Assembly (NCBI RefSeq): GCF_964213995.1 | Contig: NC_135830.1 | Location: 9,486,001-9,550,000, forward strand | Direction of reading: 5' to 3' | From: Mustelus asterias | Taxonomy: Eukaryota | DNA: 64,000 bases | In this document: positions 1 to 64,000 of the stretch, one piece after another | Numbering within the stretch: the first letter of the stretch is position 1 | How the letters are laid out: every line of letters begins with the position of its first letter | Position numbers and translations under genes: made by a program | The notes under the pieces: model-generated | Database searches by the model: none | Told to the model about the DNA's origin: nothing | Seen by the model: only the letters and a program-made list of their open reading frames with translations

Positions 1-534
1 GTGTTGCTGTGGAGGGAGATATTAACTTCCCGAAAATGACTGGGACTACTAAGTGCTAGCGCTGTGGATGGGGCAGAGTTTGTAAAGCACATCCCAGGAC
101 GGTGTCTGGAACTAGTATGTCGATAGTCCAACTCGGAAAGGAGCCGTACTGGACCTGGTATTGGGGAATGAGCCTGGCCGGGTGTTGTCGATTCAGGAGG
201 AGAGCAGTTTGGGAACAGTGACCATAATTCAGTAAGCTTTAAGGTACTGATGGATCAAAATAAGAATAGTCCTCAAGTGAAGGTGCTAAATCAGGGGAAG
301 GCTAATTACAACATTATTAGGCAGGAATTGAAGAATATAGATTGGGGCAGATATTTGAGGGCAAATCAATTTCTGGCATGTGGGAGGCTTTCAAGTGCAA
401 GTTGATAGGAATTCAGGACTGGCACATTCCTATAAGGCTGAAGGATAATTATGGCAAGCTTTGGCCAACTTGGATAGCGAGAGATATTGTGAGCCTAGTC
501 AAAGAGAAAAAAGGAAGCTCATGGTTCCTGTGGC

Positions 535-697
535 TATGACTCATCTTTCATTTCCTCACCCTGCACTATAAATATCTCTGAGTTTCTATGTCTTTTAGCT
601 TTGACAAAGGGTCATCTGGACTCGAAACGTCAGCTCTTTTCTCTCCTTACAGATGCTGCCAAACCTGCTGAGATTTTCCAGCATTTTCTCTCTTGTC
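535..697 (+). mobile_element. Penelope-like element terminal (pLTR) fragment
   Basis: GACAAAGGGTCATCTGGACTCGAAACGTCAGC...GATGCTGCC..ACCTGCTGAG motif, matching the end of the Penelope fragment at 15.9-16.0 kb. Confidence 0.6.
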
Positions 698-1996
698 TGG
701 AGAACAAGGAAGCATTTGTCAAGGCTAGGAGAATGGGAACACACGAAGGAAAAGTGGAATATAAGAAAAGTAGAAAGAAGCTTAAGCAAGGAGTAGGGAG
801 GGCTAAATGGGGTCACAAAATGTAATTGGCCAGCAGGATTAAGGAAAATCCCTTTTTATGCATATATGAAGAGAAAGCAAGTAGCCTGGGGGAGGGCAGG
901 GAAGGAAATCTATGCGTGGAGCTGGAGGAAAAGAGGAAATGGGCGCGGTATCAAATGAATACTTTGCATCAGTTGTCACAAAAGAGGAGGACTTGTTGGA
1001 TGATGAGTCTGGAGAAGTGTGTGTAGATAGTTTGGGTCATGATGAGACGAAAAAGGAGGCGATATTGGGGTATTTGAGAAGCACTAAATTAGATGAGTCC
1101 ACGGGACCTGATGGGAAACATGCCAGAATACTGAGAGATGCAAGGGAGGAAACTGCTAGGGACTTGAGAGAAATCTTTGTATCCTCACTAGTACAGGGGA
1201 GGTCCCAGAAGATTGGATAACGTTGTTCCTTTGTTTAAGAAGGGTAGTAAGGATAAACCAGATAATTAAAGGCCGGTGAGCCTTCAGCCAATGGTGGGGA
1301 AATTATTGGAGAAGATTCTTCGAGACAGCATTTACTCCCACTTGAAAATAAGTGGACGTATTAGTGAGACACAACATGGTTTTGTGCTGGGGAGGTCGTG
1401 TCTCACTTAGTTAATCGAGTTTTTCGAGGAAGTGGCGAAGATGATTGATGAGGGTAGGGCAGTGCATGTTGTCTACATGAAATTCAGTAAGGCCTTTGAC
1501 AAGGTCCCTCATGGCAGACTGGTACAGAAGGTTAAGCCGCACGGGATCAGAGATCAGCTGGCAAGATGGATGCAGAACTGCCTCGGTCATAGAAGACAGA
1601 GGGTAGTAGTGGAAGGGTGCGTTTCTGAAAGGAGGGCTGTGACAAGTGGCGTTCTTCAGGGATCTATGCTGGGACCTTTGATGCTTGTAATATATATAAA
1701 TGATTTGGAGGGAAATGTAACTGGTTTGATTAGCAGACGATGCAAAGATTGGAGGAATTGCAGATAGCAATGGCGACTGTCAGAGGATACAGCAGGATAT
1801 CGAATGTTTCGAGACTTGGGCGGAGAGATGGCAGATGGAGTTTAATGAACAAATGTGAGGTAATGCATTTTGGAAGGTCTAATATAGATGGGAATTATAC
1901 AGTAAATGGCAGAACCCTTAAGAATATTGATAGGCAGAGGGATCTGGGTGTGCAGATATCCAAGTCACTGAAAGTGGCAACGCAGGTGGAGAAGGT

Positions 1997-3446
1997 CGAT
2001 GGAGACAGGAGAGGTGCTGGAGGATTGGAGGATTGCGAATGTGGTTCCTATTTTCAAGAAAGGGTATGAGGATAGCCCAAGAAATTACCGACCGGTGAGT
2101 CTAACCTCAGTGGTTGGTAAGCTGATGGAGAAGATCCTGTGGGACAAGATTTATGAGCATTTTGAGAGGTTTAGTATGCTCAAGCATACTCAGCATGGCT
2201 TTGTCAAAAGCAGATCGTGCCTTACGAGTCTGGTGCAGTTCTCCGAAAATGTGACGAAACACATTGACGAAGGGAAAGCGGTAGATGTGGTTTATATGGA
2301 TCTTAGCAAGGCGTTCAATAAGGTCCCCCATGCAAGGGTTCGAGAAAAAGTGAGAGGGCATGGGATCCAAGGGGCTGCTGCCCTGTGGATCCAGAACTGG
2401 CTTGCCAAAAGGAGGCAGAGAGTGGGTATAGATGGGTCTTTTTCTAAATGGAGGTCGGTCACCAGTGGTGTGCCCCAGGGATCTGTTCTGGGACCCTTGT
2501 TGTTTGTCATTTTCATAAATGACCTGGATGAGGACGTGTAGGGATGGGTTGGTAAGTTTGCCGACGACACAAAGGTTGCTGGGGTTGTGGATAGCCTGGA
2601 GGGATGTCAAAAGTTACAGAGGGACATAGATAGGATGCAAGACTGGGCGGACAAGTGGCAGATGGACTTCAACCCAGATAAATGCGTAGTGGTCCATTTT
2701 GGCAGGTCAAATGGGATGAAGGAGTGACAATATAAAGGGAAAGACTATCAGTACTGTAGAGGATCAGAAGGACCTTGGGGTCCGGGTCCATAGGACGCAA
2801 AAATCGGCCCCGCAGGTGGAGGAGGTGGTTAAGAAGGCGTATGGTGTGCTGGCCTTTATCAATCGAGGGATTGAGTTTAGGAGTCCGGGGATAACGATGC
2901 AGCTATATAAGACCCTCGTCAGACCCCACTTGGAGTACTGTGCTCAGTTCTGATCGCCTCATTACAGGAAGGATGTGGAAAGGATTGAAAGAGTGCAAAG
3001 GAGATTAACAAGGATGTTGCCTGGATTGAGTGGCATGCCTTATGAGGATAGGCTGAGGGTGCTTGGTCTTTTCTCCTTGGAGAGACGTAGGATGAGAGGA
3101 GACCTAATAGAGGTATATAAGATTTTGAGAGGCATAGATCGAGTGGACTCTCAGAGGCTTTTTCCCAGGGTGGAAATGGCTGCTGCGAGAGGACACAGGT
3201 TTAAGGTGCTGGGGGGTAGGTACATGGGAAATGTTTGGGGGAACTTTTTCACAGAGGGTTGTGGGCGAGTGGAATCGTCTGCCGTCAGTGGTGGTGGAGG
3301 CAAACTCAATAGGGTCTTTTAAGAGACTCCTGGATGAGTACATGGGGATAAATAGGATGGAGGGTTATAGGTAGGCTGGGAAGGCAGGGATATGTTCGGC
3401 ACAACTTGTGGGGCCGGACGGCCTGTTTTGTGCTGTGGTTTTATAT
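1997..3446 (+). mobile_element. 5'-truncated CR1 LINE (RT to 3' tail) nested in the older CR1
   Basis: ORF 1999-2541 ([24 protein letters not shown]); AAGGT duplicated at 1992-1996 and 3447-3451 and the host reading resumes; near-identical to 39343-40795. Confidence 0.92.
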
Positions 3447-4354
3447 AAGGTAGTCAAGAATGCATACAGCATGCTTGCCTTCATCGGCCGGGGCATTGAG
3501 TTTAAAAATTGTCAAGTCATATCGCATCTTTATGGAACATTAGTTAGGCTGCACTTGGAATATCGTGTTCAATTCTGGTCTTCACGCTACCAGAAGGATG
3601 TGGAGGTTTTGGAGAGGGTACAGAAGAAATTTCATAGAATAGAATGCCTGCAGTGCAGAAGGAAGCCATTGAGAGCATCAAGTCTGCCACCGACCATAAT
3701 CCCACCCAGACCCTATTCCCCTCATCCTTCATATTTACCTTGCTAATTCCCCTGACCGGAGTGTCAATTTATCATTGCCAATCAATATAGCTGTGAGCAG
3801 AGGTTGGAGAAACTTAGTTTGTTCTCGCTGGAACGACGGACGTTGAGCGGGAGAACTGATCAACGTCTACAAGTCCGTGAGGGGGGACAGAATGGATAGT
3901 CTGACGCTATTTTTCCACAGTAGAAGAGTCAATTACTAGGGGCATCGGCTTAAGTTCCGAGGGGCAAGGTTTAAAGGAGATGTATGAGGCAAGTTTTTTG
4001 CACAGAGGGTGGTGGGTGCCTGGAACTCGCTGCTGGGGAAGGTAGTGGAAGCAGATACGATAGTGACTTTTAAGGGGCATCTTGCCAAATACATGAATAA
4101 GATGGGAATACAGCGATAAGGTTCCCGGAAGGATAGGGGGCTTTAGTTCAGTCGGGCAGCAAAGTCGGTGCAGGCTTGGAGGGCCGAAGGGCCTGTTCCT
4201 GTGTTGTAATTTTCTTTGCTCTTTGTTCAATCCCATTATTTTCCCCCAAACCATTTCCCTATTAATACTGATTTACTTCAGCACTTCATTAAAACTTGTT
4301 GCTCTCAGAGCTTTTGGTACATTATTCATGTCTTCCTTTGTGAAGACAGACCCA

Positions 4355-4852
4355 TCATCAGGCACAAGTCAGGAGTATGATGGAATAGTCTGCTCTTGCC
4401 TTGGTAAGTGCAGCTCCATTAACATCCAAGAAGCTCTACACCGCCAAAGATAAAGCAGCCCTTCCAAAAACATTCACTCCTTCCACCACTGACGCACAGT
4501 GGCAGCCATGAGTAGCCTCTGCGCGATGCACTGCAGGAACTCACTGAGGTTCCTTCGACAGCACCCTTCAATTGCACGACCTCTACCATCTAGAAGAGTA
4601 GCAGAAAGACCACCACCTGGAGGTTCCCCTCCAAGTCACTCAGCATCCTGGCTTGGAAATATATCACTGTTCCTTCACTGTCGCTGTGTCAAAATCCTGA
4701 AACACCCTCTCGAGCAGCACTGTGGGTATACCTACATCACGGGGACTGACGCGGTTCAAGAAGGCAGCTCACCACCACCTTCTCAAGACCAATTCGGGAT
4801 GGACAATAAATGCCGTTCCAGCCTGCGACACCCACACCTTGTGAGAGAATAA
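4355..4852 (+). mobile_element. 3' fragment of a second LINE family (CR1-group RT C-terminus and tail)
   Basis: GGCACAAGTCAGGAGT.TGATGGAATA ... GAAGGCAGCTCACCACCACCTTCTCAAG ... AATAAATGC; same family at 47433-48085 and 49797-50400. Confidence 0.7.
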
Positions 4853-4909
4853 AAATAGATCTTTGCTTGCAGCCAGCTGCTCGAGTTACGAATCTCTTTT
4901 TCACACTAG

Positions 4910-5209
4910 GTACTGCTGGGGAGCTGCAGATTTGCCTCGAGAGAAAGCAGCCCAGCAGTGGGACATGCAAAGTGGAACTGATGTGTTCCAGCTTGCGTGA
5001 CTCGGCTGTTGAGTGGTTCAGAGGGAACAAGAAGGTTATCAGTGATCAGAGGCATGAGCTGCAGTTTGGTGGGATGATTTTGGATGTCACACTCGATTCT
5101 CAGCTTGGAGAAACGGTTTATAAATGCAAGGAAGCTGCAGGAGGAGTCGAGCAGACTGTTGATTTGGGAGAAACCTGTGGCTACAGCAACACTATCAAAA
5201 TTCTACCAG
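4910..5209 (+). CDS. Ig C2-type domain exon of a CD2/SLAM-family-like receptor
   Basis: Acceptor ttttcacactag, donor G|gtaac, 300 nt, phase 1-1; GTCKVELMCSS..VEWFRG..YKC..ETC with the extra Cys pair typical of SLAM membrane-proximal domains; upstream exons not found in the window. Confidence 0.75.
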
Positions 5210-5487
5210 GTAACAACTATCATTTTACTACATCTCAAATGCATGGACAAATCCTTGCTATTCAGTGACGTTACCCACACTGAATCCTCCCCCGCCCCCA
5301 TGTCCTGGGGGTTGATGATCAATTCTACCACTGTCACTGTAATATATCCTGCGTCATGATATATGGAGGGATACTGCTCAGACACTCTGAAACCGTCTTG
5401 TATCAATTAACTCGCCTGCTAACTCCCCAAAATCTGTCCACCATCTTGGAGGCACAACATCAGGAGTGTGAATTTTTTTTTTCATTC

Positions 5488-5763
5488 ATACACACATACT
5501 CATGCACGCACACACACAGACCCGTGCACGCACGCACATACACACACAAACACACTGACGCGAGCGCATACACAAACACACATACATGTGCAGACGTAAA
5601 CAAACACACGTACACACACTCGGGCATGCGCGCACACACACATACACACATGATCGTACACGCACGTGCACACACACATGCACACACTCTCACACTTATG
5701 AGCACACACACATACATACAAACACATGTACGCGCACATGCACACACTCACACACACTCACAG
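5488..5763. repeat. Degenerate (CA)n microsatellite region
   Basis: CA/CG-rich low-complexity sequence. Confidence 0.9.
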
Positions 5764-6154
5764 ACAGTGGAATTTGTATTCAATAACAAAAATCTGGATT
5801 TAAGAATCTACTAATGGCCATGAAACCATTGTTGGAAATGGTTGGGTTCACTACTGTCCGTTAGGGAAGAAACTCTGCCGTCCTTACCCTGACTGGCCTA
5901 CCTGTGAATCGAGCGACAGCAATGTGGTTGACTCTCAACTCCTGTCAGAAATAGCCCAGCGAGACTCTCAATTTTAACAATCACTATGACATTGTGGATC
6001 ACACAGCACGAGGACTGCAGCGTTTCAAGAAGGCAACACACACGCTGACACATATGCACACACACAAGTGCACACGCACTGCATGTGAGAGAATGTCCTG
6101 CTGTTGTCATTTGCTATTGAACGACTCTCTTTCTCCATATTGTTCTATTTACAG

Positions 6155-6265
6155 ATGTTTCCTCAGTTCAGTACCAGAAAGTGAAGATTATTCTCACTGC
6201 GATTTTCTTGGCAGTTTGTACGGCAGCTTTGCTGTTCACCTTCTATCTGTGCCATCAGCAGAACA
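6155..6265 (+). CDS. Transmembrane exon of the same receptor
   Basis: Acceptor tttacag; in phase gives DVSSVQYQKVK-IILTAIFLAVCTAALLFTFYLC-HQQN; the phase-1 donor A|gttaag is weak and read-through hits TAA. Confidence 0.7.
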
Positions 6266-6344
6266 GTTAAGTATTGGGTTTGTTCTCATAGCAGCAAACA
6301 ATCTCCTCTTAATCCCAGAATGCTTCCCGAACCTTGAGTGTCAG

Positions 6345-6760
6345 AGGTCATGGATCTCGCATTGGGGGTGTGAGTGACAGGGGACCTCGCACGAGGGTGT
6401 GAGAGACAGGGGATCTCACACTGGGGGTGTGAAAGACAGGTGATTTCGCATTGGCGATGTGAGGGACAGGGGAATCTCGCCTGGGGATGTGAGAGACAGG
6501 GGATCTCGCACGAGGGTGTGAGAGACAGGGGAATTCACACTTAGGGTGTGAGAGAGGGATCTCAGATTGGGGGTGTGAGGGACAGGGGAACTCGCACTGC
6601 GAGTGTGAGAGACAGGGGGTCTCGCAATGGGGGTGTGAGAGACAGGGGGTCTCGCACCGGGGGTGTGAGAGACCGGAGATTTCGCACTGGGGTGTGAGAG
6701 ACAGGAGATCTCGCACTGGTGCTGTGCGGCAAAGAGGGAATCTCGCACTGGAACTGGGGT
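6345..6760. repeat. ~29-30-bp minisatellite (GGGATCTCGCACTGGGGGTGTGAGAGACAG), about 13 copies, intronic
   Basis: Unit directly visible in tandem. Confidence 0.9.
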
Positions 6761-6881
6761 TTTAGTGGGAGAGGAAGGCAGGGTGGCAGCAGAGGGAGAG
6801 AGTGGGGAGAGGGAGGGAGTGATAACAGAGACTCAATATCACCTGATACTGACTTTCTCTTATTTTGCTTCTTCTGTCTAG

Positions 6882-6914
6882 GCAACAGTGAAAAGAAAAG
6901 GAGACATAACCAAG
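6882..6914 (+). CDS. 33-nt juxtamembrane mini-exon (NSEKKRRHNQ)
   Basis: Pyrimidine tract + ctag acceptor, G|gtaggg donor, phase 1-1, basic stop-transfer peptide, keeps frame into 8356. Confidence 0.65.
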
Positions 6915-7024
6915 GTAGGGGTTCAATCCAGCCGGTACCCCGAAAGTGTCTGACTGGCGAACAAACTGCTGTCCATTACTGTGGGTAGGAGGAGGTCAGG
7001 ACTTTTCTGCCAGCACAACGGTGA

Positions 7025-7610
7025 CTGTTTGATGGGGGACAGTGTAGAGGGAGTTTTACTCTGTATCTAACACCGTACTGTACCTGTCCTGGAAGTGTTT
7101 GATGGGGGATAGTGTGGAGGAAGTTGTACTCTGTCTCTAACCCTGTGCTGTACCTGTCCTGGAAGTGTTTGATGGCGGACAGTAGAGATGAAGGTTTACT
7201 TTGTAACGATCCCTGTGCTGTCCCTGTCCTGGGAGTGTTTGATGGGGATAGTGTAGAGGGAGTTTTTCTCTGTATGTAACCCCGTCCGGTACCTGTCCTG
7301 GGAGTTTTTGATGGGGACAGTGTACAGGGAGCTTCACACTCTATCTAACCCTGTGCTATACCTGTCCTGGGAGTGTTTGGTGGAGATAGTGTAGATCGAG
7401 TTTTACTCTGTATCTAACCCTGTGCTGGACCTGGTCCGGAGAGTGTTTGATGCGGACAGTGTGGAGGGAGTTTTAATCAGTACCTAATCCTGTGCGGTAC
7501 CAGTCCTGGGAGTGTTTGATGGGGACTGTGTACACGGAGATTTATTCTGTCCCAAACCTCGTGCTGTACCTGTTCGGAATATTTGATTGTGGGGCAGTGT
7601 AACAGGGAGT
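7025..7610. repeat. ~70-bp tandem repeat (GTGTTTGATGGGGACAGTGTAGAGGGAGTTTTACTCTGTATCTAACCC.GTGCTGTACCTGTCCTGGGA), common shark repeat
   Basis: About 8 degenerate tandem units visible. Confidence 0.9.
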
Positions 7611-7744
7611 TTTTTATTTGTTAAGATCACTGAGTGTAATTTTATCATTTTGGAGATGCTCAGACTGTCTCTGTGTTAATCTACCTCCCGATCTCCCTTG
7701 CCTGGCGATTTGTCAAACAGGCGGGCACAGGAATCAGCTCGAAA

Positions 7745-8320
7745 CCCATGTTTGCCTCTTTTACACAAGCATTTGGTGTCCTCGAGTGAGGTATTCTTGT
7801 TATAGCTACTTTGGTACTGTCACACCTGGAATACTGTGAACAGTTTTGGTCACCTTACCGAATTAACTTACCTTCGAGCGAGACAGAAAAAATCATTTTG
7901 CTGCTGACTCCTGGGCTGAGGGATATTGGCTGATGTGAGATTAGTATTCTGGAAGCTAATCGTTTGAGAGGTGGTCTGTTTGAAACGTACACAGATCTCT
8001 CACAGTTTCAAGTGCAACCTACTTACCGGATGTTTTCCCCGGTTGCGGAGTCTGGGACATGGGGGTCACGGTTTCAGGCGAAGAGATCAAATTTGATACT
8101 TTTCAGTCAGAGAGTGGTAAGTCTTTGAAATTCTCTAACCCAGAGAGCGGTAGATGATCTGTCCTTGAGTACATTCAAGAGAGCGGTTGAGAGATTTTTG
8201 GGCATTTTCTAAAAGAGAATGGCGAGTGGAGTGGAGAATAGAGTAGATAGGATCAGCATAATAATACCACAGCACGAGAACCAAGCTCACTGCATCCAAC
8301 TACTTCTTGTTCTTATGTTT
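7745..8320 (+). mobile_element. Old CR1 3' fragment
   Basis: CACCTGGAATACTGTG..CAGTTTTGG and CAGAGAGTGGT...TCTTTG.AATTCTCT motifs. Confidence 0.65.
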
Positions 8321-8355
8321 CTTTTTCCACTGAAATTGATCTTTCCTCTTTGCAG

Positions 8356-8938
8356 GAGAAGAAGGAATTTACTCTGATTTGCTAAGTCCTGGAAGTCAAT
8401 CTGACACCAAAGAGGTCGAGGCTGGGCCTGCTGCAGGCCTCAGAATGCGGGCTGTGGCTGGGCCTAGCACAGGCTCAATAAGAGAGCAGGCCGAGGCTGG
8501 GCCTGCTGCAAGCCTCGTAAGGCAGGATGAGGTTGGGCCTAGCACAGGCTCAATAAGCGAGCAGGCTGAGGCTGGGCCTGCTGCAAGCCTCAGAATACAG
8601 GCCGAGTCTGGGCTGGTTCAGGCTCAATAAGAGAGCAGGCCGAGGCTGAGCCTGCTGCAAGCCTCCAAAGGCAGGATGAGGCTAAGCCTAGCACTCCCCA
8701 GATGGTTCCAGTACAAGATTCAACATACACAAGCCTGAAGAAACGACCAAAAGATGCCGACTACCAACTCCTCAGACGACAGATACCCAATGATCAAAGT
8801 GCAGTAACATATTCAGCAGAAGCTGAGGGGGTGACACTTAAGACAACATCGCAAGACAACAAGATAGATTTGGGAACTGAGACAATTACAAATTCACTCC
8901 CAGCATATTCTACATTTAAGCCACTCGAAAACCTTTGA
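8356..8938 (+). CDS. Cytoplasmic-tail exon with 12/13-aa repeats and tyrosine motifs; 1-nt frameshift near 8611-8620 (premature TAA 8628-8630)
   Basis: Acceptor ctctttgcag; EEGIYSDLL, then EAGPAA/GPSTGSI repeats; shifted frame continues the repeat and gives DSTYTSL-x8-YQLL, VTYS, AYSTF, TGA at 8936-8938. Confidence 0.7.
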
Positions 8939-8943
8939 TTATA

Positions 8944-9440
8944 TTCCAGTTTGTAACTCACTCCCAGGTATCTGTTGTTCTATAAACCACCCAAAACCCT
9001 CGATTAGATTCCAGTTTGTGACACTCCCTGGTATCTGTTATTCTGTATATAAACCACCATGAACCGTTCAATCAGATTCTACTCTGTAACTCACTCCCAG
9101 GTATCCGTCATTTTATGTAAACCACTCCAAAATCCTCGATTAGACACCAGTCTTTAACTCACTTCTGAGTATCTATTATTCTATATATAAACCACCCCAA
9201 ACCCCGAGATTGGATTGCAGTTTGGAACTCATTTCCAAGTATCTGTTATTCTATATATAAAACACCCAAACCCCTCGACTATGTTTCAATCTGTAACTCA
9301 GTTCCAAACATCTGTTATTCCATATATAAACCACACCAAACCCTTGATTAGATTCTAGTCTGTAACATACTCCCAGTTATTTGTTATTCTATGTATAGAC
9401 CATCCTGAACCCATCAATTCGAATCCAGTCTGTAACTCAG
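8944..9440. repeat. ~68-bp tandem repeat (CCAGTCTGTAACTCACTCCCAGGTATCTGTTATTCTATATATAAACCACCC...GATTAGATT) starting right after the receptor stop codon
   Basis: About 7 degenerate tandem units visible. Confidence 0.9.
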
Positions 9441-9569
9441 TAAAGATCACAGGGCCAGTACTGTGAACAGGGCTATGAGGAAGTGTGTGACATTCTCTTT
9501 GTTTCCTGGGGACAATCGCTGTTTCTCAGACGACAGCTTTGAAAGATAAAAACATTGGTCTCCCTGTCT

Positions 9570-9660
9570 CACATTGCTGTTTGTGCGATATCGCTTTGCA
9601 TAACATGGTTGCCCCATGTCTAACATTGCAACATTGACTGCACTCTAAATAAATACCTTC
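9570..9660 (+). mobile_element. DeuSINE (SacSINE/AmnSINE-like) Deu-domain fragment
   Basis: CACATTGCTGTTTGTG...CATTGCAACATTGACTGCACT resembles the Deu domain as recalled. Confidence 0.5.
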
Positions 9661-10329
9661 TTTGTTTGCTCTGAACTGTCGAGGTTGATCAGAGGTTTAG
9701 ATTTATTTTGGTATGAGACTTGCTTTCCAATATGATTGTTTCGTATGTTAACCGTCTGTGCTTGCTAATGAGGAAAGCAAAAAAAGTTTATCTTAATGTA
9801 TGTGCACAAATGTGTTAAAATGTGATTTACACGATTCTGCCTCAACTAGAGCATTGTTCTAGTTCGGCACACTGTACTGGAGGGAGGATGTGAAAGTATT
9901 GCTGAGTGTGTGGAAAAGATTCACGAGAATGACTCCAGAAATAAGGAAGTACCATTTTGTGGATAGATGGAAGCAGCTGGGACTGTTTCCTCGAGTGGAG
10001 AACGTGGAAAGAGGATTCAAGAGAGATTTAAAACTCTGAGACATCTGGGCAGAGTAGTTAGAGAGAGAAACTATTCCCCCTGTGGGAAGGATCCAGATTG
10101 AAAGTCATTGGCGAAAGAAGGAATAATGATAAAAGAAGAAGTTCTTCAAATGCTCAATCCTAAGATTCTCGATTGTTCTTTCTGAGAATATGATGAAGAC
10201 AGGATCAATTGATGCTTTGGAAAGAAAATTGGATATTTAATGAAAGAGTAAAGATTGTAGATCAACGGGAGAGGCCTGTTTGCTGAGGTTCTCTCGTGAA
10301 ACATGATTATTTTGATAGCGCAACGGACT

Positions 10330-11137
10330 GGGAGGGTCAGGCGTCGGCCGATTCACAGGATTCCTGTAAGCGTTCGCACGACGCTTGCGTCTCCTCGGAC
10401 GGATCTCTGGCAATGTCTGTGTGATGCCGGAAATCGGCTGGGAGGCGCGGCAATCATTTAAATAGTATTTAGAAGTGCCAAGGGAGTGGGGTCTTGGGGC
10501 GCGGTCTAGGGGCGCGGCCTGCTGGTGGTAGGGCCTAAGGGCAATTGGTGGGGGTGGGGATCCCACTGCCACTCTGTATTGGGATGTGGTCTGGGCAGGA
10601 GGGAGCCTAGCGATCGGAACTGGCTGGGAGGGGATGGTCAGCCGGGAGTTCTGCCAATTGGGGTTTCTGCCGGTGGGGGTCTGCCTCCCGGAGGGTGGAG
10701 TCTGCCGCCCGCTGTGGGGAGGGAGGGGCGGGGGTCTGCCTGCAGGGGAGTGGGGGTGGATCGTCACTGATGGGGGGCTGGGTGGGATGGGGACTGGAGA
10801 TCGGGATGGGACGTGGGAAGGGGGGCGGGGTGTTCGGGGCTGGCCCGCACATGGAAGAGGGGCCACGATCGGGTTGTGGAGTGTTTGGGGTGCAGCACTG
10901 TGGGGGCCCCGGACTGACCAGCGATCGAGCTGGTCAGCAAACTGCACGTTGACAGTGCAGTTTGCTGTTTCAGCCCCTCCATTGTGAATAGGCCCCGCCC
11001 CCTGAAATTTAATGATATTCACCTCTGCACTGCAGAGTGTGGGAGACTCGAGCCTGAACTCCCATGATTAAACCAGCGTGAATTATTCCAGTTTTCCCGT
11101 GAATGCGACACTTCGATTTTTTTGGGAGTGTCGCCCC
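10330..11137. mobile_element. GC-rich probable PIF/Harbinger-derived non-autonomous segment
   Basis: GC-rich interior ending in GGGAGTGTCGCCCC (TIR-like), next to a Harbinger transposase. Confidence 0.4.
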
Positions 11138-11989
11138 CATGATTCTAATGAGGCTGAAGCAATGTTTTGCAGAGCTTCGTGAGTGCTATGGACCTGAAGT
11201 GAGCGAAGTGCGGGAGATGTTGCAGGCTAGCCCTGGAGATGCTTGGTGGGCTTCTTCCAGGCTGTCTTCAGGTGCTGGCTGGTGGACCAGTGATACCTGG
11301 GGTGGCGTGGGGGTGGGGGGTGGGGGCTTCCATTTTCTCAGAGCTCACTGGGGGACGGGCCCTGATGGAGCCCTGCTCAGCTTTCCCCCTGAGGATACTG
11401 CTGTTACTTTGTGGGGAAGGGGCCCTGAAGGAGTGCTGCTCAGCCTTCCCCTTGAGGGCACTGTGCAGTGGCATTGTCTGCCTTGGGTGTGGTTATGCAC
11501 TGCATTGAGTGCTGGGGTTCCGGGAGAGGAGTGGAGTGGGAGAGGGGCGCTTGTGAGTGCACCATGTGCTGACTGAGGCCTAACCACATCCAGCAGCTGC
11601 TGCTCCAGGCCGGGGTGCCGAGGTTCACACATAGACTGCACGGAATCTGCTGTCACTGGGCACCCACCTGGTGATGACTTAAGTCTGCCTCTGCCCTGTG
11701 ACACTGACCATGCCTGCAACTGATGTTGCAGATGCACACATGGCAATTGTTCAAGGGTGGGCAGTGCCCACAGCTACACACTCACCTGCATAATCTGTGC
11801 CATCATTTGTCATGATAGGAACTTCACACAACCTAATCAGGTCATGCATGGCACCATGGATTGTGTGCTGTTGACAGCACCCACAAGTGGGGGAACTGGC
11901 CCAAGTGAGGAATTGGGGTGGTGCTGGGACTATGCAGCCAATGACATTAATCTGTCATTCTTTGCTCTTTCCAAACCCCATTGTGCAGA

Positions 11990-13347
11990 TGGATCTTAGA
12001 CTGATAGATTTGGAGCTGGCCATTATGGTGGCGGATGAGGAGGCAGAGGAGTTCGCTCAGGAGGTGGAGGCTGTGGGGAGACCCTTGCAGGAATAGTCAA
12101 TACCATGTCCTCAGGAAGGAGGGCAGGGGGCTGCCGCTGAGGTCCAGGAGGTGGGTGAGCAGTCTCCCAAAAGGGTGCACATAAGGCAGAGGGTGCAGAG
12201 GGCAAGGAGGCACAGGCCTCGGAATTTATTTGAGACTGTCTCGGAGGCGACATGTCGCTGCTGGCTGCGGCTCTCCAAGAGCACAGTGCGTCATCTATGT
12301 GAGGTGCTCGCACATCTGGAACCTCAGGGGAGGGGCGGCCATCCGCTCCCTGTGGAGGTTAAGGTTACGGCTGCCTTGAACGTTTTTGCATCTGGGTCAT
12401 TTCGGGCACCCAATGGCGACCTTAGTGGGGACTCTCAGGCCTTCGTGCGCAGACGAGTGTGGAAGGTCACATATGCCCTTTATGCCCGGGAAGGATAGTA
12501 CATAAAGTTTGATTCCACTCCCTGAATGTGCAGATCGTGTGTGACCATCTCATGTGGATCATGCAGGTCGATGCACGCCATCCAGGGAATGCCCATGACA
12601 GCTTTGCCCTCAGGCAGCGGACATCTGTGACCTCTTTCAAAACCAGCCCATGCTGCCGGGATGGCTACTGGGTGACCAGGGTTACCCGCTAAAGTCATGG
12701 GTGATGATGTCTGTACGGAGGCCCGAGACCGAGTTGTAGACCCGCTACCATGAGGCCCATGCAGCCTCTCGGTCCACAGTAGAGTGCTGCATCGGCCTGC
12801 TTAAAATGCGGTTCCGCTGCTCCAACCCTTTGTGTGCTTCACGCATAAGCATAGTTTGCTGCGTTCTGCACAACATAAAGTTTTTAAAAGCGTTTTTATT
12901 AGTCACAAGTAGACTGACATTAACACTGCAATGAAAGTATTATGAAAATGCCCAAGTTGCCCCATCAGGCGCCTGTTCGGGTACACTGAGGGAGAATGTT
13001 GTATGTCCAATGCATCTAACCTACACAACTTTGGACTGTGGGAGGAAGCTGTAGCACTCGGAGGAAACCCAAGCATACACGGGGAGAACTCCACACAGAC
13101 AGTGATGCAAGTCGGGAATCAAACCTGGGTGTGGCAGCAGTGCGAACCACTGTGCCACCGTGCCGCCCTCATCGCCCAGCAGCGGGGAGACAAGCTGGAG
13201 AAGGAGAAGGAGGAGGGGGGGCGGCGATGGGGCGAGGTGGACGTCCTGTCACATGAGGAGCCAGAGGAAACGGGGCAGGCAGCGATAACAGATGTTCGGC
13301 AGGGAAGGTCAATGATGGATGCCTTAAACGTACCCCGCTTCACGTAG
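11990..13347 (+). pseudogene. Decayed PIF/Harbinger (HARBI1-like) DDE transposase, split by an HE1 SINE at ~12880-13167
   Basis: LPVEVKVTAALNVFASGSF..GDLSG.SQ; NVQIVCDH..IMQVDARHPGNAHDSF; WLLGD.GYPL; HAASRSTVECCIGLLKMRFRC; CCVLHN|IAQQRG; stops, frameshifts and internal deletions. Confidence 0.85.
12880..13167 (-). mobile_element. HE1-like V-SINE
   Basis: Reverse strand reads GGGCGGCACGGTGGCACAGTGG head plus V-domain. Confidence 0.85.
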
Positions 13348-13774
13348 CTGGTGCTCTGTCATCCCACCACTCTGTCTCCCAGAAACATCCAAACTTGTTA
13401 ATAGGCCTGGGCTGGCAATGGTCGTGAGTCTGGCTTGATGGCTGGAGGATGATGGCGACTCACTGTTGTGCGCTCTGGGATCCTGCCCCTGGTGCCACTC
13501 AAGCCTGACTCCTACATGTTCTCCGAATGCACGCTGCCATCCTGGCCCACATAGAAGTAAGGGTTGTGGGCACAAGTTTGTGGGATAATCAGTGCGGGTG
13601 GGGGGCATTTGCCCCAAACGTCTGGTGGATGTTGGGGAAGGTTTGGCAGGCACTGTGTAAAATGTGGCTGAGCCTCGCAAAGCATAACAGACAGCTCCTC
13701 TATACATGGGAACCGCCCGACACGAAGGGACAATTTCACATGGCCAATCAACCTAACCAGCGCATCTTTGGGCT

Positions 13775-14900
13775 GCGTTATCAACAGGGATTCAAACAAT
13801 ATAAGGGGCACTGAGAGAGAATTCATTCTGTGTGTCCAGGATTTTCTTTTCAGCCAATTAGCGATAAACCCAAAAAGAGAAGATGCAATTCTAGACCTCG
13901 CCTTGGGAACGAAGAAGGGTAAGTGGGTGAAGTGACAGTTGGTGACCATATCAGGGATAGTGATCGCAATTCAGTTGCATTTAGCCTGACCATGGAAAAG
14001 GACAGAGATAAAGCAGGAATAAAAGGTTCGAACTAAGATAAGGCAAACTTTGCAGGAATGAGAAGGGACTTGGCTGACATGGGATGGACAGCACTGCTAG
14101 GGGATAAATCAGTGGAAAACCACTGGGAAACACTAAAAAGTAAGATTGTGAATCATAACATCCCTACAGTGCAGAACGAGGTTATTTGATTCATGACCCA
14201 CCCACCTACCCAGCCCATATTTGGACCATTGGAGGAAACTGGAGCACCCAGGGGAAACAGATGCATGAAGAGAATGTGCAGCTCCACATAGTCAGTCACC
14301 AAAGGCTCGAATCAAATCTGGGTCCCTGGTGCTTTGAGGAAATGTACAAAGTAGACGCGTTCCCTCCAAACTTAAGACTGGTTCTGCGAAGTCTAGATTC
14401 CCTGGTTGTCTACAAGAATAGTAAGAAGCTTAACAACACCAGGTCAACTTCTTACTGTGTTTACCCCAGTCCAACGCCGGCATCTCCACATCATGTCACA
14501 AGAATTGCAGGGGACGAACAAACAGAAAAAGAAAGTGTACGATAGGCATTATGAAGGAATCACTGCAGATAGCCTAGATGAATATAGGAACTGCAGGGGC
14601 AAAGTGAAAAGGAACTAAGGAAACCTGAGAGAGGGCATGAAAAAAGTTAGCAAGTAAAGTTGAAGAAAACCCAAAGATGTTTTGCCAATATATTAATGGT
14701 AAAAGTTAAGGCAAATGTGTGATCTATCAGCAATGAAGAACGAAGCTTGTGTGTAGATGCAGAGGATGTGGGAAGATGTTTGAATGAATATTTTGTTTCC
14801 ATATGTTGAATGGAAAGGGGTGATGCAGATTTATTAGTCCAGGAGGAACACGCTGAGATATTGGGTGGAATAATCATAAAGAGATTTTTCGAAGGGCCAG
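13775..14900 (+). mobile_element. CR1 APE/linker fragment with nested SINE and Penelope pieces
   Basis: DAILDL.LG.E.G, SDRNSV, KENPK.F.Y and LNEYFVS-type motifs. Confidence 0.7.
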
Positions 14901-14930
14901 ATGGACTGTTTCTGAGGATGCTGAAAGAGA

Positions 14931-15180
14931 ATCATACAATACTACAGTGCAGAAGGAGGCTACCTGGCCCATCGAGTCTGCACCGACCACAATCCCACCC
15001 AGTCCTATCCCCATAACCCCATGCATTTACCCAAACTAGTCCCACTGACACTAAGGGGAAATTGATCATGGCCAATCCAGTTTGCCCGCACATCATTGGA
15101 CTGGGAGGAAACCGGAGCATCTGAAGGAAACACATGCACACACGGGGAGAATGTGCAAACTCCACACAGACACAAGTCGT
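14931..15180 (-). mobile_element. HE1 SINE (partial)
   Basis: GGAGGAAACCGGAGCA...GGGGAGAATGTGCAAACTCCACACAGAC. Confidence 0.85.
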
Positions 15181-15439
15181 GAATCAAACAGCAAATGCTA
15201 TGGCCATAAAAATATATTCTGGCAATGGTGCTGAAGAATTCAGATTCAGATCTTACCGCAATCTGAGCTAAGCTGTTCCGACGCTACAACACTGTCATCT
15301 AACCGCCAATGCTGCAATTTGCCCAATATTGCAGGGTTTACAAATATCAGGTCAAATCCAACGCCGCAAATTACCATCAGTCTACTCTTGATTATCAGTA
15401 ACGTGACGGAAGGGGCAATAAACAATGATATCAGGAGGA

Positions 15440-16030
15440 ACTCCAATGCAAACTGGAGGAACATCGCCCGATGTCCCGATTCGGCACTGACTGCGTTCCA
15501 GAATTAACACTGAATTCAACAACTTCAGAGCATCTCCTTTCCTCCATCCTCACCCAATTTCCATTTATTTTGTTTTATTTCGTTTCATCTTATTTATTTA
15601 TATTACTTTATATCTTCTTTTTATATATATATAATTTCCATGTATTGCATTGTTCATTTAAAATCTCACTTTCCATCTTGTTGCCCCCTCTCCCTCCACC
15701 CCACTCGGGCCGTCTCTTACATTTCCTTTGTTCTGCCGTTAACACATTCTGATCTCTTAATGGGCAGCCAGCAGCACCCTTCTCAGCCATGATCACCACC
15801 ATTAAAATTCCCTTCTTCTTAATTTATATGGGACACCTTTGTCACCCACCCCACACCCATATCCCTCACCATTACAGTATAAATCTCGCCCAGATTTCTT
15901 TGTCTTCAGCTCTGACGATGGGTCATCCAGATTTTGAACGTTAGCTCTATTCTCCCTTCACAGGTGCTTTCAGAACTGTTGAGATTTTCCAGCGTTTTCT
16001 GTTCTTGTTTTAGATTCCAGCATCCACAGT
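15440..16030 (+). mobile_element. Penelope-like element 3' end (GIY-YIG C-terminus plus pLTR)
   Basis: QCKLEEH..SRFGT and INTEFNNFR peptides; CTGACGATGGGTCATCCAGA..GAACGTTAGC degenerate hammerhead-type core. Confidence 0.7.
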
Positions 16031-16154
16031 AAATGTGTTTATTCAAGAGGCACTTGTCAGACAGACTTGTTCCTGGGATACAAAAAAATGCTAAAATCGA
16101 AACAAAGCGCCAAGTTAGCATGGATAGGTTAGATTAAAACACTTGCAGTCAGTT

Positions 16155-16219
16155 TCCTTGGTGATCTCGTGGCTCGGATTAGGCTCTTTCACCGCAGCGG
16201 TTCGATTCCTGGTCAGGGA
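16155..16219 (+). pseudogene. tRNA-Glu(TTC) pseudogene
   Basis: TCCTTGGTGATCTCGTGGCTCGGATTAGGCTCTTTCACCGCAGCGG-TTCGATTCCTGGTCAGGGA; 5' T-stem segment deleted, several mismatches. Confidence 0.85.
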
Positions 16220-16434
16220 TTGAAGATTTATTGTTTTCTTGCAGCCCATGATTTAAGTGGAATTGGAATTACTTCCTGATCGAAAACAGGAGTGATATTG
16301 GTGCCAGTTTCAACAGTACAGAGAAAAATCCGTCCAATTCCACAAACCCGTCAATTACCCACAACAATTTGTATTTGCATTGCCTCTTTTGGTTCCTCCA
16401 GTCAAAATGAATAATGATATATTCTCGGAGAATT

Positions 16435-16733
16435 CCTATTGTAGAGAAGGAGGTCGGTCGGCCCATCGAGTGCGCACCGACAACAATCCCATCCACGCCC
16501 TATTCCCGGAAACCCACATGTTTACCCTGATAATCCCGCTGGCAGGCGGGTCAATTTAGCATGGCCAAGCAACCGAACTCACACATGTTTGGAAAGGAAA
16601 CCGGAGCACACGGAGGAAACCCACGCAGACACGGGGAGAACGTGCAAACTCCGCACAGAGTGACCCGAGAAATTTAACCTGAGCCACTGGCGCTGTGAGG
16701 CATCATTGCGAACCACTGTGAAACCATGCCGTC
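16435..16733 (-). mobile_element. HE1 SINE
   Basis: Head, V-domain and CR1-like tail on the reverse strand. Confidence 0.85.
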
Positions 16734-17339
16734 CTATTCTACTGCATTTTATTTTACTGCAGTGTTAGTACCAACCTGTGATAAACCATTTTGTGGTAAT
16801 TCTGCTGATCAACATTAACTTATCAGCGTTAATGGACGGTGGTTTCCAGCCCCAAGTTGGGGGGCACTGTTTGTACAGAAGGAGGTTTGTACAGAAGAAG
16901 CAACTTTGCTGCTTTTCTGGGTGAACTCCAGCTCTCCATTCCTCCGGCAGCGTCACCGTTCAAACTGAGTGTTTCTCCATCCCACGCTGTTAATCTCAAA
17001 GCTCCTGCCTTCTGAATGAAAACTGCCTCCACTTCACTGGAGGTCGGAGAGTTACAATTAAAGGTCTTCTTGTCACTGAGTCCGAGATTTGGACCCAGAC
17101 CTGCGAGGTATTTGTGTCAGTGGAAACAACAAAATCTACTCCATCAACAGCCAGATCTTAGCCCACATCACCATCTATATCGTCAGCGCTTTGTATCCTA
17201 TTTCTCTCTCTTTTTTTGTTCTTGGCATGTGAAAGTTCCAATTCAGACACAAAAGAGGAAATCTACCTACCACTGATTCCCGCAGAACTGGTACAAACCT
17301 GGAAGGAACGCAGGATTTTTACGCAACAATAAACCCACT

Positions 17340-17411
17340 TTCCCTGACCGGGAATCGAACCCGGGCCGCGGCGGTGAGAGCGCCGAATCCTAACCACGAG
17401 ACCACCAGGGA
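17340..17411 (-). tRNA. tRNA-Glu(CTC) with A14>C substitution
   Basis: TCCCTGGTGGTCTCGTGGTTAGGATTCGGCGCTCTCACCGCCGCGGCCCGGGTTCGATTCCCGGTCAGGGAA; one difference from the vertebrate consensus. Confidence 0.93.
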
Positions 17412-17661
17412 AGCTGGCCCAAGCTCTTTAAAACATTGATTTATCTATGAGCCTTCTGCCTTTTATTTTTATTTCAGACTTTTTATTCACCAAAAACAAG
17501 TTTCTCCTTTAAATTGTCATGTTTAGATCGAACCCAAGGGACTGTTCAGCCAATGAAAACAGCGAAACCTGTGAGCTGCAACATGAAATCGACCGTGAGG
17601 TGAAATAGTCCCGCAAGTTGGTGATGTGGCACTTTCAATTTCCAACACCCACCAAACTCAT

Positions 17662-17962
17662 CACTGTGGCTTCTGTGAAACTTGCAAGGTAACACACGGC
17701 AGACATTCACCACGGAGAGCAACTGGCAGAACTCATTTATGAAACATTATCCTGTCGCTTCTCTTCCTGTTTCTGTCGCTGCCTCTCACCCAGCTCCCTC
17801 TGGTTGTCCATTTCCCAGGGTCAGTTAGCTGCTTGATACAGACACAGAGAGTTGGTGAACCCGATCTTCACCTGGAAAGCAAGGAAAGCGAATGGATGAC
17901 ACACGGCATTGAGAGGAGATGGAGTTTAGAGATAACAGTATAAGGAGACACAGATATCTCAT
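17662..17962 (-). pseudogene. Highly decayed antigen-receptor leader + V segment with RSS heptamer
   Basis: MRYLCLLILLSLNSISSQC signal peptide; tttccag|G-EDRVHQ; 3' end SAVCYLAS (like SAVYYCAS) followed by CACAGTG; internally deleted, no recognisable nonamer. Confidence 0.4.
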
Positions 17963-18772
17963 CTTCCTGATCCAGTTCCTGATTGCAGGAACGTACACAG
18001 TGCCAATTATCGACTGTCACACTCTCCTTCCAGCCATGAGCACGGAGTTAAGTTTTGAAGTGTTTGAAGTCTTGCTACAGTTATTCAGGGTTTTGTTGAG
18101 ACCACATTTGGAATAGTGTGTTCAGTTTGGATCTCCCCATTTTAGACAAAATAAAAGCAAAATCTGAGGATGTTGGAATCTGAATCAAGAACAGAAAAAG
18201 CTGGAAAATCTCAACAGCTTTAACGAGAAAGAATAGATAGCATTGAAAAACTGCAGGGATTCTATCGTTCTATGAGTTTGATAGGGTGGATGCGGAGACA
18301 TTATTTTCCCTGGTCCGGGAATCTAAAGCACGTGGGTACAATCTCAGGATAAGGCGCTGATGATTTAAGACTGCGATGAGCAGACATTTCTTCACTCAAA
18401 GGATCGTGAATTTGGGGAATTCTCTGTGCCAGAGGGTTGTAGATGCTCCATCATTAACACATTTCAGTTCGGGTTGGATAGATTTATGATCTATTCAGGA
18501 ATGAATGGAAGCAGGGAGATGGAATTGGAACAAATGCTCAGCCACAAATTAATGTTTCCATTCTAATTTTTAAGCTTAATGGTATAATGGAAGCATGTAT
18601 ATAATATTATATGTAATATGTCTGAAGTCAATAGTCATTCAATAATGTTGGTGACAACAGGTAACAGTACAGCCAGAAATACTTGAGCTATTTTTCATTG
18701 ACCACACGGACCCATTGCCAACACACAACTGTTTGCCTATGAATGCAGATGGTGAGAAGACAGTAAAATCAC

Positions 18773-18846
18773 CGTCCCTGGGTGGTCTCGAACCACCAAC
18801 CTTGCGGTTAGCAGCCGAACGCGCTGACCGATTGCGCCACAGAGAC
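18773..18846 (-). tRNA. tRNA-Asn-body gene with mutated anticodon GCT (Ser); probable pseudogene
   Basis: GTCTCTGTGGCGCAATCGGTCAGCGCGTTCGGCT-GCT-AACCGCAAGGTTGGTGGTTCGAGACCACCCAGGGACG; TTTT terminator 4 nt downstream. Confidence 0.9.
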
Positions 18847-19877
18847 TCAGACAGCAACTACCCACGATATTCTAAGCTAGGGTGTCAATAACCACAATTC
18901 TCTTTCTGCAAAACCTGTTCCAGAACTGCAGCATGACCGCACCGTTTTGAATTCTATCCAAGTATCTTTGGTTACGTTGATCCCGCTGCATTTCTGTTGT
19001 GTGTTGGTTATTCTCTGTTTCCTATGAACGTGTCGGTAAAATGAATCCATGTCTCTTATCACAGGGAGGAATTCAACGGGAGGGAAGGGAACTGACCACC
19101 AGAAGCCCAGCGATCCAATAGTTCCCACTCAATCATCAATAACACCATTCACAGCTGCACCTGCATCCAAATATTGTGACCCATTTCCCTCAGGATTTGT
19201 TCCAAGATTTAATATTTTCTTTGTTTTCTCCTCATTTTGAAATGAGACTCGCTTCAATATACAACTCAAATGGAATTGGAAACCTGACGGACTAATAGTC
19301 ACTGGGTAACATAAACCCCATGGTGTTCATTTCCAGATTCACAACACTCAGCTTTTCAATCAAATGGAGGAATCTACTACTGAAACGTTTTGGAAAGTTG
19401 GTTTGAATATTGTTTGTGACTCACTCAGATACTGTTTAAATGATACTCGAAGGTTCAGTGCGCGGGACATAATCCATAATGTTTTTCTGAGCTTGTGTTC
19501 GGTGTATTGCGAGTTTTGAACGGGGTTGAATCTTGTGTCCCGCTTTCGAATCGGGAATCTTTCGTGTGTTGGGTGAATGTGATAATTATTACAAACAGAA
19601 ATGATGTTCTACAACTCTGCAACAGACTGGGGTGTCGAACCGTGCAGTTTGATTGGCCTTCAGAGTTTCTGAAGTGTGGTGTTTTATACATTCACCTAAC
19701 ACATGGAAGGTTTCCTGTCTGAAATAGGAAACGAACTAACTCATCTCTCAGTGTGAGGAAACGTTACCTCATTTTCGTTTGTTATTAAATATTGAAAGAA
19801 AACATTATCTCTCAGCCTAACTGCAGTTGCACTTCCCAAGTGTGAAATGATATTCCACAAAATATCCAGTTAATATA

Positions 19878-20142
19878 AAGTTTATTTATTAGTCACATGT
19901 AAGGCTTACATTAACACTGTAACGAAGACACTGTCAAATTCTCTGGTCGCCAAACTCCGGCACCTGTTCGGGTCAATGCACCGAACCAGCACGTCTTTCA
20001 GGCTGTGAGAAGAAACCGGAGGATCCAAAGGAAACTCATGCAAACACGGGGAGAAAGTGCAAACGTCAAATAGACAGAGACCCAAACCGGGAATCGATCT
20101 TTAGCACTGTGAGATGGCAGTGTTAACTACTGTGCCACAGTG
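19878..20142 (-). mobile_element. HE1-like V-SINE
   Basis: Same subfamily as 12880-13167. Confidence 0.8.
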
Positions 20143-21479
20143 CAACCACCCTCCCCGCTACCGCCCCCACACCCCTCCTAACGCCCCCCCCCCACCCGCC
20201 CCGGCCACCCAGACATGGTAAAAGAGAAAAAATGGCACAAATGTCATGTACTGATTCTAATGTTTCATGTCTGCCGCATGAAAAAGGTTTTTTTTTAGCT
20301 TAAATGTACTTCCAATAATCAGGTTATAAAGTTAAATCAGACTGTACTGTTTAACCATCAAGTCGCTTTTATCCTGAGCGGACTTTGTGTATTGAAGGGA
20401 TAATCACATTCTATTCATATTAGCGCAGGTCCCAGGCGCTAAACGGGGCCGAAATGTTGTCAAAACTCACTGCTCTGAAGTTTACGAATTGAAGTTTATT
20501 CTAATCTTTATGTATACTGTTACAGTCAGATTGCCTGGAAAACGCCAGTGGACATGTTTCAGTTTATTGGAGAGCATGTGCAAAGGAACACCGACCTCAA
20601 TGATCGGGTTTCATCTAAATTTGAATAAAAAACGAACAATGCGAGCGAGCTAACGTTCATTAACACACTGATTTCCGACAGCGCCGTGTATTTCTATGCC
20701 ATGGAGCCCACACTGCTGCAGAGATATATCGAATGCGGTACAAAAATCCCACGCTGGCAGTTCCAGTTAGTCCCCAGCAAACAAGCGCGGCAAATTCAGT
20801 TTCCACCGAGTGACGGAATTTCTTCACATTGCAGCAAAAGAAACCACTCAAAAATAGCAACTGGTGTGGTCCAGTTGCACAACTGTATTAATTGATGATC
20901 GTAACTTATGGCTGTAGAATCATGAAATCATGGAATCCCTCCAGTGCAGAAGGAGGCCATTCAGCCCATCGAGTCTGCGCCGACCACAATCCAAACAAGG
21001 ATTGTTCCCGTAACCCCACATATTTACCTTGATAATCCCCCTTACACTTGGGTTAATTCAGCATGGCCAATCAACCTAATTGATATAAGATTGACCAATC
21101 GATCTGAGATTTGTTAAGTGGTTTTCCACGCCTTTCTCTGCCTACTTGTTCCTGACTGATTATTTACTGATTTATGACAACTATGCCCATTTCCATTTCC
21201 CAGTCTTCAACGTAAATATTTAATGCTTTTTCTGTTACTTTGTAGTTTCATTCAAAGTTCTCCAATCTGGCTGCTCGGCTATTCGGTCCAGCTTTCCATT
21301 CACATCACAAGATTTCGCTTTGTATTGAATCATTTACTAACGCTGACACTCCTGGTGCGAGCTCGCTGGTCCGCAGTAAGGAATGAACATTCGGCTCCGC
21401 TCTTACAGAGAGGCAAAGTTATAGAATTTCCAAAGTGACATTGTTATTGAGTTCAGCTCTTTGCAGATAAATTCTACCT

Positions 21480-21639
21480 GTGACCACACTGCCTATGTTA
21501 GGCCCCGCCCACAGCTTTCCTGTGCTATTCTAACTCTGATCAGTCTCACCTGTGCTGTTTTATGAGATTTTATTGTAGATATTGATGTATGTTGCTTTTT
21601 TCTGTTTGGCACTGTTGGTGTCAGCAGTCCAATGGGGTG
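21480..21639 (+). pseudogene. Orphan signal-peptide exon (MYVAFFCLALLVSAVQWG, 21585-21639) with lymphoid-type promoter motifs
   Basis: RUNX-like ACCACA, GC box GGCCCCGCCC, ETS TTTCCTG and E-box CACCTG within ~100 bp of the ATG; phase-1 end followed by GCAAG instead of GTAAG; no V exon follows. Confidence 0.4.
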
Positions 21640-22917
21640 GCAAGCTATACTTCCACTCTGGAAGAGGATTTCACATACTGCAGAGTTACAAATTGAGGGA
21701 ATATCATATGGAAATATCTCAGACCATTCATTATTCTATCACTTGCAGGAGTGGCAATTATGTCGCTATCCAAATAGCAAGGACAGTGAAGGAATAAAAA
21801 TACCAAAAATGTATTAATTGCATACGTATGTTGCCAAACATGAGTGTTAAACTGCTACTTTGGTAAATGAAAACTTCAAGTCATCTGTTTTCGGGGATAC
21901 AACAATTATTTCCAATCCACTTGTAAAACTTAACACTGCTGTAGACTCTGTATATTCTTACTGAAATAATTTGAAGCATAATCCAAAAAAAAATTCTAGT
22001 GGTGTTGATCGTATGCAGAGCGCTGCAGAATTGTGAAAGAATTGAATTACCATGAAGGCATATTTAAAGTATATTGCAGCCACATAATATTATGCATTGT
22101 CATGAATTTGCTCTACAATTTTCAAACAAGTTATTAATTCTGCGATCGCAGTAATAAATTGTTCAGAATGAGGGTCATAAGCCATGAATTAGTTGAATCA
22201 GCAGTTACTACAAAAATAAAGAAATACATTAAAAATATATAGTTTAATTTCTGAAATCTGCCTGTTCTCTGCCTACAACCATGTTTCCAAAAGTTTCAAA
22301 TCAATAGAGGGATGGTATCCAAAAGATGTAACTGCTCAGTGCCACTGAGTTTAAACAATGCCGAAACGCCATAGCGTTTCACAATTTTTAACATTTCAGA
22401 GTCACCCAGAAACAATCTCCTCAGCAGCAAAAACATAAATCGCATCACTCAGGGGAGTAAACCCCTTTCAGAGAGAAACAGCTCAATTCTGCAAACAGAC
22501 AAACAGAATCAAGTGCAACATTGCAAAATAATCTCAATATAAAATGCAGCAAAACAGCTCATCATTACGTAATAAATTAAAGGTTAAACTGACGATTTTA
22601 ATGGAGGAATTGAAACTGAATTTAGTGTAGTTGGATCATATTAAATATATAAATTCATATTAAGCAAATACATATCGAAATTTTAGCACATTTTTCAGCT
22701 TGTGTCATACTTCAAACATGATAAAATCTGCAGCGATTAGATGTCATCGAAAATAAACATTTTTGTAATGCCCAACTGTTTAAAAGATTTCATGTATTTA
22801 AAGTTAGCCAGTCACACAGCTGCATATCAACAGCAAATCACAACAAAAGGGGACTGGATCCCTCCGCTAAAACATTTGTCAAGAAACAGCGGAATTCTGC
22901 ATCCCCTTTTCATCTGA

Positions 22918-23043
22918 ATCACATGAGTCATTCCAAAAAAATCACAAATCAGAATCCACCCAACCACATTTCAGTGAATTAATATTATTAAAATAGACCA
23001 AAATGTAAAACAGAGACTCAGAAAAAATTACTTAATAAATGGC
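22918..23043. repeat. Direct repeat copy 1 (in the J-side intron of the IgH gene)
   Basis: ATCACATGAGTCATTC...CTTAATAAATGGC, aligns with 23428-23551. Confidence 0.95.
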
Positions 23044-23053
23044 TGCTTCTTAC

Positions 23054-23415
23054 CTGAAGTTACAGTCACCTTGGGGTCCCCTGTCCCCAGGATCCATGGT
23101 AACCACTGCTATCTTTTGCACAGTAATAGATTGCGGTGTCTTCGCTCTTGAGGCTCCCCATGTCCAAAGCGAAGATATTGTTTGAAATGTTTTTGCTCGC
23201 AATAAATCGATTCTGAATCGCAGTGGCGTATTCCCTGGTCGATAAACTAAAGTAGTAAATCAACAATTCCAACCCCTGTTGCGGAACCTGTCGGATCCAG
23301 TGCATGCCGTCGCTTCCAAGATCGAAGCCGCTCGTATTATAGGTCAGTCTCAGGCAGCCTCCGGGATGCCCGACCGCTGCCTCGGACTGACTCAACACAA
23401 CATCCGACTGGACAC
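23054..23415 (-). pseudogene. Germline-joined immunoglobulin heavy-chain VDJ exon (IgM-type VH), defective
   Basis: tacag|[75 protein letters not shown]; no RSS; first Cys replaced by Tyr; 2-nt insertion before (K)VTVTS; donor G|gtaag. Confidence 0.93.
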
Positions 23416-23427
23416 CTGTAAAAATAT

Positions 23428-23551
23428 ATCACATGAGTCATTCAAAAAAACACAAAACAGAATCCACCCAAACACATTTCAGTGAATTAATCAATTATTA
23501 AAATAGTTCAAAATGTAAAACAGACTCAGAAAAAGTGACTTAATAAATGGC
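23428..23551. repeat. Direct repeat copy 2 (in the leader intron of the IgH gene)
   Basis: Aligns with 22918-23043. Confidence 0.95.
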
Positions 23552-23658
23552 CCCGAGGACTAATCTTTGTCAAATAATTGCTGACTCTGGAATATTCCAG
23601 AGATAGACTAACACTGAGACAGTGACATTGAGAGACTTTGACAATAAAAACTACTCAC

Positions 23659-23704
23659 CCGACAAGAAAGCCAGCAGCAAAATAATATAAATCGCCGCGC
23701 TCAT
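23659..23704 (-). pseudogene. IgH leader exon MSAAIYIILLLAFLS(G)
   Basis: 46 nt, G|gtgagt donor, splices in phase to GVQS; TATTTAAAT box ~95 bp upstream. Confidence 0.9.
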
Positions 23705-26700
23705 CCTTCTGAGAATTTGGGGGAAATGGTTGTGTCAGGAAATCAGTGAACAAACCACCTCCCGGACTGTTGGATTCCGGTCCCAGTGAGCGCCATTTAA
23801 ATACCCGGCAGAAGGGTGCGGCTTTCCAGGCGCCGCCTATTGATTCCCTGGTGGAGGTGGCAACTGGATCCACGTCCCACCTTCCACTACCCCAACAGAG
23901 TGGACTCCAAGGTTTACAATAGATTATTATTAAAATTGACATTTTATATGTATCGGGATATGGTTTGACTGAATGGACTCATTCTAATCCGCTGGTCCCA
24001 TTACTGAAACTGCATTTGCGCATCTGTTAATAAAGAAAACGAAGTTCCATGGCAAAGTGTCCCTGCTTCCCTACACCGTTAGGTAATGAACTGAATATAA
24101 AAACGAGTAAAATACTTGAGGATGGAATGGGGCGTCTGTCGTGTCTAATTTGCAACCGGTCTCTATCTGATCACAACAATGAAGTATCATCTATCAGACG
24201 AATTGTGATCCATTTATGTAACTAAATGCGGGGGGGGGGGGGGGGTGAACAAAGTGATTCTATTTAAAATGTGAATGGCGATCCTTATGCATTTTGGATC
24301 TGCAAATAACAAGAGCCACCTCATTTTCTTTTACATTATTGCTCCTTACATTTGTCGAACTGCCCCTGAGCCTAACATGGCCCTGTGCCATTAGCACGCT
24401 TGCCTGATATTTAACTAGTGAGTTGACAGAGAAATATTTACATTTACATCAGCATCTGACACGAAGTTAATGAATCGGAACGGTTACGCGATCAGTAAAA
24501 TTCTCCTTCGGCATCCAAATCATTGCAGCTTATTTGATCGGCTGTCTAACATTCACTGATGTTGGGAGCACAGGATATCAGGACTTTGCGGCATATTACA
24601 CAATATCACAAGAATAAATGTGTTACATTCCACTGAAGCATATTTCTCCACTCATTCGCAGCACCCGTACTTCACTAAATTACTATTAAACGGGCTTTAA
24701 GAACGAGCATACTCTTGATTTGGAAATTCTATGAATTAAATCGTGTCCTCGTTCTAATGTCCTTGAGGGAAGAAATCTGCTGTCCTTACCTGGTCTGGCC
24801 TATATGTGACTCCAGAGCCACAGCAATGTGGTTGACTCTCAACTGCCCTCCAAGCGTGACTGGAGAAGGGCAATTAATGCTGGCCCGCCAGTGGTGCCCA
24901 TGTCCCATGAATGCATAAGAAAATGTTAAATGTTCAAGTTACTATTTTATCATCTTGTTTAATCTCAAAGTGGACACGATTGTCACTGAATAAATTTCTT
25001 CAGATGGAATACCATTTAAATCTGCCATTGCTGTGCAGCTGAAACGTTTATTATTTGAATAGATAGATCCCATTTTGATCATTCATATTTACGTTAATCT
25101 GCCCCGCACGGTATTTAAAAGCAACCCAGCCGACTGCAGTCAGGGAGGCTGGAAAGTCCGATGTCAACAACAGGAAGCAACTGGGGTGTTTGTGCAGTAA
25201 ATAAAATATCTGTTTGCTCAGTATTGGCCACTTGGCTGCCAGCCAGCTTCGAACATTTAACATCGTCAATGACGTCTATTTATAAAGAAATCTACCCAAC
25301 GACAACGCTGGTGATAATCTTATATTTTTAGATTGTGAACGGATGCGAAGTGTTCCGATTTCCAAGAAAAGAGAAGTTATTCAATTTGTGTTGTCCCTCT
25401 TAGCTACAACAGTCCTATGGAGGATCGCGCCAACAGATTATAACATTTGATGGATGTTTTGATGGTGAACAGGAAATACAAGCAGGCTACAAGGCACAGG
25501 ATACATTTGGAAGAGTTAGTCATATTGCCCTCCATCTGGAGACAAATGTAGTTGAGTCCAGGGTACGATGGAGGATTCAGTTCACTGGTGGATCAGAGAG
25601 GTTCCCATCGTAACTGTTAGTCGGTATTCCAAATTCTACTCAAATTGCCTTCAAATTCACCAGCTACTCTGATGGGATTTGTTCCCATATCGCCACAGCA
25701 TTAACCCGGCATCTCGATTACTGGTCCAATTCCATTAAAAATATGCCACTGTCGGCCCGAAAAAATAAAGAGGTGACGGGGGTAATGTAACAAACAGTGA
25801 CATTTGGATGCCAGGCCATTTTGTTTCTGGAATCAATGAATGAATTGATGGATATATCCATAGACGGGCCCGAAAGACGTTGTTCGACATTCTCCTCTTT
25901 GTTCTCCAGTACTTCATTAATTGAACCAGGTCCTTTATTTCATCTGTGTCGACTACCTTCATTCCTTCCAGAGTTTTTCAACGAATTCAATCCCCAGACT
26001 ATCAGGAAATATCGACTGTCCATCACCAGGAGATATTCCTGCTCTTCTGCTGATTCTTCCACTGCTGATGGTGAATCTTCATCTCAAGGACAGAAAGAGG
26101 GAACATGAATAGTATGTCGACGGAGGGTTGTAATATCTGGACCATATGGTTGTTTCATGTACAACAAATCACTCAGCATATGTTCGCCCAAAATAGTAAA
26201 GCTGACAGACGAAAAACTTAATGATGTGGCAATGTAACTATTGGGCAGCTGACATTGTTTAATTACGTCCCAAAACAGAGTGATAATCAATAAAAATTAA
26301 AGATTCATTGTCGTTACAATCACCATACACTCCAGTTAGATATCAGCAGTTTCTGTGATTATAGAATCCCGACAGTGCAGAGAGAGGCCATTCGGCCTAT
26401 CAAGCCTGCACCAACAACAATCCCACCCAGGCCCTATCCCCGTAACCCATGTATTTACCGTCCTAATCACCTTGTGTACGTGTGTGTGTGTGAATGAAAG
26501 AGAGAAATTGCGTGTGGTGTGAATAGCTCTCTCTCTCTCCTTCAAATTCACTGTCATCACCAACTTCTCAAACAAACTATGACACATGCCTTTGTAAACG
26601 ACCATCCGATCAACCATTCCTCACTAAAGCCCTTGGATGTTTTACCTTTCTAATTGTGTATAGTAACGTTTGTTTTTATTCAGAATCTGTGGAATCTTAT

Positions 26701-27465
26701 ACCTTTATTCACTTGCGAACCATCGGAAACAGTGCCTCATGCAATGCCCAAGGAGGGTCTGACCAGCACAATCGTAATGTGGTTCAGCGAAACATAAATA
26801 TGGAAAGAAACCACTGTAATTATAAAGAGGCCTAGGACTGGTATAAAAAATATCTGATAATTTCCATATGTTCTTCAGTCTGAACTTGGTTGACCCTCCT
26901 ACGTGATGAGCTTTGGAGAATTTTATGATGTTTAGCGTGCTGTTAAATGCGTAAATGTGTCGTGAGAATGCAGGTTTTCTGGTGTGGATGACCGGTGGCT
27001 TCTGCCGGCATCGTTTATACTGTGTGGAACTATATGTTGCAGGTGACTTTTACTTCAGTTCTGGGAGGACATTCGACAGAATATGACTATAATTGCCATT
27101 CCGATTCTCTTCTGTTCTAATGTCACTGAGCTATGCCGGCTTCAGCATCATGGCTATAATATTTCTTAGGTAATTCCTAACAATGAATATTCCACATGGT
27201 AAGCATGTCTTACATTTAGCTATTAGCTAATTAATTCTAAACTATGTTAGGTTGCACGGATCTCCGCCCCCCTGCGGTCTCGCAACATTCTAAACCCCTC
27301 CCTGAATGAACATGGAAAGTTACTGCTTAATCAGTTTGTTTAACTAACTGTAAATAATTGTGGAAGTTAATTGCCTCCCTGTAGATTTCCAATGGTATAA
27401 ATGTGGGTTTATTTGACCTTGCCACAGAGAATCCTGTGATCAACCGTCATTGTTTCTCAAACAGA

Positions 27466-29646
27466 ATGCATGGGCGAATAACTGGTGTAGTTTATGGCAT
27501 TTACTATCCAATTATTGCTGCCATTGGGGTTCCGGGTAAGTCATTCTACTAAATCATTAACTTGACGTGCCGCTGTTTTATGAAGTAAGTGCTGAACATG
27601 GCAATAAAGAACATGACATAATTGTTTCCAGGTATCTTCCAAAACCTTATTTGCTCAGTGGTATCCTATCATTTCATCATTTAATTATGCATTTTATTGA
27701 TGAGAAGCGAAAAATGGTATATATTGACGGGAGTTTCAAAGAGTGAGAGGCGACCTCGTTGAAAGAGAATTCTCAGCAGGCTCTTACTCATGAAGTCTCT
27801 GACACATTCAATACTCTGTGGCTGATCTTGCCAGCATGCATGAACGGAAGCGAGGCTGTTCATGTTTTTGAAACGTATAGTTGCTGTGAGAATACGTTTA
27901 CAGCAATACAAACTTTGGGCATGATTCCACAATCACCGGACACAACATCCCAGTATATACTCTGTCAAGCCTGCTGAGAATTCTCTTTCAACGAGGTGGC
28001 CTCTCATTCTTTGAAACTCCAGTCAATATATACCATGTTTCACTTCTCATCATGGAACAATTCATATCATTGCTCAGTAGAATGGAAACTGCTGTTTCCA
28101 AGCCAGCAAGATTTCTGATGCAAACCATCTGATGCTCCTTAAATTGTATTAACTTGACACACCCAACTACTGAAAAGATTCCCGTGGAATTCCAACAAGC
28201 CAAACTGAATCCTTATCACATTATACAGTTTAACAATGCAACTGTAACTGATATGTCAACCGTATCTACAGACTATTTCGTTTATGGGATACATGATACA
28301 AAGGTTGAATGTCAAATTTCGTATACAATCTGGGGATCTTCAGCCTTTCAGTCCTTAACTTTGCAATTATTGCCCGGAATCACATTGCCTTTCTTTCTCA
28401 CTCCGTTCCTCACATGCTTTCCTTAAGCGTATTTCGTCGTCCAGTTATTCAGCATTTAACATAATTAATATCTGCTCCTGTTGTTAGATGTCAAATTGTA
28501 CTGCAGCACTTTCCTGTTAAGAGACTTGGGAAACCTTTTGCCTTAAAGGTGCGACAGAACTGGAGGTTGCCCTTGTAGCTCTTTCTGAAACACAATTGAC
28601 CTTGAAAAAAAACAAGAATAGCCGTCTCTTCTAACGAAGGTGAACTGGCAAACATGTCCAAATAGGTCTGTCACACCCAAGTGCTTGTTTGGAATTCGTT
28701 GAATAACTTTACAACTTTAATTTTCTTTTTCCTCTCAGTTAACGTGGTGGCGATTGTGATTCTGTCCCGAGGAAGGTGTGGTCTCTCCAAATGCATTACT
28801 CGGTATCTGATTGCCATGGCAGTGACGGATCTCCTTGTCGTTGTCGTCGCTGTGATATTCAATCGGATTATTGGCATTTATTTTCCAGTAAGTTTTATGT
28901 CGTTGACTCCAGCCTGTACTCTGAGTTCTGTGATAATCTATGCAATCATGGAGTGTTCTGTTTGGCTAACCTTATTTTTCACCTTTGATCGTTATGTAGC
29001 CATTTGCTGCCAGAAATTGCGTACAAACTATTGCACTGAAAAAACAGCGGATGTGGTGATAGGAACGGTTTGTTTGTTGAACTGTTTGAAAAGGATTCCG
29101 TCGTACTTTATATATGAGCCAGTCTATATAGTGAACAATGTGCCTTGGTTTTGCAAGATAAAATCAACCTACTACACTTCCTTCTCATGGGCAGTCTATG
29201 ACTGGTTTGCACGTGTATTAAATCCTATTCTGCCTTTCCTTCTGATTTTGTCATTTAATGCATTGACCGTGAGACACATCCTGGCGGCCAATAGATCCCG
29301 CCAGAGACTCCGGACTCACAGCAGTGCAGAGAATCAGAATGATCCAGAAATGAAGAACAGGAAGAAGTCTATTGTTTTACTTTTCACCATCTCGGGGAGC
29401 TTTATTCTGTTGTGGATGACATACATTGTGGATTTCCTCTATGTGAAAATTACAAATGAATCTTATTTCGCAGGGTCCAATTTCAACGACCCCAAATTCA
29501 TTCGCCAGGAAAGCGGAAACATGCTTCAGCTGCTGAGCTGTTGCACTAACACGTGTATTTATGCAGTGACGCAGAGGAAATTCAGAGAGGAGTTAAAAAA
29601 TGCAGCAAAATATCTTGGCAGTCTCATTGTAAAAATAGTAAAGTAG
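27466..29646 (+). CDS. Class A GPCR, GPR139/GPR142-like; exons 27466-27535 and 28739-29646, 325 aa, intact
   Basis: Exon 1 MHGRITGVVYGIYYPIIAAIGVP G|gtaagt; acceptor ctctcag; NVVAIVILSRGRCGLSKC, YLIAMAVTDL, FTFDRYVAICC, DPEMKNRKKSIVLL, SCCTNTCIY; 7 hydrophobic segments. Confidence 0.92.
27698..28052. repeat. Inverted repeat, ~85-bp arms (27698-27782 and 27968-28052), inside the GPCR intron
   Basis: GGAGTTTCAAAGAGTGAGAGGCGACCTCGTTGAAAGAGAATTCTCAGCAGGCT and its reverse complement. Confidence 0.9.
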
Positions 29647-30144
29647 AAATTCCAAAGGGTTTGGTTTAAGTTGCAAATGGAAATGTATCGTGTCATCTCT
29701 GGCTTTTTCTCCTTGACATCTGAGGTTGAATTGGTCTTCGGCAGTTCTGTAAATAGGTGCCATCATTTTCACTTCTGTTCCACTGAGATGCCATGTAAGA
29801 AAGTTAGTAATGTGGATGAACAGAATCACTGGACAGCCAATTAGTTTTTAACAATAAACATTTATGAAACATGAAAAGACTGTCAATAACACAATCCTCC
29901 TTCATTCCACTCATCCCTTGCTGCAGTGAACACACAAACACTGAGGGCGCTCCCCCTTGTGGCAATGTGAGGTCAATGGTCTCTGTCTGGGAGATCACTG
30001 AATCCTCAGATTACTGAAGGATCGTGTTGAAACATAGAAAAGTTGGAGGATTGTGCTGCGGTATTTTTCTTATTCCTATTATTTTTATTGTAATGCTGAC
30101 GAACCTATTCACAGAATTGATACCAATCTCAGAAACAGCTACAA

Positions 30145-31275
30145 GTGAACTCGCGCACACACACACATTCACAGGCATACACGCTCAGACAGACACAGGC
30201 AAACTTGCACACACACACTTTCACAGGCATACACTCTCAGACAGACCCTGGCAAACTCGCACACACACGCAAACACATTCGCAGACAAACATTCTCAGGC
30301 AAACAGAGGCAAACTTGCATAAATTCGAAGACATACACTTTCAGACGGGCACAGGCAAACGCGTAGACACCCACAACACACATGCAATCACAGACATGCA
30401 GACAACGTAAAACACTGAGACTTGCACAAATGCACACACCTACTCAAACACAAACACTATCACATACACTTTCCCAAACATAATGAGAGGCTGAGATCAT
30501 GGAGGGTTGATGTCAATTTCAGTCCAAGTAACCTGCTGGGCACTAAAATAATAACAGAAGCAAATCTAAAGCTCGGTGTGTGGGTTTTATTGCGAAATGA
30601 GAAACTATATAAATATACCCCCATAGCTCAGGGTGGGAGAGGAATTGATGATTTGTCGACTGTCTGTGATCTCCCTGCAAAAATATTAAATTTGAGAGAT
30701 TATAAATTTTGAATTCTAGCTTGAATAAACCAGAGACAAGATTATGCTGAAAATAATCAGAATGACTGCCAGTATCTGTCGAATGAGAAAAAATATGTTA
30801 ACGTGACCTTTCACCTGAACTGAAAAAACATAGTTGTAAGGAAGTACCAAGGCCAATAAATGCTGCAAAGGGTACAGAACAAAATGATAGGATGGCACGC
30901 AGATAGGATAGGATAGCAAGCAGGAACACTAAATAAAAAAGCAACAGTGGTACATGTTGGATGTAAAAATGTGGAAATGGAATAATAGCCACTGTATATC
31001 ATCTGAAATATAAAACACACATACAAGCACATACACAAACACGCACACACATACATACACATATACACACAAACGCACGGAGAAACGCACACACACACAT
31101 CTACAAAGGCACACAAAACAAACGTGCATGCCCAAACACACAAAAGTACAAGCACACACACAAATGTGCACACACAAATGTACACATACACACACACACA
31201 TGTACACAAACACATGCAAGCAGCCACAATCATACGCAAACGCACAGAAAAACACCGCACAAACACACACACAAA
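30145..31275. repeat. Two degenerate CA-rich microsatellite tracts (~30145-30480, ~31014-31275)
   Basis: Low-complexity CA repeats. Confidence 0.85.
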
Positions 31276-32804
31276 TTCACGTTGCAAAGTTGGAGATGGG
31301 ATGGGGCAAGATTACAATCTATCATTGCTGAAATCAGCATTGATTCCCTGCTTGTTGGCGACATACTGACGTTTATCCTTATGTTTGATTACAACATTTG
31401 GCACCAGAGGGCAGCGAAAGACATTGTGAAGTCTGTTGGCTCCGTTTTTATAATGATATTTCAATTCTTTTCCGAAAGTCGATATTTTATTAACATAATG
31501 CTGGAAGGTTTACACAGAACCTCTCTGTGTGAAAAACCCATGTTTACTCTATAAAACAAAGTTTTCAAACCAGAACCAAGACTTCTCAGCCAGAGCAGTT
31601 CAGTCCGTGCAATGAACTATCAATTAGGTGTGAAAATATGCTGAAGTATTTGGATGGCAGTCTAAAAACAGAATTCGGGTCTCATCTGATGACAGAGTCC
31701 TACCAAGAATGAAGGAGTAGTCATTCTCATTTCTAACTATCTGTGAACTTTAATTCACAGAGAACCACCATCAGTTTTCTCAGCTGAAGGAAGATTTACT
31801 AAAAGTGTTCGAACTCATCATGTATTTCGATGGTGTAAATCAGGAACAAACTTTTCTAGCAGCAGGAGGCTCTTTAAACTGAAAACAATGATTTGAGGCG
31901 ACTGGAAAAATCAGACATGGCATGACAGCGAGTTGTGAGTTAGACGCGCTGCGTGAAAGGGCGCTGGCAGCAGTTACAATAGTATCTTTCAAAAGAGGAG
32001 CAGGTACATTGTTGCAGAGGTGTTTGTTTACAGGGCTCTGGGGAAAGAAGAGGAGAATGATATTAATTGAATTTCTCCACCAACCAATCTAAGAATGTAT
32101 GGCGAGCCGAATTGCCATGTTCTGTTGTATTTCATTTACTAATTGCCTCCCTTCGTTTCTTATTGTAAATCAAAGCTTCACCGTGGAGTCAAGAAGCATG
32201 TCCGCGTCCTTTTCTTCTTACCAGGCCTGCCATTTCCCTTCGGTGTCCTATTGCTCTTTCTATATTTATTGAGTATCCTTGAATTTAATTGTTTTATTTT
32301 TCATCCCCTCTTTGCTTTCTTTCTTTTTAAAAATTCCCCTTGCACATATTTTAATAAGATGGCACTGACGGAGGAACTTCAATTTCTTCATAGATAAGGA
32401 TCTCCAGTGAATTTGAGGGGAACTTGCTCATTTCGGTTTTTCCTGCGCCCTTCAGATTCCAGGTGGTCGAGTTCCCGGGTTTGTAAACCATTGTCGAAGG
32501 ACCCATGGCAAGTTGCTGCAATGTGGATAATACACGCTGGAGGCGCTGTGGAGAAAGAGAATGTTAAATTTGTGGATGAGGTGCCAAACATCAAGGCTGT
32601 TTTACCCTCGATTGGGTCTTGCCCCATGATTGCTGTTGGAGATGCGCTCGTCCAGGGAAGTGAGCAGTGTGTGTATCACACATTTTGCATGCCAGACTGG
32701 GGAGTGGCTTCATGGAAATCAGGAGGCGCATCGCTCCCAGAGAGCAATCTTTCTATGTAATTAGACTTTAAAGGTAAATTGTGGATTTATACGGCTCTTC
32801 GCAA

Positions 32805-32995
32805 TACCAATGGACATTTCAAAACATGTTACAGCCAATGTTTTATAATAAGTGCACTCGCTATTATAACAGAGGAAGTACACACGGAAAATTAACCCAA
32901 ACAGCAATGTGGCAATGATCACGGAATCTGTTTGTGTGATGTTGATTCCAGAATAAACATTGACCTGGACACCAGGGATAACTCCCTTACCCCTC
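32805..32995 (-). mobile_element. DeuSINE-like remnant
   Basis: TTACAGCCAATG...CAAACAGCAATGTG...GGACACCAGGGATAACTCCC resembles the reverse Deu domain. Confidence 0.55.
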
Positions 32996-33321
32996 TGTAT
33001 ATTTTATTTACAAGGCACGATTAGTATCTGTATTATCATATTACATGACAGTTCAAAGTTGGCATTACAAAAATTGCAGTAAAATTCAACTGCTTTCAGT
33101 ACATTACAACACAATCTGAGATGTATTTTATTTACTGTTAAGACTTATATTTACTTTTTTTTGTCAAACACTCTCTGATTCATTCTCTGTCCACTTCTGT
33201 GATACTTGAATTGAAAACTCGTTTGAGGCCAGGCAGGAATCCAGGGAGACACAGGACTTATTCATCAACTTTCAAGAAGAAACGATTGAAAAGAATGAGG
33301 TAAAAAACCAAGGAAGGAACC

Positions 33322-33460
33322 ATTTGCATAGTGCTCACACTGCTCGCTGCGAACTGAGAGATAGAGGGTTTATACTATGGCACTGACAACAGACAGCAAA
33401 CAAGGCTCCAAATTCTGCTTGGACATCTAGTGAGCTATTCAGCTATGGAAGCCCCCTGAC
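33322..33460 (+). promoter_or_regulatory. Ig-light-chain-style promoter stub: octamer ATTTGCAT, TATA-like TTTATA, ATG GAA GCC CCC
   Basis: Perfect octamer 33322-33329, TTTATA ~40 bp later, ATG at 33445, then stop and unrelated sequence. Confidence 0.35.
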
Positions 33461-34502
33461 CTCCCTCTGTGTCTCCCAATCATACTCTATCTCCCGCAAC
33501 CATCAATTATTTTCGTAATCATTCAGTGCCCCCTCTCCCACTGCATCCTCCATTCCATTTATGACTCTCCCATTCCCCCTCTCTCCATTATTCCGTCTGC
33601 CTCTCCGACTCACGCTCTCCCTTCCTCAAACAATCCTTCATTACTTCTTCCTCTTTCAAGATCCCTTTCTGCTTTTCTCAAGCCCTGTCGTGGGTCTAAT
33701 GAATAGGAGCAGGAAAGGGTTAAGTGCCGCCCCAAAACTGCTCTGTCATTACCTCTTGAACATTCCACCTAAAAACCTTGAGCAAATGCACCCTTCCTGA
33801 AGAACACTGACGGAAACTGCGCTCTTTTCTCCAAACGTGGCCAGGCCAAAGTCCTCTTCCATTGCAGCAAGGCGACCATTCTCGTGTAGCTCAATTGCTT
33901 TGGAATGAAGGCCAAAATTGTATTTGCCTCCTGGATTGCTGTCTCCGCCTGTAGGTTACATGTGTATACAAGGACGGTGAGATATGTCTGCACGCCAACA
34001 TATAATTGATTCTCACCATTTAAATGTATGATTTTATTTCTCTCTACTTTTCTCGCCAAGGTGAATAACTTCTTAATTTTCCGCAATATATTCCTGTTGA
34101 TCACTTTCTTGCAAACACGCTCATGCTCCCCTATCTCTTTGCAGCCTCTATGTGTCTCGTTTTGCTTTGTATCAATGCTAAATATGCATTATCAGAAAAA
34201 AGGTAAAGTTAAATGGATTCCTTCTCTTTATTAATAGCATTTATTGGATCACAGCGTTTCAGGAAACGTTTCTTTCCCAACCCAGGACAGTAAATCCGGA
34301 TCCATTCCCTTTCATAAGGACAGTAATAGCATTCGGTGTCAGGGTGCTTTTAGTAACTGCCTGCGACCTCACGATATGTCAATCTAGGGACAAAGGAAGT
34401 GAGCTGAGAACATGCTGAAACACGACAGCAGAATATAGAAGGCGAGGATTAAAAGGGTGTCTTCAAATGTCGGGCAGCCCTTTTGCAGAGCGGACAGGTA
34501 GA

Positions 34503-34943
34503 ATGCGACTACTCAGCATCTGGGTTGTGTGGGGAGCATTCTTGGCAGGGAACTGTGGAGGAAAGACATTTCGCCCTTTCTCTAGTTTCCCAACCATGGG
34601 TTAAATCAGAATTTGATCAGCTGCAGATCGTAACTTTTCTGTTCTTCTTTGAGATGTGGCTCATGCAGATACTGTGACTCAGTCGCTCTCGTCAGATGCA
34701 AAGACAGAAGGAGAAGTGGTGACTTTAAACTGTAGCTATGAGACTGCAATGAGCGGCTATATGTTACATTGGCACCGACAGTATCGAGACACACAGCCCG
34801 AGTCTGTACTGCTGAAGGCCAGTAATAATTATGAAGAGAAAGCAGATTTTGCGGAAACACGTTTTTCCGTGGAGCTCCAGATCGCGACAAAATTCACCAG
34901 TTTGACTATCTCGAGTTTGCAGCTGACAGACGCTGCCGTATAC
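34503..34943 (+). pseudogene. TCR alpha/delta-type V pseudogene: leader 34503-34548, V exon 34654-34943
   Basis: MRLLSIWVVWGAFLA / DVAHA-DTVTQS..EGEVVTLNCSYET...LHWHRQY..QPE..L..RFSVELQ...TSLTISSLQLTDAAVY; leader donor is GG not GT; truncated just before the second Cys; no RSS. Confidence 0.85.
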
Positions 34944-36201
34944 AAAGATACCTCAACCCCGTTTGTTGTTAAGCATTGACAGAAACAAATTATCTCACAG
35001 CGTAACTACATTTATTCTTACCCAAGCATTAAATGATATTCTGCAAAATTTTCAGTCACGAGGACAGACGGAAGATTTGGCGCAAATTTAACTTTATGAT
35101 TCAAATGTTAGATCAATTCCTGTGCCGCATGAATAAGGGTTTCAGCCGAATTGGACTTCCACAAAACAGGCTCTGAAGTTCAATCAGACAGCACTGTTTG
35201 TCCTTCCAGACCAGTCGCTTTTATCCTGAGCGGAATTTCTGGACTGAATGGATTACGACATTATATTTGCAGAGGTCCCAGTTCTAAACAGGGCAGAAAC
35301 ATTATCAACATTCACTGCCCTGATGTTTCTGAATTCATGTTTATTGTTGAATTTGAATGGAACCGAGTATCAATCAAAATATTGAAGATTTACTCTTCAC
35401 TATTTCTGAGAAAACACACACAGCAAAATCGCCAGTGCTTTCAGCTGGCAAGGGGTGTTTGGACAGTGGGAGGCTGGAATATTGCTGCTTTTCCCTGTTT
35501 CACACGCTGTAGAATGAGGAAAACAGAATAATTAAAGGGTTAGTTAGAATTGAATAATTGAATGGATTTCTAATGGGTTCGAGGCAGACACAATTTAATG
35601 CTAATAGTCGCAGAACACCCATTGCAGACACATACATGTCACCAGGAATCAGCTCTCCTATAACCGGTGCCGTCTCCCTTTAAGCCTTTCTGTGTCTTGT
35701 CTGTAAACAAATATTCGGACTGTCCCGAAGCTGCTTTTAGGTAGAATTCCTGATGTGCTGGAACGAGAATATTTTCAATATCTGCGAACAGTTACTTTCA
35801 CTGCCAACGTCAGAGTCAATGTTCCAGTTTCATAAAAACGGGAAAGGTGCCTTGACTGTCTCTGTTCAGTCAGACAATTCACCGTTCATTCTCCTGTGAT
35901 TCCGGTTCCCAAAGAGTTTCTAAAATATCATAACTTTGACAGCCATAATAATATATCTCTTGAAAACAATGTAAGTTTGCTATCGATGCTGGTATAATAT
36001 TTCTGTTTCCACATTTATTCTTTTAGTTACATTTTCTCAATGTTTTTACTGGCCACGGTTGTGAGTTTGGAATTCGCCCCGATACTGAACCCAACACGGT
36101 ATCTCACGGCCCTCTGCTGGGGTGACATGGAACTACAAAGTGCAGCTTCCTCCCACCTGTGAGTCTTTGGGAGTCAAGTTTGTGTTCAACAATTTCCGAT
36201 C

Positions 36202-36425
36202 ATGAATTCTGCTAGGATTTTGTTTATGCCCTTTATTCAAATTTTCGACTGCACCTGGGGTGGAGAATCTGTTTTGTTATGAGGCCTCCTTCTCCAGTCA
36301 AAGAGAGCCCATTTCTATATATGGGTCGTGGAGATTCTGTCACCCAGCCGCTGTGCTCAGCAGTTCAGACAGAAAGAGAAGCAGTGACTTTGCAATGTAT
36401 CTACAAGACAACATTTTACTCCCTG
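36202..36425 (+). pseudogene. Fused TCR V 5' fragments
   Basis: MNSARILFMPFIQIFDCTWGGESVL* (leader/V start) followed by GRGDSVTQPLCSAVQTEREAVTLQCIYKTTF (36330-36420), a TCR V alpha/delta FR1. Confidence 0.65.
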
Positions 36426-36869
36426 AAAAGGGGAACAGTCTGAACAAATCAGTTAAGTTGCTTTAGTACCCCTTTGCTTCGACACTAAAGAAAGCAAATT
36501 AGTCTGTCAATGCTTGGCGCTGTTCTGATTTATAACTTCGTAAATTTCTCCGAAGACTTGGCGTTCTCTCGACTTCGTCGTCACCAGGATTTGAAAAGAG
36601 AACTCCAGCATTGATTTCCGCAGACTTCGCATCGTTTTCCCAAATACATATCAACAGTAACAAAGTCAGTCTCCAAAGAGCTCCAATTTAGATACCCGGG
36701 CAGCATTTTATTCTTGGTGTTATTTACAGTAAACACTGAAAAAACTCATCAGGAAAATCCGAACGTGCAATGAAAAGCATTTGCGGACAGACGGTGCCAG
36801 ATTGAAGACCCAACTCTGCAAACTGAAACCTGTATGGATGGTAGGCTTGTGATGTCACAGTAGAGTCAC

Positions 36870-37972
36870 GCCCTTCCCCCCTCCCCATCCCCCTCCACCA
36901 CCCCCCTTCCGCCCCATTCCCCACTCCCCCCTCAATCCACCCTCCCCCCTTCCATCCCACCTCCCCCGACATCTCATCCCCCCTTCATCCCCCCAACTCT
37001 ATTCCCCCTCCCTCTCCATCCCCACACACCCATCCCCTGCATCCCCCCTCCCACTCAATACCTCTCCCTCCCCCCTCCCCTCCCTCTACCCCGTCCCCCC
37101 ACTCCCCTCCCACGACCCCCGCCCCGCCCCCCCCCCCCCCGCGTTCCCTTCCGCCCTCCCTTCCCCCTCCCCTCCCTCTCCTCGTCACCTGCACCCCTTC
37201 CCCTCCCCCCACCTCCCGCGCCCCCTCCCGCCCTCCCCTCCCCCTTCCCCCATCGCCTCACTCCCCTCCTCCGCTTCGCTCCCCTCCTCCGACGCCTTCG
37301 GCCCTCTCCCCCATCCCCTCCACCCCTCCCTCCCCCTGCCTCCAGTTTCCCCCCCTCCCACCTCCCCCTCTCCCCTCCCCTTCCACTCCTCCCCCACTCC
37401 CCTTCCCCCATCCCCGCTGCACCCCCTTCCAGCTCCCCTCCCCCTCTCCCTCCCCTCCGACCGCCTCCCTCCCCCCTTCCACTCCTTCCCTCCGCGTCCC
37501 CCTACGCCTCCTCCCCTCCCCGTCCCCTCATCCTCCCCCCTCCCACCCGCTCCCCTATCCCCCCTCCCTGCCTCTCCCCCACGTCCCCCCACCCACACCT
37601 CCTCCTCACCCGTCTGCCCGCACCTTCCCCCCTCACCCAACCCCTCGCCCCTCCCCCCTCAACCCCTATCCCCTCCTCCCGCTCCACCACCACCTCCCCC
37701 CTGACCCACCTCCCCCTCTCCCCCCTCTACCTCACCGCTCCCCCTCCTCTTCCCCCTCGCCCCCCTCCCCCCATCTCCCTCCACCCTCCATTCCCTCCCC
37801 TCCGCCTCCCCCTTCCTCCCTCTCCTAGCCTCCCTCCGGCACCCTCCCTTCCTGCCCCACTCCTCCTCACCCTCCCCTCCCGTCCCGTCCCCCTTCCCCC
37901 GCCCCTCCCTCTCCCTCCCCTCCGCCCTCCCCATCCACCTCCCCCCCCCCCCTCCACATCCGCTCCCTCCCC
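36870..37972. repeat. ~1.1-kb C-rich polypyrimidine low-complexity tract
   Basis: Almost only C/T on the + strand. Confidence 0.95.
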
Positions 37973-38039
37973 TGGAGGACGGGGCGATCTATTACTGTGC
38001 AGTGAGCCACAGTGCTAGATTACAGTTAAAATGCTGTAC

Positions 38040-40800
38040 AAGGCTTGGATGTCTCAGGGACAGGACTGGATACTCCGGGTGCCGGGATTCAGATGTTTCA
38101 GGAAGGACAGGGAGGGAGGCAAGAGAGAGGGTGGAGTGGCACTGCTGATCAGGAATAGTGTCACAACTGTAGAGAAGGTGTATGCTGTGGAGGGATTGTC
38201 CACACAGTCTCTGTGGGTGGAAGTTCGGAGTGGGAAGGGGTCGATCACTTTGCTGGGAGTTTTCTATACCCGCCCAATAGTAACAGGGAGGTGGAGGAGC
38301 AGATAGGGAAACAGATCCTGGAGAGGTGCAGTAATAGCAGAGTTGTTGTGATGGGAGAGTTTAATTTCCCAAACATAGATTGGAATATCCCTAGGGTAAG
38401 GGGATTGGATGAGGAGCAGTTCGTGAGGTGTGTTCAGGAGGGTTTCCTAACACAGCATGTGGACAAGCCTACAAGAGGGGAGGCTGTACTTGAGCTGATA
38501 CTGACCAATGAACCTGGACAGGTGTCAGATCTCTCAGTGGGAGAGCATCTTGGGGATAGCGACCATTACTCTATCTCCTTTATGATTGCATTGGAAAAAG
38601 AGAGGATCAGGCAAGCTAGGAAAGCGTTTATATGGAGTAAGGGGAAATATGAAGACATAAGTCAGCAAATTAGAGGAGTAAATTGGAAGGAGGAATTCTC
38701 AGGGAAATGTACTGAAGAGAGGTGGCACTTTTTCAAGTAATGTCTGTCTAGAGTTCTACGGGACAACGTTCCGAGCAGACAGGGAGGTGTTGGTAGGTTA
38801 AAGGAACCGTGGTGCATGAAAGCTGTGCGGGACCTAGTCGAGAAGAAAAGGAATGCATACAAAAGGTTCAGAGAGCTTGGCGAAGATAGGGATCTAAATG
38901 TGTATACGGCTTGTAGGAAGGGACTAAAGAAGGAAATTAGGAAAGCCAGAAGGGGTCACGAGGAAGGCCTTGGCAGATAGGATTAAGGAAAACCCTAAGG
39001 CGTTCCATAAATATGTGAGGAGTAAAAGGATGAGACGTGAAGGAATAGGGCCTATAAAAGTTGAAAGCAGGAAAGTCTCTACGGAACCAGTAGAAATGGC
39101 AGAGGTGCTTAATGAGTATTTTGCCTCGGTTTTCACAGAGGAGAAGGACCTGGGTGGATGTACTGCGGGCTTGCGGTGGACTGAAAAGATTGAGTATGTG
39201 GACTTAAAGAAAGAGGTTGTGCTGGAATCTTTGAATGGCTTCAAGATAGATAGGTCGCCGGGTCTGGCTGGGATGTACCCCAGGTTACTGTGGGTGGCGA
39301 GGGAAGAGATTGCAGAGCCTCTGGCGATGATCTTTGCGTCGTCGATGGAGACGGGAGAGGTGACAGAGGATTGGAGGATTGCAGATGTGGTTCCTATTTT
39401 CAAGAAGGGGAATAAGGATAGCCCAGGAAATTACCGACCGGTGAGTCTAATCTCAGTGGTTGGTAAGCTGATGGAGAAGATCCTGAGGGACAAGATTTAT
39501 GAGCATTTAGAGAGGTTTAGTATGCTCAAGAATACTCTACATGGTTTTGTCAAAGGCAGATCGTGCCTTACGAGTCTGGTGTCGTTCTTCGAAAATGTGA
39601 CTAAAGACATTGACGAAGGGAAAGCGGTAGATGTGGTTTATATGGATTTTAGCAAGGCTTTCGATAAGGTCCCCCATGTAAGGCATCTAGAAAAAGTGAG
39701 AGGGCATGGGATCCAAGGGGCTGCTGCCCTGTGGATCCAGAACTGGCTTGCCTAAAGGAGGCAGAGAGTGTGTATAGATGGGTCTTTTTCTAAATGGAGG
39801 TCGGTGACCAGTGGCATGCCCCAGCGATCTGTTCTGGGACCCTTGCTGTTTGTCATTTTCATAAATGAGCTGGATGAGGAAGTGGAGGGATGGGTTGGTC
39901 AGTTTGCCGACGACACGAAGGTTGGTGGGGTTGTGGATAGTCTGGAGGGATGTCAGAAGTTACAGAGGGGCATAGATAGGATGCAAGACTGGGCGGAGAA
40001 GTGGCAGATTGACTTCAACCCAGATAAATGCGTCGTGGTCCATTTTGCCAGGTCAAATGGGATGAAGGAGTACAATATTAAGGGAAAGAAGCTTCGTACT
40101 GTAGAGGATCAGAAGGACCTTGGGGTCCGGGTCCATAGGATTCTAAAATTGGCCTCGCAGGTGGAGGAGGTGGTTAAGAAGGCGTATGGCGTGCTGGCCT
40201 TTATCAATCGAGGGATTGAGTTTCAGAGTCCGGGGATAATGATGCAGCTATATAAGACCCTCGCCAGACCCCACTTGGAGTACTGTGCTCAGTTCTGGTC
40301 GCCTCATTATAGGAAGGATGTGGAAAAGATTGAAAGGGTGCAGAGGAGATTTACAAGGATGTTGCCTGTATTTAGTGGCATGCCTTATGAGGATAGGCTG
40401 AGGGAGCTCGGTCTTTTCTCCTTGGAGAGATGTAGGATGAGAGGAGACCTAATAGAGGTATATAAGATGTTGAGAGGCATAGATCGGGTGGTCTCTCAGA
40501 GGCTTTTTCCCAGGGAGGAAATGGCTTATACGAGAGGACACAGATTTACTGTGCTGGAGGGTAGGTACAGGGGAAATGTTAGGTGGAGGTTTTTCACACA
40601 GAGGGTGGTGGGCGAGTGGAATCGGCTGCTGTCAGTGGTGGTGGAGGCAAACTCGAAAGGGTCTTTTAAGAGACTCCTGGATGAGTCCATGGGACTTAAT
40701 AGGATGGAGGGTTATAGGTAGGCCTGGAAGGTAAGGATGTGTTCGGCACAACTTATGGGGCTGATGGGCCTGTTTGGTGCTGTAGTTTTTCTATGTTTCT
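38040..40800 (+). mobile_element. Near-complete CR1 ORF2 (APE + RT + 3' tail), a few stops and frameshifts
   Basis: RKDREGGKREGGVALLIR, MGEFNFPNIDW, GDSDH, NYRPVSL, YMDFSKAFDKVPH, QFADDTK, RPHLEYCAQFW. Confidence 0.95.
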
Positions 40801-40814
40801 ATTAATTGTTTTGT

Positions 40815-43769
40815 TGTGGTAATTTCTGCTCCAATATGTGGGTGCATTCCCTAATACGCTCTGAATCTCCCCTCTGAATCTCTGTTTTACATGGGGTGAA
40901 GGGTTTATAATTAGCTTTTGGACGTGCACCATTTCCCCGTTGGGTTACTGCCGCTAAGTTGTATTCTAGCGCTTCCCACTCCTCTGGAGGAGCGGTTGGT
41001 CCCTGTGCGGACTCATTCGGAGGTAGAGGAACAGTTTCCCCTCCCCATTGTTTTTCTTCTTAGACTTGGTTTCATTTCTCCAATTCTCTTATTCTGGATT
41101 CTAACTCTCTAATCTTTTCTTTATCTTGCTCAGTTATTCCAGCTAACTGACGTACTAACGATACTCCTATTTTCTTTGTCTTGTTTCTCTTTAGTAGGCA
41201 GGGGGCTTTTGTCCGTTAATTTCTTTTACATAGATCATTTTATTCGTTATGGGTAAGGGTAGGTCAGTGATAGATATGGAGGGCCCCGTGCCCAACAGCA
41301 TTTCACATTATCTGCCCCCTACTAGTGCAGACACGTAGATTCTACCCTCCTCTTACCCAATCTCGCCCCTCATCAGTTTGCCCACTCCTGTGATGGCGGA
41401 GGAAATCCGTGTTTGCTCCAACAAGTGGCCTCAGTATGGCCAACCTTATTGCAAAACAGGCAGATAGGGGCCTTCCTGCGACCCCCCCCCCCCCACCTCC
41501 TCCCCCCGCCCCCCCCCCCTCCCCCCGGTGCCCTACAGTCTCTGGCAAAGTGACCCAGTTTCCCAAAATTATGGTACGCACCCTTGGGTTCAGCTCCTCC
41601 ACTGTTTGCACTAACTGTTTCCTGTTTTATTCGTGGGTATGCTTTCTCATCTGGTCCGTCTCTAATTCCAGATGTCCATTCTACTATTTCATCATAGTTC
41701 TGGGTATTGCGAACTCCCATTTTAAGGATTTTTTTGGTGAGCTGGCGACAGCCCTTCTTTAAATGCTTGTAAAAAGGCTTTATCTGTTCGGGCACTTTCG
41801 GGTATTCCAGAACATTCTTGGTATACTCTAAAGAGTCGCTCTCCAAATTCGGAGGCTCCTTCACCCCTTTGTTGTTTTATATTGGTAATTTGTTTGGTGC
41901 ATTACCCAAGACTCGTTGGACTTCTGCCTTAAACCGATTAAATTGCTCAACCGTTGCTCGATTTCGGCGGTTGTCTCTGTCGCGTATGTCCAACTCCCAC
42001 CTCGGTAATCCAACCGAGCTTGGTCAGCGTCATTAACCTCGTCCCCACCGTCACCCATTAGTCTCCATTTATCCCGCGGGCGAGCAGCCCGTACCAACTG
42101 GTGTATATCCCGCAAATGTAACTGGTGTCCAACCCAAATAGTGTCCAGTTCTGCCCAAACTTTGCTGTTGTTACTCCGGGGCTGGAGCCTTCCCAGGGAT
42201 GCCAAAATCTGTTGTCTTTCACCTGGGGTAAAGGGTTTATATCGGGCAGTGGGATGCTGTAACGTCCCAGCCCGAGTTATGGGACCGAGATCATGGATCT
42301 CTTCCTTATAGGGGTCTCCCACTGGCGCCGTGGATTGTACGGCCGGCCCAGAGGGAGGCCAGAATCCCCCGATAGGGTCCTCTGAAAGTTGGTTTCGCTT
42401 TTCTAATTCGCTATTGCGTGTTTCCAACATTTTAATTGTTGCTTTGTCATCAGCCCATTTCTTACCAGAGACTGCGACCTGTTCAATTAATCCAGCCAAT
42501 TGCTGAACTAAGAGAACCACACTTTTCTTAGTTCTGTCTTTCTTTGCTTTTTCCAACCACTTTCGTTGTTGGTCTCGTGGGTGGTCTATCTGTTTAATGA
42601 GTTTGTCTCTCTTAATCATATTTTCATTTATCAGGGACCCCGGGCCCCACTGTCGTTGCCCGACATTACATCGATAAGGTTATACTCACCAAATGGAGAC
42701 TCTCCTTTCTCGCTCTCCCCTCCTCGGTTTCTCGTATCCGAATTCAGTGATACATGTCAGGGGTGATCAGTTCCCTCCGTACCACCATTTACACAATATT
42801 TTTATTAAGCCGGCTTTCACATGAAGGCTTTTCCTTCAACTCCGGTGATCACTCAGACAGTCTCTATCTATCACTCATCACTCACGTCTGAACATCACAC
42901 CTCAGGCAACCCTGACACCCATTTCAAATTCCTAACTTGAGCGTGGTAGATTTCTCCTCTTAACAGTCAGTTTAAGGCAGGGTGCCAGAGTCAGTTACCT
43001 CCTTGTCCATATGTGCTCAGTTCAGACGTCTTTCATCAGTTCAGACACTCTCTCATCACAGATGATCACCCAATGTATTTTGACCCACTGCATCAAGTTC
43101 AGTAACTATTCCGGTGTCCCAGTCGTGGCCATTCGACCGGACCTGTAAACAGTCCCGGGTTGCGGCACCATTTGTTGTAGGTAAAGATACCTCTCAGTCT
43201 ATTCGAAGGTCAAAATATACTGGTTCATTTTCACAATTGTGGGCGACCGTCCGATGCCTAACATGGCCTCAGACCTCTCAGCAAGTACAGGTTAAGAACA
43301 TACATTTATACCCTTCCTTGCACGTCCGCAGTTTCCCAAGCCTCACAGGTTCCCAGGCCATGGTGTGAATCTTGCTGCCTTGGTGTTTTCTTCACGGTTA
43401 TCCCAAGGCCGCGAGTGTTGTTGTTCTCTGTGAGCACAGGTGGGGTCTCTTTGTAATGTACGAGGTTACAATCTTCGCGCAAACGAGTTAACTGGCATAT
43501 AACAATTTATATATGTTCGCAGGTACTTGTATAATGTATATCGGTACAGGTTACGATGAACTTATATGAAGGTTATCATTACACGTCACAGAAGGCCTAT
43601 ATGTAGGCTTCCATTGTTACACAGCAATACATAATTAAGGAATACAAAATGGCGTGTTAGCCACATTCGTGAACAGAAAAACATACAGCAGCTGTGCTCT
43701 TATCTGTTCTTGAATACGTGAGCATGAAAACACCCGAACGTAAACATGAATTCGACAGAATTTCTCACA
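40815..43769 (-). mobile_element. Truncated LTR retroelement/ERV: LTR ~43173-43769, PBS 43153-43170, gag 42619-41373, protease start, second gag fragment
   Basis: PBS TGGTGCCGCAACCCGGGA (17/18 match to the tRNA-Phe 3' end) 2 nt after LTR-terminal CA; zinc knuckles CLFCNKVGHTEATC and degenerate ..GKLGHFARDC; MLLGTGPSIS resembling the DTGA protease motif. Confidence 0.8.
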
Positions 43770-43982
43770 CAAGCTCTGAATATCACAGAGGTCACTTTGA
43801 CACTCCAAGTATTGAAGTTCATTAACACAGTCCCGACTTCATAACCTTTGAAGAATTCGACTGTGTGTTCCGCGGACCAAACAGTCCCTCAACCTTTCTC
43901 GTAATGCGGGCCGGATCCTTTCAATCTGGACAGGAAATCTGAGAATGTCTCTCGTGGGGTCCCGAATTGCTGAGTGAAATTT

Positions 43983-44283
43983 AGAACATAGAACATAGAA
44001 CATTACAGCGCAGAACAGGCCCTTCGGCCCACGATGTTGCACCGACCAGTTAAAAAAAAAACTGTGACCCTCCAACCTAAACCAATTTCTTTTCGTCCAT
44101 GAACCTATCTACGGATCTCTTAAACGCCCCCAAACTAGGCGCATTTACTACTGATGCTGGCAGGGCATTCCAATCCCTCACCACCCTCTGGGTAAAGAAC
44201 CTACCCCTGACATCGGTTCTATAACTACCCCCCCTCAATTTAAAGCCATGCCCCCTCGTGCTGGATTTCTCCATCAGAGGAAT
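43983..44283 (-). mobile_element. CR1 3' tail fragment
   Basis: TRGHGFKL..FFTQRVV..WNALP; (TAGAACA)n tail. Confidence 0.85.
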
Positions 44284-44619
44284 TGTAGCTCAATAGAATG
44301 GTTGAGTGTCGGGGGATGGGCGGGGGCGTTGAAATTACTTTGAACCAACTCATCCAGCTCTTCAAAAGATGTGGGGCTGAATCTTTCTGTCCCACCCACC
44401 ACAGGAATTGTTGTGGACGGGACACAGACCATGCAAAGTTCCATAGACCTCAAGTGGGATTTTCCAAACTTGGGGTGAGTGTGATGGAGAATCCGTCCCT
44501 GATTGTCAGGAGCATCAGGCAATGTTAAACTCCTGATTAAACTGTATGTCCAGTGGTCCCCGAACTGTGCAAATAATAACCTCCTACCTTTCTTCAGTTG
44601 TTATCTCATTCACTACAAA

Positions 44620-45870
44620 GGGGCGGCACAGTGACACAGCCTCACAGCGCCAGGGACCTGTGTTTGATTCCAGACTTGGGTGGCTGTCTGTGGAGTCAGC
44701 AGGTTCTACCCATGTCTGCATGAGTTTCCTCCGCACTGAAAAGATGTGCAGGTTAGATGGATTAGCAAGGCTACATTGCCCATTAGTGCCTCCAGATATG
44801 TATGTTAGGTGGATTGTCCATTCTAAAGACGTGCGGGTTAGGTTGATTGGCAATGCTAAAAAAAAAATTGCCCTTAGTGTCCTGAGATGCGTAGGTTAGA
44901 GGGATTCGTAGGTGGGTATGGGGGTAGGGCCGGGGTGGGATTGTGGTCGGTGCAGACTCGATAGGCCGAATGGCCTCTTTCTGTACTGTAGGGTTTCTAT
45001 GATTCTAAGTTTCTCCTTAATGTCCCAAGATGGAGAGTTTAGGCTGATTGGCCATGCTAAATGTACCCTTTGTGCCTCAAAATATGTAGGATAGGTGGAT
45101 TGGCCATGCTAAATTGCCCCTTAGTGTCCCAAGATGTGCAGGTTAGGGGTATTAGTGGGGTCAATGTGGGGATAGGATCTGTGTGAAATGCTCTATCAGA
45201 GAGACAATACAGACATGATGGGCCAAATAGCCTTCTTTTCTTCTGTCGTGATTCGATGATTTTCTGTGTGGAGTTTGAACGTTCTCACCTTGTGTACATG
45301 GGTTTCCTCACACACTCCAAAGGGCGGCACGGTAGCACAGTGGTTAGCACTGCTGCTTCACAGCTCCAGGGTCCTGGGTTCGATTCCCGGCTCGGGTCAC
45401 TGTCTGTGTGGAGTTTGCACATTCTCCTCATGTCTGCGTGGGTTTCCTCCGGGTGCTCCGGTTTCCTCCCACAGTCCAAAGATGTGCGGGTTAGGTTGAT
45501 TGGCCAGGTTAAAAATTGCCCCTTAGAGTCCTGAGATGCGTAGGTTAGAGGGACTAGTGGGTAAATATGTGGGGTAGGGCCTGGGTGGGATTGTGGTTGG
45601 TGCAGACCCGATGGGCCGAATGGCCTCCTTCTGCACTGCAGGGTTTCTATGATTTCTATGTGCAGGTTAGGTGGATTGACCATGATAAATTGCCCCTTCG
45701 TGTCCCAATATGTGCAGCTTAGATGGATTGGCCATGCTAAGTTGCCCCTTAGTGACAACAGGACTAGTATGGTAAACAACTGGGGTAACAGGGATAGGGT
45801 CACTTTGGGATTGTTGTGGGTCGGATTCAATTGGACAAATGGCCTCCTTCTGCACCTGTAGGGATTCGGA
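44620..45870 (+). mobile_element. Cluster of HE1 SINE copies and tails; full copy at ~45321-45657
   Basis: GGGCGGCACGGTAGCACAGTGGTTAGCAC..GGTTCGATTCCCGG head, V-domain, repeated GGATTGGCCATGCTAAATTGCCCC tails. Confidence 0.9.
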
Positions 45871-46893
45871 AAAAAGTAATGCAAACTTGCAATACATTGG
45901 CCCCAGTTTCCACTTCAGGGTGGAATTGCTCTTATTTGCCGATCACTTTTTCCTTGCTTCTTATTTTCGATGATCCAGTCTCTTCCTCTTTAGTTGTGCT
46001 CTGTCATTCCCAATGTCTTGGAAAGCATTTTCCCTCATTGCGAGTGTAGTAAATCGAGGGCCGCTCAATAAGGCTTCAGAAAGAAAAGGTTTTATTGCCA
46101 GTAAACAAATAAGTATATTGATCAAATGGTCAGATAGAATAACTCTGTAACTGTACAATTCTCCTTCCTGGTTCCAACTGCCAATCCTCCGCTGGCTCGG
46201 GATATGCGCCCTCGCACTCGATTTTCTCAGCGTCCCACCTCAACACTCCATAGGATCAGGCCTAAACACATGGCCCAAAGGAAATGCCCCCTTAATTGGC
46301 CGCACTACTACAGTTGGCAAATCACTCATCATCCTGACTTGGAAATAGATCAGCTGTTCCTTCACTGTCACTGGGTCCAAATCCTGGAATGTCCTCCCTA
46401 ACAGCGCTGTGGTTGTACCAACACTGGACAGGCTGCAGTCGTTCAAAAAGAGAGTTCACCACCACCTTCATGAGAGCAGCTCGCGATGGACAATAAATGC
46501 CTGGAATAGCCAGTGATACTCACATCCCATAAAATTAATTTCGAACGAAATGGGAAGATTGAAAGTTTATGGCCAGTGTCTCCACTATTTCCACTTGTCC
46601 AGCTTTCAGTGAACCTCCACCATCATCCAGCTGGGTACATGTTCTATTCCATTGTGATATGAAAAGTGTTGGATTGAACAGGGTTAAGTGAAGCTGTTTG
46701 TTTAGTGACTGTAGTTGATGTGAGTCTCCATGGATCAGATTAGTGTGCCTGGAAGGCTTTCCCTCTTCTATTAATAAGGGATTCCGTTCAATGTGTTGTC
46801 CCATTGAGACATCGGGAGCGACAACTCCGACACTAACAGAGATCAGCGGCTGTGGAGAGAGGGAGGGAGAGGAGAGATCAGAATCTGGGAACA

Positions 46894-47098
46894 ATGGATT
46901 GGAATGTTCCAACAATGGATCAGAATCTGGGAACAATGGATTGGTATATTCCAACACTGGACAGGAATTTTGCTTCCGAGCTGTTCTCTTTTTCTCAATT
47001 TTGGTTTGGTTCGTTACCGTTAACAATTCGCATCCGTTCTGTTCTCTTTGTTATTCAAGTGGTTTACTATCCTATCCTGGCTATTGTTGGTGTCCCTG
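46894..47098 (+). CDS. Exon 1 of a second GPR139/142-like GPCR; exon 2 not found in the window
   Basis: Ends VVYYPILAIVGVP G|gtaagt, homologous to exon 1 at 27466; N-terminal 7-aa repeats. Confidence 0.8.
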
Positions 47099-47319
47099 GT
47101 AAGTCTCTGTTTCCACTTATTCTATTTGTCAAATATGTTTCATTGTATTACTCAACTTCTTATTTCAGTTCTGGGAGCATGGAGTCCATTGACTTCAGTT
47201 TCACACTTTATCTCTGCTCCCTGTCCATTTATTCCATTCCTGTACCTGAAGCTGGTCCACACTGATTAACCCTTTGACCTTGAGCTGATTACTCACCCCA
47301 TATCCCATGCAGGCATATA

Positions 47320-48960
47320 AAACATTGGTTAGGCCACATTTCGGGTATTGTGTGCAATGCTGTTCACCACACTACCTGATGGATGAGTAAGCTTTGGAGA
47401 CAGTGCAAAGAGAGTTCACCAGGATGCTACCATTAACCGGAAACTCAACTGGTCTCACCACACAAACACAGTAGCGACAGGAGCAGGTCAGGGGTGAGGA
47501 ATACTGCGGCAAGTCAGTCATCTCCTGATTCCACAAAGCCTGTCCACCAAGTACAAGGCACAAGTCAGGAGTGTGATGGAATACTCCAGACTTGCCGAAA
47601 TAGGTGCAGCTCCACCAAAATTCAAGAAGCTTGACACCATCCAGGACAAAGCAGTCTGCTTGCCTGGTACCACATCCACAAATATTCACTCCCTCCATCT
47701 CCGATGCTCAGTAGCAGCAGTGTGTACTATCTACCAGATGCACTGTGGCAATTCACCCAAGGTCCTTAGACAGCGCCTACCAAACCCAAGACCACTTCCG
47801 CCTAGGAGGACAAGGGCAGCAGATACATGCGGACACCACCACCTGCTAGCTCCCGCCCAAGCCATTTAACGTCCTGGTTTGGAAATACATCATCGGTTCC
47901 TTCGCAGTTGCTGTGTTAAAATACTGAAAATCCAACCTAAATGGCGTTGCGGGTCAACCCGCTGCACATGGACTGCAGCGATTGAAGAAGCTGGCTCACA
48001 ACCACCTTCTCAAGGGCAACTGTGAATGGGCAATTTAAAATGCTGGCCACCCAGCAACGCCCATGCCCAACGAATGAATTTATAAATATGTTGTGTGTTC
48101 TCGTGGGTGCTGTTTAAGAAGAGAGGCTGAATAAACTAGAATTGTTTTCACTGGAAAGACAGTGGTTGAGGGGAGACCAGATAGATGTCTACAAATTTAT
48201 CAGAGGAAAAGACAGGGAGGATAGTCAGGTACTTTTTTCCCAGGGTTGAAGTGTCAATTACGAGGTGGCACAGGTTCAACGTGAGAGGGATAACGTTTAA
48301 GGGAGATGTGCTGGGGAGGTTTTTCAAGCAGAGTGTGGTGGGTGCCTGGAACGTGCTGCCAGAGGATATGGTGGAATAGAGAGATACGGTCAGAGTAAGG
48401 GCAGTAGCTTTTCTTTTGTTTAGTGAGGACATTATAGAAACATAGAAATATAGAAGATAGGAGCTGGAGGAGGCCCTTCGAGCCTGCTCCACAATTCATT
48501 GCGACCATGGCTGATCGCCCAACTCAATAGCATAATCCTGTTTTTTCCCCATAACCTTTGATCCCATTCGCCCCAAGTGCTATATCCAGCTGTCTCTTGA
48601 ATACTTTCAATATTTTGGCATCGGCTACTTCCTGCAGCAATGAATTCGACAGGCTCACCACTCTTGGAGTGAAGAAATGTATCCTCAGCTCTGTCCTAAA
48701 TGGTCTACCCCGAATCCTCAGACTGTGACCCCTGGTTCTGGACTCCCCCACCATTGGACATATCCTCCTTGCATCTATCTGGTCTAGTCCTGTTAGAATT
48801 TTAGAAGTCTCTATGAGAACCCCCCTCATGCATCTGAACTCAAGCGAAAATAATCCTAACCTAATGAATCCCTCCTCATACATCAGTCCCGCCATCCCCG
48901 GAATCAGCCTGGTAAACCGTAAAAATGATGATTGGCATTGGCTTCGAAGGCCCAACGGCC
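47320..48960. mobile_element. Nested LINE debris (CR1 +, second LINE family + at 47433-48085, CR1 - at 48433-48917)
   Basis: RT C-terminal peptides in ORFs 47573-47869, 48185-48379, 48524-48955. Confidence 0.85.
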
Positions 48961-49796
48961 TGTTCCTGTGCTATCCACTACATCATGAATCCTGTCTACT
49001 GTCACCAGCAGAAACATCATTTGCCTCATTCCAACTGTCACAGATCCCGACTCAACTATTCTCTGCTGACTAATCCCCGAGTTGCATAGCTGCAGAGTTA
49101 AAGCTCATCCTAAACTCTGCTGTCCATATACTAGCTTTCACCAATTCCCAATTAGCATCATCCTTGTTCTCATTGATCTCTGTCATCAGCTGATCTGGTA
49201 AAGACCTAATTTTCACACTCACCTGATCTAATCCCTTCATGAATTTGTCCACATGATGGTCTCAGACGATCGACTTTCCTAAATGCTTCTGTCTGTTGGC
49301 ATTTCAACAGACAGCGCCAACCCCCACAACAGGTATGAGCTGTCTGGAGTTGTTTGGAAGAGGAACCTAGCAGATAAGAGGTCGGAATAGCGAAGGCAGG
49401 AGTTTCTGGGCGTATTTCGGGAGGCACAGCAAAATTTCATGCCAAGAAGAAGCATACTCAGGGAAGGATGAGGCAACCATGGCTGACGAGGAAAGTCAGG
49501 AATAACATAAAAAGCAAATGCAAAAGCTTACAATGTAGCAAAGTTTAGTGGGAATACTTTAAAGACAAACAGAGGACAACTAAAAAGGTATACGTAGAGA
49601 GAAGACGAATTATGAGGGTGCACTAGCCAATCATATAAAGTAAGTTTGCAAGAGTTTATTTCGATATATAAAGGGGGAGCGAGAGACAAGAGTGTACATT
49701 GGACCGCTGGAAAATGATGCTGCAGAAGTAGTAATGGAGAACAGAAAATGGCGGAAGACCTGAATAGGTTAATCTGCAAGATGAGTTGATATTTTT

Positions 49797-51142
49797 TTAG
49801 TCATTTGTGGGACATGGGCTGGCCAACATGTATTGCCCATCCCTAGTTGCCCTTGCGAAGGTGATGGTGAGCTGCCTTCTTGAACCGCTGCAGTCTATGT
49901 CCTGTGGGTTGACCCACAATGCCGTTAGATGGAAATTCCAGTATTTTGACCCAGCGTCTTTGAAGGAACGGCGATATATTTCCAAGTCAGGATGGTGACT
50001 GGCTTGGAGGGGGACTTGCAGGTGGTGGTGTTCCCATTTATCTGCTGCCCGGGTCCTTCTAGATGGAAGTTGTCGTGGGTTTGCAAGGTGCTGTCGAAGG
50101 ATCTTTGGTGAATTGCTGCAGTGCATCTTGTAGATAGTACACACTGCTGCTACTGTGCGTCGGTGGTGGCGGGAGTGGATGTTTGTGGATGTAGTACCAA
50201 TCAAGCGGGCTGCTTTACCCTTGATGGTGTCAAGCTTCTCGAGTGTTGTTGGAGCTGCACCCATCCAGGCAAGTGGAAAGTATTCCATCACACTCCTGAC
50301 TTGTGCCTTGAAGATGGTGGATAGGCTTTGGGGAATCAGGATGTGAGTTACTCGCCACAGTATTCCTAGCCTCTGCCCTGCTCTTGTACCCACTGTGTTT
50401 ATGTGGGTACAGGTGCGCTTCCTTGCGCATGTTTAAACTGAAGCCATGAGACTTCATGGGGTCCAGATTCGATGTTATGGACTCCCAGTGCAACTCTCTC
50501 CCGACTGTATACCACTGTGCCGCCACCTCTGCTGGGTCTGTCCAGCCTGTGGGACAGGACATATCCAGGGATGGTAATGGTGGTGTCTGGGGTATTATCT
50601 GTAATGTATGATCCTGCGAGAATGAATATGTCAGGCTGTTGCTTGACCAGTCTGTGAGACAGCTCTCCCAATGTTTGGCACTCGCCCCCATATGTTAGTA
50701 AGGAGGACTTTGCAGGGTCGATAGGGCTGTTTGTTTTTCCCTTGTCTTTTCCGGTGCCTCGGTCGATGCCAGGTGATCCATCCAGTTTGACTTCTTTGTT
50801 GAGACTTTGTAGCGATTCTTGCAACTGAGTGGCTTGCGAGGACATTTCAGAGGGCAGTTGAGAGTCAACCACATTGCTGTGGTTCTGGAGTCACATGTAG
50901 GCAAGACCAGGTAAGGACGGCAGATTTTCGTCGCGAAAGGACATTAGTGAACCAGATAGTGTGTTTTTTTTAACCGACAATTGACAATGGTTTCATGGTC
51001 ATCAGTCGATACTTAATTCCCGATTTTTTTTTATTGAATTCAAGTTCTAACATCTGTTGTGGTGGGATTTGAACACAGGTCCCCAGAGCATAATCTGGGT
51101 TTCAGGATTAATAGTCGAGCGATAAAACCACTCGGCCATCAC
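49797..51142 (-). mobile_element. tRNA/SINE-headed, internally deleted LINE (APE N-terminus joined to RT C-terminus and tail)
   Basis: Box A TGGCCGAGTGG and box B GTTCAAATCC at the 5' end; LGELSHRLVKQQPDI..PGY..DRPSRGGG; AGQRLGIL..KAQVRSVMEY. Confidence 0.75.
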
Positions 51143-51489
51143 TTCTGAGTAGGAAGGCAAATTCAATATTAGTATTCATTTCGAGAGGACTAGAATACAA
51201 AAGCAGTGGTGTATACTGAGGCTTTATAAGACTCCGGGGGATTACCAGGGTAAATATGTGCAGTTACAGGGAGAGCGCCTGGGTGGTCTTGTTGTTGGGT
51301 GCAGGCTCGATTGGCTTACTAGCCTCATTCGGTACTGTAGGGATTGTATGCTTTCATGGTCATCATTGGGCTGTTAATTCCAATTATTTTACTGAATTCA
51401 AATTTCACCATCTGACACGAAGGGATTCGAACCCGGGTCCCCTGAGCAATATCCTGGGTTTCTGGATTAATAGTCCAGTGACAACAGAC

Positions 51490-52715
51490 ACACAGTGTCT
51501 GTGTGGAGTCTGCACATTCTCCCCGTGTCAGCGTGGGTTTCCTCCAGGTGCTCCGGTTTCCTCCCTAAGTCCAAAGATGTGCGGGTTAGGTTGATTAGCA
51601 TTGATAAATTAGCCCGAGTGTCCAAAGATGAGGAGTGTAAATATGTGGCTTTACGGGAGTGGGCCCTGGTTGGGATTGTGGTCTGTGCAGACTCGATGGG
51701 CCGAATGGCCCCTTTCTGCACTGTAGTGATTCTATGATTCTATGACAATACCACTAAGCCACGGCCTCCCAAGTGGGTTTCTGTTTGAAATCTATCCCAT
51801 TCAGCACGGTGGTGGTGCCACAGAACCCGATGGAGATTTCCCTGAGAGCGAGTCCCACACACAGAGCAGGAAAGGTCTCATTTACTCCGTGCTCTCTCTT
51901 ACCCCGGCTGATTGAGCTCACATACCCACACAGACTATGAGGGAGCTGTACTCTGTATAGTACTCATGTTGTACCTGCTGTGTGAGTGCTTCACTGAACA
52001 GAGCAGAGGTATCTTGACTCTCTATCTGTACAGTGCTGTAACTACCCGAACCAATCAGCTATATGACAGAAATGTTGGAGAATCCGATTGTTGTACATTA
52101 GTTTCTCTTTCTGGCTGCGCCGGGATCTGGATTCCACGGGCATTTCCTGCACTGGCCAGAGCTGAGCGATGCTGTTGATCTATTCGAGCCTTCACATCCA
52201 GGCCCCATCATGATCTCAGAGCCTCGCGACTGAAAACCTCCCTCTCCCAGCTGATGTTGAAGTCTGAACCGGTCTCTTCACAAACTTAGAAATTCTTCCC
52301 CACCGGAGCTCAGTTTCCCATCAGCAAGACCGCCTTCTTCCACCCCGATTACATCTCCCATCTTTGTTAGTTACAGGGTTGACTATTCCAATGCCCTTCT
52401 CCATTGGTTGGCATGGTGCCATAATATTTAGCACTGCTGCCTCACAGCGCTAGGACCTGGATTTGATTCCCGGCTTGTGACACTGTCTGTACAGAGTCTG
52501 CATGTTCTCTCTGTGTCTATGTGGGTTTCCCCAGGGTGCTCCAGTTTCCTCCCAAAGTTCGAAAGACATGCTGGTTAAGTACATTGGCCATGCAACATTT
52601 TCCCTCAGTGTTACCCGAACAGGCGTCAGGGTGTGGCGACTCGGTGATTTTCACATTAACTACATTGCAGTGTTAATGTAAGTCCAGTTGTGACACTAAA
52701 CAAAAACTTAAAATT
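51490..52715 (+). mobile_element. HE1 SINE copies (51490-51745, 52410-52715) among L2-like remnants
   Basis: V-domain matches; GACTATTCCAATGC and, just downstream, CCCATCACC.CTGTGCTC are L2-type motifs. Confidence 0.7.
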
Positions 52716-52939
52716 AAATCCCATCGTAAATCCTCCATTTGCCTCAGCTCGTTCACAACACTGCTGCCCGTAACCTAACTCACACCGCGTCCCGGTTACC
52801 CATCACCACTGTGCTCATTGATCGACATTGGTGCCTACTCTGGCAGCCAATCAATATCAACATTTTCCTTCTGTGATTGGCTTTCTCCACGGCCTCATTC
52901 ATCCCAGTCCCCTCTCCATTCCCAATATTCCTGTAAACT

Positions 52940-53990
52940 TCCCCCGCACATTTCCCTTAAACATTCCCCCTCTCACCTTGAACCTTTGCCTCCTTGTAAT
53001 TGACACTTCCACCCTGGGGAAAACGCTCTGACTATCGATTCTGCTTATGCCTCTCATTATTATCTCTCAGGTCTCCCCTCAGCCTCCGCCTTTCCACTGA
53101 AAGCAATCATAGTTTATTCAGCCTCTCCTTGTAGCCAATGCCTTCGAGGCCAGGCAACATCCTGGTGAACCTTCTTTGCATTCCCTCAAAAGCATCCACA
53201 GCCTTCTGGTTGTGTGGTGACCAGAACTCCGTGCAATACTCCAAATGCGGCCTAACCAAGGTTTATTAGATCTGCAACATGACTTAGCAACTCCTTTATT
53301 CAGTGCCCTGGCCAATGAAGGCAAACATGCCATATGCCTTCTTAATCACCTTGGCCACCTGTGTTGCCACTTCTATGGAACTGTGGACCTGCACGCCCAG
53401 ATCCCGCTATATGTCAAGTTTCCTAAGGGTTCTTCCACTTACAGTATAATTCACACCTAAATGTGTTCCTCCAAAATACATCATCTTCCATTTGTCCGGA
53501 TTAAACTCCATCTGCCATTTTTGTGCCCAATCTCTTTATATCTTGTTGTATCCTCTGACAATTCCGGGAACTGTCAGCAACTCCGCCAATCTTCATGTCA
53601 TCCACAAATCTATTAATCAGACCCCTCATATTTTCCTCCAGATCATGTATTTATACGACAAACAACAGAAGTCCCAGCACTGATCCCTGAGGAACACCAC
53701 CAGTGCAGATATCCATTCGGAAAAACACGCTACCACCACTGATCTCTGCCTTCTACTAATAAGCCAGTTCTGTTCCATCTAACACGCCCACTCCAAATCC
53801 CATGTGATTTTAGTTTTTGTACCAGTCTGCTATGTGGGACCTTGTCAAACGTCTTACTAAAGTCCAGATAAACTACACCCAGAGCCCTTCCCTCATCAAT
53901 TATCTTGGTAACCTCTTCAAAAAACTCAATCAAATTGGTGAGACATGGCGTTCCCGCACAGAATCATGTTGCCTGTCACTTTCTGGTACA
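52940..53990 (-). mobile_element. CR1 RT 3' fragment
   Basis: IEFFEEVTK..VYLDFSKTFDKVPH. Confidence 0.85.
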
Positions 53991-54073
53991 TTTTCTTGCT
54001 AATGATCATAGATGTCCGTCAGTATCTTCTGCAAAATCTGCCCCACCTCAGGCAGAGCGGCTTATATTTTCCT

Positions 54074-54296
54074 GTAAGAAATCTCACAACACCAGGTTAA
54101 AATCCAGCAAGTGTATTTGGTATCACGAGCTTTCGGAGCGCTGCTCCTTCATCCGGTCGTGGAGTGGAGTCCATTCATGTGAAGAAGGAACAGCATTCCG
54201 AAAGCTCGTGATACAAAATAAACCTGTTAGACTTTAACCTGGTGTGAGACATCTTATTGTGCGTACCACAGTCAACACCGCCATCCCCACATCATG
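54074..54296. mobile_element. Palindromic Penelope-derived element (inverted pLTR pair)
   Basis: CACAACACCAGGTTAAA..GAGCTTTCGGAGCGCTGCTCCTTCATC / GAAGAAGGAACAGCATTCCGAAAGCTC..TTTAACCTGGTG. Confidence 0.7.
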
Positions 54297-54344
54297 TTTT
54301 TTTTCCTCGATTACCCCTGATTCATTTCTTAAACGAGGGAAAAA

Positions 54345-54960
54345 CATGCTTGACTTGGTCGGTCGGGGAATTGAGTATAAAAATTGGCTGGTCATGCTGC
54401 AGCTGTCCAGAAACATAGGCCTCATTTGGAAGACTGTGTACAATTCTGGTTGCTGCACTACAAGAAGGATATGGATTCTTTGGAGAGGGTACAGATGAGG
54501 GTACAGAACGTTACCGGGTCTGGAGGCTATGAGCTATGGGGATCGTAAACTCTGTTAGATCTCACTGGAATGGCAGAGGTTGAAAGGCGAGCTGTTAGAG
54601 GTTTAAAATATTATGAGTGGCATGGACGGAGTCGATAGTCAGTCCTTCCTTCCCAGGGTGGAAAAGTCATGTGCTATGGGACATAAGTTTAAGGTGTGTG
54701 GGTAAAAGTTTAGGGGAGATGAATGAGGCAATTTTTTTAAACAGAGGGTAGTAAATGTCAGGACAGCACTGCCTGGGGAGGTGCTGGGAGCAGGTGCGAT
54801 CACAACATTTAAGTGGCACCTCGGCGAATACATCAATTAAATGGGAAAGAAAGGAAGTGGACTACGTAAGTGCATACTGCTTTACTTTTGGCATCATGAT
54901 TTGCGCAGGCTTGAGAGGCCGAAGGGCCTGTTCCTTTGCTGTACTGTTCTTCTCCTTTTT
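54345..54960 (+). mobile_element. Old CR1 3' fragment
   Basis: GRGIEYK..VMLQL; CR1 tail. Confidence 0.8.
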
Positions 54961-55718
54961 CCTTATGAATGGCAGAACAGGTTCGACGGGCCAAAAGGCC
55001 TCCTCCGGCTCCTATTTTCTATGTTTCCATGGGAAGATTCGGCTTCTGAATGAGTCAAATCTCACAGGACAACAATGTCTCAATCATCAATGACAAGTGG
55101 GGATATTTACAGTGCAAAGATCACAATTCTCCACCCAGGAGGGCCCTTAAGCCCGGGCTCATGCCCTGGTGCACAGGTTCAAACCCCATCACAGGAGCTG
55201 TTTGAATTTAAATTCAATTGACAAAAAATACAATTGAAAGTTAATCTCAGTAATGCTGACCATGAAACCATTGTCGATTGTTGTAAAACCCCCTCCAGTT
55301 CCCTCATGTCCTTCTGTTATGGTTCAAGTTAAAAACTTCAAAGTTCTTTTTGGAGACTGCCCGAACCATAAGTTTTGCTCGGATGAATATGATAAGTTTC
55401 ACTTCAGGTATGATTCACCAACCGACCTTAGTTTTATCAAACTAAGTTTATTAAGAATATATTTAACATGTATAGGCAGAAAATTAGCAATACCTTTTAT
55501 CAATTACAAACAAAAGCAACAGAAAGAAAACAACCATAACGATGAATTAACCCTCAGTTGAATATTAAACCTGATCCAATAAACCAAAACCTTTCATAGT
55601 CAAAACGCTTTTCAAAGGCTTCACACAGCACAGATTAAAATCTCAATTGAATAGAATTCCTTTGTTTCGAGATGTGCACTTTCCTTCTGGAAGGTGAAAC
55701 GTTGCCTTGAGATAACCA

Positions 55719-55923
55719 TGATGTGGAGAGTCCGGCGATGGACTGGGGTGGGCACCGTTAGATATCTCACAACACCAGGTTAAAGTTCAACAGGTTCATT
55801 TGAAATCACGAGCTTTTGGAGTGCTGCTCCTTCATCAGTCACCTGATGAAAGAGTAGCTCTCAGGGCGCTCCTGTTTCCAAATAAACCTGTTGGACTTTA
55901 AACTGGTGTTGTGAGACTTTTTA
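55719..55923. mobile_element. Palindromic Penelope-derived element with 12-bp target-site duplication
   Basis: TTGAGATAACCA at 55707-55718 and 55924-55935; centre CTTCATCAG-TCAC-CTGATGAA. Confidence 0.75.
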
Positions 55924-56079
55924 TTGAGATAACCAACAGACTTTCCATATAGAGCAGGGAGACAAAGACTTCAGCTTCTTTCTTGCTTGATGCACCTGCT
56001 GAAACTAAAAACTAAACTGCAGGTACAGAACTCTTAAAAATTAAACCTCAAACTCACTGGAACAAACTGTCCAAAAACA

Positions 56080-57150
56080 AGCTAGCTAGATGGGTGGAGA
56101 ACTGGCTTAGCCATCGGTAGCAGTGGAGAGGTCTTTTTTCCGGTTGGAGGTCTGTGACTCGTGGTGTTCCGCAGGGCTCTGCACTGGGACCTCTGCTGTT
56201 TGTGATATATATATAAATGATTTGGAGGAAGATGTAGCTGGTGTGATCATGAAGTTTGCGGACAACAGAAAGATTGCTGGAGTTGCGGATAGTAATGAAC
56301 ATTGTCAGAGAATACAGCAGGATATAGATAGGCTGGAACATTGGGCGGAGAAATGGCAGATGGAATTTAATCCAGATAAATGCGAAGTGATGCATTTCGG
56401 TAGATGTAATGTAAGGGGCAGTGAGAGAGTAAATGGCAGAACCATCAGGAGTATAGACACACAGAGGGACCTGGGTGTACAAGTCCACAGATCCTTAAAG
56501 GTGGCAGCACAGGTGGAGAGAGTGTTGAAGAAGGCATATGGCATGCTTGCCTTTATTGTACGGGCATAGAATATAAAAGTTGGCATATGATGTTGCAGCT
56601 GTATAGAACGTTGGGTGGGCCTCATTTGGAATACTGCATCCAGTTCTGGTCGCCACACTGCCGGAAGGACGTGGAGGCTTTGGGGAGAGTACAGAAAATG
56701 TTTACCAGGATGTTGCCTGGTGTGGAGGGTCTTAGCTATGAGGAGAGATTGGGTAAACTGGGGTTGTTCTCCCTGGAAAGACGGAGGATGAGGGGCGACC
56801 TAATAGAGGTGTATAAAATTATGAAGGGCATAGATAGGGTGAACAGTGGGAAGCTTTTTCCCAGGTCGGAAGTGACGAACACAAGGGGTCACGGGTTCAA
56901 GCTGAGTGGGGGAAGGTTCAACACAGATGTCAGGGGGACGTATTTTGCACAGAGGATGGTGGGGGCCTGGAATGCACTACCAAGCAAGGTGACTGAGGCG
57001 GACACGCTGGGATCTTTTAAGACTTACCTAGATAGCCACATGAACAGACTGGGAATAGAGGGGTACAAACGAATTGTCTAGTTGGGCACATGAGCGGCGC
57101 AGGCTTGGAGGGCCGAAGGGCCTGTTCCTGTGCTGTATTGTTCTTTGTTC
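56080..57150 (+). mobile_element. CR1 3' half
   Basis: KFADNRKI, KCEVMHFG, PHLEYCIQFW, TRGHGFK; CR1 tail. Confidence 0.9.
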
Positions 57151-58299
57151 TTCGTGAAAAACCGTTCTTTTCTCCTAACAATGCAGGATCGTAAAACGAA
57201 CCCCAGAGTAAACACAAACAACTCAATTTACCACTTAAGTAGCAATGACAGTGGAAATATTATGCTTGGGCTTCTCCGGTTTACCCCAGGACTGGAAAAT
57301 CCCACCTGAGGTCAACGGACCTTTGCATGGTGAGTGTCCCGTCCGCTACCCGTGATGAGCAGGACGGGAAAACTCCCCCCATGTCACTGTATAATTTATT
57401 TACACCCTTCATAAATTTGAACACCTCAATCAACTCTCCTAATATTCTTCTCTGCTCTTTGGAGAACAAAATCAGCTTCTCTAGTCTAACCAGGTGACTG
57501 TATAATTCGTCCTCCCTGAACAATTCTAGCAGATCTCTTCTGTACCCTCGCCAAAATCTGTCCATCCTTCCCAAAGTGTGGAGCTCAGTATTGGTCACAG
57601 TATTCCATGTGGGAGCAAAGTAGATTTTATTGCTGCTTCCCAAAACTTCTTTTTGAACAGACTTATTATTTTCACATGTATTAGCACAGAGTGAAAAGTG
57701 TTTGTTTTTGTGCTTTACAGACAAAGTGTGCCATTCATAGGGAAGGCAAGGATGGGATGAAGAATGCAAAAGTATCTGTACAGAGAGAAAAGAGCTGACG
57801 TTTCGAGTTCAGATTATCCTTTGTCAAAGCTGATTGGTTTCAGATTCCAGAATCCACAGTAATTTGCTTGTATATGGGAAGTGCAGAATGTAGTGTTATA
57901 GTCATAGCTGGGATGTAGAGAAAGATCAACATAATATATGGTAGGACCATGATGTTCTTGGGTCGGTTGGTGCATGGGCCCAGACTTATGTATCATTTTT
58001 CCTGATGGAGGAAGGTGGAAGAGAGTATACATAGAACATAGACCATAGAACAGTACAGCACAGAACAGGCCCTTCGGCCCACGATGTTGTGCCGAGCTTT
58101 ATCTGAAACCAAGATCAAGCTATCCCACTCCCTATCATCCTGGTGTGCTCCATGTGCCTATCCAATAACCGCTTAAATGTTCCTAAAGTGTCTGACTCCA
58201 CTATCACTGCAGGCAGGCCATTCCACACCCCAACCACTCTCTGCGTGAAGAACCCAACTCTGATATCCTTCCTATATCTCCCACCACGAACCCTATAGT

Positions 58300-58640
58300 A
58301 TGTCCGATGTGGTTGGGGTCCTTGATTATGCTGGCTGCTTTTCCGAAGCAGTGGGAACTGCAGACAGGGTCAATGGATGGGAGGTTGGATTGTGCGATGG
58401 ACTTTTGCAGTTACTTGTGGTCTTGGACAGCGCAGGAGCCATACCAAATTGTGATACAACCAGAAAGGATGCTTTTTATTTTGCATCTGTAAAAGTTGGT
58501 GAGAGTGTTAGCGGACATGCCAAATTTCCTTAATCCCCTGAGAATGTCGAGGCATTGGTGGACTTTCTTAACAGTAGTGTCAGCGTGGAGGGTCCAGGAC
58601 AGGTTGTTGGTGATCTGGACACCAGCAAAATTAAGGCTCT
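58300..58640 (-). mobile_element. Rex1/Babar-type LINE RT C-terminal fragment
   Basis: GVQITNNLSWTLH..VKK.HQ.L..LR.LRKFGMS..TLTNFYRC.I.SILSGCITIWYGSC. Confidence 0.75.
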
Positions 58641-59619
58641 CTTGTCCTGTGTACACACATGCATATTACAATTAGGAGTAGGCCATTCAGCCCCGCAAGC
58701 CTGCTCTGCTATTCAAAATGTTCAAGATCAGGTTGTAAAGTCAATAACACATTCTTGCCAACCTCTGATAATATTCACACCGCCTTCTTAAAAATATTCA
58801 AACACTCTGCTCACACCGATTTTAAGGAGTAACCAACCAAGTAGAAGAGGGCAGTGCAGCTGACGTTGGACTTTAGCAAGGCCTTTGAAAATGTACCGCG
58901 TGGTAGGTTGTTGCATAAGGTTAAATCTCACGTGATCCAGGGTGAGGTAGCGAATCGGATACCAAATTGGCTTGATGACAGAAGAGAGCGGGTTCTTGTA
59001 GTGGGTTGTTTTTCAGTCTGGTGGCCTATAAATAGCGGTGTGGCTCAAGGATCAGTGCTGGTTCCATTTTATTTTAACATTGGTATGAATGATTTGGATA
59101 GAAATTTAGGAGCCATGGTTAGGAAGTTTGCAGATGACACCAACATTGGTTGCTTAGTGGATAGTGAAGAAGGCTATCTGGGATTGCAACGGGATCTTCG
59201 TCTATTGGGCCAGTGCGCTGATGAATGGCAGATGGAGTTTCATTTGGATCAAAGTGATATGATGGATTTGGGACATCGAATCGGGAGTTAATGGTAGCGC
59301 GTTGATGAGTTATAGAACAAAGAGATATGAGGGTATGAGGACGAGTTGTGAGGACTTCGCCGGTAGAAACGAAGTCCATTGAGGACACCGTGCAAGGTCG
59401 ACGGCAAAGGTATGTGCCCCTTGGGCAGTATCCACTGGGCAGTATCGGGGGGTAGGGCCTGAGGTGGTGGGGTCTACAGGAGGGGGCCTGAAGGTAGCGG
59501 GGCCGACGGGCCATTGTCGGCAGGGGCGGGACCTGAAGGGGCGGGACCTGAAGGGACGGGGCTGACGGCAGCTCGGCCCTTGGGGAGTGGCCCGATCCCG
59601 TAGGAATGGTGGCCCAGTG

Positions 59620-60215
59620 CCACTCTACGCGTTATTGGTGGAGCGGGAGAGGAGACCTTGCCACTCTGTATGTGATCGGTGACAGAGAGAGGGCGGCCCC
59701 GCGCCACTTTGCACGTTATTGTTGGGGGCATAGGGGGTCCTGCTTCCACCCTGCACGCGGTTCGTGAGGTAAGTTGTACCCCATGCCACTCTCACATGGG
59801 TGTTGGGGGGAGAGAGTCCCGCTGTCACTCTGCACACAGTCTGTGGGGTGGGGTGGTCCCCGCTCCCACTCTGCACGTGGGGGTGGTGGGTCCTACAGCC
59901 ACTCTGCACGCGTTCACTGCTGGAAGGAGTGGGCCTCGCTGCCTGTCTGCATGCACATTGGTGTAGGGAGGGGGCCTCGTTGCCTCTCTGCATGCACAGT
60001 GGGGTAGGGAGGGGGTTTCGCTGCCGCTCTGCATGTACAGTTGGGTAGGGAGGGTGTCTCGCTGCCTCTCTGCAAGCAGAGTGGGTTAGGGAGGGGGGTC
60101 TCGCTGCCTCTCTCCATGCACAAATGGTTAGGGAGGGGGTCTCGCTGCCTCTCTGCATGCACAGTGGGGTCGGGAGGGGTTCTGGCTGCCTCTCTGCATG
60201 TAATTGGTGTGGGGG
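59620..60215. repeat. ~41-bp GC-rich minisatellite (GGGAGGGGGTCTCGCTGCCTCTCTGCATGCACAGTGGGGTA)
   Basis: Tandem units, more degenerate toward the left. Confidence 0.85.
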
Positions 60216-61210
60216 AAGGAGTGGTGATTGGTCCGGGTGGTGGGGAGGGGGCTGGGTCTATATCCGGTCGGGGGCTGCGCACAATGAGCTGCGGCCCCCA
60301 GACTATCTGGGAGCAGCTGCTGTGTTGAAGCTAGCTGCAGCAGCAGAGAGCTGACAGATGTCTCTCTCAGACCAGGCAGCTCACTGCTCGCTGCAATTGC
60401 GCATTTGCAACCACATAGGTTTGGTACGTGGTCGGTATCCCAGCCAGCGCTGTGAGAGCTGCAAGTGATGGGGCCACGTCTGAGGGTGGTCTAACAGTCA
60501 TCGAGTTTTAACAGCGCAAAATGAGACCCTTCAGCCCATTATGTCTGAACTGGTCATCAAACACCGATCCAATCGAATCCCATTTTCCAGCACTCGATCC
60601 ACAGCCTTGTATGCTCTGGCGTTTGAATTGCTGATCTAAATGCCTTTTGTGGTTGTTCCCGCTTCTACCATCCTTTCAGGCCGTGAGCTGCAGATCCCAG
60701 CACCCTGTGGATGGAAATATTTTCCCTCAGATCCACACAGAAATCTGTCCTTTACCTTAAATCCACGCCCCTCTGGTTATTGTCACCTCTACTAAAGGGA
60801 AAAGGTTTCTTCCTATCTATGTGCAGCATAATTTTGTACATTTCACTCAGATCCCACCCCCCACACCTGAAAGCACTCACCACCACCACCACCCACTACA
60901 CCCACTCCACCTCCAGCCGTCTCTGCTCTAAGGTAAAAAACCCAGCCTAACCAGCCTCTCCTCATAGCTGAAACTCTCCAGCCCAGGCAGCATCCTGGTG
61001 AATCTCCTCTCCACCGTCTCCAGTGCAATTACATCCTTCCTGTAGTGTGATGACCAGAGCTGCACACAGTACTCTTGCTCTGGTGTAACCAGCATTTTAT
61101 AAACTTCCATCGTAATCCCCCAGCTCTTATAATCTGTGCTGCTAAAGGCAAGTATCCTACATGTCGTCTTAACCACCTCATCTATCTGTCCTCCTGCCTT
61201 CAGGGATCCT

Positions 61211-62780
61211 CATAAGACCATAAGACCATAAGACATAGGAGCGGAAGTAAGGCCATTCGGCCCATCGAGTCCACTCCACCATTCAATCATGGTTGATTTC
61301 AACTCCATTTACCCGCTCTCTCCCCATAGCCCTTAATTCCACGAGAAATCAAGAATTTATCAATTTCTGTCTTGAAGACGCTCAACGTCTCGGCCTCCAC
61401 AGCCCTCTGTGGCAATGAATTCCACAGACCCACCACTCTCTGGCTGAAGAAATTTCTCCTCATCTCTGTTCTAAAGTGACTCCCTTTTATTCTAAGGCTG
61501 TGCCCCCGCGTCCTAGTCTCCCCTGTTAATGGAAACAACTTCCCTACGTCCATCCTATCTAAGCCGTTCATTATCTTGTAAGTTTCTATCAGATCTCCCC
61601 TCAACCTCCTAAACTCCAATGAATATAATCCCACGATCCTCAGACGTTCATCGTATGTCAGGCCTACCATTCCTGGGATCATCCGTGTGAATCTCCGCTG
61701 GACCCGCTCCAGTGCCAGTATGTCCTTCCTGAGGTGTGGGGCCCAAAATTGCTCACAGTACTCCAAATGGGGCCTAACCAGTGCTTTATAAAGCCTCAGA
61801 AGTACATCCCTGCTTTTGTATTCCAAGCCTCTTGAGATAAATGACAACATTACATTTGCTTTCTTAATTACGGACTCAACCTGCAAGTTTACCTTTAGAG
61901 AATCCTGGACTAGGACTCCCAAGTCCCTTTGCACTTTAGCATTATGAATTTTGTCACCGTTTAGAAAATAGTCCATGCCTCTATTCTTTTTTCCAAAGTG
62001 TACGACCTCGCACTTGCCCACGTTGAATTTCATCAGCCACTTCTTGGACCACTCTCCTAAACTGTCTAAATCTTTCTGCAGCCTCCCCACCTCCTCAATA
62101 CTACCTGCCCCTCCACCTATCTTTGTATCATCGGCAAACTTGGCCAGAATGCTCCCAGTCCCGTCATCTAGATCGTTAATATATAAAGAGAACAGCTGTG
62201 GCCCCAACACTGAACCCTGCGGGACACCACTTGTCACCGGTTGCCATTCTGAGAAAGAACCTTTTATCCCAACTCTCTGCCTTCTGTCTGACAGCCAATC
62301 GTCAATCCATGTTAGTACCTTGCCTCGAATACCATGGGCCCTTATTTTACTCAGCAGTCTCCCGTGAGGCACCTTGTCAAAGGCCTTTTGGAAGTCAAGA
62401 TAGATAACATCCATTGGCTCTCCTTGGTCTAACCTATTTGTTATCTCTTCAAAGAACTCTAACAGGTTTGTCAGGCACGACCTCCCCTTACTAAATCCAT
62501 GCTGACTTGTCTTAATCCGACCCTGCACTTCCAAGAATTTAGAAATCTCATCCTTAACGATGGATTCTAGAATTTTGCCAACAACTGAGGTTAGGCTAAT
62601 TGGCCTATAATTTTCCATCTTTTTTCTTGTTCCCTTCTTGAACAGTGGGGTTACAACAGCGATTTTCCAATCCTCTGGGACTTTCCCTGACTCCAGTGAC
62701 TTTTGAAAGATCATAACTAACGCCTCCACTATTTCTTCAGCTATCTCCTTTAGAACTCTAGGATGTAGCCCATCTGGGCT
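61211..62780 (-). mobile_element. Young 5'-truncated CR1 with uninterrupted RT-to-C-terminus ORF, nested in an older CR1 (~60500-63790)
   Basis: 499-aa ORF 61299-62798 with all RT motifs (FADD); (CATAAGAC)n tail. Confidence 0.95.
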
Positions 62781-62937
62781 CATATATGCGGCCCACATTC
62801 ATTCTGGCCCTCTTCACTTCCTCACACTCCACTGTTCATTGTACATTTCCTTGCCCTATTAGTCCTGCCAAATGCATTGCTTAACATTTTTCAGTTTTAA
62901 ATTCCATTTGCCCATCTGACCAGCCTGCCTGTTTCCT

Positions 62938-63260
62938 CGACACAGTGGCACAATGGTTAGCACTGCTACCCCACAGCGCCAGGGACGCATGTTCGATTCA
63001 TGGCTTGGATCACTGTCTGTTTGGATTTTGCACATTTTCCCCGTGTCTGCGTGTGTTTCTTCTGGATGCTCCAGTTTCCTCCCACATTCCACAGACGTGT
63101 GGGTTAGGTGAATTGGTCAGGCTAAATTGCCCTCAGTGTCAGGGAGACTCGCTCAGGTAAATGCATGGCGTTATGGGGATAGGGCCCCGTTTCGGATTGT
63201 GGTCGGTGGCAACTCGATGGGCCGAATGGCCTCCTTCTGCACTGTAGGATTCTATGATTC
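62938..63260 (+). mobile_element. HE1 SINE
   Basis: Head, V-domain, tail. Confidence 0.85.
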
Positions 63261-64000
63261 CTGTAATCTAAGGCTTTTCTCCTCAATATTTAACACACCA
63301 CCAATTTTTGTATCATCTGTGAACTTACTGAACATACCTCACACATTCCTGTCTGGACCATCAATGTGCCCTACAAACAATAAGGGACCCAGCGTTGACC
63401 CCTGTGGAAACCCACTGGACACAGGCTTGCAGTCACAAAAGCAACATTCGAATATCAAACTATCCTCCTGCCAATCAGCCAATTTTGATTGCAATTTACC
63501 CAATTGCCCTGGATCCCATTGGCTATTAATTTATTTTTCACTCTCCCATGCGGAATTTGTCAAAAGTTTTTCTGAAGTCCATGTAGACTACATCGGCTGC
63601 ACTTCCCTCATCTACTCATCCAGTCACCTCCGCTATATATCCCAGCAAATTCTTAGACATGATCTCCCCCTGACAAAGCCATGCTGACTATTGTTCATGA
63701 ATCCTTACCTCTCGAAGTGGAGATTAATTCTGTCCCTCAGATTGTTTTCCAATCATTTCCCTACCACAGATATGATGATGATTTTGTTCTGGGTGTGATC
63801 TTGGATGTCTCCAGGGCACCCAGTAGGATGGCACGATGGCGCAGTGGTTAGGACTGCTGCCTCACAGCATCAGGGACCCTGGTTCAATCCCCGGGATTCC
63901 ATCATCACCAGTGAAGCATTTTTTTAAACTTTGAAACCAGCTCCATTCTCACATATAGCCTGTTGGGATTTCTTCTGTGACAAGATCGTGTCATGTTTCT

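Follow-up and report, generated by a model that had tools for sequence, protein, structure and literature searches.

A patchwork of broken immunoglobulin and T-cell receptor pieces in the antigen-receptor complex of the shark Mustelus asterias

Genes and gene remnants of the interval

The window analysed here, a stretch of 64,000 nucleotides of the Mustelus asterias genome (NC_135830.1, positions 9,486,001 to 9,550,000), lies at the 9.5 Mb position of scaffold C71, the antigen-receptor complex of this shark (AgRC, PMC12227049). Across megabases of C71, IgM clusters take turns with 7TM-receptor genes, tRNA genes and V genes of TCR alpha/delta. The spaces between the IgM clusters hold V exons of TCR alpha/delta as well as cassettes that are presumably NAR-TCR, going by their V-D-D-J layout with a supporting V; the scaffold also carries TCR alpha/delta J and C segments (a J-alpha array and C-alpha at 18.37-18.42 Mb). 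An IgM V-D-D-J-C cluster lies at 7.06 Mb and a D-J-C-delta unit at 7.12-7.14 Mb. The features of the 20-kb mosaic and its edges, numbered from the first letter of the window, are the following.

15186..21743, no strand: left duplicon (tRNA block, V relic, non-coding flank), of a high-copy family on C71 and small contigs
16155..16219, plus strand: decayed tRNA-Glu relic, 77% like the tRNA-Glu at 17339
17339..17412, minus strand: tRNA-Glu(CTC) gene (ARAGORN and Rfam)
18773..18846, minus strand: tRNA-Asn body with anticodon GCT, called Ser (ARAGORN and Rfam)
20509..20748, plus strand: TCR alpha/delta V relic, 5' part lost (V piece 20509-20694, heptamer 20709)
21743..21746, no strand: breakpoint between left duplicon and IgM J-C intron (2-nt microhomology, no RSS)
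21743..26307, minus strand: IgM cluster fragment (J-C intron, joined VDJ, leader, promoter, upstream flank)
23054..23704, minus strand: germline-joined IgM VDJ pseudogene with leader intron (leader 23659-23704, VDJ exon 23054-23415)
23428..23549, minus strand: insert in the VDJ leader intron, a copy of the gene's own post-J intron (~22918-23043)
27466..29646, plus strand: intact two-exon rhodopsin-family GPCR gene (exons 27466-27535 and 28739-29646; 325 aa)
34503..34943, plus strand: TCR alpha/delta V pseudogene (leader 34503-34549, V exon 34654-34943)
34944..36905, no strand: right duplicon, starting at the V breakpoint (5' V stub at 36321-36416)
36870..38046, plus strand: C-rich low-complexity tract, then a V 3' end (V piece 37972-38046, heptamer 38008)

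The original prediction of an IgM-type joined VDJ without C exons was borne out, the VDJ exon matching the Pfam V-set (E 1.7e-11) and no Cmu2-4 exon being found in the window, the 50 kb before it or the 40 kb after it. The VDJ is fused without RSS, its first Cys has become Tyr and its J is frameshifted; the junction is identical in four assembled copies (94-100% identity, CDR3 alike save one base), in all of which the V is broken. From 22320 to 26307 the fragment is 66-81% identical to the IgM cluster at C71:7.058-7.064 Mb, and the leader intron, the promoter and 1.3 kb of J-C intron are retained, in agreement with the claim that the pieces are genomic and not retroposed. The insert in the leader intron matches the post-J intron at 89.8% over 128 nt; neither the IgM V genes that are still unjoined nor the joined gene of C166 has it.

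The TCR alpha/delta V pieces were likewise confirmed, at 20509-20694, 34654-34943 and 36321-36416, with one more just outside the mosaic at 37972-38046. The first carries one stop, has lost the second Cys and has an RSS with a 24-nt spacer; it shares 65% amino acid identity with the V relic at C71:11.021 Mb, and against a V profile made from 35 local V exons its sister copies reach 30-35 bits. The second (V-set E 1.8e-12; best PDB TCR matches to alpha/delta chains) has a leader with a lost splice donor and is cut just before the second Cys, so that the RSS is gone too, while its 92% copies on C138 and C112 are complete with a 23-RSS. At the V 3' end near 38 kb the nonamer is interrupted by a LINE, whose RT was found. 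All Ig and TCR pieces of the mosaic are broken, and the window is dead cargo, the GPCR gene and one or two tRNA genes excepted.

Of the three tRNA genes predicted, two were called by both programs; the third, at 16155-16219, is a relic without an Rfam call or an ARAGORN call down to -ps80. The tRNA-Asn body reads GCT at the anticodon, where sister copies have GTT. The GPCR gene, called GPR139-like in the original prediction, is whole, with an intact ORF (Pfam 7tm_1, E 8.8e-20), and it belongs to a local multi-copy family (39 other matches among the best 40 scored). A further leader and V with heptamer and an orphan leader were not confirmed, as neither the Pfam V-set nor the local V profile matched at the candidate places (21300-21760, 33100-33450, 16800-17200); 21085-21743 was also rejected as a V gene. 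The supposed octamer stub was set aside as chance, two octamers occurring in 22 kb against 1.1 expected (at least two in 61 of 200 shuffles). Thirteen short pieces gave no Pfam V-set match, and a V-profile match at 55.3 kb was dropped as too close to what shuffling yields (8.7 bits against a maximum of 7.3 bits in 5 shuffles). In other sampled stretches of C71, chosen for holding matches, V exons are at least as many as here; three sampled stretches hold 0-1 V.

Copies, joints and the origin of the patchwork

Every block of the mosaic is found again elsewhere. The blocks, of 0.6-6 kb, are members of multi-copy families on the same scaffold and move together as duplications of 37-59 kb: positions 1-58.8 kb of the window are collinear with C108, and 21743-59 kb with both C221 and C71:17.36-17.40 Mb, which are 99.96% identical and therefore one locus. 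Segmental duplications are commonly defined by at least 1 kb at 90% identity or more, and long near-identical blocks at several places are what is seen here. When 15001-39000 was cut into 500-nt tiles, 47 of 48 had a match of at least 83% in some copy besides that on C108. In the left duplicon, 16760-19541 has at least 26 other copies (93-96% identity) and 21085-21743 at least 39 other matches (81-98%); the right duplicon has at least six further near-full copies at 82-83%, three sister copies apart. The C-rich tract with the V 3' end recurs at 98% in C108 and C221, and is thus no one-off read error. Among the best candidates scored in seven genome searches (40 of 95 to 6336, and 131 of 2162, so that distant donors may be hidden), 426 of 427 matches fell on C71 or contigs numbered 87 and above, and one on C23. 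By their shared blocks, the small contigs would come from the same chromosome region as C71. As to whether the same mosaic recurs in multiple copies, the blocks recur and long collinear copies exist, but the joint at 21743 stands in two contigs only (the window and C108), which may be two haplotypes.

These comparisons bear on a reading in which the interval is a collinear, decayed part of one TCR alpha/delta locus without any shuffling. The window does lie within the V field of C71 (V matches at 6.5-17.4 Mb), between C-delta copies at 7.14 and 11.04 Mb; the neighbours at 21743 and 34944, however, are not the same in every copy, and blocks lie in opposite orientations. Simple decay is accordingly unlikely; a decayed part of the TCR alpha/delta region, which the original prediction named among its refuting cases, comes near the truth, except that the order is shuffled and not collinear.

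The sister copies also retain what the window has lost. C221 and C71:17.40 Mb carry open Cmu3 and Cmu4 some 8-9 kb behind the same joined VDJ (blastn gave no match to a Cmu1 or Cmu2 exon there), and since complete V genes with RSS survive as well, the truncations in the window are local breakpoints. C138 and C112 keep both IgM flanks and the complete 34.6-kb V, with 22088-25374 absent; they could be read as an empty site that later received the 3.3-kb VDJ piece, against which it has to be noted that both retained sides are IgM-derived. Three loci that differ in age show the same neighbourhood, in which an IgM gene with joined VDJ adjoins a GPCR gene and a TCR V. The left duplicon is 95.7% identical to C325 over 15186-21147, and its tRNA block is closer to C325 (96%) than to C108 (92%), whereas the flanks of that block are 97.5-99% identical to C108, as exchange between copies predicts. 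No RSS lies within 60 nt of six joints, and at four block-end pairs the longest common words are of 3-5 nt and away from the ends, which means that there is no target-site duplication; of the hallmarks of transposon- or RAG-mediated gene capture (target-site duplication, terminal repeats, RSS at block ends), target-site duplication and RSS are therefore absent from these ends.

The original prediction had gone further and seen in the interval a sink that takes up short genomic segments of many immune loci, offering a route by which V genes are exchanged between Ig and TCR. Such a sink would account for blocks of different origin abutting on both strands, for C138 and C112 lacking the VDJ piece and for the 71-81% relatives of the tRNA flanks on another scaffold, C23. 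The donors, however, are local multi-copy families of the same scaffold, the blocks travel as 37-59 kb units, the missing parts survive in sister copies, the joints have neither RSS nor target-site duplication, and the Ig and TCR pieces here are dead. The idea is thus largely refuted already, and a capture sink must be considered quite improbable. As for the proposed route, exchange between Ig and TCR genes does take place in this part of the genome, but intact clusters elsewhere on the scaffold show the route better than the dead window does.

The mosaic is therefore a real patchwork of broken Ig and TCR pieces and no special capture zone. It is best explained (with a probability of roughly 80%) as a patchwork of multi-copy blocks within the IgM/TCR alpha-delta complex that arose through rounds of duplication, deletion and unequal exchange close by, and not by distant capture. 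The C exons of the joined-VDJ IgM gene have been replaced at 21743 by the tRNA/V block, and the TCR V has been cut at 34944 by another block, the sister copies retaining what was lost; from three joints, such junctions appear to be made by microhomology-type repair and repeat-driven exchange, not by RAG. On top of this, RAG acting in the germ line would join segments of intact clusters, giving the VDJ of the window, V to D-delta, and IgM D1 to D-delta.

TCR delta units among the IgM clusters

D-J-C units of TCR delta occur at 19 places in the assembly, three of them on C71, in at least seven sequence groups at 99%, and on C71 they are interleaved with IgM and NAR-TCR cassettes. All 19 carry CLxxxFxP in exon 1, the signature that PMC10322711 gives for exon 1 of TCR delta C, and D segments with 12- and 23-RSS stand before several J; PDB matches did not separate C-delta from other C1 domains. 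Two C-alpha exons (74% amino acid identity), both with the alpha signature and each after a J array, were found through those arrays, as Pfam DUF1968 (TCR alpha C) gave no match in the genome. The same source gives trdc-(traj)n-trac as the canonical order; on C71, the 30 kb leading up to the J-alpha array contain zinc-finger genes and no C-delta, and the nearest listed C-delta is 6.1 Mb away, in a scaffold whose order may be wrong.

Of 19 D segments, seven stand in joined form. A V-D junction common to three diverged copies is thereby germline. The five D-delta junctions are at C138:217.7 kb, C850:36.3 kb, C401:0.9 kb, C71:11.0238 Mb and C119/C96/C436; four of the five were found once each. 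In one of the joins, on the single contig C138, IgM D1 is fused to D-delta, forming an IgM-V/TCR-delta cassette that is likely germline-joined. An IgM cluster and a D-delta of like orientation are also found 55 kb apart, with the cluster upstream. Among contigs of four sequencing runs, which can speak only for presence, none of the 27 pieces listed (of 89) bridges this join; in three of the four runs the unjoined forms are present as loose ends to either side of it, and the C138-specific letters on the J side are missing from the same runs. Some TCR delta copies are likely to be inherited in pre-joined form, one of them with an antibody gene as its partner.

A further possibility is that repeats and lymphocyte reads were stitched into chimeric contigs, with the C-delta count inflated as well. 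The assembly is redundant (C221 duplicates C71:17.4 Mb at 99.96%, and C850 duplicates C71:12.27 Mb at 99.97%), most D-delta junctions are singletons, and C850 joins a V 99.5% like an unjoined V on C154 to a D-J 100% like C71:12.25 Mb, as a T-cell read would. Against this, the joints of the window recur in contigs with substitutions and insertions of their own, C71 alone has three C-delta copies that are 2.1-2.4% apart, the 16 parsed copies encode 11 distinct proteins, and one sequenced sample (which may be the assembled one) holds three D-delta variants, more than two alleles would give. Mis-assembly is hence very unlikely indeed.

Shark TCR genes are held to be translocons and shark Ig genes miniclusters. 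A multicluster TCR beta was reportedly described in the horned shark in 1994. Tentatively, and at somewhat less than even odds, TCR delta may here have switched from one translocon to Ig-style miniclusters, with NAR-TCR/V-D-J-C-delta units amplified together with IgM clusters and some hard-wired by germ-line RAG, including a heritable IgM-V/D/J-delta/C-delta cassette; in that case Ig-TCR "trans"-rearrangement would amount to plain deletion in cis between adjacent units, which now and then becomes fixed in the germ line, and the window would be debris of the same turnover. If true, this would offer a present-day model of how chimeric loci such as TCR mu originate. Taken by itself the 20-kb mosaic is unremarkable, being dead pieces of a published gene complex, and its neighbourhood matters more: several intact, slightly diverged TCR delta D-J-C units among IgM would break the translocon/minicluster rule, and it would have to be explained how a T cell settles on a single delta chain. 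Two questions would become testable, namely whether chimeras of Ig and TCR come about in cis and whether RAG in the germ line is still building new receptor loci. Literature searches, with subscription papers outside their scope, found no paper on multi-copy shark C-delta; Criscitiello 2006 and 2010, Deiss 2019 and Ott 2021 may describe delta copy number or genomic joins.

Comparison with known systems

As in the AgRC (Flajnik et al. 2025, PMC12227049), a single scaffold has IgM clusters, NAR-TCR cassettes and TCR alpha/delta V exons, with many pseudogenes among them, interleaved over ~10 Mb, and also bears C-alpha and a J-alpha array. In Table S1 of that paper, 9 Mb of the white shark are interleaved in like fashion, the entries including "IgM (missing V)" and V pseudogenes. 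The paper reports TCR alpha/delta as a translocon, and for stingray and catshark Table S1 gives a single TCR delta C model apiece; unlike that, a translocon with a single C-delta is not what is found here, D-J-C-delta being present at 19 places and each of two C-alpha exons standing behind a J array. One white-shark NAR-TCR model in the table is marked "(gj)", so that germline joining in TCR delta cassettes is already in print as a hint.

Germline-joined shark Ig (Lee et al. 2000, PMC2193156; PMC5192425) resembles the present case, in the accessible portions of these papers, in its genomic fused VDJ with the leader intron kept and in a junction common to diverged copies with few TdT additions; those portions describe it for Ig, whereas V-to-D-delta and IgM D1-to-D-delta joins are found here too. 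IgM1gj (PMC5192425) has three C domains, CH2 alone missing, and an intact V. The present gene shares with it the germline-joined VDJ and, in the sister copy, the missing Cmu2; identity with IgM1gj was rejected, as Cmu1 was also not found and the V is broken in four of four copies.

Trans-rearrangement between Ig and TCR delta, and IgH-like V in the TCR delta locus (Criscitiello 2010, Deiss 2019, Ott 2021), are presented, in papers that cite these studies (PMC12227049, PMC6795676, PMC5931798), as somatic events in cDNA. The pairing of an IgM V with TCR delta D-J-C is the same here, with the difference that on C138 the joined product stands in genomic sequence.

The window within the antigen-receptor complex

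The window occupies 9486001–9550000 of the 20.4-Mb scaffold C71 and belongs to the antigen-receptor complex of PMC12227049. Matches to IgM V span 5.1–17.4 Mb of this scaffold and those to TCR alpha/delta V span 6.5–17.4 Mb (genome-wide, each of the 131 best of 2162 candidates, those that were scored, gave a match), with C-alpha and a J-alpha array at 18.37–18.42 Mb. In Table S1 of that paper, 9 Mb of white shark hold IgM clusters intermixed with NAR-TCR cassettes, V pseudogenes and IgM entries marked "missing V". In the 30 kb upstream of the C71 J-alpha array lie zinc-finger genes and no C-delta, and a second C-alpha exon, with 74% protein identity to that of C71, is found at C546:236–242 kb, J segments being present ahead of each. 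At the NAR-TCR supporting V, the 23-RSS occurs in tandem with a 61-nt period: twice at C71:7091239–7091300, three times at 12229725–12229847 and five times at C173:99717–99961. Further germline-joined IgM VDJ are present at locus L005 (C166:442.8–443.3 kb), where the frame is open, and at C71:10.9988–10.9993 Mb, upstream of the delta cluster at C71:11.02 Mb.

The original prediction took 16155–36425 for a zone that captures short genomic segments and offers a route for Ig/TCR V exchange. As an observation the mosaic was confirmed in part, and its interpretation found partial support; the window is read instead, with a probability of roughly 80%, as segmental-duplication debris within the complex. 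C108 repeats the whole stretch, and C221 and C71:17.4 Mb repeat it rightwards from 21743; the latter two are 99.96% identical and are a single locus assembled twice. Besides these sister copies, an older pair (C138 and C112) has the GPCR and V in common with the window at 92–95%. The tRNA block has 26 additional near-full copies and the block starting at 34944 has six, while the flank at 21085–21743 has at least 39 other matches (best 40 candidates scored). Across seven block or gene searches, 426 of 427 matches fall on C71 or on contigs from C87 upwards, a tally giving a lower-bound picture, since only the best candidates were scored. The tRNA block is nearer to C325 (96%, versus 92% to C108), whereas its flanks are nearer to C108 (97.5–99%), which is a sign of exchange between copies. 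On the large scaffold C23 (12.25–12.28 Mb), a tRNA cluster lacking V genes matches the window's tRNA flanks at 71–81%. The window is not enriched in V loci: at a 12-bit cut it has 2 in 64 kb, compared with 3–7 per 20–100 kb at five stretches that had been picked for their hits and 0–2 at six others.

Gene pieces in the window:
23054–23415, minus strand: exon of a joined IgM-type VDJ (V-set E 1.7e-11), leader at 23659–23704
Starting at 20509, 34654, 36321 and 37972: TCR alpha/delta V pieces
Two exons: GPCR gene, intact, 325 aa

The predicted joined VDJ was borne out, its leader and exon both being located, and it is a pseudogene in which Tyr replaces the first Cys and the J carries a frameshift. 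Because it retains the promoter, leader intron and J–C intron and is homologous to an intact IgM cluster across 22320–26307, it is genomic and not retroposed, as had been proposed for the pieces generally. In 4/4 copies, its leader intron contains an insert of 122 nt (23428–23549) that duplicates part of the post-J intron of the gene itself. Two of the three tRNA genes claimed were called, the third being only a relic; the GPCR proved intact; octamers are no commoner than chance; and no further leader plus V was confirmed at the places examined with Pfam V-set and a local V profile. The tRNA-Asn body at 18773–18846 carries the anticodon GCT (GTT in sister copies) and, if active, would put Asn at Ser codons. 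A VH relic is present in the left flank. The 1.1-kb C-rich tract at 36870–37971, 98% conserved among sister copies, grew from a short C-run present in older relatives, and the element at 61211–62368, 99.7% identical to insertions variable between sister copies, is a very young mobile element.

Breakpoints and mechanism

Breakpoints account for the truncations in the window. C221 and C71:17.4 Mb retain open Cmu3 and Cmu4 downstream of this same VDJ, and Cmu1 and Cmu2, looked for there, were undetected; in the window and C108, the J–C intron meets the left block at 21743 with 2-nt microhomology. The right block truncates the V at 34654, cutting it at 34944; in C138 and C112 this V is complete and has its 23-RSS. 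These two contigs lack 22088–25374, yet IgM-derived sequence flanks the gap on either side; the absence is read as a deletion, and an empty site into which the VDJ piece was inserted later retains some probability. At C138:890787–890793, the VDJ-removing deletion bears 5 inserted nucleotides, which repeat neighbouring bases in inverted orientation, comparable to templated end-joining. No RSS was found within 60 nt of the six joints scanned, and no target-site duplication around the four block pairs checked. The debris probably arose by duplication, unequal exchange and end-joining within a repeat-rich array.

TCR delta constant genes and joined D-delta segments

A search with the constant region of the whale-shark TCR protein P0001 matched the C and TM exons at 19 places, all open (C71:7.138, 11.043 and 12.271 Mb and 16 small contigs). 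The matched C exons bear the TCR delta signature given in PMC10322711, and are preceded by D and J segments that are flanked by proper RSS. Sixteen parsed C-delta exons, all open, encode 11 distinct proteins and fall into 6 groups at 99% identity; C71 alone has three copies, 2.1–2.4% apart. The remaining three of the 19, also open and more distant (81–83% aa), bring the count to at least 7 groups, which is beyond what haplotype redundancy explains. At least three C-delta loci are very likely real. Three D-delta variants occur within one sequenced sample, which may be the assembled one. At C71:7.06–7.14 Mb the order, on a single strand throughout, is IgM V-D-D-J-C, NAR-TCR cassette, supporting V, IgH-like V genes, D-delta, J and C-delta.

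Among 19 D–J1 loci, the D is unjoined in 12 and joined in 7, with 5 different junctions. One V–D-delta junction is common to loci L147–L149 (C436, C119 and C96), with ~1.7% differences around it and 2–5% at C; shared by diverged contigs, it is therefore germline and predates their duplication, and the existence of a germline V–D-delta join is highly probable. These three copies keep the 23-RSS, so that D-to-J joining is still possible. Locus L133 (C138:~217700–217730) has an intact IgM V with 23-RSS and an IgM D1 fused, with one shared base and zero additions, to a trimmed D-delta, J-delta and C-delta following. This V(23)-(12)D(23)-(12)J layout would be ready to rearrange. Joins confined to single contigs (C138, C850) might be T-cell reads in the assembly: that of C138 is found in one contig only, and the C850 partners are both unjoined elsewhere, as such a read would also give. 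However, both reconstructable junctions (2/2, C138 and C850) lack added bases, as reported for germline Ig joins in PMC2193156, and an unjoined twin of the C138 J region is absent from the 9 clusters compared (87–99.5% by tile, mostly 94–98%). These points favour a germline origin of the C138 join, which is held to be slightly the likelier. Single-occurrence V-to-D-delta joins, germline or somatic in origin, are L198 (C850), where a C154-type V is linked to the D-J-C of C71:12.25 Mb, and L136 (C401) and L151 (C71:11.0238 Mb), in both of which the joined V is a pseudogene.

Comparison with known antigen-receptor loci

It is already known that IgM and TCR V genes interleave, that IgM can be germline-joined and that Ig–TCR delta chimeras occur, and the window mosaic is by itself debris, beside which the TCR delta copies and joins are a side finding. 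No description of multi-copy shark C-delta was found in the literature searched, whose coverage leaves key shark TCR papers outside; the C-delta multiplicity and D-delta joins have probably not yet been described, and the novelty of the multi-copy finding is not secure. PMC12227049 describes TCR alpha/delta as a translocon, with one delta C model tabulated for stingray and one for catshark; in contrast to that translocon, the M. asterias assembly has C-delta at 19 places.

What the first reader, a model, noticed from the sequence alone, without database searches (positions are those of the whole stretch)
22918..23551. Joined VDJ exon is bracketed by ~125-bp direct repeats
Seen: the same sequence lies 12 nt before the exon start (inside the 243-nt leader intron) and 10 nt after the exon end, 510 bp apart, diverged by roughly 10% by eye. 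Leader introns and J-C introns are normally unrelated. Inference: a footprint of how this VDJ was built or moved (tandem duplication then deletion, template switch, or integration of a circular VDJ copy by homology). Recombination between the repeats would excise the exon with both splice sites as a cassette.
Basis: partly seen in the sequence, partly recalled or inferred. Interest (0 to 1): 0.7.

Follow-up and report, generated by a model that had tools for sequence, protein, structure and literature searches.

The report
Copied intron patch, dead shark IgM
In a broken, pre-assembled shark antibody gene, 120 bases from just behind the variable exon also stand in the intron in front of it, most likely as the scar of one old local copy-and-patch DNA repair event and not as a working excision cassette.

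Summary
The repeat is real: 22918-23043 and 23428-23551, 89.8% over 128 columns, 10 and 12 nt from a germline-joined IgM VDJ exon. The copies are not equivalent. The post-J copy is ordinary J-C intron, with homologues at 23 of 23 other hits, all downstream of an IgH V or J. The leader copy is a 120-nt insertion that replaced about 5 nt; one junction has 4-nt microhomology, the other 0-1 nt. It groups with this gene's own post-J sequence (99/98). It occurs in two paralogues (four places in the assembly) and in contigs of a second organism label, so it is neither mis-assembly nor a transposon. Both paralogues are broken. Two other fully joined VDJ exons have no bracket, no excised allele was found, and the longest perfect match is 19 nt. 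Best reading: one local templated insertion, probably neutral (about 0.6). Rivals: tandem duplication plus deletion (0.2) and patching from the gene's own RNA (0.1). A link to RAG joining is unsupported, but the order of events could not be dated. The scan's notes hold no look-alike.

The parts
23659..23704 (-). IgM VH leader exon (ATG at 23704-23702)
   Evidence: sequence, alignment with 11 other IgM loci, coordinates
23552..23658 (-). native 5' part of the leader intron (107 nt)
   Evidence: aligns with leader introns of other IgM clusters up to the insertion point
23432..23551 (-). 120-nt insertion copied from the start of this gene's J-C intron; replaces about 5 nt of a T run; contains a branch-point-like CTCAT with its A 19 nt before the acceptor (consensus recalled, function not tested)
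   Evidence: absent from all 26 other locus rows scanned; groups with own post-J copies; read joints of other IgM genes skip exactly this stretch (table 5)
23428..23431 (-). TGAT microhomology shared by the native leader-intron end and the post-J donor (3' junction)
   Evidence: chance of 4 or more shared bases about 0.02
23416..23427 (-). native 3' end of the leader intron with the AG acceptor
23054..23415 (-). germline-joined IgM VDJ exon, broken: Tyr in place of the first V-domain Cys (codon 23341-23339) and a frameshift in J with an in-frame stop at 23068-23066
   Evidence: Pfam V-set; 61-65% identity to named shark IgM/Ig heavy chains
23044..23053 (-). J splice donor and first 10 nt of the J-C intron, not included in the copy
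22918..23043 (-). native post-J copy of the repeat (donor of the insertion)
   Evidence: homologues after J in other IgM clusters at 71-84%
21743..22917 (-). remainder of the J-C intron up to the point where homology to the paralogue ends; no C-mu exon in the 43 kb downstream of the exon

Best explanation
The bracket is a 120-base copy of this antibody gene's own post-J intron standing in its leader intron, most likely made in one germ-line repair or replication slip and likely without function. Shown: the post-J copy is native and the leader copy is extra; about 5 nt were lost at the site; the 3' junction has 4 nt of microhomology and the 5' junction 0-1 nt; the donor lineage is this gene; both carriers are pseudogenes. 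Inferred: a break or stalled fork about 16-21 nt upstream of the V acceptor; the V-side end annealed through TGAT to the template about 510 nt away (about 1.7 kb if the gene was still unjoined), copied 120 nt and was rejoined to the leader-side end (FoSTeS x2 / serial slippage / abortive synthesis-dependent repair). The event likely came shortly before the duplication that made the two paralogues. It was likely tolerated because donor and acceptor stayed intact and the gene was probably already decaying.
For: Native versus derived: leader introns measure 120-140 nt in 25 of 26 other locus rows (one not measured) against 243/226 nt here, and 0 of 26 have an internal repeat. 23 of 23 non-family hits of the segment lie downstream of an IgH V or J: 14 fetched, 9 placed by coordinates next to V hits. 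Cis origin: leader and own post-J copies form one group, 99/98, against 12 outgroup rows 21-32% away; the next-best J-C intron in the genome is 67-68% identical. Junctions. One event explains why the two new junctions lie only about 5 nt apart on the ancestral leader intron. Age: both post-J copies share a 2-nt deletion and one substitution that the leader copy lacks (columns 66-67 and 103). Neutrality: V exon pN 0.065 versus pS 0.047 between paralogues, and pN/pS of about 0.8-1.1 against ordinary IgM V. FoSTeS junctions carry 2-5 nt microhomology (PMC2583991, passages); class 2 templated insertions show microdeletion and microhomology and no target-site duplication (PMC5110952, passages).
Against: Sequence alone cannot separate one two-switch event from a duplication followed by a deletion: the end product is the same. 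120 nt in direct orientation from at least 390 nt away is outside the typical Pol-theta insertion (3-30 bp, PMC7165422 passages) and outside the MMB-TI search definition (inverted, within 100 bp, PMC8421209 passages), so the enzyme is not identified. The model does not explain why the copy stops 10 nt from the J donor. Sharing by both paralogues is weak evidence of age, because their 5' flanks, including the leader copy, are more alike (1.4-2.7%) than exon and J-C intron (6.3%); only two characters date it.
Confidence: 0.6

Rival explanations
1. Two steps: a head-to-tail duplication of the 510-nt unit (TGAT to TGAT, holding the joined exon), then deletion of about 395 nt that removed the first exon copy with both splice sites and left its 3' flank.
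For: The TGAT junction is what a microhomology-primed tandem duplication would leave. A two-V transcript could have been selected against, which would favour loss of one exon (inference). The lineage shows several deletions.
Against: Needs two events, and the deletion must start within about 5 nt of the duplication junction, in a leader intron of about 125 nt. No intermediate among the hits.
Confidence: 0.2
2. RNA-templated patch: the V-side broken DNA end primed at TGAT on the gene's own pre-mRNA or J-C intron lariat, was reverse-transcribed towards the intron's 5' end and stopped 10 nt short of the splice donor, where U1 snRNP or the lariat branch would block it.
For: The copy is in sense orientation, the 4-nt microhomology is on the side that would prime on sense RNA, the far junction is nearly blunt, and the copy ends 10 nt from the 5' splice site. 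Templated insertions were enriched for transcribed sequence and fell more than three-fold under RT inhibitors (PMC5110952 section 5).
Against: The same polarity arises with the sense DNA strand as template. One event gives no statistics, and the 10-nt distance was noticed after the fact. Germ-line transcription of this gene is not shown. The published insertions came from distant donors.
Confidence: 0.1
3. Footprint of germ-line RAG joining, or of re-integration of a circular VDJ copy.
For: The bracket hugs a germline-joined exon. RAG-like joining in shark germ cells is documented (PMC2193156 section 21). The order of join and insertion could not be established.
Against: Junctions are in introns, not at RSS; a scan of 21701-24200 found 3 weak RSS-like sites, none at a junction. 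0 of 2 other fully joined exons (L005, L069) and none of 5 distinct clusters with shortened V-J distance has a bracket. Promoter, leader and J-C intron are native and collinear with other clusters. The repeat was created by the event, so it cannot have served as integration homology.
Confidence: 0.05
4. A functional cassette: recombination between the repeats excises the exon to switch the gene off or to release a V-less transcript.
For: Geometry: a crossover in the repeats would remove 508-510 bp with both splice sites.
Against: Longest perfect match 19 nt, against a 20-fold drop in mammalian intrachromosomal recombination already at 134 bp (PMC2583991 passage; not measured in sharks). The copies diverge freely and one paralogue lost 17 nt from its leader copy. 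No empty allele and no 508-510 skip among contigs of 4 runs (contigs drop rare variants). The third paralogue lost the exon by a 3.3-kb deletion that ends far outside the repeats. Both carriers are pseudogenes.
Confidence: 0.02
5. A small transposon inserted twice, or a local mis-assembly.
For: None found.
Against: All 31 genome hits lie in IgH clusters; there is no target-site duplication. The arrangement stands in four places on three contigs, and contigs of a second sample and a second organism label bridge the junctions.
Confidence: 0.01

Closest known systems
Class 2 templated sequence insertion polymorphisms (Onozawa and Aplan, PMC5110952; passages and section 5 seen)
   Same: Donor intact, no target-site duplication, no poly(A), microdeletion and microhomology at the junctions, germ-line origin; 120 nt lies within the 73-414 bp of the experimental insertions.
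   Different: The donor is the same gene about 0.4-0.5 kb away, not a distant region; fixed and shared by paralogues, not shown to be polymorphic.
FoSTeS x2 / serial replication slippage (Gu, Zhang and Lupski review, PMC2583991; passages seen)
   Same: Two template switches with short microhomology can put a nearby segment in direct orientation at a new place.
   Different: FoSTeS was defined on 120-550 kb jumps; one junction here has only 0-1 nt of microhomology; the mechanism is not testable here.
Pol-theta templated insertions (PMC7165422) and MMB-TI (PMC8421209); passages seen
   Same: Locally templated, AT-rich, direct-repeat class exists for Pol theta; MMB-TIs occur as germ-line variants.
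   Different: Pol-theta insertions are 3-30 bp; MMB-TIs were searched as inverted copies within 100 bp. This one is 120 nt, direct, from at least 390 nt away.
Germline-joined elasmobranch IgH clusters, including nurse shark IgM1gj (reviews PMC4279169 and PMC5192425, passages; Lee et al. 2000 PMC2193156 for light chains)
   Same: VDJ fused in the germ line with leader and J-C introns kept; the paralogue also lacks C-mu2.
   Different: This lineage is broken; the paralogue lacks C-mu1 as well as C-mu2 and this copy has no C region. No bracket is described in the passages seen. Orthology to IgM1gj was not tested: the primary paper was not held.

Membership tests
Local templated insertion (class 2 TSI-like) | Insert has an intact donor elsewhere and is absent from the ancestral site | tested here: met
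Local templated insertion (class 2 TSI-like) | No target-site duplication or poly(A); microdeletion and microhomology at junctions | tested here: met
   about 5 nt lost, TGAT shared, 0-1 nt at the other side; the ancestral site is inferred from paralogues 17-20% away
Local templated insertion (class 2 TSI-like) | Donor is a distant genomic region, as in the published class | tested here: not met
   donor is the same gene; it works like this class but is not filed in it
Local templated insertion (class 2 TSI-like) | Made in a single event, from DNA or RNA | not testable with these tools
   end product is the same under duplication plus deletion
Pol-theta TINS | 3-30 bp copied from break-flanking DNA | tested here: not met
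   120 nt from at least 390 nt away
Transposable element | Dispersed copies outside one gene family, TSD or terminal repeats | tested here: not met
   31 of 31 hits in IgH clusters; the search skips very common words, so this is not an absolute count
RAG-mediated excision or transposition product | RSS heptamer/nonamer at the breakpoints, 3-5 bp target duplication | tested here: not met
   (consensus recalled); target-duplication criterion from PMC2193156 passage
Germline-joined IgM VDJ gene | V, D and J fused without RSS, introns kept, present in germ-line DNA | tested here: met
   same join in four assembly places and in contigs of other runs
Germline-joined IgM VDJ gene | Open frame and C-mu exons (functional member) | tested here: not met
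   frameshift and no C-mu here; stop in FR1 and no C-mu1/2 in the paralogue
IgM1gj | Joined VDJ with C-mu1, C-mu3, C-mu4 (C-mu2 missing) | tested here: not met
   paralogue has C-mu3 and C-mu4 only
IgM1gj | Orthology by sequence and neonatal expression | not tested
   no IgM1gj sequence was returned; primary paper not held
Recombination cassette between direct repeats | Long uninterrupted identity and detectable excised alleles or circles | tested here: not met
   19 nt longest match; no empty allele

The most novel reading that the evidence does not exclude
The insertion is a fossil of RNA-templated break repair in the shark germ line: the broken leader intron was patched by reverse transcription of the same gene's own J-C intron RNA, primed at TGAT and stopped 10 nt from the splice donor by the spliceosome or lariat. 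That would mean a joined IgM gene was transcribed in germ cells or early embryos, the openness that RAG would need to join these genes in the germ line.
Probability: 0.1. Interest if true: 0.6.

Novelty: new member of a known kind. Interest (0 to 1): 0.2.

Why it matters
If the best reading holds, it matters little: one neutral repair scar in a pseudogene, useful as a lineage marker for this divergent joined-IgM family across related sharks. If the RNA-patch reading held, it would be a natural heritable case of cis RNA-templated repair and indirect evidence that Ig loci are transcribed in shark germ cells, which bears on how germline-joined genes arise. A side result may deserve more attention than the repeat: the paralogue is a joined VDJ followed by C-mu3 and C-mu4 only.

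Tried and rejected
TE: rejected. Mis-assembly: rejected. General homology of leader and J-C introns in shark IgM: rejected, 0 of 26 other locus rows. Cryptic RSS at the junctions: none. An older ~410-bp period in the J-C intron suggested (families D2, D9) gave only a 20-nt match at E 0.018 and was not pursued. Empty allele: the third paralogue (C138/C112) lacks the exon, but its deletion runs from window-equivalent 25375 to 22087, outside both repeats. Germ-line hypermutation as the cause of the divergence step at the exon: not supported; differences fall on both branches (30 and 40, 35 unresolved of 105) and adjacent substitutions are not above random placement (19 observed, 12.8 expected, P about 0.10), although their share is higher than upstream (Fisher P 0.015). 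One joint in run X5 (22898 to 23473, side 24, depth 3.3) does not fit an excision in register and was set aside. Organism C (run X6) holds pieces of the V and post-J but no contig across the insertion: inconclusive. No RNA holder listed. Protein searches: one search found nothing at E 1e-30; two searches returned ordinary shark Ig heavy chains and no IgM1gj. The pattern search for joined exons missed L069, so the count of joined genes is a lower bound. Rumfelt 2001 and Zhu 2012 were not held. PMC12941027 and PMC12227049 (passages) gave nothing on this feature. A closer second look at reads of related organisms was not obtained, so whether their orthologues are intact stays open. No supplements were read.

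Full report
Observation. The window holds, on the minus strand, an IgM heavy-chain leader exon (23704-23659), a 243-nt intron, and a 362-nt fused VDJ exon (23415-23054). The V is a Pfam V-set domain, 61-65% identical to named shark IgM/Ig heavy chains in 4 of 5 hits. The stretches 22918-23043 and 23428-23551 are 89.8% identical over 128 columns, far above 1000 shuffles (182 versus at most 32).

Which copy is native. A search of the own genome with 23800-22800 returned 78 matches from 40 scored candidates of 219. Four places hold the whole arrangement: the window (C71:9.51 Mb), C108 (about 99% identical over the flank, likely the other haplotype), and C71:17.39 Mb with C221 (99.97% to each other). 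In the other clusters the match breaks at the leader copy and resumes about 5 nt later. Of 30 fetched locus rows, 4 have the repeat and 26 do not (24 distinct places, many of them haplotype pairs; in 5 rows J lay outside the fetched stretch). Leader introns there measure 120-140 nt in the 25 rows measured. The segment itself gave 31 hits: 8 in this family and 23 at 71-84%. All 23 lie downstream of an IgH V or J: 14 fetched (a J or J donor directly in front in 12, L069 confirmed, L066 placed by its V only) and 9 placed by coordinates beside V hits. The post-J copy is therefore ordinary J-C intron and the leader copy is derived.

Junctions. Other leader introns end in CCTCGGG, a run of about five T, TGAT and twelve more bases to the acceptor. 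Here the T run is replaced by 120 nt (23551-23432) of post-J sequence. At the 3' junction TGAT is shared by target and donor; four or more shared bases have a chance of about 0.02 at this composition. At the 5' junction at most one G is shared. There is no target-site duplication or poly(A), and none of the 3 weak RSS-like sites in 21701-24200 lies at a junction (consensus recalled). The ancestral site is inferred from paralogues about 17% diverged, so the exact number of lost bases is approximate.

Donor and age. In a tree of 17 distinct rows, leader copies and own post-J copies form one group (99/98), 21-32% from 12 outgroup rows; the two leader copies are sisters (99/93). No other J-C intron in the search exceeds 68% (40 of 107 candidates scored). 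Leader versus own post-J differs at 8 of 123 and 13 of 106 columns in the two paralogues, and post-J versus post-J at 7 of 127. Both post-J copies share a 2-nt deletion and one substitution where the leader copy has the outgroup state, which places the copying shortly before the paralogue split and long after the split from ordinary IgM. Against this: the paralogues differ by 2.67% (254 of 9515) far upstream, 1.36% (9 of 664) across promoter and leader intron, and 6.31% (105 of 1663) from the exon onward (P about 1e-12). Their 5' flanks were probably homogenised, so mere sharing of the insertion does not date it.

Other runs. One search listed 8 runs, 7 holding part of the stretch, from 2 studies; I laid 4 of them (contigs only). 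A second sample of organism A bridges the 3' junction (23227-23504, 2 differences). Organism B bridges the 5' junction in two runs (23444-23623 and 23467-23623) and the 3' junction in one (23358-23473). Organism C is inconclusive. Contigs of other IgM genes skip 23431 to 23551-23556, as expected for introns without the insertion. No 508-510 skip was listed, but contigs drop rare variants.

State of the gene. The window copy has Tyr for the first Cys, a J frameshift with a stop, homology to the paralogue ending at about 21743, and no C-mu exon in 43 kb downstream by tblastn and nhmmer. The paralogue has a stop in FR1 and only C-mu3 and C-mu4 in 30 kb. A third paralogue (C138/C112) has the same two C exons and has lost promoter, leader and VDJ in a 3.3-kb deletion whose ends lie 1.8 kb and 0.8 kb outside the repeats. 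V pN is 0.065 and pS 0.047 between the two carriers (few sites). Two other fully joined exons with open frames, L005 (followed by C-mu1-4 and a transmembrane exon) and L069, have no bracket; nor do 5 distinct clusters with V-J distances of 754-1176 nt against the usual 1548-1590 (joining there not checked base by base).

Mechanism. Any model needs two new junctions. One break about 16-21 nt upstream of the acceptor, repaired by priming at TGAT on the post-J template, copying 120 nt and rejoining, gives both and explains why they lie about 5 nt apart on the ancestral intron (inference; 0.6). Tandem duplication of the 510-nt unit followed by loss of the first exon copy gives the same product in two steps (0.2). 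An RNA template would also explain why the copy stops 10 nt from the splice donor, but rests on one coincidence noticed afterwards (0.1). A RAG or circle-integration footprint lacks RSS and is not shared by other joined genes (0.05). A cassette lacks the identity and the products (0.02).

Comparison with print. Germ-line joining is known and attributed to RAG in germ cells (PMC2193156, passages and section 21; reviews PMC4279169 and PMC5192425, passages). IgM1gj lacks C-mu2 only, by those reviews. The junctions match class 2 templated insertions except for the local donor (PMC5110952, passages and section 5) and fit FoSTeS-type microhomology (PMC2583991, passages). The size excludes typical Pol-theta insertions (PMC7165422, passages) and the orientation differs from MMB-TI as searched (PMC8421209, passages). 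Searches for a described bracket showed none in listings or in the passages read (PMC2435157; PMC12227049). The library lacks most subscription papers, including Rumfelt 2001 and Zhu 2012, and I read no supplements, so this is no proof that it is unpublished. The scan's notes show other joined or half-joined Ig pseudogenes in this genome but no look-alike of this stretch.

Verdict. A real, correctly described repeat that is best read as an old local templated insertion in a decayed germline-joined IgM gene: a new instance of a known kind of mutation. Interest 0.2.

Noticed in passing
G000:C71:17.395-17.405 Mb (L004, L031) and C221 (L003, L045): The paralogue is a joined VDJ followed, about 8 kb on, by open C-mu3 and C-mu4 exons with intact splice sites and secretory tail; no trace of C-mu1 or C-mu2, and no transmembrane-exon motif in 30 kb. 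Possibly the relic of a heavy chain without CH1, or a further-decayed IgM1gj-like gene; its V now has a stop in FR1.
   Followed up: partly
window 33700-21750 versus G000:C71:17.383-17.397 Mb: Divergence between the paralogues steps from 1.4-2.7% to 6.3% at the start of the VDJ exon; both branches share the excess, which suggests gene conversion or crossover ending next to the insertion site.
   Followed up: partly
G000:C138:880-910 kb (L053-L056) and C112: Third paralogue without promoter, leader and VDJ (3.3-kb deletion) but with open C-mu3 and C-mu4, 96% like the other paralogue there and 87-92% upstream.
   Followed up: partly
window 23358-23473, runs X4 and X5: Organism B has a second, more diverged contig across the exon start and leader copy (11 differences, 3 gaps, depth 2.4) with two extra letters as in the post-J copy; a weak hint of another paralogue carrying an older state of the insertion.
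   Followed up: no
L005 (G000:C166:442.5-443.4 kb) and L069 (G000:C71:4.728 Mb): Two further germline-joined IgM VDJ exons with open frames; L005 has all four C-mu exons and a transmembrane exon, L069 is a divergent V (74% to the window). Candidates for functional pre-joined antibodies.
   Followed up: partly
window 28666-29643 (+): Single-exon 326-aa open frame of a rhodopsin-family 7TM receptor (Pfam 7tm_1), duplicated together with the IgM pseudogene in the segmental duplication.
   Followed up: partly
window 4810-5265 (+): 152-aa open stretch with an Ig-like Cys-Trp-Cys spacing but no Pfam hit and no similarity to C-mu exons.
   Followed up: no
L064 (G000:C444:176.1-178.4 kb): A J 3' end with donor and post-J intron joined to unrelated GC-rich sequence, with no V in the 1.8 kb upstream.
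   Followed up: no
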